Below, piece by piece: positions 1 to 64,000 of a stretch of 64,000 nt of DNA; within the stretch, counting starts at the first letter, position 1, and each line of letters begins with the position of its first letter. The stretch lies in the NCBI GenBank assembly GCA_009602725.1, contig WELB01000007.1, positions 1,192,310-1,256,309 on the forward strand, read 5' to 3'. The notes under the pieces are model-generated. The model was not told where the DNA came from and searched no databases. It saw only the letters and a list, made by a program, of their open reading frames with translations. This DNA is from Spirogloea muscicola. Its lineage: Eukaryota. The translations under genes were made by a program, and so were the position numbers.

Positions 1-120
<120 letters not shown>

Positions 121-152
121 CGCCGCGGCTGGCGGCGGCGGCGGCGGCGGCG

Positions 153-3100
153 ATGGGCGGCGCCGGCGAGCAGCTGCTGCCCAAGTTCGCGTGCACCGCC
201 TGCCCCGCGGCCTTTTCCACGGGCGCCCAGCTGCGGCTGCACAAGTCCCAGTCCCACCACCCGAGCGCCCTCTCCGCGGGCCACTGCCGCGGCGACGTCG
301 CCGACGCCCCCGCCGCCGCCGACAGCTCCTGCCTGCCGACGTTCCTGCAGCCCAGGGGCTCGACAGGTCCGGCTAATGCAGACCATGCCCTCTGCGCGCC
401 GTCCAGTGCCCCACGGCGCTGCCGCAGCGCCCGACGCCCGACGACGGCACTGCATTGCAGTGGCAGTGCTGTCCGTTAGTGGCAGCTCAAGAGCTGTCTC
501 GAGCACGCGCCGCTGAAGGCCAGCTAAAGCGCAATTGCTGCACCAGGCGATGCGGATGTCGAGGAGGACGGGCCGCGCTACGCCGGCCAGTTCCCGCCCG
601 GCTCGCCGGCGCCCCCGGGGGCGCTGACCGACGAGGCCAAGAGCCCGAGGTTCTGGGGCCGCCTGGATCTCCCCTTGGCAGACGAGGAGGCAGGGCTTCT
701 TGACCATCAGCCCGCTGACGGCGCCGTCGCCGCCCCACCTGAGCAGCGGATGACGAGCAGGGGCTCGCTCGGGGAGAGCCCCAGCTCTGACTCCTTCTCG
801 TCCAGCTCGTCCAGCAAGCTTCACCACTGGACATCTGGGTGAGTGAGTGCTGCAGCTGCTTGGGCTGTGCCAGCATCTGTCCAAGCAAGTGCTGCGCTGT
901 TGATGCACATATCTGCTCTACCAGCAGCTGCATTGAAGTGCATTGATGCTCCTGTGACAACGACAGTCTTCAACGACAGTCTCCAGTATGAGAACCACAC
1001 ACTCCTTGCTTCTCAGCATTTGCAAGCTTGCCGGCAGACTTACTACTGCCAGCTCTGCCAGCATGCCGCTTCGTCTGAAGCCCTGAGCCTGTTTTTTGCT
1101 GGCACAGCGAGCTGACATTGAGGGAGGAGGAGCTTCGTGACGTGCTCCAACGTTATGTCAAACAGCGGTGCTGCTGGGACCCAAGGCCGGCCAGGACGTG
1201 GAGCTTCCGCAGGGTCGACGACTTTTGTGCATACACGGGCACGCTGGAGAGCTTTGTAGAGACGAGGAAAGTTGTGCAGGAGAGGGAGCCATATACTGGT
1301 GCCCCTGTGGACGGTGAGGCGCAAGGCGCCACGCCTGGCCCCTGGGATGTCTCCGTTGTTGGGCTAGCACCAGAGTTGTTTCAGACTGGAGAAGCTCGCC
1401 TCAGGCTTCCTCACTCTGAATCTGTAGTACGCTGTCCAGGTTGGTGTTCAACTCTGACTTCCGCACCACATTGTGGTCCTTGTGCTGGAGCTCGTCATTC
1501 TGCCAATGACCACATGCTTGTCGCATTTTTTTCACGTGGCTTCACTGTGATGCTTCTTTTACAAAGGGACATGCCAAAGTGCAAGTCACCTGACGAGTTG
1601 TAAGCACTGGCAGATGCCTCTCATCAGCAAACAAACAAAAACGAAAATTGCACTGGAGCCCTTCTTGGGTGTTGTAGGTAACTAAAATGAAAATGCCGAC
1701 TATGACAAAATGCTACAGGGGCATTGACAGAAGCCTGTTGTTATTGTCATGCAGAGTGCATTGGTAAGGGCGAGCTGCCATGCAGCAACTGCTTCACGGC
1801 AGATGGAATGAAGAAGTGTATTTACTGTGAGGGTACAGGGAGGACACTTTCAAATACCGACGCCTCCGCACTTGAGAGGTGCTTCAGATCCTCCGAGCGT
1901 CCCCTGAAGGAGAAGGCCTTGTAGCTTGTGCCTAGGTGTAGCAGCCTATGTGGTTGTTAAGTTCCTTGCCTTTCCCTCTGTCTACTAGAACTGGCTCCTG
2001 ACTATAACCACACTTCATGAGCATCTTACGAGGCCTCCAGCATGGACGGCAATTGAATCTGTTCAAATGCCCGACTGAGATGTTCTCAGTGATTGTTTCC
2101 TGCAGAATGTGGGCGTACTTCAATTTCGGATGCCAGCACTGCAGCGGCAGTGGCATGGTGCTCTGTGCAAAGTGCAAGTCGCGGAAGAAAGTGCGATGCC
2201 CTCCCTGCCGGGGACTAGGGTCAGTCATCACTCGAAGGGTGCTCATTGTCTCCTGGTAAGCAAGCGTGTTTGGACTCTCTTGCTGCGCACAAGAAGGACA
2301 GCAGATGCATTATATTGGTGGTGCAAGCACTTTGCCAGCTTAGTCAGAGGGTCCCAATCCTTCGCTTGGCCCAGACCTTTCAGTGTATACAGTCTTTGGC
2401 AGTGAAGACCAGTCTTATGGATGAGACACTCTGCAGCCAGTTTCTGAATGATACACTCGACTCTGTCGGCTTACCTTCACAGGACCAATTTGTCACGGAC
2501 TCGAGTGAGCAACCCTGCCAAGGGCGTGAAAGTGCCCGAATGGGTGGTGAAGCATGCCCGAGGCACGGAGCTCTTCAAGATGCAGTCCCTCCCTTGTGCC
2601 CCCGCCCTTTTCCCAGGGAGCAGTCGACTCTCCAGCTTGTCTGCCAAGGTAGCATTCAACTATCTAGCAAACCTGCAATGTTTTTCTGTGACCAAGTTCG
2701 ATTTGGATGCTGATGTGAGCAGTCGCTCAGCTGAAGCCCTATATCTTATTCGGCAAGTGACAGATGCTGTTGCCTCAACTTATGTTTGCTGGCAAGTAGT
2801 CGGTCTCAGATTCTGAATATGTTGCAGGAGAGGCTGTTGATCTTACCTTAGAGTACAGTATTAATGTCTATAGGCAATGCAGCTTCTTCATCTCGGTACC
2901 ACACGTCTTTACCCTTTGTCTGTGACTTTGCATCAGGTACTGGCTGAGAGGCCAGCAATACCTAAGGGTGCCCGGTTGCTGTGCGAGCGTCACATCCTCA
3001 GCGCGGTCCCCATCACCAGGGCAGTCATGCAGAGCAACCACGTGTCCTTCCCGTTCTACCTCCTTGGACTCGACCGTAGAATCTATGCAGAGGATTACCC

Positions 3101-3158
3101 TGTGAAATGCAGTGTTGCATGGTGCTGCTGTCATGGTCAAATCTGCTGGCCATCATGA
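153..3158 (+). CDS. SSUH2: SSUH2-like protein (DnaJ-type CxxCxGxG zinc-finger repeats) with N-terminal C2H2 zinc finger; multi-exon, copy 1
   Basis: Exons about 153-366, 547-838, 1109-1439, 1755-1878, 2107-2255, 2484-2648, 2937-3158 with GT-AG ends. Peptides: LREEELRDVLQRYVKQRCCWDPRPARTWSFRRVDDFCAYTGTLESFVETR, RLPHSESVVRCPECIGKGELPCSNC, CQHCSGSGMVLCAKC...CPPCRGLG, ARLLCERH...IYAEDYPVKCSVAWCCC. These match the SSUH2 family architecture from memory. Confidence 0.85.
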
Positions 3159-3310
3159 CTGCAGAGGCAGGAGCGCTGGTTGTTTCTCAAAGTGTGTCCT
3201 TTTCATCCCCTTGCTCTTGTCTGATTCTTGAAAACTTGCAGACTTGGTTGTTGAAAAAAGGGCTGTAGCACCGAGTTGTGTCCTGTTTGTGACCTGTGGT
3301 CTACTAGCAG

Positions 3311-5916
3311 CTAAAGCTCCCAGCCTCTGACCTGAGTTTTGTTTTCAAGTACTCCCCATTCGTTGCTGGCTTCTTTGATAGACAATTGGAGCATCTCTGG
3401 TTTCGGAAGCATCATCAAAGTGTGAAGCATGTTGTAGATCAGCTTCCCAGCTGGCATGAAAGCCGATCGCGCAATGCTCACAGGGCTGTGGTACTAAGAA
3501 TAGCAAAGCAGATGTTACAGTCAACAGCACGTGGCTGCGACAGGCATTTGTGACCTAATTTTTTCAAAAGAGCTATCCACGCACTACCACGCACTATCCG
3601 AACTACCACACCTTGTCAGGTTGCTCGCACTAGCCAACTCTTGGTTGTCTCGCAGGCCTGAGCTCGATACTACCCTACTGTAAGAGAGGAGCAGTGGTGG
3701 CAACTCGTGCCACACAATTGGGTTATAGATGGCACCTTATACTATGCTGTCATGCTAAGACAATCAAAGCTGGGGAGGTCTGCAGTTGGTGGGATCTTGT
3801 ATGGAGGCTTTGTGACCTGTTCCATCATCCAGGCTTCCAGCTGCGCTGACCGTCAGTGTGATGTGCTTCAATGAATTGTATTTGGAGCACCCGGAGTCTT
3901 TGCAAGACAAGCTCGGGCAGCGTTGGGCAGTCCTAAGGAGGCCAGGCGTACCTGCATGTGCGCTTCCCTTCCATACCATAGTTAGTTCCAGGCTGTAAGA
4001 GTGTGACATCTGGTAAAATCTTTGGCTTTCACCATCTTAAACATCGAGAATGACATTGAACACCACCACTCGCAATTGAAAGACTGGTCTTCGGACAACC
4101 ACCAATATTTTGTCTTGGCAAGAGCAGACATAAGTTGTCCATTGGTGCCACATTCTTTGCTAAAGGCGTGAGGTTTACCTGGCAAGTACCTGAGAGACAA
4201 GCTCTGCCGTTTGCTGAGGGTCGTCATGCTGCAGACCTGCAACTCGCTCTTGGACCTGCCAAGTGTGATATCTACAACAACTTCGGACAGAGTGGCAAGA
4301 CCTTGGCACAAGTTGTCAGCTGCCTATTTGCGAGTTCACAAGTATATGCAGCCAATCAAAAGTAGATACAATCTCATTGAATCAGTCTCTTACTTTCAAG
4401 ATAGCAGGGGATAGCTTGAACAGTAGCGCTTTCTGCTTCTCTCGCCTTTCCTTCTCATCACGCTGATAGTCGTGGATGAAAGAGCACCCAGAGGATTTGT
4501 GGTAACATGAGAAACCTCGAAGAATTTCTGACTGTGGGTTAATTATTTGGAAGAGCCATGCAGAGCAGCCATTGTCAAGTAGCTCCTCTTTAGCAGGCAC
4601 GCAGTAACCGAGGAGTCGATCGATTGAGCCTGCTTCAGCAGCCTGCATATTGCAAGCTACCGCCTTCTTACCTTGCGGCAGTTCTCCAGTGCATCAAGGT
4701 CATTCTGCAGCATAGCGCAGCGCTCCTGCAGGGTTGACAACTCCCCTTTCACCTCCTCCATCCCCTTCTTCACAAGCTGCTTACAGCACCAATCAAGGTC
4801 ATACATTGCATCATTACTCAGATCCAATGATGATATGACGCGTGTTAGCAGAGAGTACTTGCAGCAGTCGCAGCCACGTACCTCGCTGTGTGCTGTCAGC
4901 TCATCCTGCATTTCTGTCAGCCGCCACTCCAGGTCAGAGAGGGCCCCACCACCTGCATCTGACGTCAATGGCGGCGCGGCCGCCACCCTTGTGGTCATCA
5001 CCTGCTTCCCGCTGCTGCAATTCCCACTGCAATGTCCATAAGGGTGGTGCCCCGGACGCCAGCCAGGAGGAGGTACCCACAACTGGTCCAAGATACCATT
5101 TTTCTGGCACGTAGCAGTGGCCAGCGTTAGTAGCTGCTAAGTGGGTGGTTACCACTCTGCAGGCAGATCCAGGCCAGAGCAGCAGAGCAATGCAACGTGC
5201 GTGATCAAGCCCTGCAAGAAGCTGGCTGTGTAGGCAAAATTTTGCAGCTTCTGATCCTGCACAGCAATTGCTGTAGTGCCGTGTGCAGCAATTACATGTG
5301 CATGTCAACTAGCTGCAGCTGTTGACAATTTGTCAATAGAGCAACTTGTCACCTGGCGTAGCCCCATGAGGTCAGCAGCCTCCAGCCAGTACTCCATGGC
5401 GCCCTCCGTGTTGTGACGTCTACGGAAGCGCTCGCCAGAGCCGACGACGGTGTCGGTCATGTGCTTGAGCAGGTGATCCAGTAGGCCGGTGTCGCCAATG
5501 TGCTTGCGAGCCTCGTCACGAAGCAGCGGTCGCAAGATGGGCTTCTGAGGCGTCGCAGATCGTGCGTGCATGATGTCCACGAGCTTCAGCTGTGCTGCTC
5601 TGTACCTGCAATCGAGGCACAGTGCTGAGCTGCAGCCTGGGTCATGCTCAATGATGGGTCCTCAAGGAAACAAGCTCTGATCTGCTGCAATCACGAAGCG
5701 GCCGACCAACACAATTCAAGAAGGACCAACATCCAGCATGCCGTGCAGGCGCGCACAGATGGCCGCAACAAGCAAGGAGCAGGTTTGCGGTAATAGCGGC
5801 AGACGCGCGATGCAGCAGGTCGTGGTGCCGAGGGCCTGCCTGTCGGACGACCAGCGGCCGCGCATGTCCTTGGGGAGCTTGAGCACGTTCTGGGAGGGCG
5901 ACGGGTCCTTGCCCAT
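3311..5916 (-). CDS. SWI1: SWI1/DYAD/AMEIOTIC1-like meiotic protein, copy 1 (3' exons uncertain)
   Basis: Signature RGRWSSDR|YRAAQLKLVDIM...KPILRPLLRDEARKHIGDTGLLDHLLKHMTDTVVGSGERFRRRHNTEGAMEYWLEAADL (5916-5354), then LWVPPPGWRPG and coiled-coil exons (about 5114-4890, 4777-4672, 4462-4394). The start at 5916 and stop at 3311 are best guesses. Confidence 0.85.
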
Positions 5917-6149
5917 GTCGAGCTGGGCCAGCCAGAGCGGCGGCGCTGGCGGCGGCGGGGCCGGGGGCGCTGGGGAGGCAGTGGCGGGGCGATCGGGAGG
6001 GAAGGTGGGGTTGGGGGGGCATTGGGGCGCCCCGCCCCGCCCCGCCCCGGTGACAGCGACCAGCCGCCGGTTCGGGCAGCTCCTCGGCGTGCGCGCCTGA
6101 GACGAAATGGCGGCCGGCCGCCTGCCCTCCCCTGCCCCTCCAGCTCCTC

Positions 6150-8830
6150 TCCGCTAATCTAAGCTTCCTATTTCTGCTGTCGCGGGGGTTCGAGATGCGC
6201 CCTGATTGCCTAGCCAGTGCCTCCACTGATGTACTCGTGAACACCCTCTGTATGCACCGCTGGGTCTTAAGCCGCTCGTTTGTCATGTGCAGCCGCGTTC
6301 TTTACCCCCGCCTCTCCTCACCCCTCGGCGCAACGAGGCCCTCCCGCCCTCCCCCTCGCCCGACGCTGCCGCCCGCGCCTTCCCCTCTCCTCCTCACTTC
6401 CCCACCCAATCTCCCCACCCCCTCCCTTCCTCCAACCCCACTTGTCCTCGCAGTCTTCCACCTCAGCCCCTCCCCCCATGAATGTATCAACACCATATTC
6501 CGCAGCGACTCGCCTGCTCTGCTCTCCTGCCACGCCCCTCACCAGGCCGGCCCAAACCTCTGCGCGCGCAAGGCCCCCTTAACCCTTTTCTTCTCGCGCC
6601 TTCAGCCCTCCTTCCCCCACCGCCTGCACGCCACCGCACTTCTAGCCTCTAGCGCACGCCGCCCGCCGAGCTTGGGCCCCCGCCTCCTCCCGACGGCTCT
6701 CCGCTCTGCCCGCGCCAGTCTCACTTCCGACGCCCACTCCTCTCCCATCTTGCCCATTCCTTCGCGCTGACCTTCGTCAGCCATTCGCCTTTAAAAGCTG
6801 CTGCTTCTGCTATTCGCCATCCGGCGCCTGCCTGCAGCCCGCCTCCCGCGTGACGGGACGGCCGGCGGCTTGGGGGCTGGGGCACGCGGGGCCGCCGGCC
6901 GCATCGGACGGCATGCAGCTGCTGCGCGCCACCGCGCCCGCACATCCCGGCCGTCCGCCGGCCGCGGCCAGGCGCCGGTCCTGTCCGGCGACGTGATCTC
7001 CCGCCCCGGCTGGCCCCACCCGTCCAGCCCACAGCCAGCCGCTTTCAGAGAATTGAGGATAGGGGCTGGACGGGCTTTCGCCCTCTCCTTTCTTCTTTTC
7101 TTCTCCATGCCCACTAAAGGGAGACTACTTTCTCTAATCGGCAGCTGCTCGACAGGCGGGTTTGAGCACCAAGTGGCCACTTGAATCGCTGTGTGCTTTC
7201 ACGCCTTTCTGGCCCCTTCGAACTTCGTTCCTCTTTTTCCTGGGCTGGCAAGTCACACACCATACTGGAAGAGTCTCTCTCCTTGCACTCTCAACCAGCT
7301 CTTGCGCTTCGTGTCGTCCTCCGCGCTCAACTTCACCACGTTCAGCGCAACCTGTCCTTCCTGGCCTCTCAGTTGCTAGTCGTTTGGATCTTCGGCTCCT
7401 CACTCGTACTTACTAAGTGGTTCATCCTACCCCCGTTTTGAAGTAGCAACTTTGGCCCCTTCGTTCTTTGGCCCCTTCGCACCTTGTGAAATTTTTAGGG
7501 CTGGCTTATCACAGCCCTTGCCCCTATTGGGAGAGCCACTTCTTCGCAGTGGCCAGCAGCGAGCTGGCCAGAGCAGGCAGCAGCTCAGGAGACCGGGGCT
7601 GCCGAGACATGTTTAAGCGCAAATGGCGATAGCCGCGTGCGAGCCAGCTGCTAACGTGGACGGCCAGGTGCTGCTCGGCAGGAGCAGGCGCTCCGCCGGG
7701 ACTCAAAGTGGCGGCATCACCAAAAGTCGGAATAGCTCTTCCGAAGTAAGGGATGGCTGTGAGAGGCCAGCCCGATAGTATGAGATCACCACAATGGCGC
7801 CACGAGAGGACGATTCTTGTAGGGGGCGATGCCTGTGGCAATAAAGCGTAAAGAGAGAGTGAGAAGGGCTTCCAAAGGAGGCGATGGCTGTGAAAGAAGC
7901 AGCAGCTCGGTCAGAGGTGGGCCAGGGCTGTGAAAGCAAGCCCACAACGACTGAACGAATTTTAATTGGCCGGGAAGCACTGCTAAGAAAGGCTGCTCAG
8001 TGACCCCTAGTCGGCAGCCGCAAGCAAGTCAAGAAAGTCAGCAAGTCAAGGAAGTCAGCAGCTTGAAAGAAGAAAGCCATTCCAAAGGAGTCGCTCCGCC
8101 TACATCCTCGGGCGGCAGCCAGGGCACAATGACCAGCAGATGCAGGGCATGTGCCAGAGAGAAGCTGCAGGGAAACACGAGGGCCAGAGAGACCGCAGCG
8201 CTGACGACTGCTCGCTCCGCCCGATTTGGCTTCCGTTTCGTTTCATGCGTACCGCACGCCTCCTCCTCTCTTTGCAGACCTTGTTCATTCCTTTTGGGCT
8301 GGCCTCTGACAGCCATTGCCTACATTGGAAGAAAGTGGCTCTTCCAGAGAGAAAAAGAGAGAGACTCTTTCAAGAGAGGGCGATGGCTGTCATTGGCCAA
8401 CCCAGGAGAAAAAAGTGAACAAAGTTCGAAGGGGCCAGAAAGGCGTTTCCGAAAGAAGAAGCGCCTCTCACAAAGGGGGGCAAGGGCTGTGAGAAGCCAG
8501 CCCGAAAAGAATTGACTTCCGAAAGGCCGGCACCAAAAGGAGGGCGAGAGAAGAAGAGAAGTGGCTCTCCTAATGGGGGCAAGGGCTGTGAGAAGCCAAC
8601 CCAAAAAAGAATTGACAAGGTTCGAAGGGGCCAAACTTCGAAGGGGCCAGAGGCGCAAGCTCTTAATTAGGGAACGATGAATCACTCAATAACAACGAGT
8701 GAGGAGCCTCAAATCCGACAGACTAGCTGGCGGAAAAACAATTCCCTGACAAAAGCCAGAGGCAAAAAGGTTTCGTGTATTTGAAACAATCGAAGGCCAA
8801 AACGGCCAAGTACAAAGGCAAGCACATCTG
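6150..8830. mobile_element. Cluster of nested, 5'-truncated RLE/CRE-like retroelement 3' ends in both orientations
   Basis: C-terminal remnants at about 6165-6195 (+, FLLSRGF), 7135-7165 (+), 7374-7416 (+, ASRLDLRLLTRTY*), 7997-8200 (-, SLAHALHL...RLPTRGH*) and 8686-8760 (-, PPASLSDLRLLTRCY*). Many GGCCCCTTCGAAC and GGGCTGGC..CAGCC 3'-UTR motifs are interspersed. Confidence 0.8.
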
Positions 8831-8854
8831 ATGACGTAGCAACTAGCACTTAGC

Positions 8855-9899
8855 AGCTACTGGAGCTGCTAGAGGAGGAGGGATGGGAGGGGGGGAAAAG
8901 GAGGGCCGGAAGGCCGCTGGGGGCTTTATCGACCTGACCTGCGTCCACTTCTGGAGCTGCTAGAGGAAAGGGGCAGCAGCAGGGGCAGGAGGGATGGCAG
9001 GGGGTAGGGGAAGAAGGGCCGGAAGTGTCGATTGGGGCCTTGTCAACATTTCCTGCTGGAGCTGCTAGAGGAGTGGGGCAGCAGCGCGAATTGCTTCAGA
9101 GCCATACACCAAATAGGCTAATAAAGCTCCAAACAGAGCCACATCAGGAGCCGCTCGAGGAGTGGGGCAGCAGCAGTGGCACGAGGGATGGTGGGGGAGG
9201 AAAAGAGGGCCGGAAGTGCCAATGGGGGCCTTGTCGACCTGTCCTGCGTCCGCTTTTGGAGCTGCTAGAGGAGTGGGGCAGCAGCAGTGGCAGGAGGGAC
9301 TGGGGGGGGAAGGAGAAGGGCCGGAAGTGCCGATGAGGGCTTTGTCGACCTGGCCTGCGTCCGCTTCTGGAGCTACTAGAGGAGTGGGAGGCAGCAGCAG
9401 TGGCAGGAAGGATGGCGGAGGTGGGAAGAAGGGCCAAAAGTGCCGATGGGGGCCTTGGAGACCTGCTTCCGCTTTGGGAACTGCTAGAGGAGTGGGATGT
9501 AGCAGCAGTAGCAGGAGGGATGGCCGGGGGGGGAAGGAAGGCTGGGGGTGCCACGGAGCGGAGGGAGCCGTGCCGACGGGGGCCTTGTCGACCCGTCCTG
9601 CGTCTGCTTCTGGAGCTGCTACAGGAGGGGGAGGCAGCAGTTGTGGCAGGAGGAATGATGGGAAGGGGAAGGAGGGCTGGGGGTGCCACAGAGCGAAGGG
9701 AGCCGAGCCAATGGGGGCCTTGTCGACCAGACCTGCGTCCGCTTCTGGAGCTGCTAGAGGAGGGGGAGGCAGCAGCTGTGGCAGGAGGGACGGCGGGGGA
9801 GGGAAGGAGGGGCGGGAGGGCTGGGGCATTGGGGGCTGGGCCGAAGGGGCAGGACCTGCCGCCGCGAATGCCATGGAGCCAAGGGGAGCCGTGCCGACG
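8855..9899. repeat. G-rich minisatellite, about 9 diverged units of roughly 90-140 bp
   Basis: Recurrent core CTGGAGCTGCTAGAGGAGTGGGGCAGCAGCAGTGGCAGGAGGGATGG...GGGCCGGAAGTGCCRATGGGGGCCTTGTCGACC...CTGCGTCCGCTT starting near 8860, 8951, 9056, 9146, 9256, 9367, 9474, 9610 and 9745; ends at the N at 9900. Confidence 0.92.
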
Positions 9900-9900
9900 N

Positions 9901-10460
9901 TACTGGCTCGACACTGCGCCCGAGAGCCGGACCTGCAACCGGGCAGCGGCGCCAGAGCCCGTCAGCCGCGGCGGCGGCGTAGCAGAAGCTGCGGGGGCGG
10001 CAGCGAGCGTCGTGGCGGCACCGGACGGCCCGGACCTTGCCGCCGGGGAGGCCGCCGTTGGCGTTGATGGCGACGGGCGGGCAGCCGGTGCCGAGGCAGC
10101 ACTCGATGTCGACGCCGAGCTGCCGCAGGCCGTCCACGAGGTCGGCGATGGGCCGCTCCCGCATGCGCGGCACGCCGTCGAGCACGTACCTGCAGCAGTT
10201 GACCGATCAATTGATCACACAATACCCATACTATAATACTATAACCATAACTGTAACACCTATATATATAACCTACAGCAATAAGGATAACTCTATATAT
10301 AAACTCATTCCCATTAACCCTGTAACCAAGTCCTCTGACCACCACCCAAGGACCATCAGACTCTGCCTAAACGACCAGAATGTGGGCTTACGGTGGCGGC
10401 GGCAGACCTGCCGTCGCCGCCGGCGGCGGCGACGGCGGCGGCGCGAGCGGCGGGCGCGGG
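9901..10460 (-). pseudogene. EPSPS: Fragment of EPSP synthase (3-phosphoshikimate 1-carboxyvinyltransferase) with two introns
   Basis: Degenerate exon end (RP)L-AAAVAAAGGDGR|gt at about 10455-10408. Intact 154-nt exon 10189-10036: [51 protein letters not shown]. Next exon start 9932-9901: [11 protein letters not shown], cut by the N. Upstream exons are replaced by a retroelement remnant. Confidence 0.9.
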
Positions 10461-10489
10461 CGGCCGAACGGTTGGAAGCGGGGGGAGGC

Positions 10490-10815
10490 CCAGTCTCGCG
10501 CCGCTCGCCGCGCCAGCAGCGAGAGCCCGTGGCCAGCACGCAGGTGCAAAGCGTGGGCCGTGGACCGCTGAAGGGAATACGGCTAGTCGCATGCGATAGA
10601 GGAAGAGGGGCTCGCCCATAGAGGATAGGGGCTGGAAAAGGCCAGCCCAAAAAAGAAATGAGCAAAGTGCGAGAAGACAGCTGTCGCACCCCTAGTGCTT
10701 CCCCTGGCCCCTTCTCGCAGTGTGTTCAATCTCAGTGTGTCTCTCAGTGTGTTCGTTCTTTTTTGGGCTGGCCTAATCCAGCCCCTATCCTCTCTGGGCG
10801 AGCCCCTACTTCTCT
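10490..10815. mobile_element. CRE-like retroelement remnants immediately upstream of the GolS-like gene
   Basis: Minus strand YRMRLAV/SLQRSTAHALHLRAG (about 10600-10500). Minus 3' end at 10600-10675. Plus 3' end GGGCTGGCCTAATCCAGCCCCTATCCTCTCTGGGCGAGCCC (10764-10805), about 40 nt before the ATG at 10848. Confidence 0.75.
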
Positions 10816-11138
10816 CAAGGAGTGCGCGCCGCCCGCCGAGCTCCGCCATGGCGACCCGGTGCGGCGCCGCCAGGCAGCTGCCCGGCGCCCGGCACTGCTG
10901 CTGCCCAGGCGCCGGCAGCTCCGCGGCCCCGCACTGCGAGCTGCCGCGGGCTCCGGGGGCTCGCAGCACTTCTGGTCCGCGCCCTCCAGCGCTGCTGGGA
11001 GCCTGCGCTCTTCTGTTTGCATCCAGGCACGGCCGCTGCGCCATGCCGGGCTGGGCGTTGGGGCTGTGTGAAGCCACGGTCGCGGCGCCCACCCATGGTG
11101 TCCTGCTCCCTTCTGCTCTCTGAGCATGCTGGGCACCC

Positions 11139-12541
11139 ATGCAGCCCTTGCTCGCCGTCGCTGCAGGGAGGGCGGCGTACGTGACGCTGCTCATGGGAGC
11201 CGGCCTGTACTGGAAGGGCGTCGTGGGACTGGCCAAGAGCCTGCAGCGGACCGGCACGCGGTTTCCCCTTGTCGTGCTTGTCAGTGTCGACGTGCCCAGC
11301 AGCCACCTGAGCGTCCTGTTATCGAGCGGCTGCCAGGTCCGCCATGTGAAGGCCATTCCGCCACCCAAGGTGATTCGCTACATCGACTCCGCAGAAGATG
11401 CAGCCCCACGGAATCCACTGGCTGAGACAGAAGTTGTTGTCGCTGAATCCACCCAGCTCCAAATTTTACTCATTGCATGTTCTGCAGCTTCTGGTGTTCC
11501 TTGCAGCCAAGGCCAGGCCTGCTGTTGTGCTCGTGCTCAGTCAGGACTTTCGCTGTGCGGCCTGTCCTCCTAGACTGCAGGGAAGGGGAGACGAGCGCTT
11601 CGCAGTGGGGCACTACGCACTGAACTACACAAAGCTGAACATCTGGAACCTTGCCGACCAGTATGACCGCCTGATCTACCTGGACGCAGACATGCTCGTC
11701 CTCAGAAATCTGGACCACCTTTTCCTGGAGGTGCCACCTGAGCGGCTGGCAGGGGTGCTGGACTGCTTCTGCGAAGGGTGGAGTCATCCCGAAACGCGGC
11801 GTGGCAGGTAAGCCAACAGCTTCTATCCTTTTGAGCGATGTTGCTCTCCATCTGACAAGGAACATACTTGCACACAACAATCTTGCCTCACTTGCAGAAG
11901 GTTTTCTCCACTGTGGCAGGAATGGTTACTGCCAGGTTGCGCCTGACAGCAAGCCCTGGGCAGGGGACATTCCGGCTCCTGCTCTATACTTCAATGCAGG
12001 GATGCTGGTTCTGCAACCCAGCAGGGGCCTCTTCCAAGACCTTTTGTCGAACCTGCATACCTTTCCACCCACGCCACTTGCAGAGCAGGACTTCCTGAAT
12101 GTATACTTTGAGAAGGCATTCTTCAGGCTGGCAAACGAGTACAATGTGCTGTTGCCATACCTCTGGCACCACCCAGAAAAGGTACTGCTGACTGTGTATT
12201 GCGAGCAGTTCACAATTGGGTTCTCTTCACAACGTCTGTGTGTAATATTCTAGAATGCTGTCAAGCAATGTACCTTCATCTGGGCTTTTGAAAGAAGACA
12301 AATCAAGCACTATAATCTTGTTGCTAAAAAGCCACAACTGAGAGCCTTTTGAAAACGTCATGGTCAGGTGAAGCTGGAGGAAGCTTACATCATCCACTAC
12401 TCTGTCACGGGCTCAAAACCATGGGCGTTCAATCCCACTGCCGAGCACATGAATCTGCCTGAAGTTCACCACCTAATTTCAATGTGGCAGCAAGTCTACA
12501 ACACCGTCAATACAACTCTTGCTAAGGACTTTGTGATTTAG
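11139..12541 (+). CDS. GolS: Galactinol synthase-like GT8 glycosyltransferase, copy 1 (possible extra 5' exon from ATG 10848)
   Basis: RAAYVTLLMGAGLYWKGVVGLAKSL, NYTKLNIW, LIYLDADMLV, VLDCFCEGWSH, GYCQ..PD..PW..PALYFNAGM, PTPLAEQDFLN and IIHYSVTGSKPW follow the GolS motif order. Exons about 11139-11369, 11581-11807, 11920-12181, 12368-12541. Confidence 0.88.
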
Positions 12542-13407
12542 CGAACTGTGAAGGGAGTAAGCTCTAAGGTCCTAGATTGCTCTGTGACGAGTACAAATAG
12601 CATGCTTCACCCAGTTTTGCAGCCCTTCTGTGCACATGGTCAAAAAAGACCTCCTGCCTACTAAATCGCAGCGTTACAGGTGTTACGAATGGCCAGAGAC
12701 TGAGCATCACAGAATGTAATACATCATATAGTAAAACAATGCAAGGCCCCTCTTGGCATCTTCACACAATGCCAGTTTAACTTGGTAAACAGCAAATCTT
12801 TGTCAGGTATGAGGTCTTATTGCAAGCTCACTCTGCACTGCTTTTCATCAGTGATGCAAGCACATGCACCCTCCCACACAAGGCCTTGCTGATGAGGGTG
12901 TCTCGCCTTGCACACTGAGCACTGTTTGCTTACAAAGGAGGAACGTCTGGAAGAAGAGCAGGCGAGTACAAGTAAGCAAAGAGGGGGCTCGCAGTACACT
13001 TAGTACTGCTCATCTAAGCTGCATCGACCACAGTCCAAGAGAATGTGGTTGCAGTCTTGATTTTGCAGGTTTCCTACAGATGGCATACAGTAAGTATTGC
13101 CTAAGAATTGGAGGCTTCATTGTTGTACTGCAGTCGTACAGCGCAAGCATTGTATACTAGAGGTATCTACTCCAGAGATCAAGCACTAGTATGTGAACAG
13201 TAAGCACGCTGCAGGAGGGAGCAGCCATTTAAGGCACTGATATGACATTGTTTCTATAGCAGAAAGGTATCACGGAATCAATGCGAAGCATGTTGCTAAA
13301 TTACGTTGTGCCAAAGTGAATGTCAAGTCTAGAAGGTCATTGCCTCACTCGCTTACAATGAGCGCAAAAATGTAACAAGAAATACTGAGGACCTCTACAT
13401 GCACACG

Positions 13408-16400
13408 TCAGTCAAAGGTGAAAGTAAGAACTTGTAATCCTCGGCCAACAACCGCAATCCGATAATTTTCACTGCGGGATAAAGGAGCTGTGTCAGTTGC
13501 ATGAAGTCATTGTTAGCTGTGCAAAGCTTTGAAAAGCTCATATAAGAGTGAGCACTAGATGCATATACACATAGATGCTGAGGTGCATGTACACTACATA
13601 CCCTGCTGGTTCTGCATCCAGTCCTCCAATGTCAGGCACATCGAGAACACAACTTGTAATTTCTTCAAGCAGGATCTTGCTTGTAAGAAGTGCTGCTGAT
13701 GTTGCCTGATGTTCAGCTTCGCCTAGGGAGCTCATCAGCACGTGACGAAGGTGCCAGCACCGCAAACGCTGGTCAAGGCCTGCTGAGAAAGCCAACCTAC
13801 CATCTGTCCAGACTCCTGCAGTCCTTGGCAATGGCATGTACCGAATCAGATATACCATCATGGACAGAAGGTCTTAATAAATACTTGTACATGTATCCAT
13901 CCCAAAGCAAGTCTGTGAGTGGCATGTACCTCATGCCAGCAATACATGCTAAAGTAGGCTATCTGCCACTTTGTGCTGCACCCTGTGTTGCAGAGCTTTT
14001 ACTTGTGATGGTGAAATCATGGCAGAGCATACCTTTCACAGAAGACAAGTGCGCATTCGCCAGTAATCTGCGATGTATGCAGTGCACCACCATCTGCTGG
14101 GGGTCCAAGCCAGCTTCAAGCAGCAAACAGTGGACCTCCTGGCCTTGAGGAGCTGCCTGAGAAGCCATATCACAGTTCACTTGCAGCACAGCCAAATGAA
14201 TAGCTTGGTCATCGCCGCCAGTAACTAGAGTCAGTTGCCCCCCCGGAGTCATGAGCCCATCTTGCTGCTGGTTGTTTAGCTGCTTGCAGCTCAGGCTCCA
14301 ATGAGTGGGAGCCATGCTCAAGCTATTTATGCCCGACTGATGGATGCTGTAAAGGACCAGAACGGGCCTCAGCACTGTCACTGTAACGCATCTTCCTGTC
14401 TTGGCGGACGACGTTGGACAGCCCACTTCAGCTGCCCCCGGCACTCTATTAATAGAAACCAGCTCCTGAGTGCATTCGAGGCCAGCATCTGTGGCTGGCG
14501 CATCTATGCTTCCTTGCGTGCATGAAATGGCTGACTGCTTGCAGCAACCTTTGTTCTCTGAAGAGTCTGGAAGCTGTACACTGGTCTTGGCCACAGTTTG
14601 AGCAGGACGAGAAAGTGGAATGCCACCCTGGTGACTCTGTAATTGTTTGGACATATCATCCCCGTGCACATCTTCCAAGTGCTGTCTCTGCCAGAGAGTA
14701 CGGCGTGTGCGGGAGGCTTTAGACTGGCTCCCACCTTGACTGCCTCGGCCCCTCAGGGGAAGCCTGGCTGAAGTGGGTGGCTCAGAAACAAAGGACTCAG
14801 TGTTTAACAGGAAGAACTTGACAGAGGGTGTGATGTCCCAGATGGCCGCAGCACCATCCGTGGCGCCGCTGCAGACGATGAAAGCCAGATCCTCCAAGCG
14901 GTGGCCCTCTGCAGCAAAAGGCAAACGGCACATTAAAGGACAGTCTTGATCGACTATTGTCACCACCATGCTCAGTGCTTCCTGCAAGCTCATCTGCATC
15001 AGGATGATCGTGCTCACACAGCTCTTACCAAGCACATCTTCAAGAGGTTGCCTGTTCAACACTTTGTGCTTCTTCTTGGAGTATATGACGTGCGCGAGTG
15101 AGAGCACAGGGGCTGCATGATGACATAGTACAGCAAGCAGGTGCCTGGCTCATGTAACACAGGTGCACACCAATGAGTAACCCCTGGCGTTAATCACCAC
15201 ATTCAGCTCAAATGGACGACTTAGCCATCAGCCTTTGAGCCACGTCACTTGTGTCTTTGCGAGCTCATCCCACTCCACCTCTGCTTGGGCTGCTTAAGCA
15301 CGTCATGTGGCATAAAGAGCTCGCTTTCTGCAGTCCACTATGGTGCCAGCTTTGGCTTGTTCGTGAATCAAAGCAGCGCCCCTACCTCAACTCCTCGACA
15401 GAATGGACCAGTTCTTCATAAGCAAAACGTCTTACCATGTATCTGTTGCAGCATGGAATACATGGAGTCGAAGTTGAGCGTCTGAGACGGCTGCGACGAT
15501 GTACACAATCAATGATCTGCACGCAGTGGCTAACATCCATGCCTCAGGAAGCGAAAGGAGCACATGATAGCAATGCTGCACCCAGAAATCATACGTCATT
15601 AGGTGGGTGAGAATGTGCTTGGAAGTGGATACTGTCATTACCCACTTCTGTTCTTGATTGAGTCACTCATCAGGGTCCTCAACTGCGTGCCAAGAAAGTA
15701 TGACTCACCGGGACTGTATGCTGCCAAAACTGAAAGCTGTAATCGCCATGATACGCTGGTCATTCTGCTCTTGCCTAGTGTTGGGAGCACTGTGAATGGG
15801 GGGCAGCTCTTGACCTTCAAAGCCTGAACCTCCCTCTTTCACGGCGTTGCCTCCCTTGTGAGATGAGCCCCCATCGAGAGAAGCGTGTAAGTCGTCAACC
15901 AACGCACCCTCGACTTTCAGGATTAAACTCGTCCTTAACCTTGCTGGTCTGAAAGTGCTCACCCAGCCCGAAACAAGCTGACAGGGTCGTGATTTTGAGA
16001 GAGGGTTGACTTCCGCCATAAGCAAGCCAACATCTTCCTCTGCAACTTGCACCCACTCATGCGACCAGCAGGCCATGCCTTCCTTGGCTCCTGCAGTCAC
16101 GGTGATTACGGATGGTCTGATGGCCTGTCCATCTGCTGATGGCGTCGTGTACAATGGTACAACACTTCCATCTACCACTTGACCAATCTCTGTCGCCACA
16201 GCACTTGCTCTTACAGGTGCACCACCTGCCAGCTCTCCTAGCACTTCTGCTGAGCGCAGCTTTTGCTGACTGGTCCTTGCACCTGCGACGTATCTTCACA
16301 AGCATGCACCACAGTAGGAGTGCACATCAGAGTAAGGCTCTCAACAGCTTGCAAAGCATGCAGACTGGAATTATCACATATGAACAACAAGGTCCACCTA

Positions 16401-19400
16401 TTTAGTGGTGGGGTATCAAATACGATAGACAAGGATAAGCTATTCCCACTCTGCATGTGAATTTGAAACATGCAGAGCCAGTCATCATCTGCCTCACTTG
16501 ATGGTCCTCACAGTACCATCTTCTGATCCTGTCAAAATATAGGACATCTGAAGCTGGCCACTTCCTTGAGTACTCTGCCTTGCTGGTGGCCTTATGAAGG
16601 AAGCAGTATGTATCTCCCTCCCATGATATTGGAGCTGAAAAGACCGTGGGTGTACAACCTGCCCACCGTAACAAGCTTCTTGATTTGGAGACTTGGGCAC
16701 CTCACAATGTATATAAATCTTTTGATCCTGCCATGTAAATTCTATTAATTGTTCAGAATTAATAGGAGTCAATATCTTGCCAATTCATCAAATGGAGGAC
16801 TAGTCTCTGAATGTACTTTCATGTATCCTGTGCGGCTCTCCAACTCCAAGTAGGGTTGGAGTCACAGTGGTGACAGTATGTTGCTGTTGATTGTGAATGT
16901 TCACTGATACTGTGTGCCAATTTGCTCTAGAAGATATTATTTGCAGATTGCACAACTGATAAAGGTGCACGCAAGTCTTAGATTCTACTGTACAAAAAGG
17001 TCATTGAATGAGAAGGAATGTGAAACCATCTCTAGCAGCACAAGGACCGAACCTTGAGATATGCGAAACAATAGCGGAAGGCTTGTAGATTATCCACAAT
17101 AACAGAATGTGGGCGATTCCACCCACCGCAGGGAACACGAAGGAGCTTCACAAGAAACCATTGTGTATCAATGACTACCTGACTAAGACATCCGATGGAC
17201 TGGATATCATTTCAAAGACAGGGATGTCCTGCCCTTTGTGGCAGGCTTCTCATAAGCTGCTCATTTAATAATTAGTCAGAAGTAAGATCTATAGAGAGCA
17301 ATCAGCTACATGAAACTCCGTCAGACTTGCTTACCTCAAGTTGGCTGGAAAGGCTCCAGATGAGAAAGTCAGACGCAGAGAAGCCTACTGCCATGCGCTC
17401 ATGATCATTCTCCTCTGACTCTGGCATGCCTTGTTTCGTCACCACAGCTTCCACTACTGTGATCCCTGGCACCGGCTCAACCCTAATACATGTCATTGTT
17501 GCCGGCTTTTCTGTAGACCTCGCTCGACTGTAATGAACATGGTGGCAAATGCAGCCATCTCTCCCCGTCTACGCCAGGTGATCAATACTGGGGATCAGCT
17601 GGCATGCAGGTGACACAGGACGCCATGATGCAAATTGAGAGTGTTCCGCAAAAAATAAAAAAATAAAATTAAGAATAGCACTCATGACTTTGCACATATG
17701 CCGATAGAGTAGCTGCAACTCATGCTTGATTAATATATGTGTAACGAGCCTGCTCACCGAAGAAATGTTGATCTTCTCAACATCACATATGTTTTCTGAA
17801 ATTGCAACTGAAAGAATTGCCGATATACCATGTGCAGCTTTGCTTATGGCCACAAGTGTAGGCAGAGAGTTGGCAAGCTCTGCAGCTGGGCAGGAGAACA
17901 CAAGGATGTTGCTTTTCTGGTCGCCACAAACAAGAAGCTGCGCAAGGAAATCAAGTGGAGAGTATCCTTGCGGCTGAGTGACAGAGGATGACTGTGCCTC
18001 CACCATCTAACAGCCAAGCAGACAAGAGCCTTACTTGGCAGCATGCATCAAAAAGAACTTCCCCGCCTGCCAGGCCCCAAGTGCAAGGACCCAAGGCCAC
18101 GGCTACGTACTTCCTTATTCTTGCACAGATCCAGACACAAAATACGTGCCCCAAAAGGCGATGAGAAAGTAAAAGCCTTTATTGCAGTGAGCAAGGGATG
18201 ACGTTGCACAGTCTTCTCCTCCTCGGACATGATAAGCCTCTCAAGTGCCCACCACGTTAATGTACCAAAAGGATCCGTGGTAAATACTGTCCTGTGAGAC
18301 AACAAAGATCAACTTGGATAAGTAAGCTGTGGGAGCTAGGAAATCTTGAATTGTTAAAAAGTCATGCTGCATATCAAGTATCTTTAAACGTAAAAGCCTC
18401 CACTCTCTCCGTGCCCCAGTGGCAGCAGTCCTCTGGCTTCAACCCCATGATAATTGAATCAGTATGCATTTCTATGCATCCCACAAGTGCATGCGCATAT
18501 GAATGTGGCAGGCCAAAGCCTTAGTAAGTACACAGACAAGTACTACGCTCTCTCATGTTCGTGCGTCAGCAATTGTTTGCTCAACACCCAGGAATCGCAA
18601 TAGCCATCGTATCTATGCACCACTTTAGCGACATCAAGCTGAAAGATTGACTGCAATGGCCAAATTCAGCAAGCACCGATGTGCCTCATACTAGGGACTC
18701 CGCAGACAGACTCACGAATAGCAGTGAAGAAAGTGACTCAAATATGAACTGGTCATCACCTGTTCCCTGCCTTCCTGCAGAAGAACGTCCCAAGAAGCTG
18801 TCGTTGACCGTAGCTTTGCCACCTGCAACTCCAGATAATCTGGATTGCTGCCTCAGCACTCATGCAGACGGCAGTTGCATACCCCATTCCATCTCCATAG
18901 GCGATTGTGTGGATCGCAGCACCACCTTCATTTGCCTCTCCAGGATACGCAAGTGACCCCAGTGCAGCATCTTCCATGCTGCAAAAATCCCTACGTGCTG
19001 GAGCTGCTAACAATTTGTGCTCATAACACCCATTGAGAACATCCATCGTGACTATGGGACCTCTGCCTGCCTCAAGAAGCGCTGGTACAACTGTTGCCCA
19101 CTGAGCTGTGGCTACGGTGTAGCGATGTAAGAGGCCCAAGTTGGTGGCTACATAGAGAATATGGAAACTTGCCAGCGCCAGGCACCGTACATACTCAGCT
19201 TTACTGCATAAAAGATAACAAGCACTCATTGGTCTGCATAATTGATTGTAGGCCTACTTCATATTGATATAGTGTAGAACTTGCACATGGCTAAGCAGAT
19301 GTAGCACCTTGCAGTCACGAGCAAGCAATGAGATAGGAGACCTTTACCTGCATGTATGCTCCACATCGGCTTCATGGTGCTCAGAAGCACTGTCTACTTC

Positions 19401-22400
19401 AATCGCCGAAAGATCAGCAACAGAAACATGAAAATCAGCTGCTTTTTGATGGCCTGAATGCTGATTAGCCGTTGCAGTGGCCAGTGCGCCTGTAATTGCC
19501 TGTGTGGCAAGGATGTGCAATTTAATGGAGGCATCTGCGCCCCCCGTCAGTAAGCAATTTGTTATAGGATCGTATATGCATCTCCATATAGCTCGGCCCC
19601 TGCAGAGGAGATCCAAGCCCACCTTGGTCTAATGATTAAAACGGCCAATGGAGCTTGCTATACATGGAGTGATGCCTGAGTTGCCACAAGAGTGGCCACC
19701 AGCTTGAAGTATTTCACTAAAGAGGGACCCACTCAAAGCAACAATCACAATAATAGCATCATGTAAGCATGACAGTCGGTCACCATATCCACAGTATCCT
19801 GTGACACCCATTCATGAGTATGTCACAATAAGAGAACCTAGATGCTACAACTCACTGGTGGCCGCGGATGATGCGCAGGAGGTTGCCAGATGGTGTCCAA
19901 ACCCGACAAGTGCAGTCCTCACTGACTGTCACAGTAATCTGCGTCAAAGATCAGCACCAAAAGTGGCATGTCAGGGAGTACAATCTTCCCGATTATTTTG
20001 CGAAGGCGAAAGTGTCAGTGTCAGCAGTAAGAAAGACAGCAGGGGGGCTTTGCAGTGAGCACTTGAAGGCGACATTTTTGGAAGCAACAGACCTGCTCAT
20101 TTACTTCACAATCCCAGAGTCGCGCCGAGTGTCCGAAGAGGGCAGCCCCTGGCTCGCAACTTGGTGCCTCAGATTGGCTTCCACTGAAGCGCCAGATTCT
20201 TGCGCTGAAATGCAGGGCCAGCATGGATTATGTGAAACATGTGATGATCCCCATTGCAAGCATCAAATGCAGATGTACCTGCTCTGTCTGATGAAGGCCA
20301 TAGGTTGACATTCAGGTGCCACTATTGTCACATAGGCATCCACAACAAGGGTGCAGTATCAATCTTACTTCTTCAAACAATAGATGAGGTCACAAACTAT
20401 TAGAAAGAGAAGAGGTGCACACAATAAGAGGGACACGGTCACATTGATATTACTTCATACCTGCGATCATCTGAGGCTGATCCCAGCAGACGCCCATCAG
20501 AAGACCAACTCAACCGGTGTATGGAGCCCTCGTGACCTTCTAGGTGATGCAGCGGCACTGCTGTTCTCGTCATGCATGAAGAAGCCCTTTTGAATAGGGC
20601 CCCTTGGTGGAGCTTACAGCTTCCCTCAAGATGGGAGGTAATGGTCCTAGCATCACTTGCAGTACAATCAAGTACGCCTCCTTGTGTTGGAGGTTCTTTT
20701 CCCAAGGTATGCTGGTCAAGCTGGGAGGCTGCAAGAGCTGCTGCTACACAACCTCCACCATGTGAGCCTGTGACCTTCCAGATTTGAACCTGCGCAGCCA
20801 GAACCTCAACAATGAGAATGAGGAATGACGAACACACCATTTCCATGTGGGGAATGCCAACATGATTCAGTAATTGGTAAGCACCAAGTGATCTCCTGTG
20901 CAGTCCTGCCAAGATGACAGAGAAGCTGACTGTCCCATGAAAGTACCACATGTCACTAAGGATGCCTGCAGTGCAATTTTCAGTTGTACTGAGATATTAG
21001 CTATTCAGTAAGCACATCTGTCTGCATAGGTGGATGCGCCAACCTTGTTGTATATGGTCCCACCAGCAACTTTCAGTGACTCTAAAGAGGTACCCCATAA
21101 ACTTAGCGAATACAGCAAACACGGCTCTGCCAAAGCAGTACAACATATGAGATTCTAGTCTTCCTTGACATTGAATCCATGTATATAGACATGGCACGTG
21201 ATTGGGTGAGTCAACAGAAAAACAACCTTTGCAGACTAACTGCTGAGTCAATAGTTAGATTCAGCAGGTATTGCATAAGTCAACTCTACGTGACAAGCTT
21301 GCCAGTACTGACATACACATGGTCTACATATCTAACCCATATGGCAATGGCATCAAGGACTAGTACTTCAGCATTCCAAGCAAAGTGGGACAGAATGCAA
21401 GATTAGAATGACAAAGCAGTAGGAAGAGCAACATTGTCTTATTTGTTTATATAGGCATTGCAGGCTCCTCTGCATCTGCCCAAAGATGAAAAGGAAACCT
21501 CTTCATTCCACTCTAGTGCGACTATCCTGGATGACAGTACATAGCATGCTCACTTGCCAGAGCATGCCACTTGTAAGACTCTGCATGGTACGGACCATTC
21601 CCAGATCTCAACGGTGTTGTTGGTCAAACCAACTGCAAGGGAGGGTGGCCACATTGTGCCTTCCTCACGTACAGGCCAGTCGTCCTGATTGCATGGAGAC
21701 AAGCCAGGTCAACAAAGTCATCGGCAAGGCAGCCATGTTTGCAAGGTCACATGGCTGCTGCCTTTTTCGCGAATGCTACTAGCTAACATATACAACATGG
21801 TCTGATATGCAAGGCATGATGCGACATTGACCTGCTACTTTCTTTAGACAATATGTGGACGTGCCAAGCAAAATCGTAGATTGTAGAGAGTCAGAACCCT
21901 TGTTACGAGCAAGACCGGGCTCTCAGATCTGGACTTGGCAGGCTGAATCCAAATCAGTGGTGCTTGCAGAAGAGTTGAGAGTCTGGACTCACATACAGAA
22001 GTCTGGCGTCTAGAATCCAGTGACTCAGCCTTGGTAAGCTACTCAATACCTCCAGCTCCTCCTCCTGGTCATAGCTGTGTGCTGGACATACTCCTATCAC
22101 TCTCAGCTTCCTCTCTCCAAATACGACCACCAACTGCTTTCTCTCTGCTTCGCCCTCACCTTGCTGACTTGGCGCAACATCTGTCCTCTCCTCAACGCTC
22201 TCCTCAAGCCCCCTTTCAGCCTGATCCCAAGTATGAGGGAAGGTCTCACCATTTGCAGGGCCATGTATACCATGTATGCGAATGCCACTGAAAATCGAGC
22301 ACGAATTTAGCAGCCGGCCAGATTCAATGTGGTACCACAAGAGGTGACCTCCTACCCCTGCAAACAAAGAGAAAGTCTATCAGGGAATATGCTGATAGTG

Positions 22401-22834
22401 CTCAAATTACGTCTGCAAGCCTCCCAATTACCAGAGATCTTGACCAGACCTACGACCTTCAAACCCTGAATTCAAAAAACCCCTCTCAATGAAACCCTAA
22501 AAGCTAAATCTAACATGAAAGGCTGTCCCAGGTGCAGGAGTCCTGATTTCCAGGCAAAATCATGACTGCTGCTCGTCGCGTGCGCCAGCTATTCAGAAGC
22601 TGCTGATGTGGCCGAGGAGTACGGACTTTACCAGCTCCCAGACTGCACTCTTCAGCCTCAACCAGGACAAGAATAGACTACTGTGCTTCATGCACAGTAT
22701 GAGAAATTCAGTGTCTCACCTGCTAGGAAAGTGAGCTCACGCGTCACGCTGTCTTTCTTTGAGCATGTCCAACTCACAAAACAGAGGGCCGAGACATCCC
22801 CAACATATGCGGAGTTGGTGAAACTCACGACCAT
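13408..22834 (-). CDS. WDR6: WD repeat protein 6 (Trm734-like tRNA methyltransferase cofactor), multi-exon, copy 1
   Basis: First exon MVVSFTNSAYVGDVSALCF...FLAG|VGGHLLWY. Internal LEGHEGSIHRLSWSSDGRLLGSASDDR, LFGHSARLWDC, GRAIWRC...LLTGGADASIKL, QYHGREIH...ILTGSEDGTVR, HHAAPVLSLAH, IHQSGINSL, VTGGDDQAI, AHLSSVKG, FSAGLDQRLRCW. Last exon ENYRIAVVGRGLQVLTFTFD*. Confidence 0.88.
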
Positions 22835-23389
22835 TACACAAGCATCGACCACTCAGGGGACAGAACCCTGCCTTGATGCCCCTGAAGTCATCCTGGTTGA
22901 GCAGAGCTTCACGACCAGCGGGCTCAGAATTCCAGGTCGGCGTGCAAGCGCTCCCTCTGGGAGTACTATGACTGGCCGGCACAGAGTGGGCAATCAGCAG
23001 CAGCGAGCTGGCGCCCGGCAGCACGGCGAGCTGTCCCACGCTCCCGGCGACGAGCGCGCTACAGGGGTACCGGGCAGCTGAAGCGGGCCCGGAAGACGTT
23101 GCCCCCGGCGGGCGCGCCCGAGGGGAAGATAAATGAAAGTAGGTCATACTTTTCGAAAGAAAGGATATATATGAGTAGAGTTGAGGGCTGTGAAAGACCA
23201 GCCCGAAAGCGAGCTCTTCCAAAGGGGGGCAGGGGCTGTAAAAACTGATGAAGGGCTGGCCCATTGAGGATGGGCGAGCCCTTGTAAAAAGCCAGCCCAG
23301 AAAGAGTGCACAAAGTTCAAAGGGCCGACAGGCGCTAAAATAGACAGCACTTCCGCATTGACAGCAGTGACTGTGACAGGCCTGCCCAA

Positions 23390-24013
23390 AGGCGGACCGG
23401 CACACACGACCTGCTCCGGAACGCGATGTTCGGCATATTTGTCGAAGCCGGTTACACTGTGGCGCTGGAGAACTCCAGCATCATGCCTCTGACTGCTGGG
23501 GCGGACGGCCGCCTCCACACCCGGCGCGCCGATCTCGTCGCTAGCGCGCTCGGCGGGGGGCCTCGGCTCATTGCCGACGTCGTCACAACGGACTCCTTGG
23601 ATTCCAGGAGCGCAACACGCTCGGCGGAGGAGGCGGGCTACGCCGTCTGCCAAGCGGCCGCCGCAAAGGAGTGCAAGTACTCAGATCACCCGGTAGGCGA
23701 CGAGTTCATCCCACTCGCCGTCGACGTACACGGCGCCTTTGACGCCAAATGGCTGGACCTCCTTCACCGCCTTGCGCGGCGAGCAGCGGCCCGCCGCGAC
23801 GGGCAGCAGGGCGAGCAGCCTGGCTTCTATGTCGCCGGGTCCCTCGCCCAAGTTTACCGGATGCGCCTGGCCGTATCTTTGCAGCGGTCCCTAGCTTTTG
23901 CGGTCCACTTGCGCGCAGGCCGCGCTCTGGCGGCGGCCTCCGGCTTCCGTCAGGGCGACGTCTTTCCGCCTGCTAGCTACTCAGACTTGCATCTACTGAC
24001 GCGAGGTTACTGA
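23390..24013 (+). mobile_element. 5'-truncated non-LTR retrotransposon: restriction-like endonuclease (PD-(D/E)xK) C-terminus
   Basis: THDLLRNAM...HTRRADLV...RLIADVVTTD...AKECKY...FIPLAVDVHGAF...YRMRLAVSLQR...SDLHLLTRGY*; clearly homologous to 37880-38495. Confidence 0.88.
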
Positions 24014-24519
24014 GAGTTCGCTTACTGCTGTCTCAGTCCTTAGCACTCCGACTCCTTCAGACCTTGTCCATTCTTTTAGGCTGGCCTCTCCCAGCCACTT
24101 GTTAATCTGGCCGCGCTTGCCTCAAGGAAATGGACAAGGTCTGAGAAGAAGTGGCTCTCCCAATGGGGGCGAGGGCTGTGACAAGCAGAAGGAAGTGCTC
24201 GCCCAGAGAGAAGAGGAGCTGATAAGCCAGCCCGCACGTAGAATTGACGAGGTTCGAAGGGGCCAAAATACGAAGAGAGGGCCGGCAGGCGCAAAAAGCA
24301 GGATACTAGTCTCTTGTCACTAAAACCACAAAGCTAAGCAAGAGACTACAGCGTAAAGGCTTAGTAACCCCGGGTCAGCAGCCGCAAGTCTGACTAACTT
24401 GCAGCTGGAAAAGGAGGAAGTGAGCTTCTGCAAAGCTGATGATAGATGGCCCGCTGTAGGAGAGAAAGAAACAGCTCGTCCACTATAAGGCAGTGGCTGG
24501 GATAGGCCAGAGAAAGACT

Positions 24520-25069
24520 CTTCCAGCACCGTACGGTCGTGGAAGTGAACAATATCATGTCTATCACCACGGATGCCCAGGGACGACATCGCCGCACACT
24601 TGACATTTTGGGCGCGCAACCTGGTGGAGGACCACGGGCCTTGGTTGATGTCGTTGTTATGGAGGCTTATAGAGGTCCAGCATCGACGCACATCGCTGGC
24701 CATGCAGTGGGCAGTGCAGGACAAAGAAAGCTGCAGCACTACTTCGATTACCCCCACTGCGATCAGCTCCTGCCAGCTGCAGTCGACATATTTGGCTGTT
24801 TAGGTCCTCGTTTCCACACTCTCCTTCAGAATATTGCCGATCTAGGCTATGCATGACGTGCATATGTGTTTCCGGATGAGATGGGCTTGCCAGCTGCATA
24901 TCCATCGTTCTTGTGACGACGAGTTTTGGCCTGTTTGCAGCGTGCCCAGGCTAATGCTTTGCACCAGAAAGCTGGGCGAGCTCTAGTTGGTGGCAGAAGG
25001 GCTACGTATCTGCCATCTAATATTCAGGCATCGATTAGCAACCTTTATGTATTGACCCGTGGTTACTGA
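24520..25069 (+). mobile_element. Diverged, stop-containing RLE C-terminus of a second retroelement subfamily
   Basis: HRRTLDIL...GPRALVDVVV...RKLQHY...LLPAAVDIFGCLG...ACLQRAQANALHQKAGRAL...NLYVLTRGY* with internal stop codons. Confidence 0.8.
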
Positions 25070-26093
25070 GCGGGTCAATCTGCCGTAGTCCACGTCTTTA
25101 GATGTGCTTGCCTTCGTACTTGGCCATTTGGCCTTCGTTTGTTTAAATACACGAAAATCTTCTTCCAGCAGAGGGAGACGGCTGTGATTGGCCAGCCCAG
25201 AAACAAAGAATATATAAAGTTCGAGAGGGGCCAGGATATGCGATAGAGTACACGGCGACTAAAGTGGCCACTGGATGCTCAATATCCTCTGTTGAGCAGC
25301 CGCAGTCCAGCTAAACTAGTAGCGGGTAGCGGGTCCACAAAAGGGGGCGAGGGCTGTGTGATGGAAGTCGTTGCCAATTGTCGCCTCGTGGCCCGGGAAG
25401 CGCTGACGTCGTCCTGAGCTGCCGGGTGGCACTGGGCGCCACTTGGGGCGAGCCGGCGCCTCACGGCGGACGACGTCCAGCGGCGGGGCTACGGGGCGAG
25501 GCTGCTTCCTCGTCTTCCGTTCGATCCAGACGAGGGAGTCATTGGGGCGGAGCGGCGCGCACGTCCACGACAGAGCCGCTGTTGCGCTGGCCTCCGGCGC
25601 CCCCCCGGCTCCCGGCTCCGCCGCCGCTGTCCATGCCAGTGCCGCAGCGGCGCTGACCCCAAGTCACCAGTCAGTCGCTCCCTCCCCGCCCGCCGCGCCA
25701 CTCCTTACCACGGCACGCGCCGCGGATCGCCCCCGGGCTCCGCTTCTCGGCGCGATCGCTTTGCCCGGCGCCCCCAGCTGTGTCACTGAGGCTCCTTCAG
25801 TGGCTCCCTTCTCGTCTGGAGCTACGGTGGAGCGGCATTGCGGCACTGCACTGCAACGAGGCAGAGTTTCCGTGGGCACACCTCCAGCATCCTCCTGGGA
25901 CCGTCCTTCTGAGAGGCGCTCATGCGGGAGTCAAGTGACATGAGCACAGGCGGCCAGTAGCGAGCATGTCGTCTGGATGCTCCCTCCTCTGCGGCTCCTC
26001 GGAACGGCCAGCTGCAGGCCGGGCTCAGGCGCAGGGCTTGCAATGAGTGGCTGGCGGACCATCCAGACGCGGCCAGAATAGGGTGACTGTCCG

Positions 26094-29000
26094 ATGTCGT
26101 CGTCGTCATCAAGGCGCCTCTCTCACAAGAAGAGTGGCTCATGGCCAATGCCCCCTGGAAAACCAGCACGCTTCCTGGTTAGCAGACACTTGTCGACTTT
26201 CACTCAGGATGAGTCTGTATTAGGAACTTGTAAGACAGTGCTGAACAGTATGCTCGCCACATGATTGTGCTGATAGCAAGCACTTCATCTTCCCCAAAGA
26301 TGCTGCCTGGCCATCCAAGACTTATCTCTCTGCAATGAAACAATCCTCTTCACATGTTTGTCCATGTTTGACAGCAGCCGCTTACTTTCAGCTTTTGAGG
26401 GTAGTTGCAGACTGGGAAAGGCTCAGGATGGCCCCCACAACAGTGTTGGAGGAGAAAGCTGAACTCCCATGCAAATTCACTCAAAGAGTTCTCAGTCACC
26501 TTCATGGAAGCTTTGAAGATGGTGAGCTGGTTGCTGGTCTGAAAGGGTCAGGCCATGACTTGGTGAAGCTATTCTGCAAGTACCTGTACAAAAGTCACCA
26601 AAGACATAGACAGCTGCCAGGGGGTGTGCTTGCCTGCTGCATTGCTCATTGCATGAAAGGGTGCTCGACTCTATTAGGGAACATGAATGAGCCTTGCTTG
26701 ACCACTGCATAATAGCGACCTTCTTCCCGCCGATTATGCAGTTTGGACTTGGCCTGCGCTTATGGAATTTTGTGCAGAGAGAGCGATCCTTGGGGCGGGT
26801 GAGTTTGACCATGATACCTGTAGCCAAGACCTGCTGCATTGAGGTCAAGTTTCTATTGCTTGCTCCTTGGGCTCCTTGCAAAGTGAAGAAGATGTGTCAA
26901 GCTGGAGGACTTCAGAAGCTATTCGATGATGTTATCAACTCAATCACGAATGTGGTAGTCGTGGTTTGCAATTGACTCTATGCTGCAGATTGATGATCTT
27001 CTTAAAAGCTGACAGGTACAAGTGTTTTGCAGGTGCCTCCAATCGACCCTTTTAATCGTGTTGTCCAAGCACAGGCTTGTCACGGCGTACCATGCGGTGG
27101 AATGGGGTAAGAACATGCATGGCATTTCTATGGACCTTCCTGAGTTCATGTCAACAAGCTGCGGTAGTAGAGGTAGCTTGCCCAGACTTGTCCATGGCCT
27201 TTCGACAGATGGTCATTATGACTAGCCCTGTTTGAGAAGAATCTGTTTGAGTGGCGAATCGTCAAACATTTGTGTCATTAGTTTGGACGCTCTGACTGTG
27301 GGCACCTGCAATGCTGAAGATAGCTTGCCGTGACATCCATCAGAGGTGGTAGCATGAGCCGCGGTTGGCGCGGAGATTTTCGTCGCTGGCAATTTATCCC
27401 AGGCATTTGTGAGGAAAGTCCTGTCATGGCGGACCAGTTCTCTGTAAGCACTACTGCCTTCAAATGACTTTACCTGCATGTAACTTCAAGGGACAGCCGG
27501 CAGTTCACCTGCATAATGGACCAAGGAGATGCCGCTGTGTCCTTGTTTGAGTGCGATGGCATACCATGGCTTGTTATGTTTTCCCAGTACCTTAGGCCCT
27601 TGATGAGGAAGCATTGGCATCCTTAGTAAGGTGCACCCATTTAGGTGCTGTAAAGTAATAGAGCAGAGGGATATGGTGAGGTAGCCGAGCATGATAAAAC
27701 TAAGCAGTGCCTTTCGATGATCTGATAAGGTCTTCATTAAACGCAATAAAGGCCAGACAAATGAGAAGACCTTTTCTTCAGTTCTCTACCCTGGAAGGCC
27801 CCCTGAAATGAAGTGAGTGCTGAAAGCCAGGTCCCAAATGTGATTGTTCTGAGCATATTATGCATGACGCTGAATGCTGATCTCTCAAACCGAGAGGCCT
27901 GCTTTCACTGTGTTAGCAAATTCTCGTACATTGGTAAGAGCAAGCTATGCTTGCTTGCAGGAAGGGAAAAGACGACGAGGGCCTGAGCTCATGGGAGTGG
28001 AAGCTAGATGGACAGCGTTCAACATATCATGCCCTCTTCCCAAGAGCTTGGACAGTATATGATGGTGTGCCCAAGTGACTTTGTCAACTACTTCCTCTGG
28101 TTTCATGCTTCGAGTGGGATGTCTCCGTACTTGGCCTAAAGATTTTGAGCTATGTATAAATTTCCAAGTTGGAGCCCTCGCCCAGGCCCCATATTACACC
28201 TAGAAAATCAAGTGCTTCATCACCATATTTGCCACCTATCCTAAGGCCTCCTGGTTGGTGGATCTGAGAGGTTAAATGCAGAGGTTGGTGCTGTTTGAGA
28301 CTTTAGGTGGGGCTTTCTCGTAAGTCGGTAGCTCTGACTGTTACTTAAAGCCCTTGTACTGCTCAGGTGAACCTGATCCTGAGTTGGTGATCATGTGTAC
28401 GCAAGTGTCACCATTTTTGCCTCACAATTACAAGGAGAGCAGCTTACCAACATGTGCATTTGCTTACATGGTAAAGCACTGCCCTTTAGGTCTTCGTGCA
28501 ACTGATGAAGGAGTATTTGCACCTTGAGGTGCGTTATAGCTGCTGTCATTGACTGACTATTTGCATGCTGATGTCTGCAGCTGAACAACACAGGGAAGGA
28601 CGATGCTGAGATAACGTTGATGTTCACATTCGAGGTTTGCTCCAACTTGCCCAAAGGGCCATCTTGGCCAGGTTGCTTGGCAGCAGTGAGCAGTAAAGTT
28701 TGCTCCTACCCTGTTCTTACAGCTTGGCAAGTGCGTTCTACAGAATTCCATTGGCAGCAATGAAACAGTATCCAGAGGAGGTCATTACAATGAGGCTTTT
28801 GAGTAAGCCTTCACATGGCTGCTTTCAATTGCTCTTACAACTGCTCAATTGCGCTTACAGCTTTGCTCTCCTCTAAGACATTAGAGACCAAATGTGTCCA
28901 TTGTCTCATTCCCTTATGTCAGCAGGAGGAAGAGCATGAACTGTAGTTGCACTATTGGCATGTAACTGAGAGCCTTTGCCCATGTGGAAAATCTTCTGTA

Positions 29001-32000
29001 GGCAACCTGATGGTGTGAAAGGCGTTCTCCTACATCATAGGCAAGTCAATCTGTCTTTTCAGCATCAAGTCACACTTGGGCTTAACTCAGGCTTGTATGA
29101 GCACATTGCAACTTCGTGTCTGTCCACTTGAATGATTATGCTAGTCTGCGCAACCTTCGGCAGAGGCAGCACTGCTGTCCTGCATAGCCTCCTAGTATGT
29201 CGTCCATAGATCTGTGCAATAGCTGTCAAGGTCTCAATGCACGGCACTCAATGTTGTCTCTCTCATTCTCTTTGTCGGCACATGGGTTTTCTCCTTCCCT
29301 ACAAGTGCAGTAATTTTGAGCTGTATAAGGGTAACAACGATGGGAAAGGGAGCAATTGCTCAATGAACTGCAGGAGGTGATTTCTGGTTAAGTCTTGTCC
29401 TGTCTTTAGGTACTTGCATTTAGTGTGCATCTGCTGGCCTGGAAGGTGAACCTGCATATAGGTAGAGCATACTACAGGACTCATGCATGGTCGGCAACCC
29501 AAGCAAGGTCGTCCTTTACCCCATCAAGCTGGATAGAGTGGAGAGTAGGCCTTTAGGGGTTGAATGTTACCCTGTTCCCTTAGCCTCTCCTCCCTCTTAG
29601 TTCCTGGGAGATCTCGGTGACCTATATGCTGAGATCATGGACCTCTCTGAAGACCTTATCTATTGTGCAGCCCTAAAGGAGTACGTGGAGGCATTCCTGT
29701 GACATTTGCCATTGCTGCACTTGAGCACAATGGAGTTCAGGTGTCACTCAAGCCATGCTTTTCAATTTTGGGGGAGAGTAGAAACCCAACTGCCAAGGCC
29801 ATGTGGAGCGAGATAAAGCAGGTATGCATGTTTTGCATCAACAGGTCTGCACATGTCTCTTCCTAGCAATGAAGTACAGATAGACTTGCAGTTCAGTGGG
29901 GCTGCCAGAGACTTCTTTGGTCCTGCTGAATATATCACAAGCATGTGTCACATTGTCAAATTGTAAGTCCATATTTCTCTTCACATCAGGAGGGCCGATT
30001 CAAGGATACAAGTCCAGGAAGGTCTGCTCAACCATCATATGAGGGCGAATGCATTGGGGCAGCAGTCGCAGCAACAGTCACTGTCCCTGCTAATTCAAGT
30101 AGGGAGATTGTCTTCTCACTATCATGGGATGCTCCTATTGTAAAGTTCAGCAAGGGCAGTACATACTACAGGTGAGCTGTGGCTGTATAGACCCACCTGA
30201 CTTGACCATGTTGAGAAATTGTACATGTAAAGACTTTGGGCGAAAGCTTGAGGAAATGCATGTCTGCTCAGCCGAAATGTACTAGGTCTATGACTGTAGC
30301 TAGATATATTCACAAAATTTTGCTGCAATACCAGGCAAAACATAAATACAATGGTCATATTTGATTAAAAATTGAATGCTACTTTGCCAGGCGCTATACC
30401 CAATTTTACGGCCATGATGGCAAGGCTGCCCCAAAACTTGCTCATGATACCCTTCTGAGTATGTGCATGCTCTATCCTTTCTGGTCTAAGTGTTGTACCC
30501 TTGCTTGTTGTTCTGATGTTGGAAATCATCATAATCAAGCTTGCTCTCAGAGGCTTTCCTATTTGCAACTCTAAAAAACTGAAGTAGATACCAGACTCCA
30601 GACAGATAATAATAGGACAGGGCTTGCCGTGTCAATCCAGTCACATACTGCTCAGAAGTGGTGCTGCTGGATGGATGGATGGATGGATGGATGGGTTGAA
30701 TGCTTGCAAGATAAAGACTGTGAACCCATACAAACAGTCAAATCTGACACAAGCACGAGAGTTGCATCTGTCCAGGATTCAAGGATTGGAGCGATGAGAT
30801 TGAGAAGTGGCAAAATCCTGTACTTTTGAATGAGACACTTCCAGAGTGGTATGTCCACCCTAGGAACAGGCTGGGAAAGTGCCCGCGCAATTCTTACAGT
30901 ACATCTGGAGCCTTTATGATTGTCCCTGCAGGGCCCTGTTGAGTATCAGATAGTGTGGCATTGCTTGGGCAATCAGGCCAAGTCTTGTAAAGCAGATAGA
31001 AGTGGGACCAGTAGCAGTTATTCAATGTGTTTCATCCCTCTTGACACGTTTTGCAGGTACCGTATAACATTGTTCAATGAACTGTACTACCTCGTCGCTG
31101 GTGGCACCGTCTGGACTGGTGAGGAGATCCCATTGAGCTTCCTGCAGATGTCACATATTGAAAGTGTATCTTTGGAATGATACGGCATGGCGTCATATAA
31201 TTTAATTGGTCAAAGTCACACAGACTCAACATTGTTGTCCCCTTCACCCCCCCACGCCCTCCCCCAAAGCATCAGCCTGTGGTGAAGCTTATATTTCCCC
31301 TGATGCGCAACTATACTAGATCTTGAGACAACACAAATATTGATGGCCTGGTGGTTGTTGTCTCCTCGGACCTTTTCAACCTATACACCTACAGATGGTG
31401 GACCGCGACTACAAGAACGCACAGCAGAGGAAGTGGGCCCTCTCAGTCGGTGGGTGGGCCCAGTTGAGACAGAAGATTCCACCATATCAGATGACAGCAG
31501 TACTGAGCACAGCGGCACCCTTGCCAATAGTACCGGGACCACTTTCCAGGGCATTGTCTCCACCATAGCAGGGCTTGTGACGCCTGCAGCGGAAGTCACA
31601 CAACCATACGAGAAAGCGGTAGGAGATGCCATCTCTCCAGAGTCAGCTACTGCTGCTGGCAGTGCAGCAATGACTCCTGATAATTTAGACTTCCACCTTT
31701 CAGAAGAGGAGGGCAGATCACGGAGGATAAATGGGGCTTCCCTTGTGACTAGTCTATCAATGACGGGCCTTGCAGAGAAGGTGCCAAGTGGGCAACTAGA
31801 GGCACTTGATCTAGCAAAGCCCCCCAGCAAGAAGGGTAGTAAGAAGCATGGCTTTGGTCAGTCACCATGGCGCAGGCATGAGAGTAAGCAGATGGTTTCC
31901 CCTGATAAGGACTTTGCCAAAGTAAGCAAAAAACCCAGTCGCAGCAGTAAGAGGGAGAAGCTGCGGATCCGAGGCAGCAAGGCTCGATCACTAGATGATA

Positions 32001-35000
32001 CTTTGGCAGAGTCTGCAACTTGGAGGAACTCAAGCGGCGTATCCCTCCTGTCAAGTGGTGAAGAAAACGTTGGCCAATTTTTGTACCTTGAAGGAGTTGA
32101 GTACATTATGTGGAACACGTGAGATGCTCTGGTCCTGTGTCAGGCCTCCTTCTGATAACTTCAGAGCTCTAGATTTCTTACGCACTAGTGCCGCTTACAG
32201 ATGTACTTAAGCATACAAAGACCTGCTCCAATTAGTATGCAATCTTTAGCTGCAGTACCAGCACTTTTTGGCTGTAGCAACTGTTGCTGGTCTGTCTACT
32301 ATGAGTGTTGGTCTTATGGTCTTTCCGCTTAGCATTGTTGCCTCTTAGTCCTCATCCTAATGCTTTTAGTGGTGTGATTGCCCAGATATGATGTTCACTT
32401 TTATGCTTCCTTTGCCCTTCTGGCCCTCTTTCCCAAGATAGAACTAAGCATTCAGCGAGACTTTGCAGTGGCATGCCTCACAGAGGTGGAGTCCCAACTT
32501 CATTGCAAGTTTGCATCCACAAGTGGAGGTGTACGTCATGTCCAATCCTTGAAGTGGTTGCAAGCTTGTTGTCATAATAGTCGAGATGTTTGATCGTCAT
32601 GTCTAAGCTTTGCCACTTGTGACTTCCTGCAGCTGAAAGGATTGACGAGGTACTTGGCAAATGGTCATCTTGGCAAGAGTAAGGTCATGGGTAGTATACC
32701 GCATGATCTAGGGAATGCGGAGCCCTGGATTGAACCCAATGCCTACAACATCCACGACACCAGCCAATGGAAAGACCTTAACTGCAAGTTCGTCCTTCAG
32801 GTACAGAGGACACTTCTCAATACTTCATATGAGCTGCATGCTACATCCATCCATGTCATGTCAACTCTCTTTTGCAAATTCATACCAGCAAGGCATGGTG
32901 AGGCAGTCCATAAGCTGGCCGCTTTGATTGCAGTGGACCTTTAGGCTGGGTGCAAGACGGGTAATAATCCATGTATCCAACCCGTGGACTTTATGAACAC
33001 TCACTGGCTGTGTGAGATTAATTGCACAATAGGATGCGCAGACAAATTACCATTTTTGGAACCTTCTCACGAGACCATCTTGTTATCACAGGTGTACCGT
33101 GATGTTGTGGCAACAGGAGATATGAAATTTGCCAAAGCCACCTGGCCAGCTGTGAGTTGGCCACTCGCATTAATCTTTTCCCACTGTCAGTTGCGCCAGA
33201 TGCTGCCATGTCTCTTATTCTTTCCCTACCTGTCCTCATGCAGATTCTAATCATGACAGCCCTCGTGAAGCCCTTGCAGGTCCATGCTGCAATGCTATAT
33301 ATGGAGCGATTTGACAAGGATGATGATGGCTTGATTGAGAATGATGGCTTTCCTGATCAGACCTATGATGCCTGGTGAGCATGTTGTTAGTGCAGTGCTC
33401 TATCTCAAGCCAGTAAATCTATTATCTTGTGTTGCAGCTATAGCAGGAGACAAGCATGTGCTCCTGTACTGCAAACCTGTTTCAGGTGGGTCATGGCTTG
33501 TCCTGGACAGGTCTGTCCATGGCGTGAGTGCATACTGTGGTGGGCTCTGGTTGACCGCTCTCCAAGCAGCAAAAGCGATGGCTGAGCTGATGAGAGATGC
33601 AGATGTGGCGAAGTACTTCAACGATCTGCTGCAGAAGGTCTTACATCTGCTGCAATATCGCCGACAGAGATTGCCTAGACAGAACAACAGAGAGAGATAT
33701 AGCTACGGCCTGCCTACAGCTCATTGAAACCAGATCTGCCTCCAATAGCTCTGCTTTCAGGCATCACAGCTCTGGATTTAAGGTTGCAGCTTGTGTATGA
33801 AGGCAGGAGAATCAGGACTGCCTCATGCTTCGCTACTCACTGCAACATTTGCCTCATGCTGTGTGCCATGTTCTTTCAACAGGGACGAGAGTCCTATTTA
33901 AAGAAGCTATGGAATGGCAGGTACCTTGAGGAAGTAGACTGACAATGCCTGATTGCATGCTCATATCTGCACGCGGGATGCAATGTCTTGCTGAAGTCGT
34001 ATATACACTGCTCATTGCCTATTCAGCAAAGCCAATGTGTTGCTCTACTACAGGTACTTTAACTATGACAGTGGAACAAGTAGCAACAGCAACTCCATAC
34101 AGGCAGACCAGCTGGCTGGACAATGGTACGTAGATTGATGACAGTCTCTTTGCTTAGATATCTTTCCTTGTGCCCCGCATACTGCCAGCCTGGAGGTCCG
34201 ATGCACCTTTCATAGCACATACTCCAGAGTAGTCGTAGAAACCCTCAGCAACATGACGCTTGCACTGACTGAATTGCAGGTATGGATGGTCAAGTGGTTT
34301 GCCGCCGCTTTTTGATGACTCCATGGCCCGGAGTTGTCTAAAAATGATATTTGAGTACGCCCTTCATTCTGAAATTGTTTTGCTGAGCTCAGTGCCACAC
34401 AGAATTCCTGTTTTTCTGCTACAGTGTCAACAACTGTAGTGAAAGATCATAAGATTTGTGCTCATCCCTCAGCACAAATGCGGATTACTAGAGGATACTT
34501 ATCTAACTTTCACCAAATTTCCTTCAACGGTCTCAACCTGATCCTGCTATTGGCATTTATGCAGCAATAATGTAATGAAGGTCCATGGTGGTAGGATGGG
34601 TGCCGTTAACGGTATGCACCCCAATGGCAAGGTGGGTGAGGTGTGACCAGGAGCTATTGCCTTGCAAGCTCACTCCTTGCCAGACTGCAGCAAAGAGCCT
34701 CAGGCTCTTGATGCTCTTCAATGTTGTGTATTTCTGGAGTAGATCAATGGCGACTTCACCTTGGATTGGCTTGTCTTGAGGTCCAGGTAGATGAGACATG
34801 CATGCAGTCACGAGAAGTGTGGACTGGAGTTACTTACGCAGTTGCTGCTGCTATGCTGTATGAGGTACGCTCCAAAGAAGAGGTCTGTCTAAGTTACAGG
34901 TCTGAAGAGTGTGTCAGATTGCTCAGTATGCAGGATTGAGCAGGGCATTTCCACATAGAGAAGGCCTTGCGGCGTGTCTCCGCTGCATGTTGGCCCCAGA

Positions 35001-35532
35001 GTTTTGGCTCGTATACGGCTCTAGTGCTCGCAGCAACACAGCTGAGTCAGTAATCTGTAATTGCTGTCTTTCAGTGCAATATATGCCTATCACCAGGCAC
35101 TGTAATCTTATTTTTCTTGTTGCTCTTGACCAATTTGCACGGTGTCTGGCATTAGGGTATGAGCAAGGAGGCCTTCACAACAGCAGAGGGAATATTCCAA
35201 GCCGGCTGGTGCGATCATGGGTGAGCTTCCCTTGTGGTTCTTCAGTTTGTCTGCGGAGATGACAGTCCAGTATGAAGAGGGATAGTGTGGTAAACCCTTC
35301 TGATTGTCTTGACATAAAGATCAGGGTCATCTAGTTCTTCTGAGCGTATGGTGGGCTTTGCCATTCACACAGGTACTGGTTTCAAACTCCAGAGGCGTGG
35401 ACAACAACAGGCCGATTCCGCTCCCTAACGTACATGCGGCCACTAGCCATTTGGGCCATGCAGTGGGCATTAAGCCCTCCACCACGAATAGCCTTGGCCG
35501 CCTCAAAGTCCTCGCAGAGTCTCTTGGTATAA
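26094..35532 (+). CDS. GBA2: Non-lysosomal glucosylceramidase (GH116), multi-exon
   Basis: [55 protein letters not shown]...[106 protein letters not shown]...[18 protein letters not shown]; stop TAA 35530-35532. Confidence 0.93.
30668..30693. repeat. (GGAT)n microsatellite in a GBA2 intron
   Basis: About 6 tandem GGAT units. Confidence 0.85.
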
Positions 35533-36439
35533 CGTGCTCGCTGGGTAGCCAGTACACCAATTGTCGTTGCACATGACACAGAAGTTATTATTGTCTGTCA
35601 CAACGTTGTACGCTGTCAACTTGCCTCTGAGCAGGACAGCAGCTTGACTATGGAGCCTTCAGTATGTGCTCAGCTATTATTGCAAGAAGTCACCAGAGCT
35701 TCATGGCATCTTCAGAGGACACTGCACACCTGGACATGCGCTACACTAAACATTTATATACATTGCACCTTGGCAATGCTGCTCTGCCACTTTTACCTTC
35801 AAAATGTGTAGATACAGAACATTTGATAAATTATCAGCCATAGGCCATTCAAAGAGCTGGGCTGCTGCGTCCAGGGCACTATGTTTGACAGCAATTTGAC
35901 TAGAGGTGCAAACCTGCACATATTTTATATTTCATGTAGCGGTCACAAGTTACCCCTCTTTATTGATATATCCTTGATATTACTGCTGTTGTCCTTTATA
36001 GAGATACTTGTCGATTGAAACAGAACCTAACCAGTCAGATACTATTGCTGTGTTAAGCAGCCAATTGCACTTCCTTGAAACAGCCCAGAAAGCCGTGGCG
36101 CCCTATGACTCTGGGTGTGACTGCAGAGGCCTGACATTACTCAGATGCACACCAGCACTAAAAATGCCTGGGATAGTAGCCTTATCAGAAGTCTAGCAAG
36201 GTCGCTCATTTCACAGGGTCGCGGCTACTGCCATTCGTAATGGCCAGCTCTAGCCCTCAGTCCAGTTGCGATGTCAGCCTATTGCAGAGTATGAGCTGGA
36301 GGAGGGCGAGTCAGTGCTGCCTGAGGCTCCTTACATCTGACTGGTAGTCGCCTTGTTGGGACTTAGCATGCAGCTCCTCCTTGTCACGCTCTCTTGCAGA
36401 AGAAGCAGCTCTTCCATGATGGGGCGAGGGCTGTGAAAA

Positions 36440-38625
36440 CGGCGCGGGGCTGCGGAGTGGGGGCGAGGCCGTGGTCCACGGGGTCCGTGCAACCTTGGAC
36501 CAACACCCGGGGTGGCTGGTACTGGCCGTCGACGTAAAACATGCATTCAACACCGTGGAGCGCGCCGGCGCCTGCGTTGCGGAGGAGCTCCCGGCCGCCT
36601 TCCCCTCTCTGGTATCCTTTTTCCGCTTGGTGTACGGTCAGCCCAGCGACCTCCTCTGGACAGGGGGTGACCAAGTGGAGGTCCTGCATGCCCAAGCGGG
36701 CACGCGGCAAGGGGACCCCCTCGCCGGCTTCTTCATTGCGCTCGCTCACCTCCGGGCTCTGCAGGCTACCGTGGCGGCACATCCAGGGGTTTTTACGGCC
36801 CACCTTCGCTGACGACACCACCATGGTCGGCCCTCCGAGATACGTGGCGGCGGCCTTCGTCACCTTCGAGCGGCAGCTGGCCACCCTCGGCCTGTCCACC
36901 CGGGCGTCGAAGTGCGCGGCTTGGTCCCCCTGCGGCCTCCCATCCAGCCTGGCGCTGTCCCCCGGATGCCTGACTCCTGCAGTCGGCTTCACCCTCCTGG
37001 GGGTCCCCATCGGTGCGCCGTCCTTCGTGGAGGGGCAGCTGCGAGCCTGCCTCGAGGAACACCTCCAGCCTGCGGCCCGGCTGCCCAAGCTGCAGGATAT
37101 GCAGCTGGCTCTGGCCATGTTGACCAAGGCCATTGTGTAGAGACCCCAGTATCTGACGCGGGCCACCCCGCCGTCCCCAGGGGCGCTGGCGGCGTACGCG
37201 GGTTTTGACGCAGGCATGGTGACGAGCCTGGCGGCCCTGGTTCGCCACCAGGGCTTCCCCCAGTCGCCTGCCGCTCTTCATCAGGCGACGCTATCCCTCA
37301 CTTACGGCGGTTGCGGCTTGCGCCCGCTCGTCCGTTCCTGACGGGCGGCGTACCTCGGCAGCTGGGTGCAGACAGCCGCCTCCGTGGCCCAGCGCTTCTT
37401 GGGCCACGGCCGGCGTGCGCTGGAGCAGGCGGTGGTGGAGGTAAAAACGGGTCTGCTGCCTTTCCAGGCGTCGTTAGGCTCCGCCCACCAGGAGCTGCTC
37501 GCGGCGCACCCGGACCTGGCGGGCCAGGCGGTCTCCTTTGCGCACCTCGCGCACACCGCGGACCTGCGCGTCCAAGCGCGCTTCGCAGCCGCGATGGACA
37601 AGGCCGCCTTCACCACCGCCTTGCTGCAGCTCTCGGAGGCGGACCTGCGCGGGCGTGCGAGACTCTACTCGGCCTCTTCCCCGGGGGCAGCGGCGTGGCT
37701 CCAGGCCCTCCCCCTCAACGACGCTCTCACTCTCCCGGACGACGTATTCCGCAGTGCCGTCCTCCGGCTCCTGGGCCTGCCGCCGCCATGCCTCCAGGGT
37801 GTGCGTCAGTGCGAATGTGGCGAGCGAGGGGCCGAGCCTGGGGAGCTGGCCGCTCATGTTCTGTGCTGTTCCCACGGCGGAGAGCGGACAGTGGCCCACG
37901 ACTGCCTCCGGGATGCGATGCATGGCATCCTGGTGGAGGCTGGCTTCTCGGTGGCAGCGGAGAACTCCGCCGTCATGCCGCTCCAGCAAAGGGCCAACGG
38001 TCTCCATGCACGTCGTGTAGACCTTGTGGCCACCCCACAAGCCGGAGGGCCACGTCTTATCCTGGATGTGGTGACCACAGACGCATACGACCGCTCACAC
38101 CTTGCCCAATGTGCCATCAAGGTTGGGTATGTGGTCGCCTGCGCCGCTCGAGCTAAGGAGCTCAAATATGCTGATCATCCGCGGGGAGACGAGTTCTTCC
38201 CGCTGGCCATCGACACGCATGGGGCGTTGGGCGCTCGGTGGCTCGAGCTGCTCAACCAGCTGGCCCGCCACGCCATCGTCCGCCGCTTCCATGGGGAGCC
38301 AGTAGACTTTCCTGCAGCCGGGTCGCTAGTGCAGGTGTACCGGACGCGCTTGGCCGTCTCGCTGCAGAGGTCTATGGCCCGCGCGCTGCTCCTGTGTGCC
38401 GGCAGAGCCCTCGCTGCTGCCTCTGGCTCTGGGCAGGGGACCCACTTCCAGAAGCCTAGCTTCTCTGACCTGAGGCTGCTTAGCAGGGTTTACTGCGTAA
38501 TACGTAGCTGCTTTGTTTCTTGTTGTGCTTGTTTTCCTTAGCGCTTCCCCTGGGCCCCTTCTCGTACTTTGTTCCTTCTTAATGAGCTGGCTTTTCCAGG
38601 TATCCTCAATGGGCGAGCCCTTTCT
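36440..38625 (+). mobile_element. 5'-truncated RLE-type (CRE/Zepp-like) non-LTR retrotransposon, RT + CCHC knuckle + RLE, disrupted; 8-bp TSD TGTGAAAA
   Basis: RT motifs GGEAVVH, AVDVKHAFNTVER, GTRQGDPLAG, FADD, LLGVPIG, LSLTYGGCGL; then AAAWL, CECG..HVLCC, HDCLR, RRVDL..LDV..KELKY..FFPLAIDTHG. Frameshift near 36795, TAG at 37138-37140, second frameshift near 37320-37345. TSD at 36432-36439 and 38626-38633. Confidence 0.92.
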
Positions 38626-38992
38626 TGTGAAAAGCCAGCCCAACCGTGGAATAACCGACGTGGATGCCTTTGGGCTGGCCTCTTCCAGCCACCAGTTAAT
38701 CTGGCCGCGCTTGCTCTTTGGATGCAGAGTGAGTCGTGCTTCAGTCGGCTCCTAAAGAAGCAGCTCTCCTGTGAAAGAGTACAAGAAATGAACAGTGCTT
38801 CGCTTCGGGCGCCCAGCCGCACAGAGCCCCGGGTTTAAGTAGAGCCGGGGGGCGGGCAGACCATGGGGAAAGGGCACCTCCAAGGGGTAATCTAAGCGGC
38901 TGTTGGCTTACATGCACACCGCGCGGCCCAGCAGCACAGCCCGAAGCCCTTGCAAGCCGCGGCGAGAGGGTCAAAGCCCCGGCGCCGGCGCC

Positions 38993-42359
<3,367 letters not shown>

Positions 42360-42849
42360 CAAAGGACTGTTGAATTTGAATTTGAATTTGAGAGGTCATA
42401 ATGGTCATGTTGGCTGCTGACGTCAAGTACATGCTTAAGTACAACAGAGCTGCCCATGCGCCCTTCATCCTCTCCAAAACGCCTCCTTTGAGACCATACT
42501 GAACTGACCATTGCCAACTCCAATTATGCATACTATGATGTTGCCGCGCGCTGCATTTCATTCATAGCTGCTGGCAACATATATGCCATCAGCTATGTAT
42601 AGCTGATGCTCCATGAGACAGGAATTTTGCAAGAGGCAAAATTGCCAACTGACACGCACAATTTTGGTTTGCTTCTCAGCAAGCCTCGTTATACACCAGC
42701 CCAGACTCGGGGGCTAGTCAGTATGTGTAGCAGATACCAATTACCTGAAGGAGGTAACGAGTGAATGAGGAAAAGAATGGGATGACTACATTTGTAAGTC
42801 CATTTGTGACCATTGGTGCGGAGGAAAGTAAGCGAGGGCAGCAAGGGCC

Positions 42850-43960
42850 TCATGTGCTACTTGTTTGGCCCTTCACTGCTTGATGATCATGCGCCTTATG
42901 GTCAAGGACACCTGCCACATCCTTCTCCTCGGAGTGTTGATCATATGAACCAACATTTGCCTGCATCACATCGCCATACAGACGTGACTCAAGGGCTGCT
43001 TCAGATCAGGGCGCGCCAAGCTTATTCTTCCAAGAAGAGGCAGCCTTGGCAAGTGTATGTCACGCATATATTGCCAGGAAGAGGCAGCCTTGGCAAGTGT
43101 ATGTCATAGAACATTGCCAGGAAGCCAGCATTTGGTGGAATGCATGTTCATGCAGAGCAAGCGTCCACGTAGTCCATACCTCTACACGCTGGCCCATAAG
43201 CAGGTAGCGCTCGTGCAGCTTCTTCCCGCCAATGTGTACATCTGTGTCGCACTGGACACATAGTGATGTACCATCTATTCCGCAGTAGAAAAAAGCTGGA
43301 GGCAACATGGAGCAGGGCGTCGTCAGGCTGATCATCCAGGGGCAATGCCCAGTGAGACTTTTGGATTGACCTTGCTCTGGCAGCGACTAGGCGAGCAGCA
43401 GCATCTTCTGCCTGCTCTGTATGCCAAGGATACAATGACTAGACCCAGGGTCACAGCGTGACGAGAAGCAGCGACTTGCTATGCCACACCTGGTGCATTC
43501 TCGCATATGTCGCAGCGCGGGACAGCCCGCGCATCTGCCAGCGCCAGCCGCACGTGCCTGCTCGCCAGCTTGTTGCACCCATGGACCTGCATTCCACCGA
43601 CAAGAGAGGGAGGACAAAGGGGGGAGCAGGAAGCGGGAGAGGGACCGGGAAGAGTGAGTATGGCAGCTAAGATGTAGCACCCATACACAATCCGAAGTGC
43701 CCAACCCAGGTAGGCTTGGCTGAGTGCACAGACTCTCTGGGATGGAGGTCAGTGGACCTGACGGCTTGCTGCGTTAGGAAAAGGCCTTCTCCACGTGTTG
43801 CACAATCTAATGCAGCAAGCCAACTGATGTGGCGCCGGGCATGACGGGTGTAGCCTAGAGGCAGGACCTTCTCGTCGCACTTGTCGCAGAGCGCGGCCTC
43901 GTCGGCCACGCAGAAGAGGCGCGCGGGCGCCACCTCGCACACGTCGCAGAGCGCCCTCAT
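42850..43960 (-). CDS. BBX: Double B-box zinc finger protein, BBX18/BBX19-like (3' end uncertain)
   Basis: [102 protein letters not shown] across three GT-AG exons; no CCT domain seen. Confidence 0.9.
43033..43125. repeat. About 45-bp tandem duplication in the BBX 3' region
   Basis: GAAGAGGCAGCCTTGGCAAGTGTATGTCA occurs at about 43034 and 43078, each followed by ..ATTGCCAGGAAG. Confidence 0.8.
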
Positions 43961-44298
43961 GCCGGCCGCTGCGCCGCGGCGGCGCGCTCATCCCCTGCCA
44001 GACATGGGCGGCGACCGCGGCCGCCGGGCTGCCGCCATGCCCCTGGTGGCGCGAACCAGGACGCGAGAGGCCGCGAGCGGGCCGAGCTTCTGCGGCCTCG
44101 ACCGCCTCCTCTCGGCGCCGGCGCTGACGGCGAGGCGTGCCACTGGTGGTGGCGCGGGGAGCCTCCTAGGCCCGGGCCCAGTGGGGCTGCGGCGCCAGGG
44201 ACGCCGGCCCCGACAGTGCGGCGGGCCTCCGGACTGACGGCATTGCCGCNCTGCGGGCGGCGACGGCGGCTGCGAGCGAGCTCTTCTGAGCCGCAGCA

Positions 44299-44330
<32 letters not shown>

Positions 44331-44798
44331 CGCGTGCTGACTGCCACGCGCGGAGGCGCCTGGCGGCAGGCAGGCAGGGCTGCCGCCAAAAGAGCCAGGC
44401 CTGGCTGTCAGAGAGGGACAATGAACGAGGGCCACGGAGAAGGCGAGAGCCGTCAGGGGGCCCCCAATCCGGTGACGTGGCGGGGCCGGCCAGCCCTCCG
44501 GAAAAAGTTACGGGCACTCCCGCCCGCCCGGTGCAGCCTGGGGATGCGGGACGCTGGGGACCCCGGGCCCCGGCCCCGCCCGCAGCGCGCCCGGCTCGCC
44601 AGCTCCACCCCGTCGTTCCCTTCTTACTTGGCCCCCCCAGGCCCTCCATCACTCTCAACACCCCTCCATCCCTTTTCCCACGTCAATGGGCTTGCCCTCG
44701 TACTCGGCCACTCAGGCCCTCCATCACCCAATTCCACCCTCCCACTCTTCGTTCCCACCGTCTTGCTCATGTACCTCGCAGCTCTGGCCCGCCGCCCA

Positions 44799-47700
44799 TC
44801 ACTGAACACTCGCCGCTGCCGCTGCCCGAGCCTGCGCCTGCGCCTGCTCGTTGAGCTCCAGGCAGCGCAGCAGCACGCCCAGCGCCACGCCCGCGGCCGC
44901 CCCCGCCTCCTCCGCCTCCTCCGCCGCGGCCGCCGCCAGCGCCTGCCGCAGCGGCAGCAGCCACTCCCGCCTCGACCTCTCCAGCTGTGCCCCGCTGCGG
45001 ATGCCTGTCCGGTTGCTCCCTGCTGCGAATGCACACGCCGCCACGCGACGCGTCTCACCAGGAGCTGCTGGCCAACGAGGCTCTGGTGCTAGCACAGCTT
45101 GTGGACGATACACTGTTGAGCTTAGACCTTCGCGAGCAACATGTATTTGTATATGTGCAGCTGCCTATGTTGTGCGACCTCCTTCTCCAACTTAGCAGCA
45201 CCTCGAGTATAAGAGTAGGAGCAGAGCTCAGATGTGCAAGTCAAGTGGGAGGAAAGGGTCTCACCGGCGCTCTCTCGCAGCAGGAGGAACCTGTACAAGT
45301 TGAGCGCAGCCATCACCTGCATGAAAGGACAGCGCATCGATTTTTGTGCCAATATTCATGTCAGATCCTGCGCTAGAGGCTGTCTATCAAAGGTGGACCA
45401 TTTCTGTGTCGAGAGATCGCAGCAATGGCTACCAGCAATTTTGAATTGTACATTTTAACTGATCTACTTTGATGCACGAATGCACTCAGGCAGCGGTGCA
45501 CGACGAGAATCCAGATATACGTACTGAGTCACATTCTGCCGTCAGGTCCAGGGGTCGTCCAGAAGGAGGGCAAAGCACATGCTTAATCAGTGCGAGGATG
45601 TCTACGGTAGCAAATGGAGAAGAGACGTTTTGTTTGTCTTGTCCTTCAGAACCTGTGAATGTTGCTCCTTGGCCAAGGGCAGCCACGCTGTCTGACTGCT
45701 CCTCCCTTGACGAAGTGTCGGGCGTGTTGGGCATCATGCTGGTCCAAGGCACCAACAACCGTACTTGCAGACACTTGTCCGCCTCTTCTTTTGCAAACCT
45801 CAGCAACAGCGACACCTGCCAGTGGAATTAACAGAATTCAACTCCCATGAAAGTGGACGACAGTCATTCTAAAGGAGGAGCACAATACCCTAGTTGTCCT
45901 AGTCATGTAAGTATGCACAAGAAAAGTGTGCCTCCTGCATTTAGTAACAGTCTCCACATGTCTGACACTCACCATCAAAGGGTGAGGCGCTTGTACTATG
46001 AGGCTCCTGACAGCTGTGAAACGCTCCTCAGAAGTGTACATGACAAGAAGGACCTGTATTGAAAAGATAATGGGACCGAGATGAAAAAGAGTGTAAGCGA
46101 AGCTCGCAAAGCTTTGGCAAATATAGTAGTGCCCAGGCCAGCTGTGGTGCTTAATAAGGTGAGGTACCTGTTGCAGAACTTCGAAGCAGCGCTTGGCCAG
46201 CGCAGCACTCGAGGACAATACCATCCGGAGCTGGAGAACCTGCAGAAGACACACAGCACAGCGGTACACAACCACAAGCCAGACTAGCTGAGAGAATTAC
46301 ACAGGGATAGAGACACTTTACCAAAGTGCAGCAATAACTGCACTGCTTCCATGACACATTGCATGATATTGTGAAGGCTCAGCCCAGTAGCGACATCACA
46401 GCAACGACAATGATCAAGTTGAAGCACTCGGGCAAGAAGGAGAATCAAACCTGCAGGGTATCTGTCAGCTTCTCGGGGAAGTGCTGTTGCATCTCCTCTG
46501 CAGATTGTAAGCCATGACGGCTGTGAATTACTGAGATGGCTGCTTCCATCAGATCTGCTGCATGCAGTGCATCCTCCTGGCTCTGTCGAAGCATGACGGC
46601 TGCAAGCACAATGACATCCTCTGCTTGCTCTCTAGATAATTCCAGCAGATTGCCCTCCTTCACCAGCCACTGAAGTACTGACTGTTTGTCCACCATGTCT
46701 TCATCACTTTCTGCTTGGTCCGCTTGACCAACTTCGTTGCCCTCTGTGCTGGTTGAGTAATTAGTGCAGGCCACAATCTCCTCATTGTGGCAGATGATCC
46801 AGTACGCTGCATCTCACTCAAACAGGCAGTCCAATAAGATTAACAATCATGCAAGGCCTATGCTGAAGAGCTTTCACTTGCAAAATACACCCATCAAGAA
46901 CCTATCATATTGCACGCACCCCCTACATCAGTCATCCAGCACTACGACGGCAACGATATATGGAGTAAACTCCAGGTAGTGCATGTTGTCATCTGATGCA
47001 GAGTCTGTCAATCATATAAGAAGGCTCTTTGACATTCACCAGCCAAGCCTGCCCCTAAGGTGATATCCATGCATAACTTAGCCTGCAAATCCAGCTGCTC
47101 ATCTTCGTCTTCCTCGTGTGCACTGGGTCTGTGAGGAACGAGCAGCTCTGGTCTGAGCAAGTCCTTGAGGCTGACTTTACATTGGCAGAGGGTGCTCAGC
47201 AGGGATAAATTTACATCAGTCCCAGTGGCTGCTCGACTGAGATTAGGCATGAAGGAAGTCACACGCGAGAGCGCCTGCGAAAGTGGGAAGCACACAGGTC
47301 TTTTCCTCAAGAGAAGCAGAAAACAAGCAATAACATGCTACCTGGCTATATGAAACCCGTGAAGCTGTAAGGAATAAAGGTCACACAAGCATGCAGGCAG
47401 TACTGCACTGTACCAGAAGCTGGAGTGCGAACAAGACAATCTCTTGCCTAAGCTCTTTGTGGCCTGGTCCATCCTGGTAAAGAGCCACAGTCAAAGTGAA
47501 GTGTCATATTTCTCACTCAGATGTATCAGTCTTCATCATGACTCACCAGGGATGCTGCCTTATGCAGAAGTAGGCTTCAGATTGCCCTTACAAGCAGGAA
47601 GGCAGCTACCTTGGACAGCTTGAGTTGCTTGCGATACCTGTGCAGTTTGTAGTATACAGCACACTGCTTGACACAAATGTACAGCCGCTGGTGCCATCTG

Positions 47701-49550
47701 CTGCCGGAACAGGTTCTGCTCTCGCGCTTCTGATCTTGCTGAGAGTGTGCCCAGGGAATAAGGGCTTCCAAAGTCAGATATCACATCCTCATCTATCTCA
47801 GGCTTGTTCCTGGACCTTGTGACGGACTTCAGTGTTTGCATAATGATTGGCACTGCCTCGCTAAGAAATATGGCGTGCCTTCGCGGAAGCCTCCGAAATA
47901 CTGCAGGTGTCCTGGGCATCATTGACAACGTCAGCGTAATCAGACTGAATCAAAGTTGACCGTGCAATTCTCCACCTGCGCAGATTGCAGACTGCAGCTG
48001 CCTTATCAAGGACTGGGCGCCAAAAAGCTGGATTGAAATTTATGAAGCAGTCCCGAGATGTGGCGATGATGTTCCATGATTGCCCTGTTGTGCTCCTGGT
48101 CTGGATTATATCACGAAAGAGGACTTGCCTGTTACCAGTGCGTTAAGTGTTGCAAGCTGCAAACCCCAGGGTTCCGTATCATCCACTCTATTCTCAGGTT
48201 GCGCAGAACTGAGGACCTGGAGTGGCATGCTCAAGAACTTGTAGTATGCATGCTTGTAACAATGCTGAGAGAATATGACAACAATGTCTGGACCTCCTCA
48301 ACCAATGATGAGATGAAATGACTGCGCACTGTCCGTGCTCAGGTGACAGGTCAACCATGAACATCAACAGCTCACACTGAAGGATCACAAGAACATGAAT
48401 CAAGTGGCAGACAAAGCGAGGCTGCGTACATCCAGAAAACAAGTGAACATCTCTCGTGGGTCGCACGCCTCTGCTGCAGCCATGAATAGGCGACTTGAAG
48501 CTGCATGCCTCTCTTTGGATGCTCCGAACGAGCGTGCAACAATGTGCATTATCTCCCAGACCGCCCTATCCCATATAACCTGGTCAGAAGACAAGTCTTC
48601 CTTGAGCATATTGCAGCACTCAGAAGGAAGGTTTCGTTTCCTGTAAGAGCAACAGAGCAGCAGAGCAGCTACTTATGTGCAGATAAGAGTCTGTGCCGGC
48701 GCAGCTTAAGCTTGACTGAAAAGTCTGGAGAGGCTCTGAGGAGGACTGCTGGGGACGAGACAAATAGGATGATGATACCTACTGTGTAAGCAGGAGAGAA
48801 GCTGAAGAGGTCTGTAAGGAGGAGATGGTTGTGGTGAAAAATTCAGTCCTTCTGTGTGGATGTATTGGACCTGAGAGTGATGTGAACCCTCGAGGAGAGA
48901 GGAAGCTCGCTCAAGGACTGCAGTGCACACGTCCTCGGCGTCTTTATTTGCTTGGAGAGCATCATTAAGTGCTTCCTCAAAGGCTGACACCTCGGGCTCT
49001 CCATCAGCAGCCTGCAGTCATTTGGAGCGGACAGCAAAACACAGGCATCATGGTTATTTGCACAAGGCTTGTATTTAAGGGTCTCTCCTTGATGGCACGA
49101 GCCAAAGTGGGAACAGCGAGATTGTCAGATAATATAGAGACAAGCATGCTCTAGTTGCTCAGCTGGTCGTTGGAATGGATAGCCAGCAGGCATTACGAAG
49201 CCTCATGCGTAGAGCCCAGCACTTCAGCTCTGAGTGGTGGAAATTGGCGAAAATCACGGCAGAGCTGATTCGCTGATTCGCTCATATGCATAGAGCTGCA
49301 CAAGCTCGAGCAGCTGCCTCGTAGCCGACGTTTTCAGGCGAGGTTCTTGGAAAGTAATATGGGGACCCCTAAACAGGCTAGGCGTCCTGCAGCACTTTGA
49401 TAGAGTAGCAGTGTGCTGCATGAAGGTGTACGAATGCCGTTGCGTGCTTACCGCGCAGCTCGCTGCATAGCCTGCTTCCAGCCTGGAGATGGCAGTCGCA
49501 GTGGCCTCCTCTAGAGGCGGCCAGCAACCGCCAGTGTCGAGCACGCTCAT
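44799..49550 (-). CDS. ALF4: Aberrant lateral root formation 4 / glomulin-like protein, multi-exon
   Basis: AEACDPREMFTCFLD, FRRLPRRHAIFLSEAVPIIMQTLK, EERFTAVRSLI, PPSGRPLDLTAECDS|VMAALNLYRFLLLRESAGET and LGVLLRCLELNEQ recall plant ALF4. First exon MSVLDTGGCW...AASCA|gtaag. Confidence 0.78.
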
Positions 49551-49759
49551 GACTCAGAGGTCGAGCGCTGGCTGGGGGCAGCCGGCCCGCGGGCTGCGCC
49601 GCGTTGCAGGAGGCGACTCCGCGGCGCTGGCGGGCGCATCAGCGGACGCCGTCCCCGTTGGCGTCGGGGACGGCGGCCGCCAGCTCCAGCGCCGCCTGAG
49701 AGCCGGGGGGGCACAGTGCTGGAACAGGATGTCGCTAGTACCAGGGGGCGTGGGCAAAA

Positions 49760-49903
49760 AGGAAGCGGCTGCTGATATTAAAAGAGCGGCTGTGAAAGCC
49801 AGCCAGATGCATACAGGTGTTCATGACGGAGCCACAGGCTAGACAGCCAGGGCGCTCTTAGTAACCCCGTGTCAGCAGTAGGAAGTCAGATGAGCTGAGG
49901 GGA
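49760..49903 (-). mobile_element. CRE-like retroelement 3' end upstream of ALF4
   Basis: SSDFLLLTRGY* (stop at 49858) followed by a 3' UTR homologous to 6195-6300, 55915-56025 and 59110-59200. Confidence 0.8.
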
Positions 49904-49904
49904 N

Positions 49905-52874
49905 CGCCTGCCCCGCGGCCTTCTCCACCGGCGCCCAGCTGCGGCTGCACAAGTCCCAGTCCCACCACCCGAGCGCCCTCTCCTCCGCGGGCCACTGCCG
50001 CGGCGACGCCGCCGACGCCTCCGCCGCCGCCGACAGCTCCTGCCTGCCGGCGTTCCTGCAGCCCTGGGGCTCGACAGGTCCGGCCTATGCAGGTCCATGC
50101 CCTCTGCGTGCCGTCCAGTGCCACGACGCTACCGCGGCGACCGACGACGGCACTGCAGTGCAGTGGCAGTGCTGTCTGTCAGTGGCAGCTCAAGCGCTGC
50201 CTCGAGCGCGGCGCCGCTGAACGTCAGCTATCACGCCATTGCTGTCCAGGCAATGCGGATGCCGAGGAGGACGGGCCGCGCTACGCCGGCCAGTTCCCGC
50301 CCGGCTCGCCGGCGCCCTCGGGGGCGCTGGCCGACGAGGCCAAGAGCCCGAGGTTCTGGGGCCGCCTGGACCTCCCCTCTGCGGACGAGGAGGCAGGGCT
50401 TCTGGACCATCGGCCGGCTGACGGCGCCGTCGCCGCCCCACCTGAGCAGCGGATGACGAGCAGGGGCTCGCTCGGGGAGAGCCCCAGCTCCGACTCCTTC
50501 TCGTCCAGCTCGTCCAGCAAGCTTCACCACTGGACGTCCGGGTGAGTGAGTGCTGCAGCTGCTTGGGCTGTGCCAGCATCTGCCCAAGCAAGTGCTGCCC
50601 TGTTGATGTGCATATCTGCTCTGACAGGCGCTATTGAGTCCATTGATGCTCCTGTGTAAATGACAGTCTTCATTATGACTTTCTCCCAGTGATACCGCCA
50701 CACACTCCTTACTTCTCAGCATGTGCAAGCTTGCCGACATACTCACCACTGCCAGCTCTGGCCAGCATGCCGCGTCTGCTGAAGCCCTGTTCCTGTTTTG
50801 TGCTGGCACAGCGAGCTGACGCTGAGAGAGGAGGAGCTTCGTGACGTGCTCTTACGGTATGTCAAACAGCGGTGCTGCTGGGACCCAAGGCCGGCCAGGA
50901 CTTGGAGCTTCCGCAGGGTCGACGACTTTTGTGCATACACGGGCACGCTGGAGAGCTTTGTAGAGACGAGGAAAGTTGTGCAGGAGAGGGAGCCGTACAC
51001 AGGGGCCCCTGTGGACGGCGAGGCGCAAGGCGCCATTCCAGGCCCCTGGGATGTCTCCGTTGTTGGGCTAGCACCAGAGTTGTTTCAGACCGGAGAAGCT
51101 CGCCTCAGGCTTCCTCACTCTGAGTCTGTAGTACGCTGTCCAGGTTGGTTTTCACTCCAACTCTGCACCCACATTGTGGTCCTTGTGCTGGAGCTCATCA
51201 CCCTGCAAATGACCATATGCTATTTGCAACCTTTTCACGTGGCTTCACTGTGAGGCTTCTTTTACAAAGAGACATGCCAAATTGCAAGTCTGCACTCACA
51301 TTGTTTGACGAGTTGTAAGCACTGGCAGATGCCTCTCATCAGCAAACAATCATGTAAATAGCACTGGAGCCCTTCTTAGGTAATGTAGGTAACGAGATTT
51401 GACATGCCGACTATGACTGGATGCCACAGGGGCCTTGACAGAGGCCTGTCCTTATTGTCATGCAGAGTGCATCGGGAAGGGCGAGCTGCCCTGCAGCAAC
51501 TGCTTCACGGCAGACGGAATGAAGAAGTGTATTCACTGTGAGGGTACAGGGAGGACACTCTCGCATAGCGACGCCTCCGCACTAGAGAGGTGCTTTAGGT
51601 CCTCCGAGCGTCCCTTGAAGGAGAAGGCCTTGTAGCATTTGCCTAGGTGTAGCAGCAATCAAGATATCGATATTAAGTTCCTTGCCTTTCCCTGTGTCTT
51701 CTAGATTTGGCTCCAGACTATCACCACACCTTATGAGTGTCTCATGAGGCCTATCAGCATGGACAGCAACTGCATCTCTTAAAGTGCCCAACTGAAATGT
51801 CCTCAGTGAAGCATTCCTTGCAGAGTGTGGGCGTTTTTCAATCTTGGATGCCAGCACTGCAGTGGCAGTGGCATGGTGCTCTGTGCAAAGTGCAAGTCGC
51901 GGAAGAAAGTGCGATGCCCTCCCTGTCGGGGACTAGGGTCAGTCATCACTCGAAGGGTGCTCATTGTGTCCTGGTAAGCACGCATGTTTGCACCTTCTTC
52001 CTGCCTTGCGCACAAGAAGGACACTAGATGCATTACTTTGGTGGTGCAGAGCACTTTGCCAGCTTAGTCAGAAGGTCTCGATCCTCCATTCGGCCCGGAC
52101 CTTTCAGTATACATAGCTTTGGCAGTGAAGACCATTCTTCTGAAAATGAGCCACTCTGAGTCCAGCCTGTGAATGATGCGCCTGACTCTGTCGGCTTATT
52201 TTCACAGGACCAATTTGTCACGGACTCGAGTGAGCAACCCTGCCAAGGGCGTGAAAGTGCCCGAATGGGTGGTGAAGCATGCCAGAGGCACGGAGCTCGT
52301 CAAGATGCAGGCCCTCCCTTGTGCCCCCGCCCTTTTCCCAGGGAGCAGTCGACTCTCCAACTTGTCTGCCAAGGTAGCATCCATCTCACTGGCAAACCTG
52401 GTAACAATTGTGTTACCAATTGTGGTGGATGCTGCTCTGAGCAGCCGCTCAGCTACCCTATGTCTTTTTTGGCAAGTGGCAGATGCTGTTGCCTCAACTT
52501 ATATTACCCAGCTAATCGGTCTCAGAATCTGGATATATTGCAGGAGAGGCTGTGAAGTCAAACCTTAGAGTAAGTTGTTGATGTCCATATGCATGTTCCT
52601 TCTCTGTTTCGGTACCACACGTCTTTACCCTTTGTCTGTGGCCTTGCCTCAGGTACTGGCTGAGAGGCCAGCAATACCAAAGGGTGCCCGGTTGCTGTGC
52701 GAGCGTCACATTCTCAGGGCGGTGCCCATCACCAGGGCAGTCATGCAGAGCAACCACACGTCCTTCCCATTCTACCTCCTTGGACTCGACCGTAGAATCT
52801 ATGCAGAGGACTACCCTGTGAAATGCAGTGTTGCATGGTGCTGCTGTTACGGTCAGATCTGCTGGCCATCATGA
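49905..52874 (+). CDS. SSUH2: SSUH2-like protein, copy 2 (first codons lost in the N join)
   Basis: Same exons and peptides as 153-3158; ends CCCYGQICWPS*. Confidence 0.85.
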
Positions 52875-53027
52875 CTGCAGAGGCAGGAGCGCTGGTTGTT
52901 TCTCAGAGTCTGCCCTTTTCATCCCCTTGTTCTTGTCTGGTTCTTGGAAACACTTGCAGACTTGGTTGATGTAAGAGGGCTGTAGCACCGAGTTGTGTCC
53001 TGTTCGTGACCTGTGGTCTACTAGCAG

Positions 53028-55617
53028 CTAAAACTCCCAGCCTCTGACCTGAGTTATTGCTTCAAGTATTCCCCATTCGTTGCTGGCTTCTTTGATAGAC
53101 AGTTGGAGCATCTCTGATTTCAGAAGCATCATCAAAGTGTGAAGCATGTTGTAGATCAGCTTCCCAGCTGGCATGAAAGCCAATCGCGCAATGCTCACAG
53201 GGCTGTGGTCCTCACGATAGCAAAGCAGATGTCACAGTCGACAGCACGTGGCTGCTGAAAGGCATATGTGACCTGAATGTTCAAAGAGAGCTATCCACGC
53301 ACTACCACGCAATATCCACGCACTACCACCCCTTGTCAGGTTGCTCGCACCAGCCAACTCTTGGTTGTCTCTACGGCCTGAGCTCGATGCTACCCTACTG
53401 TGAAAGAGGAGCAGTGGTGGCAACTCGTGCCACAGAACCGGGTTATAGATGGCACCTCGTACTATGCTGTCATACTAAGACAATCGAAGCTGGGGAGGTC
53501 TGCAGTTGGTGGGATCTTGTATGGAGGCTGTGTGACCTGTTCTATTATCCAGGCTTCCAGCTGCGCTGACCGTCGGTATGATGCCCTTCAATGTGTTGTA
53601 TCTGGAGCACCCAGAGTTGTTGCGAGACAAGCTCGGACAGCGCGGGGCAGTCCTAAGGAGGAGGCCAGACGTACCTGCATGTGCGCTCCCAATCCATCTC
53701 ATAGTTAGTTCCAGGCTGTAAGCGTCTGGCAGTCTGGTAACATTCATCGCTTTCACCATTATAAACACTGAGAATGACATTCCAACTTAATGAGCACAGC
53801 GACTCTCAGGAGGGAAAGACTGGTCTTTGAACCACCACCGATGATTTGTCTTGGCAAGAGCAGACATGACTTGTCCATTGGTGCCACATACTTTGCCAAA
53901 GGTGTGAGGTTTACCTGGCAAGTACCTGAGAGACAAGCTCTGCCGTTTGCTGAGGGTCGTCATGCTGCAGACCCGCAACTCGCTCTTGGACCTGCCAAGT
54001 GTAATGTCCACAAGTTCGAATATATTGGCAAGACCTTGGCACGTGTTGGCAGCTGCCTATTTGCGAGTTTACAATACTATGCAGGAACTCAAAAGTAGAT
54101 ATCATCTCATCGAATTAGTCTCTTACTTTCAAGATAGCAGGGGACAGCTTGAATAGTAGCGCTTTCTGCTTCTCTCGCCTTTCCTTCTCATCACGCTGAC
54201 ATCGTGGATGAAAGAGCACCCAAAGGCTTTTGTGGTGACATGAGAGGTCTCGAAAGGACTATGGTTATTCAAATGGAAGAGCCATGCAGACCAACCTTTG
54301 GCCATGTAGTTCGTCTTTAGCAGACACGCAGTGACAGAGGATTCGATCCATTGAGCCTGCCTCAGCAGCCTGCATACCGCAAGCTACCGCCTTCTTACCT
54401 TGCGGCAGTTCTCCAATGCATCAAGGTCATTCTGCAGCATAGCGCAACGCTCCTGCAGGGTTGACAACTCCCCTTTCACCACCTCCATATCCTTCTTCAC
54501 AAGCTGCGTACAGTATCAACTAAGGTCATAGATTGCATTACCACTCAGATCCAACGATGATACGAAGTCTGTCAGCAGAGAGTACTTGCATCAGCCGCAG
54601 CCACATACCTCGCTGTGTGCTGTCAGCTCATCCTGCATCTCCGTCAGCCGCCACTCCAGGTCAGAGAGGGCCCCACCATCTGCATCTGACACCAATGGTG
54701 GCGCGACCGCCACCCTCGTGCTCATCACCTGCTTCCCGCTGCTGCAGTTCCCACTGCAGTGTCCGTAAGGGTGGTGCCCCGGACGCCAGCCAGGAGGAGG
54801 CACCCACAACTGGTCCAAGATACCATTTTTCTGGCACGTGGCAGTAGCCAGCGTTAGTAGCTGCTGAGTTGGTGGTTGCCACTCTGCAGGCAGATCCAGC
54901 CAGAGCAGCAGAGCAGTGCAACGTACTTTATCAAGCCCTGCAAGAAAGCTGTGCAGGCAAGATCCTGCAGCTGCACAACAAATTGGTGTAGTACGTTGTG
55001 CCGCAACTTCCATATGCATGTCAAGAGCTGTTGTTGACAGTAGAGCAACTTGTCACCTGGCGTAGCCCCATGAGGTCAGCAGCCTCCAGCCAGTACTCCA
55101 TGGCACCCTCCGTATTGTGACGTCTACGGAAGCGCTCGCCAGAGCCGACGACGGTGTCGGTCATGTGCTTGAGCAGGTGATCCAGTAGTCCGGTGTCGCC
55201 AATGTGCTTGCGAGCCTCGTCACGAAGCAGCGGCCGCAGAATGGGCTTCTGGGGCGTCGCAGATCGTGCGTGCATGATGTCCACGAGCTTCAGCTGTGCT
55301 GCTCTGTACCTGCGGTCGAGGCACAGTGCTGAGCTGCAGCCGAGGTCATGCTCAATGATGGGTCCTCAAAGAAACAGGCTCCGATCGGCTGTGATCACGA
55401 CCCGGCCGGTCAGCATTGCTCAGGAAGGACCAGCGCCCAGCATGCCGTGCAGGCGCGCACAGATGGCCGCAACAAGCAAGGAGCGGGTTTGCAGTAACCG
55501 CGGCAGATGCGCCACCGAGGTCATAGTGCCGAGGGCCTGCCTGTCGGACGACCAGCGGCCGCGCATGTCCTTGGGGAGCTTGAGCACGTTCTGGGAGGAC
55601 GACGGGTCCTTGCCCAT
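53028..55617 (-). CDS. SWI1: SWI1/DYAD-like protein, copy 2 (3' exons uncertain)
   Basis: Core domain peptide identical to copy 1 (ORF 55021-55284; MGKDPSSSQNVLKLPKDMRGRWSSDR at 55617). Confidence 0.85.
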
Positions 55618-55874
55618 GGCGAGCTGGGCCAGCCAGGGCCGGCGGCGCTGGCGGCGGCCGGGTGGGCGCGACGGCGGGGCCGGGGGCGCTGGGGAGGCGG
55701 TGGCGGGGCGATCGGGAGGGAAGGTGGGGCTGGGGGTGCATCGGGGCGCCCCGCCCCGCCCCGGTGACAGCGACCAGCCGCCGGTTCGGGCAGCTCCTCG
55801 GCGTGCGCGCCTGAGACGAGATGGCGGCCGGCCGTCTGCCCTCCCCTCGCCTTCGCCCTCCAGCTCCTCTCAGC

Positions 55875-57313
55875 TCAGCTGACTTGCCATTGCTGCTGAC
55901 AAGGGGGTCCCGAAGTGCGCCCTCTTTGCCTAGCCCGTGGCTCCAGTGATGTACTTATGAACACCCTCTGTATGCACCCGGCTGGCTCCTGCAGCCGCTC
56001 TTTTTGATCTGAGCAGCCGCGTTCCTCTCCCCCCGCCTCTCTGCCACCCTCGGCGCCACGAGGCCCTCCCGCCCTCCCCCTCGTCGCCGCCACCCCGGGC
56101 CGCCTCTCTAACCTCCTCTCCCCTTACTTCCCACCAGAAGAAAGACGCTGCCAGGAGAGGGCAGTGGCTGTGAGAGGTCAGCCCAGACAAGAATGAACGA
56201 AGTTCGAAGGGGCCAGACAAGAGGCTCCCACCTCTCTGCACCCAGCACCCCCCCCCACGCGCCGCCCCCNAGGCCGGCCCAAACATCTGCGCACGCCCCC
56301 CCTCCCCCCCCTTCTGTCCACGCTTCGGCCCTCGTTCCCCCCACCGCCTCCGCAAGCAGCCTCTGCCTTAGTCTCTCTGCTGCGCGCCCCCCCCCGCCGA
56401 GCTTCCCCCCCCGCCTTTTCCGACGGCTCCGCGCTCTGACGGCGCCAGTCCCGCTTCCGACGTCCATTCCTTCGAGCTGGCCTTCGACAGCCATTCGCCT
56501 TCAAGAAATAGCTGCTGCTCCCACCATTGGCCCACCCCGGCGCCTGCCTGCAGCTCCTCCTGCGTGACGGGACGGCCGGCGGCTGGGGCTGGGAGCAGCA
56601 CCCCCCGCCGGCCGCATCGGACGGCATGTAGCCGCTGTGCGCCGCCGCGCCCGCGTATCCCGGCCGTCCGCCGGCCGCGGCCCGGGCCGGTCCTGTCCGG
56701 CGACGTGATCGCGCTCTCCCGCCCCCGCCGGCCCCTCCCGTCCAGCCCACAGCCAGCCACTTTCGCCCTCTCCTTGCTTGCTACCCGGAGATTATTCCCT
56801 GACCTGCGGCTTCTCAACAGGGAAGTTGAGCACCAGTGGCCACTCAAGTCGCTGTGTGCTTGAGCGCTGTTCTGGCTCCTTCGAACTTCGTTACTGAGCT
56901 GGCATATCACAGCCATCGCCCCTTCAGTGGAGGAGTCTTTCTCCTGGCACTCTCAAACAGCCGTTGCGCTTCCTGTCTTCCTCCGCGCTCCGCTTCACAA
57001 CGTCCGATGCAACTGTCCTTCGTGGCCTCTCAGTGGCCAGAAGCGAGCTGGCCAGAGCAGGCAGCAGCTCCGGAGACCGGGGCTGCCTAGACAACTTCAA
57101 GCGCATATGGCGATGGCCGTGCGCGAGCCAGCTGGGAACGTGGACGCGCGGCTGCTGCTCGACAAGAGCAGGCGTCCCGCCGGGACTCAAAGTGGCGGCA
57201 AGAAGGATAGCTCTTCTGAAGTAAGGCGATGGCTGTGAGAGGCCAGCCCAAAAGAACGGGATCACCACCTTGGCGCCACGCTTGGAGGAGGCGATGCCTG
57301 TGGCAATACAGCT

Positions 57314-57344
<31 letters not shown>

Positions 57345-59200
57345 CCAAAGGAGGCGATGGCTGTGAAAGCAAGCCCACAAAGACTGAACGAATTTGGATG
57401 GGCCGGGAAACACGAATAAGTAGTGGCCGTGAAGCACTCAGGGGGCGAGGGTTGTGCAAAGCCATCCAACGATATAATCAACAATGTTCAGAGGAGTCGG
57501 ACTTTCTTCACCTCGCAGGAGAGCAAGAGACTGCTAAGGAAGGCTGCTTAGTAACCCCTAGTCGCCAGCCGCAAGCAAGTCAAGAAAGTCAGCAGCCGGG
57601 AAGAAGAAAGGCATTTCCAAGGGAGTCGCCCCGCCCATAGCTTCAGGCGGCAGCCAGGGCAGAATGACCAGCAGATGCAGGGCATGTGCCAGGGGGAAGC
57701 TGCAGGGGAACACGAGGGCCTGAGAGACCGTAGCGCTGACGACTGCTGGTAACGCTTGATTTGGCCTCCGCTTCATCTCAGGCGTACTGCACGCCTTTCC
57801 CCTCTCTTTGCAGACCTTGTTCACTCCTTTTGCGCAGGCCTCTTACAGCCATTGTCTACATGGAAGAAAGTGGCTCCTCCATAAGAGAGAGACACTCTTC
57901 CAGAAAGCGATGGCTGTGATCGGGCAGCCCAGGATTAAAGAATGACCAGAGTCCAAAGGGGCCGGGGCAAGAAAGCGCTTCCAATAAGGGGGGCGAGAGG
58001 CTCTCTCTGCGAGGAGCACGCGCCGGCACCAACAACCCGTCGACCAACACGGATGGAATTTGCGGGGCGTGGGCCAAGCACGGGACGCGTGGCGGCAGAG
58101 CAAGTGGGCGCTGCAACGTGGCGATGGGTCGCGCTTCTGGCGTGCATGTGCGCGCCCGTCCGCGCTGTCTCCGCCCCTTTCCATTCTTTCTGGGCTGGCA
58201 TTGCCAGCCCTTCGTCTTTAGAGGCGAGCACTTCCTTCCTGGGCAGCCCTTCCCCCCCATTTTAAAGCCACTTCTTCCCGGCTTCCCAATCCGAGCTGGC
58301 AGCAGGGCGAGCAGCTCGGCTTCAATGTCGCCGGGTCCCTTGCGCAGGTCTTCCGCATGCGGTTGGCCGTCTAGTAGAAAGGGCTCGCCCATTGAGGATA
58401 GGGGCTGGACAAGCCAGCCCAAAAAAGAATGAACAAAGAATGAACAAGTTGGCCGTCTCGCTTCAGCGGTCACTTGCGTCCACTTGCGCGCAGGCAGAGC
58501 TTTGGCGGCGGCCTCCGGCTTCCGTCAGGGTGACATCTTTCCCCCGGCTAGCTACTCCGACTTGCATCTCCTGACTAGAGGTTACTGAGCGTCCTCTGGC
58601 TGATGTCTTCGTCCTAGTCCAAAGGCATGGACTGTAGTGTAGTTCTTTTCCGGCTCCTCTTTCTTTGGCTTGGGATATTGTCCATTCTTTTTGGGCTGGC
58701 TTTGCCAGCCACTCTTCTCTATGGGCGAGCACATTTTTCCTCTGGCCCCCTTCTCGTTCTTTGTTCATTCTTTTTTGGGCTGGCTTTTCAGCCCCTATCC
58801 TCAATGGGCGAGCCCTCCTCCTAAAAAGCTTGGAGCAGCTACAAAGGGGCCTGAAGATGCTATGGCAGAACAGGGGGAGGATGGATCACTCAGTAGTTAC
58901 GAGTGAGGAGCCTCAGATCCGACAGACTAGCTGCCGGAAAGAAGAAAACTATCCACCTGACGAAAGCCGGAGGCCGCAGCGAGAGCACGGCCAGAAAGAG
59001 GAAGACTGTTCCAGTAAGGAGTGTGTACCGAGTGATGGGGGGCCTGAGTGGCCAAGTACAGAGGCAAGCCAACGGGGGCTACTGACACGGGGTTACTAAT
59101 AATAAATAAGAGCGCCTTGCTTGCCTACCCAGTGGCTCCGCTAACATTTGTGAACACCATGCTGCATGCACCGGCCTGGCTCTCACAGCCGCTCGTCAAC
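55875..59200. mobile_element. Nested cluster of CRE-like retroelement 3' remnants between DYAD copy 2 and GolS copy 2
   Basis: C-termini at about 55880-55910 (+), 56800-56830 (+), 57548-57720 (-), 58290-58588 (+, SDLHLLTRGY*), 58890-58990 (-, SDLRLLTRNY*) and 59075-59099 (+, LLTRGY*), with many stem-loop motifs; a (GA)n tract at about 57314-57337. Confidence 0.85.
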
Positions 59201-59523
59201 CACCAGCAGCCCCGCTCCCCCACAAGCGGCGCTGCGGCCGCCCGCCGAGCTCCGCCATGGCGACCCGCGCCGCCGCCAGGCAGCTGCCCGGCGCCCGGCA
59301 CTGCTGCATAGCGGCGCACTGCGAGCTGCCGCGGGCTCCAGCGGCTCGCGGCACTCCTGGTCCGCGCCGTCCAGCGCTGCCGGGAGCCAACGCTCCTCTG
59401 TTTGCATCCAGGCACGGCCGCTGCGCCACGCCGGGCTGGGCCTCAGGGCATTGTGGAGCCTCGATCGCGACGCCCACCCACGGTGGCTTCCCCCCTTGTA
59501 CTCTCTGAGCATGCTGGGCACCC

Positions 59524-60926
59524 ATGCAGCCCTTGCTCGCCGTCGCTGCAGGGAGGGCGGCGTACGTGACGCTGCTCATGGGAGCCGGCCTGTACTGGAA
59601 GGGCGTCGTGGGCCTGGCCAAGAGCCTGCAGCGGACCGGCACGCGGTTTCCCTTTGTCGTGCTTGTCAGTGCCGACGTGCCCAGCAGCCACCTGAGCGTC
59701 CTGTTATCGAGCGGCTGCCAGGTCCGCCAAGTGAAGGCCATTCCGCCACCCAAGGTGATTCGCTACATTGACTCCGCAGAAGATGCTGCCCCACGGCATC
59801 CACTGGCTGAGACAGAAGTTATTGTCGCTAAGTCCACCCAACTCCATGTTTTGCGCACTGCATGCTGTGCAGCTTCTGGTGTCCCTTGCAGCCAAGGCCA
59901 GGCCTGCTGTTGTGATGCTCCTGCTCAGTCAGAAGTTCTGCTGTGCGGCCTGTCCTCCTAGGCTGCAGGGAAGGGGAGACGAGCGCTTCGCAGTGGCGCA
60001 CTACGCATTGAACTACACAAAGCTGAACATCTGGGACCTTGACGACCAGTATGACCGCCTGATCTACCTGGACGCCGACATGCTCGTCCTCAGGAATCTG
60101 GACCACCTTTTCCAGGAGGTGCCACCTGAGCGGCTGGCAGGGGTGCTGGACTGCTTCTGCGAAGGGTGGAGTCATCCCCAAACGCGGCGTGGCAGGTAAG
60201 CCAACATATACCCTTTTGAGCGGCGTTGCTCTACATCTGACAAGGGACACATATGCACACCGCTTTCTTGCCAGCCTCACTTGCAGGAGGTTTTTTCCAT
60301 TGTGGCAGAAATGGTTACTGTCAGGTTGCGCCTGACACCAAGCCCTGGGCAGGGGACATTCCGGCTCCTGCTCTATACTTCAATGCAGGCATGCTGGTTC
60401 TGCAACCCAGCAGGGGCCTCTTCCGCGACCTTTTGTCCAATCTGCGTACCTTTCCACCCACGCCACTTGCAGAGCAGGACTTCCTCAATGCATACTTTGA
60501 GAAGGCATTCTTCAGGCTGGTAAACGAGTACAATGTGCTATTGCCATACCTCTGGCACCACCCAGAAAAGGTACTGGCTGTTGTATTATGGTTAACAGTA
60601 AGGTGCTCATTACAATGTCTGTGGATAATTCTAAGATGCTGTCGAGCAATGTACCTTCAGCTGGGCTTGCGAATGAAGAAGGATGAAGCACTGTGATCTT
60701 GTTCTTTGGAAGCCACAACTGAGAGCCTTGTAAAAAAAATTGTCATGATCAGGTGAAGCTGGAGGAAGCTTACATCATCCACTACTCTGTCACGGGCTCA
60801 AAGCCATGGGCATTCAATCCCACCGCCGAGCACATGAACCTGCCAGAAGTTCACCACCTCGTTTCAATGTGGCAGCAAGTCTATAACGCCGTCGATAAAT
60901 CAATTGTCAAGGAGATTGTGATCTAG
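59524..60926 (+). CDS. GolS: Galactinol synthase-like GT8 glycosyltransferase, copy 2 (possible extra 5' exon from ATG 59257)
   Basis: Same motifs and intron positions as 11139-12541; stop TAG 60924-60926. Confidence 0.88.
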
Positions 60927-61806
60927 CCAATTGTGAAGGGAGTATAAGCTCTTAGGTCCTAGATTGCTCTGTGATGCGCACAAATAGCATGCTTTACCCA
61001 GCTTTGCAACCCCTCTGTTCACATGGTCAACAAAGATCTCATGCCTACTAAGTTGCAGTCTCACAGAATTTACGAATGACCAGAGACTGAGAATCATAGA
61101 ATGTAATACATGACATCGTAATACAATGCCAGGCACCTCTTGGCATCTTAATAGAATGCCAGCCCAACTTGGTAGATAGCAATTCTTCGTCCGGTATGTG
61201 GTCGTACTGAAGCCACACTGCACTACTTTTAATCAGTGATGCAAGCACATGCACCCTCCCACACAAAGCTTTGAAAATGAGGGTGTCTCGCCTTGCAAAC
61301 TGAGCACTCTTTGCTCACAAAGGAAGAAGAAGAAGAGCATGCGGGTACCAGGAAGCAAAGAGGGGGCTCGCAGTACATCTAGTTCTGCTCTTGTATTACA
61401 TATCAACCACAGTCCAAGAGAATGAAAAGGCTGTCCTAAAACTGCATGTTCCTGTATATGGCACACATTAAGTCCTGCCTAAAATTCTGAATGAGTCATT
61501 GAATACCACAGTTGTACAGCGCAAGCGTTGTTACACTAAGGATATCTAATCCAGAGATCGAGCACAAGTATGTGAACAGAAAGCACGCTGCAGGAGGGAG
61601 CAGCCATTTGGGGCACTGATATGACTTAATTCCTCTAGGAATGATAATAGGTATCACAGAATCAATGAGAAGCATGTTGCACATATAAGCTAATGTCTGA
61701 GAATTTGTACTAAATTGAATGTCGAGTCTAGAAGGCCATTAGTTCACTCGCATACAATGAGCGCAACATTGTCACAAGAAAAACCGAGGCTGTATGCATG
61801 CACACT

Positions 61807-64000
61807 TCAGTCAAAGGTGGAAAGTAAGAACTTGTAAGCCTCGGCCAACAACTGCAATCCGATAATCTTCACTGCGGGATAGAGGAGCTGGGTCAGTTGT
61901 ATGAAGTCGTTGTAAGCTGTGCAAAATTCTGAATAGCTCACATAAAAGTGCGCACTCAGATGTATATGCACATCAAAGCTGAGGTGCATGTATGCTACTT
62001 ACCCTGCTGGTTCTGCATCCAGTCCTCCAATGTCAGGCACATCGAGAACACAACTTGTAATCTCTTCAAGCAGGATCTCGCTTGTAATAAGACCTGTTGT
62101 TGTTGCCTGATATTCAGGTTCGCCTCGGGAGCTCATCAGCACGTGACGAAGGTGCCAGCACCGCAAACGCTGGTCAAGACCTGCTGAGAAAGCCAACCTG
62201 CCGTCTGTCCAGACTCCTGCAGTGGCATGCAAAGAAGCAGATATTGCATAACGGACAGAAGGTCTTAGTCAACACTCGTCCATGTATGTATCCCAATGCA
62301 AGTCTATGAGCAGCATGCACCTCATGCCAGCAATACATGCTAAAGTGGGCTATCTGCCACTCTGTGCTGCACCCTGTGCTGCAGAGCTTTTACTTGTGAT
62401 GGTGAATTCATGGCAGAGCATACCTTTCACAGAAGACAAGTGCGCATTCGCAAGTGATCTGCGATGAATGCAGTGCACCACCATCTGCTGGGAGTCCAAG
62501 CCAGCTTCAAGCAGCAAATGTTGGACATCCTGGCCTTGAGGAGCTGCCTGAGAAGCCATATTTTCGCAATTTACTTGCAGCACAGCCAAATGAATAGCTT
62601 GGTCATCACCGCCAGTCACTAGAGTCAGTTGCCCCCCCGGAGTCATGAGCCCATCTTGCTGCTGGTTGTTTAGCTGCTTGCAGCTCAGGCTCCAATGAGT
62701 GGGAGCCATGCTCAAGCTATTGATGCCCGACTGATGGATGCCGTCAAGGACCAGAATGGGCCTCAGCACTGTCACGCGTCTTCCTGTCATGGCGGACGAC
62801 GTTGGACAGCCCACTTCAGCTGCCCCCTGCACTCTGACCATGAAAGCCAGCTCCTGAGTGCGATCGAGGCCAGCACCTGTGGCTGTCGCATCTACACTTC
62901 CTCGCGTGCATGAACTGGCTGACTGTTTGCACCATCCTTTGTTCTCTGCAGAGCCCGAGGTTTGTACAGTGGTCTTGACATCAGCTTGAGCAGGACGAGA
63001 GAGTGGAATACCACCCGGGTGACTCTGCGCTTCCCTTGACAGATCATCCCCGTGCACATCTTCCAGGTGCTGTCTCTGCCAGACGGTACGGCGTGTGCGG
63101 GAGGCTTTGGGCTGGCTCCCACCTTGACTGCCTCGGCCCCTCAGGGGAAGCCTGGCTGAAGTGGGTGGCTCAGAAACAAAGGACTCAGTGTTCGACAGGA
63201 AGAAGTTGACAGAGGATGTAATGTCCCAGATGGCGGCAGCACCATCAGTGGCGCCGCTGCAGACGATGAATGCCAGATCCTCCAAGCGGTGCCCCTCTGC
63301 AGCAGAAGACAAAAAACACATGTAGGTACAGTCTTGATTAACTATTGTTATCACCATGCTCAATGCTTCTTCCAAGCTCAGCTGCATCAGGATGACCATG
63401 CTCACACAGCTCTTACCAAGCAGATCTTCATGAGGTTGCTTATTCAACACTTTGTGCTTCCTCTTGGAATATATGACGTGCGCGAGTGAGAGCACAGGAG
63501 CTGCATGATGACATAGTGCGGCAAGGAGGTGCCTGGCTCAAGGAAGACAAATACACACCCATGAGTAGCCCCTTGCGATACTTACGACATTGAGCTCAGC
63601 AAATGGACGACTAGCCATTAGCCTATGAGCCACATCACTAGTGTCTATTGCTCCTCCCACCCAACCTCTGCTTGGGCTTCTTAAGCACTTCATGTGGCAT
63701 AGAGAGCTCGCCTTTGCAGTCCACTATGGTGCAAGCTTTGGCTTGTTTGCAAGTCAAAGTAGCGCCCCTATTCTCAGCTCCTGGATTATATGGACCAGTG
63801 CTTCATGAGCAACAATTATCTTACCATGTATCTGTTGCAGCATGGAACACATGGAGTCGAAGTTGAGCGTCTGAGACGGCTGCAACGATGTATACAATCA
63901 ATGATCTGCACGCAGTGGCCAATATCCGTGCCCTCAGAAAGAGTAGTGCACATGACAGCAATAATGCACCCAGAATTATATGTCAATAGGAGGGTGAGAA
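61807..64000 (-). CDS. WDR6: WDR6 copy 2, 3' exons only (continues beyond the window)
   Basis: ORFs 62350-63495 and 61999-62232 are homologous to copy 1; last exon EDYRIAVVGRGLQVLTFHL/TFD-like ending near 61807. Confidence 0.85.

Follow-up and report, generated by a model that had tools for sequence, protein, structure and literature searches.

Analysis of a 64,000-nt stretch of DNA (hereafter the window) confirmed a nested insertion at 36440-38625, where a broken, 5′-truncated copy of an RT-RLE non-LTR retrotransposon lay inside the 3′ end of an older member of its group. Our main reading, to which we give a probability of about 0.6, is that the copy belongs to a promoter-seeking RT-RLE LINE with a relaxed nuclease, likely using TPRT, which has a non-exclusive, self-made hot spot in the palindrome GGCTG-N8-CAGCC. 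The palindrome hot spot is likely real, though weaker and less "self" than the original prediction had proposed, and old copies likely act as preferred, non-exclusive landing sites for new ones. The confinement of the copies upstream of genes, which the original prediction had not mentioned, was a stronger pattern than the preference for the hairpin.

Results

Structure and target of the nested insertion

The exact 8-bp TSD TGTGAAAA predicted around the 2.2-kb RT-RLE element was borne out (Table 1). Its two copies were the only + strand occurrences of this 8-mer in the 64-kb window, of which the left one adjoined the point within the RT where the element is truncated and the right one its 3′ tail. 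An exact 8-mer at both ends would be expected by chance at about 1.5e-5, or at 1.5e-3 when 100 register choices are allowed. Excision of the insert gave GGGC-TGTGAAAA-GCCAGCCC, the reverse complement of the hairpin that was intact in other copies; read on the complement, the restored hairpin was GGGCTG-GCTTTTCA-CAGCCC, followed by the tail. The antisense landing in the 3′ hairpin of an older copy was thus confirmed, with the GGCTG-N8-CAGCC palindrome split by the insertion. The uninterrupted target was also present elsewhere, as five contigs of run X5 passed from 36439 directly to GCCAGCCC. An assembly artefact as the source of the TSD was rejected, because the TSD restored a motif that was intact in other contigs and the same register recurred at 23237.

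The restored hairpin and its tail were of type B, with local alignment scores of 23-37 against three B ends and 11-12 against two A ends, and the inserted element carried a type-A tail, unlike its type-B target. The claim that the element had hit its "own" 3′ hairpin therefore held for the palindrome of the group, but the end that was hit was that of a sister subfamily (type B) and not that of the inserting type A.

A contig of run X1 (1,241 nt) joined 35503-35911 (19 gaps and 59 differing letters) to 38719-39004 (differing in 2 letters), with 545 nt between the joined parts compared with 2,807 nt in the window. By hand count, the window spacing would be 555 nt without the 36440-38625 element and its 58-nt neighbour, close to that of the contig, so the sister locus likely lacks the element, as judged from the flanks and spacing of this one contig. 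The flank 38719-39004 had about one contig's depth in X1, and the left part of the contig resembled the window at only ~85%; to the right of the cluster, a switch of the assembly from one sister locus to another is possible. Runs X1-X3 contained three versions of each of the flanks 35503-35911 and 39347-39600, with 0, 25 and either 59 or 34 differences, as would be expected of a triplicated genome.

Table 1. Positions of the element, its target, the other insertions discussed and the neighbouring features in the window
Feature	Positions	Strand	Remarks
Target, older type-B 3′ end, distal half	36398..36431	-	3′ arm and tail
Left TSD	36432..36439	.	TGTGAAAA
RT-RLE non-LTR element, 5′-truncated	36440..38625	+	2,186 nt, type-A tail; broken copy
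Remaining RT motifs	36440..37000	+	DVKHAFN, GTRQGDPL, FADD; right end approximate; RVT_1 only E 0.05
CCHC knuckle and PD-(D/E)xK restriction-like endonuclease core	37810..38160	+	
Type-A 3′ UTR, pyrimidine tail	38497..38625	+	own hairpin 38584-38600 damaged by 3-nt loss
Right TSD	38626..38633	.	TGTGAAAA
Split target hairpin, 5′ arm	38634..38641	-	
Type-D 3′ fragment, 51 nt	38668..38718	+	own 7-bp TSD (38661, 38719); outside any hairpin
Decayed type-B-like 3′ end	38743..38802	-	
Likely start codon, arginine methyltransferase gene	38993..38995	+	just downstream of cluster; start inferred; PRMT_C at 41485, E 1.5e-5
Second hairpin insertion	23237..23290	.	register same as 36432; 38 nt between 8-bp TSDs TGTAAAAA
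Third hairpin insertion, sense	24179..24227	-	33 nt; TSD 7/8 identical, equal to the 8-nt loop
Fourth hairpin insertion, sense	7886..7936	-	29 nt; 11-bp TSD; site empty in duplicate at 57359
Counter-example, type-A end in RLE coding remnant	58362..58458	-	11-bp TSD; no hairpin
Cluster 1, 12 matches	7208..10822	.	ends just upstream of GT8 gene
Cluster 2, 10 matches	23148..25361	.	between divergent WD40 (-) and GH116 (+)
Cluster 4, 12 matches	56124..58828	.	duplicate of cluster 1 with different insertions

Identity of the element

One frameshift, near 36795, and two in-frame stops interrupted the reading frame of the element. The features of a non-LTR element were present, including 5′ truncation, a variable TSD, a simple 3′ tail and the absence of an LTR. 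The Pfam RVT_1 match was weak in the window fragment (Table 1) and reached E 2.4e-4 in the family member P0001 and down to E 1.7e-21 in relatives, with an Atlas value of 0.96 to RVT_1 clusters. No match was obtained for the RLE part in the Pfam search, and the single-sequence PDB search gave 0 matches. A C-terminal profile composed of ten metagenome relatives and one window paralogue matched R2 proteins (E 1.5e-9), and seven R2 structures were the sole matches below E 0.001 for the C-terminal model (pLDDT 81), with a best-stated fold E of 1.6e-6. In agreement with the original prediction, profile and fold thus identified the modelled C-terminal domain as a restriction-like endonuclease (RLE).

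The closest proteins were EukProt gene models named SM000... (41-89% identity), a prefix which we take to denote Spirogloea muscicola, a zygnematophyte alga. No relative was found in viral contigs by protein search, and a search of metagenome contigs with the type-A tail pattern returned nothing. The summed X1 contig depth was 1.0e5-2.2e6 over the element and 100-700 in the flanks, a measure that is not a copy number and shows only that the family is very abundant. The gene models P0003, P0005 and P0007 consisted of host genes fused to RLE or UTR fragments of the family, and were probably promoter clusters misannotated as exons. By resemblance the element may be "CRE-like". The CRE-clade REL motif, in the form given in passages of PMC12857005, failed as a strict pattern in all five proteins tested and was present with relaxed spacing in four of the five, this element among them.

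The 3′ palindrome and the subfamilies

The stem GGCTG-N8-CAGCC was common to subfamilies A to E, which differed in the sequence downstream, and the palindrome was the best conserved 3′ motif of the group. Each of the five stem pairs was formed in at least 22 of 24 copies, across subfamilies. The stem changes among these 24 copies were three one-sided G-U and no compensatory change was found in the five pairs, so conservation of sequence and of structure were indistinguishable and the RNA structure of the stem stays putative. The z value was below -2 for two of seven single 3′ ends folded, the inserted copy's own hairpin did not form on folding, and the Rfam search of the window gave 0 matches. 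A 3′ stem-loop is commonly carried by LINEs that need their own 3′ end, according to parts of PMC3472496. The HMM that was built from the 24 window 3′ ends missed subfamily E (49760-49903, 55900-56030, 6170-6300 and 59100-59200), whose stem was the same but whose tail differed.

The coding remnants in other copies and the protein of the insert shared ~60% identity, with 61% in a stretch of 206 aa at 23393 and 60% in one of 25 aa ahead of the B end at 8763. With remnants of this identity and an A end placed into a B-like target at 36432, "self"-targeting applies to the group and not to the subfamily. Insert and target differed in subfamily in three of the four palindrome insertions described below, and an insert and target of the same subfamily were not found at this locus; B-into-B joints existed in public contigs, where this was the sole pairing that the analysis could detect.

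Insertions into the palindrome in the window

The automatic TSD finder gave 33 motif rows, several of them spurious, and its distance penalty kept the 36432 TSD from first rank; the insertion set was therefore curated by hand. Thirteen two-junction insertions, a small set, were curated, not blind, from these rows and from the alignment of the duplicated region, including 4 in the palindrome, 8 elsewhere and 1 ambiguous hairpin case (58205/58244), and two non-hairpin candidate TSDs near 38755 and 8556 were dropped as uncertain. The palindrome thus received 4 of the 12 clear insertions (36432, 23237, 24179 and 7886), and it was hit in both orientations. Three of the eight sites outside the palindrome, and one hairpin site, were empty in the duplicate region.

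In the null model, TSDs were placed at random in cluster DNA (6.4 kb, containing 28 palindromes), and 3.8% (strict, inside) or 11.2% (loose, any overlap) were expected in the palindrome. Against this expectation, 4/12 had P 8e-4 (strict) or 0.037 (loose); when the two dropped candidates were added, 4/14 had P 0.0016 (strict) or 0.062 (loose).

The inferred first nick preceded GCC in 4 of the 13 insertions, CG in 3 and CA in 3, a weak consensus. The putative nicks fell at A^GCC on both strands at 36432 and 23237 and at ^CAGCCC on both strands at 24179, and the non-hairpin site at 7041 had GCCCTC after the nick, six bases identical to the 36432 insertion. Whichever strand was read, the 38-nt insert at 23245-23282 gave type-A tail sequence, as two 3′ ends or a micro-inversion would, and priming at both nicks could have produced it. 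Tiny TSD-flanked inserts (27-51 nt) at 7047-7073, 7897-7925, 24187-24219 and 38668-38718 had their start at the hairpin or close to it, which would suggest frequent stops of the RT there.

Joints in public contigs

Contigs of run X1 were compared with the intact B copy 7355-7575. Ten joints on the B copy were listed, of which three ran back from the tail; the loop position 7509 was the strongest of the tail joints (6 contigs), and 7467 and 7499 were found in 2 contigs and 1 contig, respectively. Among the 12 of 19 joint rows listed, 11 started at the tail and 10 of these 11, including one row in which the loop sequence stood between the joined parts, landed at 7504-7509, though each joint shows one junction and template jumps would look alike. 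The loop made up 8 of the 27 positions at which a joint was detectable; on that basis P for 10/11 was 4e-5, or 0.019 if all 7 other rows miss, for copies that may be co-amplified. Antisense joints and joints to other subfamilies are hard to detect on the B stretch. By a strict measure, loop joints were a small minority of tails, with about 11 contigs compared with at least 308 tails running into something else (three places, 6 of 123 rows listed). The consensus behind 139 loose tails contained traces of loop and arm, with only 0.35 agreement. For the A element, 7 of the 12 rows listed (with 274 further rows) were joints from its tail, and these 7 fell at coding and UTR positions and not at the damaged hairpin.

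The predicted excess of insertions over the local abundance of the hairpin was thus seen both in the window (4/12, P 0.001-0.04) and among the X1 joints listed (10/11, P 4e-5 to 0.019). What emerged was a hot spot only; a near-exclusive single target sequence was not found, given the 8/12 TSD insertions elsewhere and the loose tails.

Placement of the copies relative to genes

The HMM gave 37 matches, all of which lay upstream of genes in four clusters that made up 10.9 of the 64 kb; none was found in gene bodies or between convergent gene pairs in the 64-kb window. The cluster that held the 36440-38625 element lay between GH116 and PRMT, and cluster 4 lay upstream of the GT8 duplicate. The host genes GT8 (+), WD40 (-), GH116 (+), PRMT (+) and B-box (-) were matched in a Pfam scan of 144 frames, all from the first 50 kb, and the gene starts were predicted from sequence. 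The CpG o/e was 0.6-1.0 in cluster kilobases compared with mostly 0.2-0.55 in gene bodies. Related fragments missed by the HMM (49760-49903, 44300-44800 and 59100-59200) likewise lay in GC-rich gene-start regions. Some of this clustering could also be due to selection against copies in introns.

A segmental duplicate with ~87% identity was observed between 197-15613 and 49905-64000, and the TE clusters differed between the two, which provided pairs of empty and filled sites. A degenerate purine-rich tandem repeat with units of ~110 nt at 8876-9850 was absent from the duplicate region.

Discussion

In the reading that we favour, the region of insertion would be set by access to GC-rich, CpG-undepleted gene starts, a pattern that was observed directly and for which open chromatin is the putative cause. 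TSDs of 4-11 nt imply staggered nicks, the established geometry of TPRT. A relaxed nuclease would be expected to nick the two strands at points 4-11 nt from each other, in many cases immediately ahead of GCC, CG or CA. Within the palindrome, each strand would present a favoured nick site at a distance of 8 nt from that on the other, and 8-bp TSDs and insertion in either orientation would follow; the preference would cross subfamilies, as with A into B here. A need of the RT for the palindrome on its RNA may be what retains it at the 3′ end of every subfamily, so that each insertion, even one of 60 nt, would add a new hot spot. A bolder version, which we consider doubtful, is that one 3′ motif is read by the RT on RNA and by the complex on DNA, through the same protein surface or RNA-DNA pairing, so that the cis-signal is the target. 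If this were true, an RLE lineage with telomere- and microsatellite-targeting relatives would have switched to a self-seeding target, and hairpin arrays would have been built at thousands of promoters.

The clustering of all HMM matches upstream of genes, together with the 8/12 TSD insertions that missed the hairpin, the short inserts that often begin at or near it and the marginal loose-overlap test, would also be expected if promoter access alone were at work. The element would then enter open gene starts with almost no sequence preference, the hairpin insertions would reflect local crowding, and the tail-to-loop joints would arise when the RT stalls and jumps to a second RNA. This explanation is unlikely, about as much so as the double reading of the motif, because four insertions have both arms and a TSD and were not made by template jumps (one of these sites is empty in the duplicate), two stand at an identical register, and the contig joints coincide with the loop positions where the window TSDs start.

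Guidance by RNA or homology, in which the nick is placed by base pairing of the 3′ RNA with matching DNA in an older copy, or by a domain that binds both the RNA hairpin and the DNA motif, seems slightly less probable still. In its favour, no 3′ motif is better conserved than the hot spot, the sequence of the pyrimidine tail would allow base pairing with the purine-rich loop strand where the insertion is in sense, and PMC3636483 describes a proposed R-loop-type model for the R2 group. The target, however, differs in subfamily from the insert in 3/4 cases, the antisense case gives only ~1 nt of tail pairing, and the non-hairpin site with the same GCCCTC after the nick fits a preference for DNA sequence. 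Cutting of a structure is the least credible of these alternatives and very improbable: the palindrome would extrude at active promoters as a cruciform or single-stranded hairpin and be cut by a resolvase-like RLE. Open four-way junctions are cleaved by the R2 RLE in the results outlined in PMC6895275, and the R2 RLE is said in parts of PMC3636483 to resemble Holliday-junction resolvases; against this, the stem here is only 5-6 bp with a loop of 8 nt, and the putative nicks fall at the loop side rather than at the stem base. The relaxed nuclease with a non-exclusive palindrome hot spot at gene starts thus remains our preferred reading.

The arrangement of an RT followed by a C-terminal CCHC and PD-(D/E)xK nuclease is shared with the CRE group (CRE1/2, SLACS, CZAR, Cnl1, MoTeR and FoTeR), and TSDs are made here as stated for CRE and R4 in passages of PMC3636483. 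The targets of that group, as far as described in portions of PMC3636483 and PMC12857005, are spliced-leader genes or telomere repeats, whereas the element here inserted upstream of ordinary genes and into the palindrome of its own group. Most RLE elements target repeats (rDNA, microsatellites), and transposons are among the non-LTR targets listed in the relevant part of PMC4640811. The distant metagenome RT-RLE relatives (L001-L079) had the same architecture, with 22-32% identity to this protein in the best 25 matches listed, and the hairpin HMM matched 0 of these 79 loci. Of their 16 3′ ends listed, 5 ran into (GA)n and 1 into CCCTAA telomere-like repeats, which are usual RLE targets (L005, L007, L014, L016, L055 and L034). 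In L001, the RT-RLE relative was followed by pieces of itself, one of them inverted (28-85, 1302-1524 and 4409-4842); self-nesting in this lineage is possible.

The nuclease of Zepp is an apurinic-type endonuclease. The parallel drawn with Zepp in the original prediction stood for the nesting into existing copies and is an analogy in behaviour only, since Zepp is an L1-clade LINE and not an RLE element (PMC8226300, in part). Zepp and the Zepp-like L1 LINEs of chlorophytes share with this family nested insertion into existing copies, of which mostly 3′ ends are left (same passages of PMC8226300). Zepp forms one cluster per chromosome, probably centromeric, in the portion of PMC3446292 concerned, in contrast to the four clusters in 64 kb here; kinship to Zepp was rejected on its L1 placement and on the C-terminal RLE of the family here. 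In Alu-into-Alu insertion, as presented in parts of PMC2836564, a single position within the element likewise attracts new copies, so that copies seed targets, but the hot spot there is used by the L1 machinery, next to an A-rich linker and in sense, compared with a GC-rich palindrome and both orientations here. Autoinsertions of plant LTR retrotransposons are found preferentially in 3′ UTRs, in older copies of the family and, to a weak degree, in palindromes; they are integrase-based and not target-primed, and no single register is claimed in the abstract (PMC6911290).

Self-nesting at a hot spot is thus already known for Alu and Zepp, and the RLE case is the new part within the literature searched. 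That search, of listings and abstract openings outside Repbase reports and most subscription journals, found neither an RLE family whose hot spot lies in the family's own 3′ motif nor a study of this RT-RLE family. RLE elements are model site-specific integrators that are being developed into gene-insertion tools, and their known targets are mostly host repeats. A hot spot in the element's own conserved 3′ motif, if true, would show how target choice can shift from a host repeat to the element itself, and its substrate of <20 bp makes the claim easily tested in vitro. Through the positive feedback that such a hot spot sets up, new copies would be kept away from exons, and many promoters of this alga would partly be nested LINE tails.
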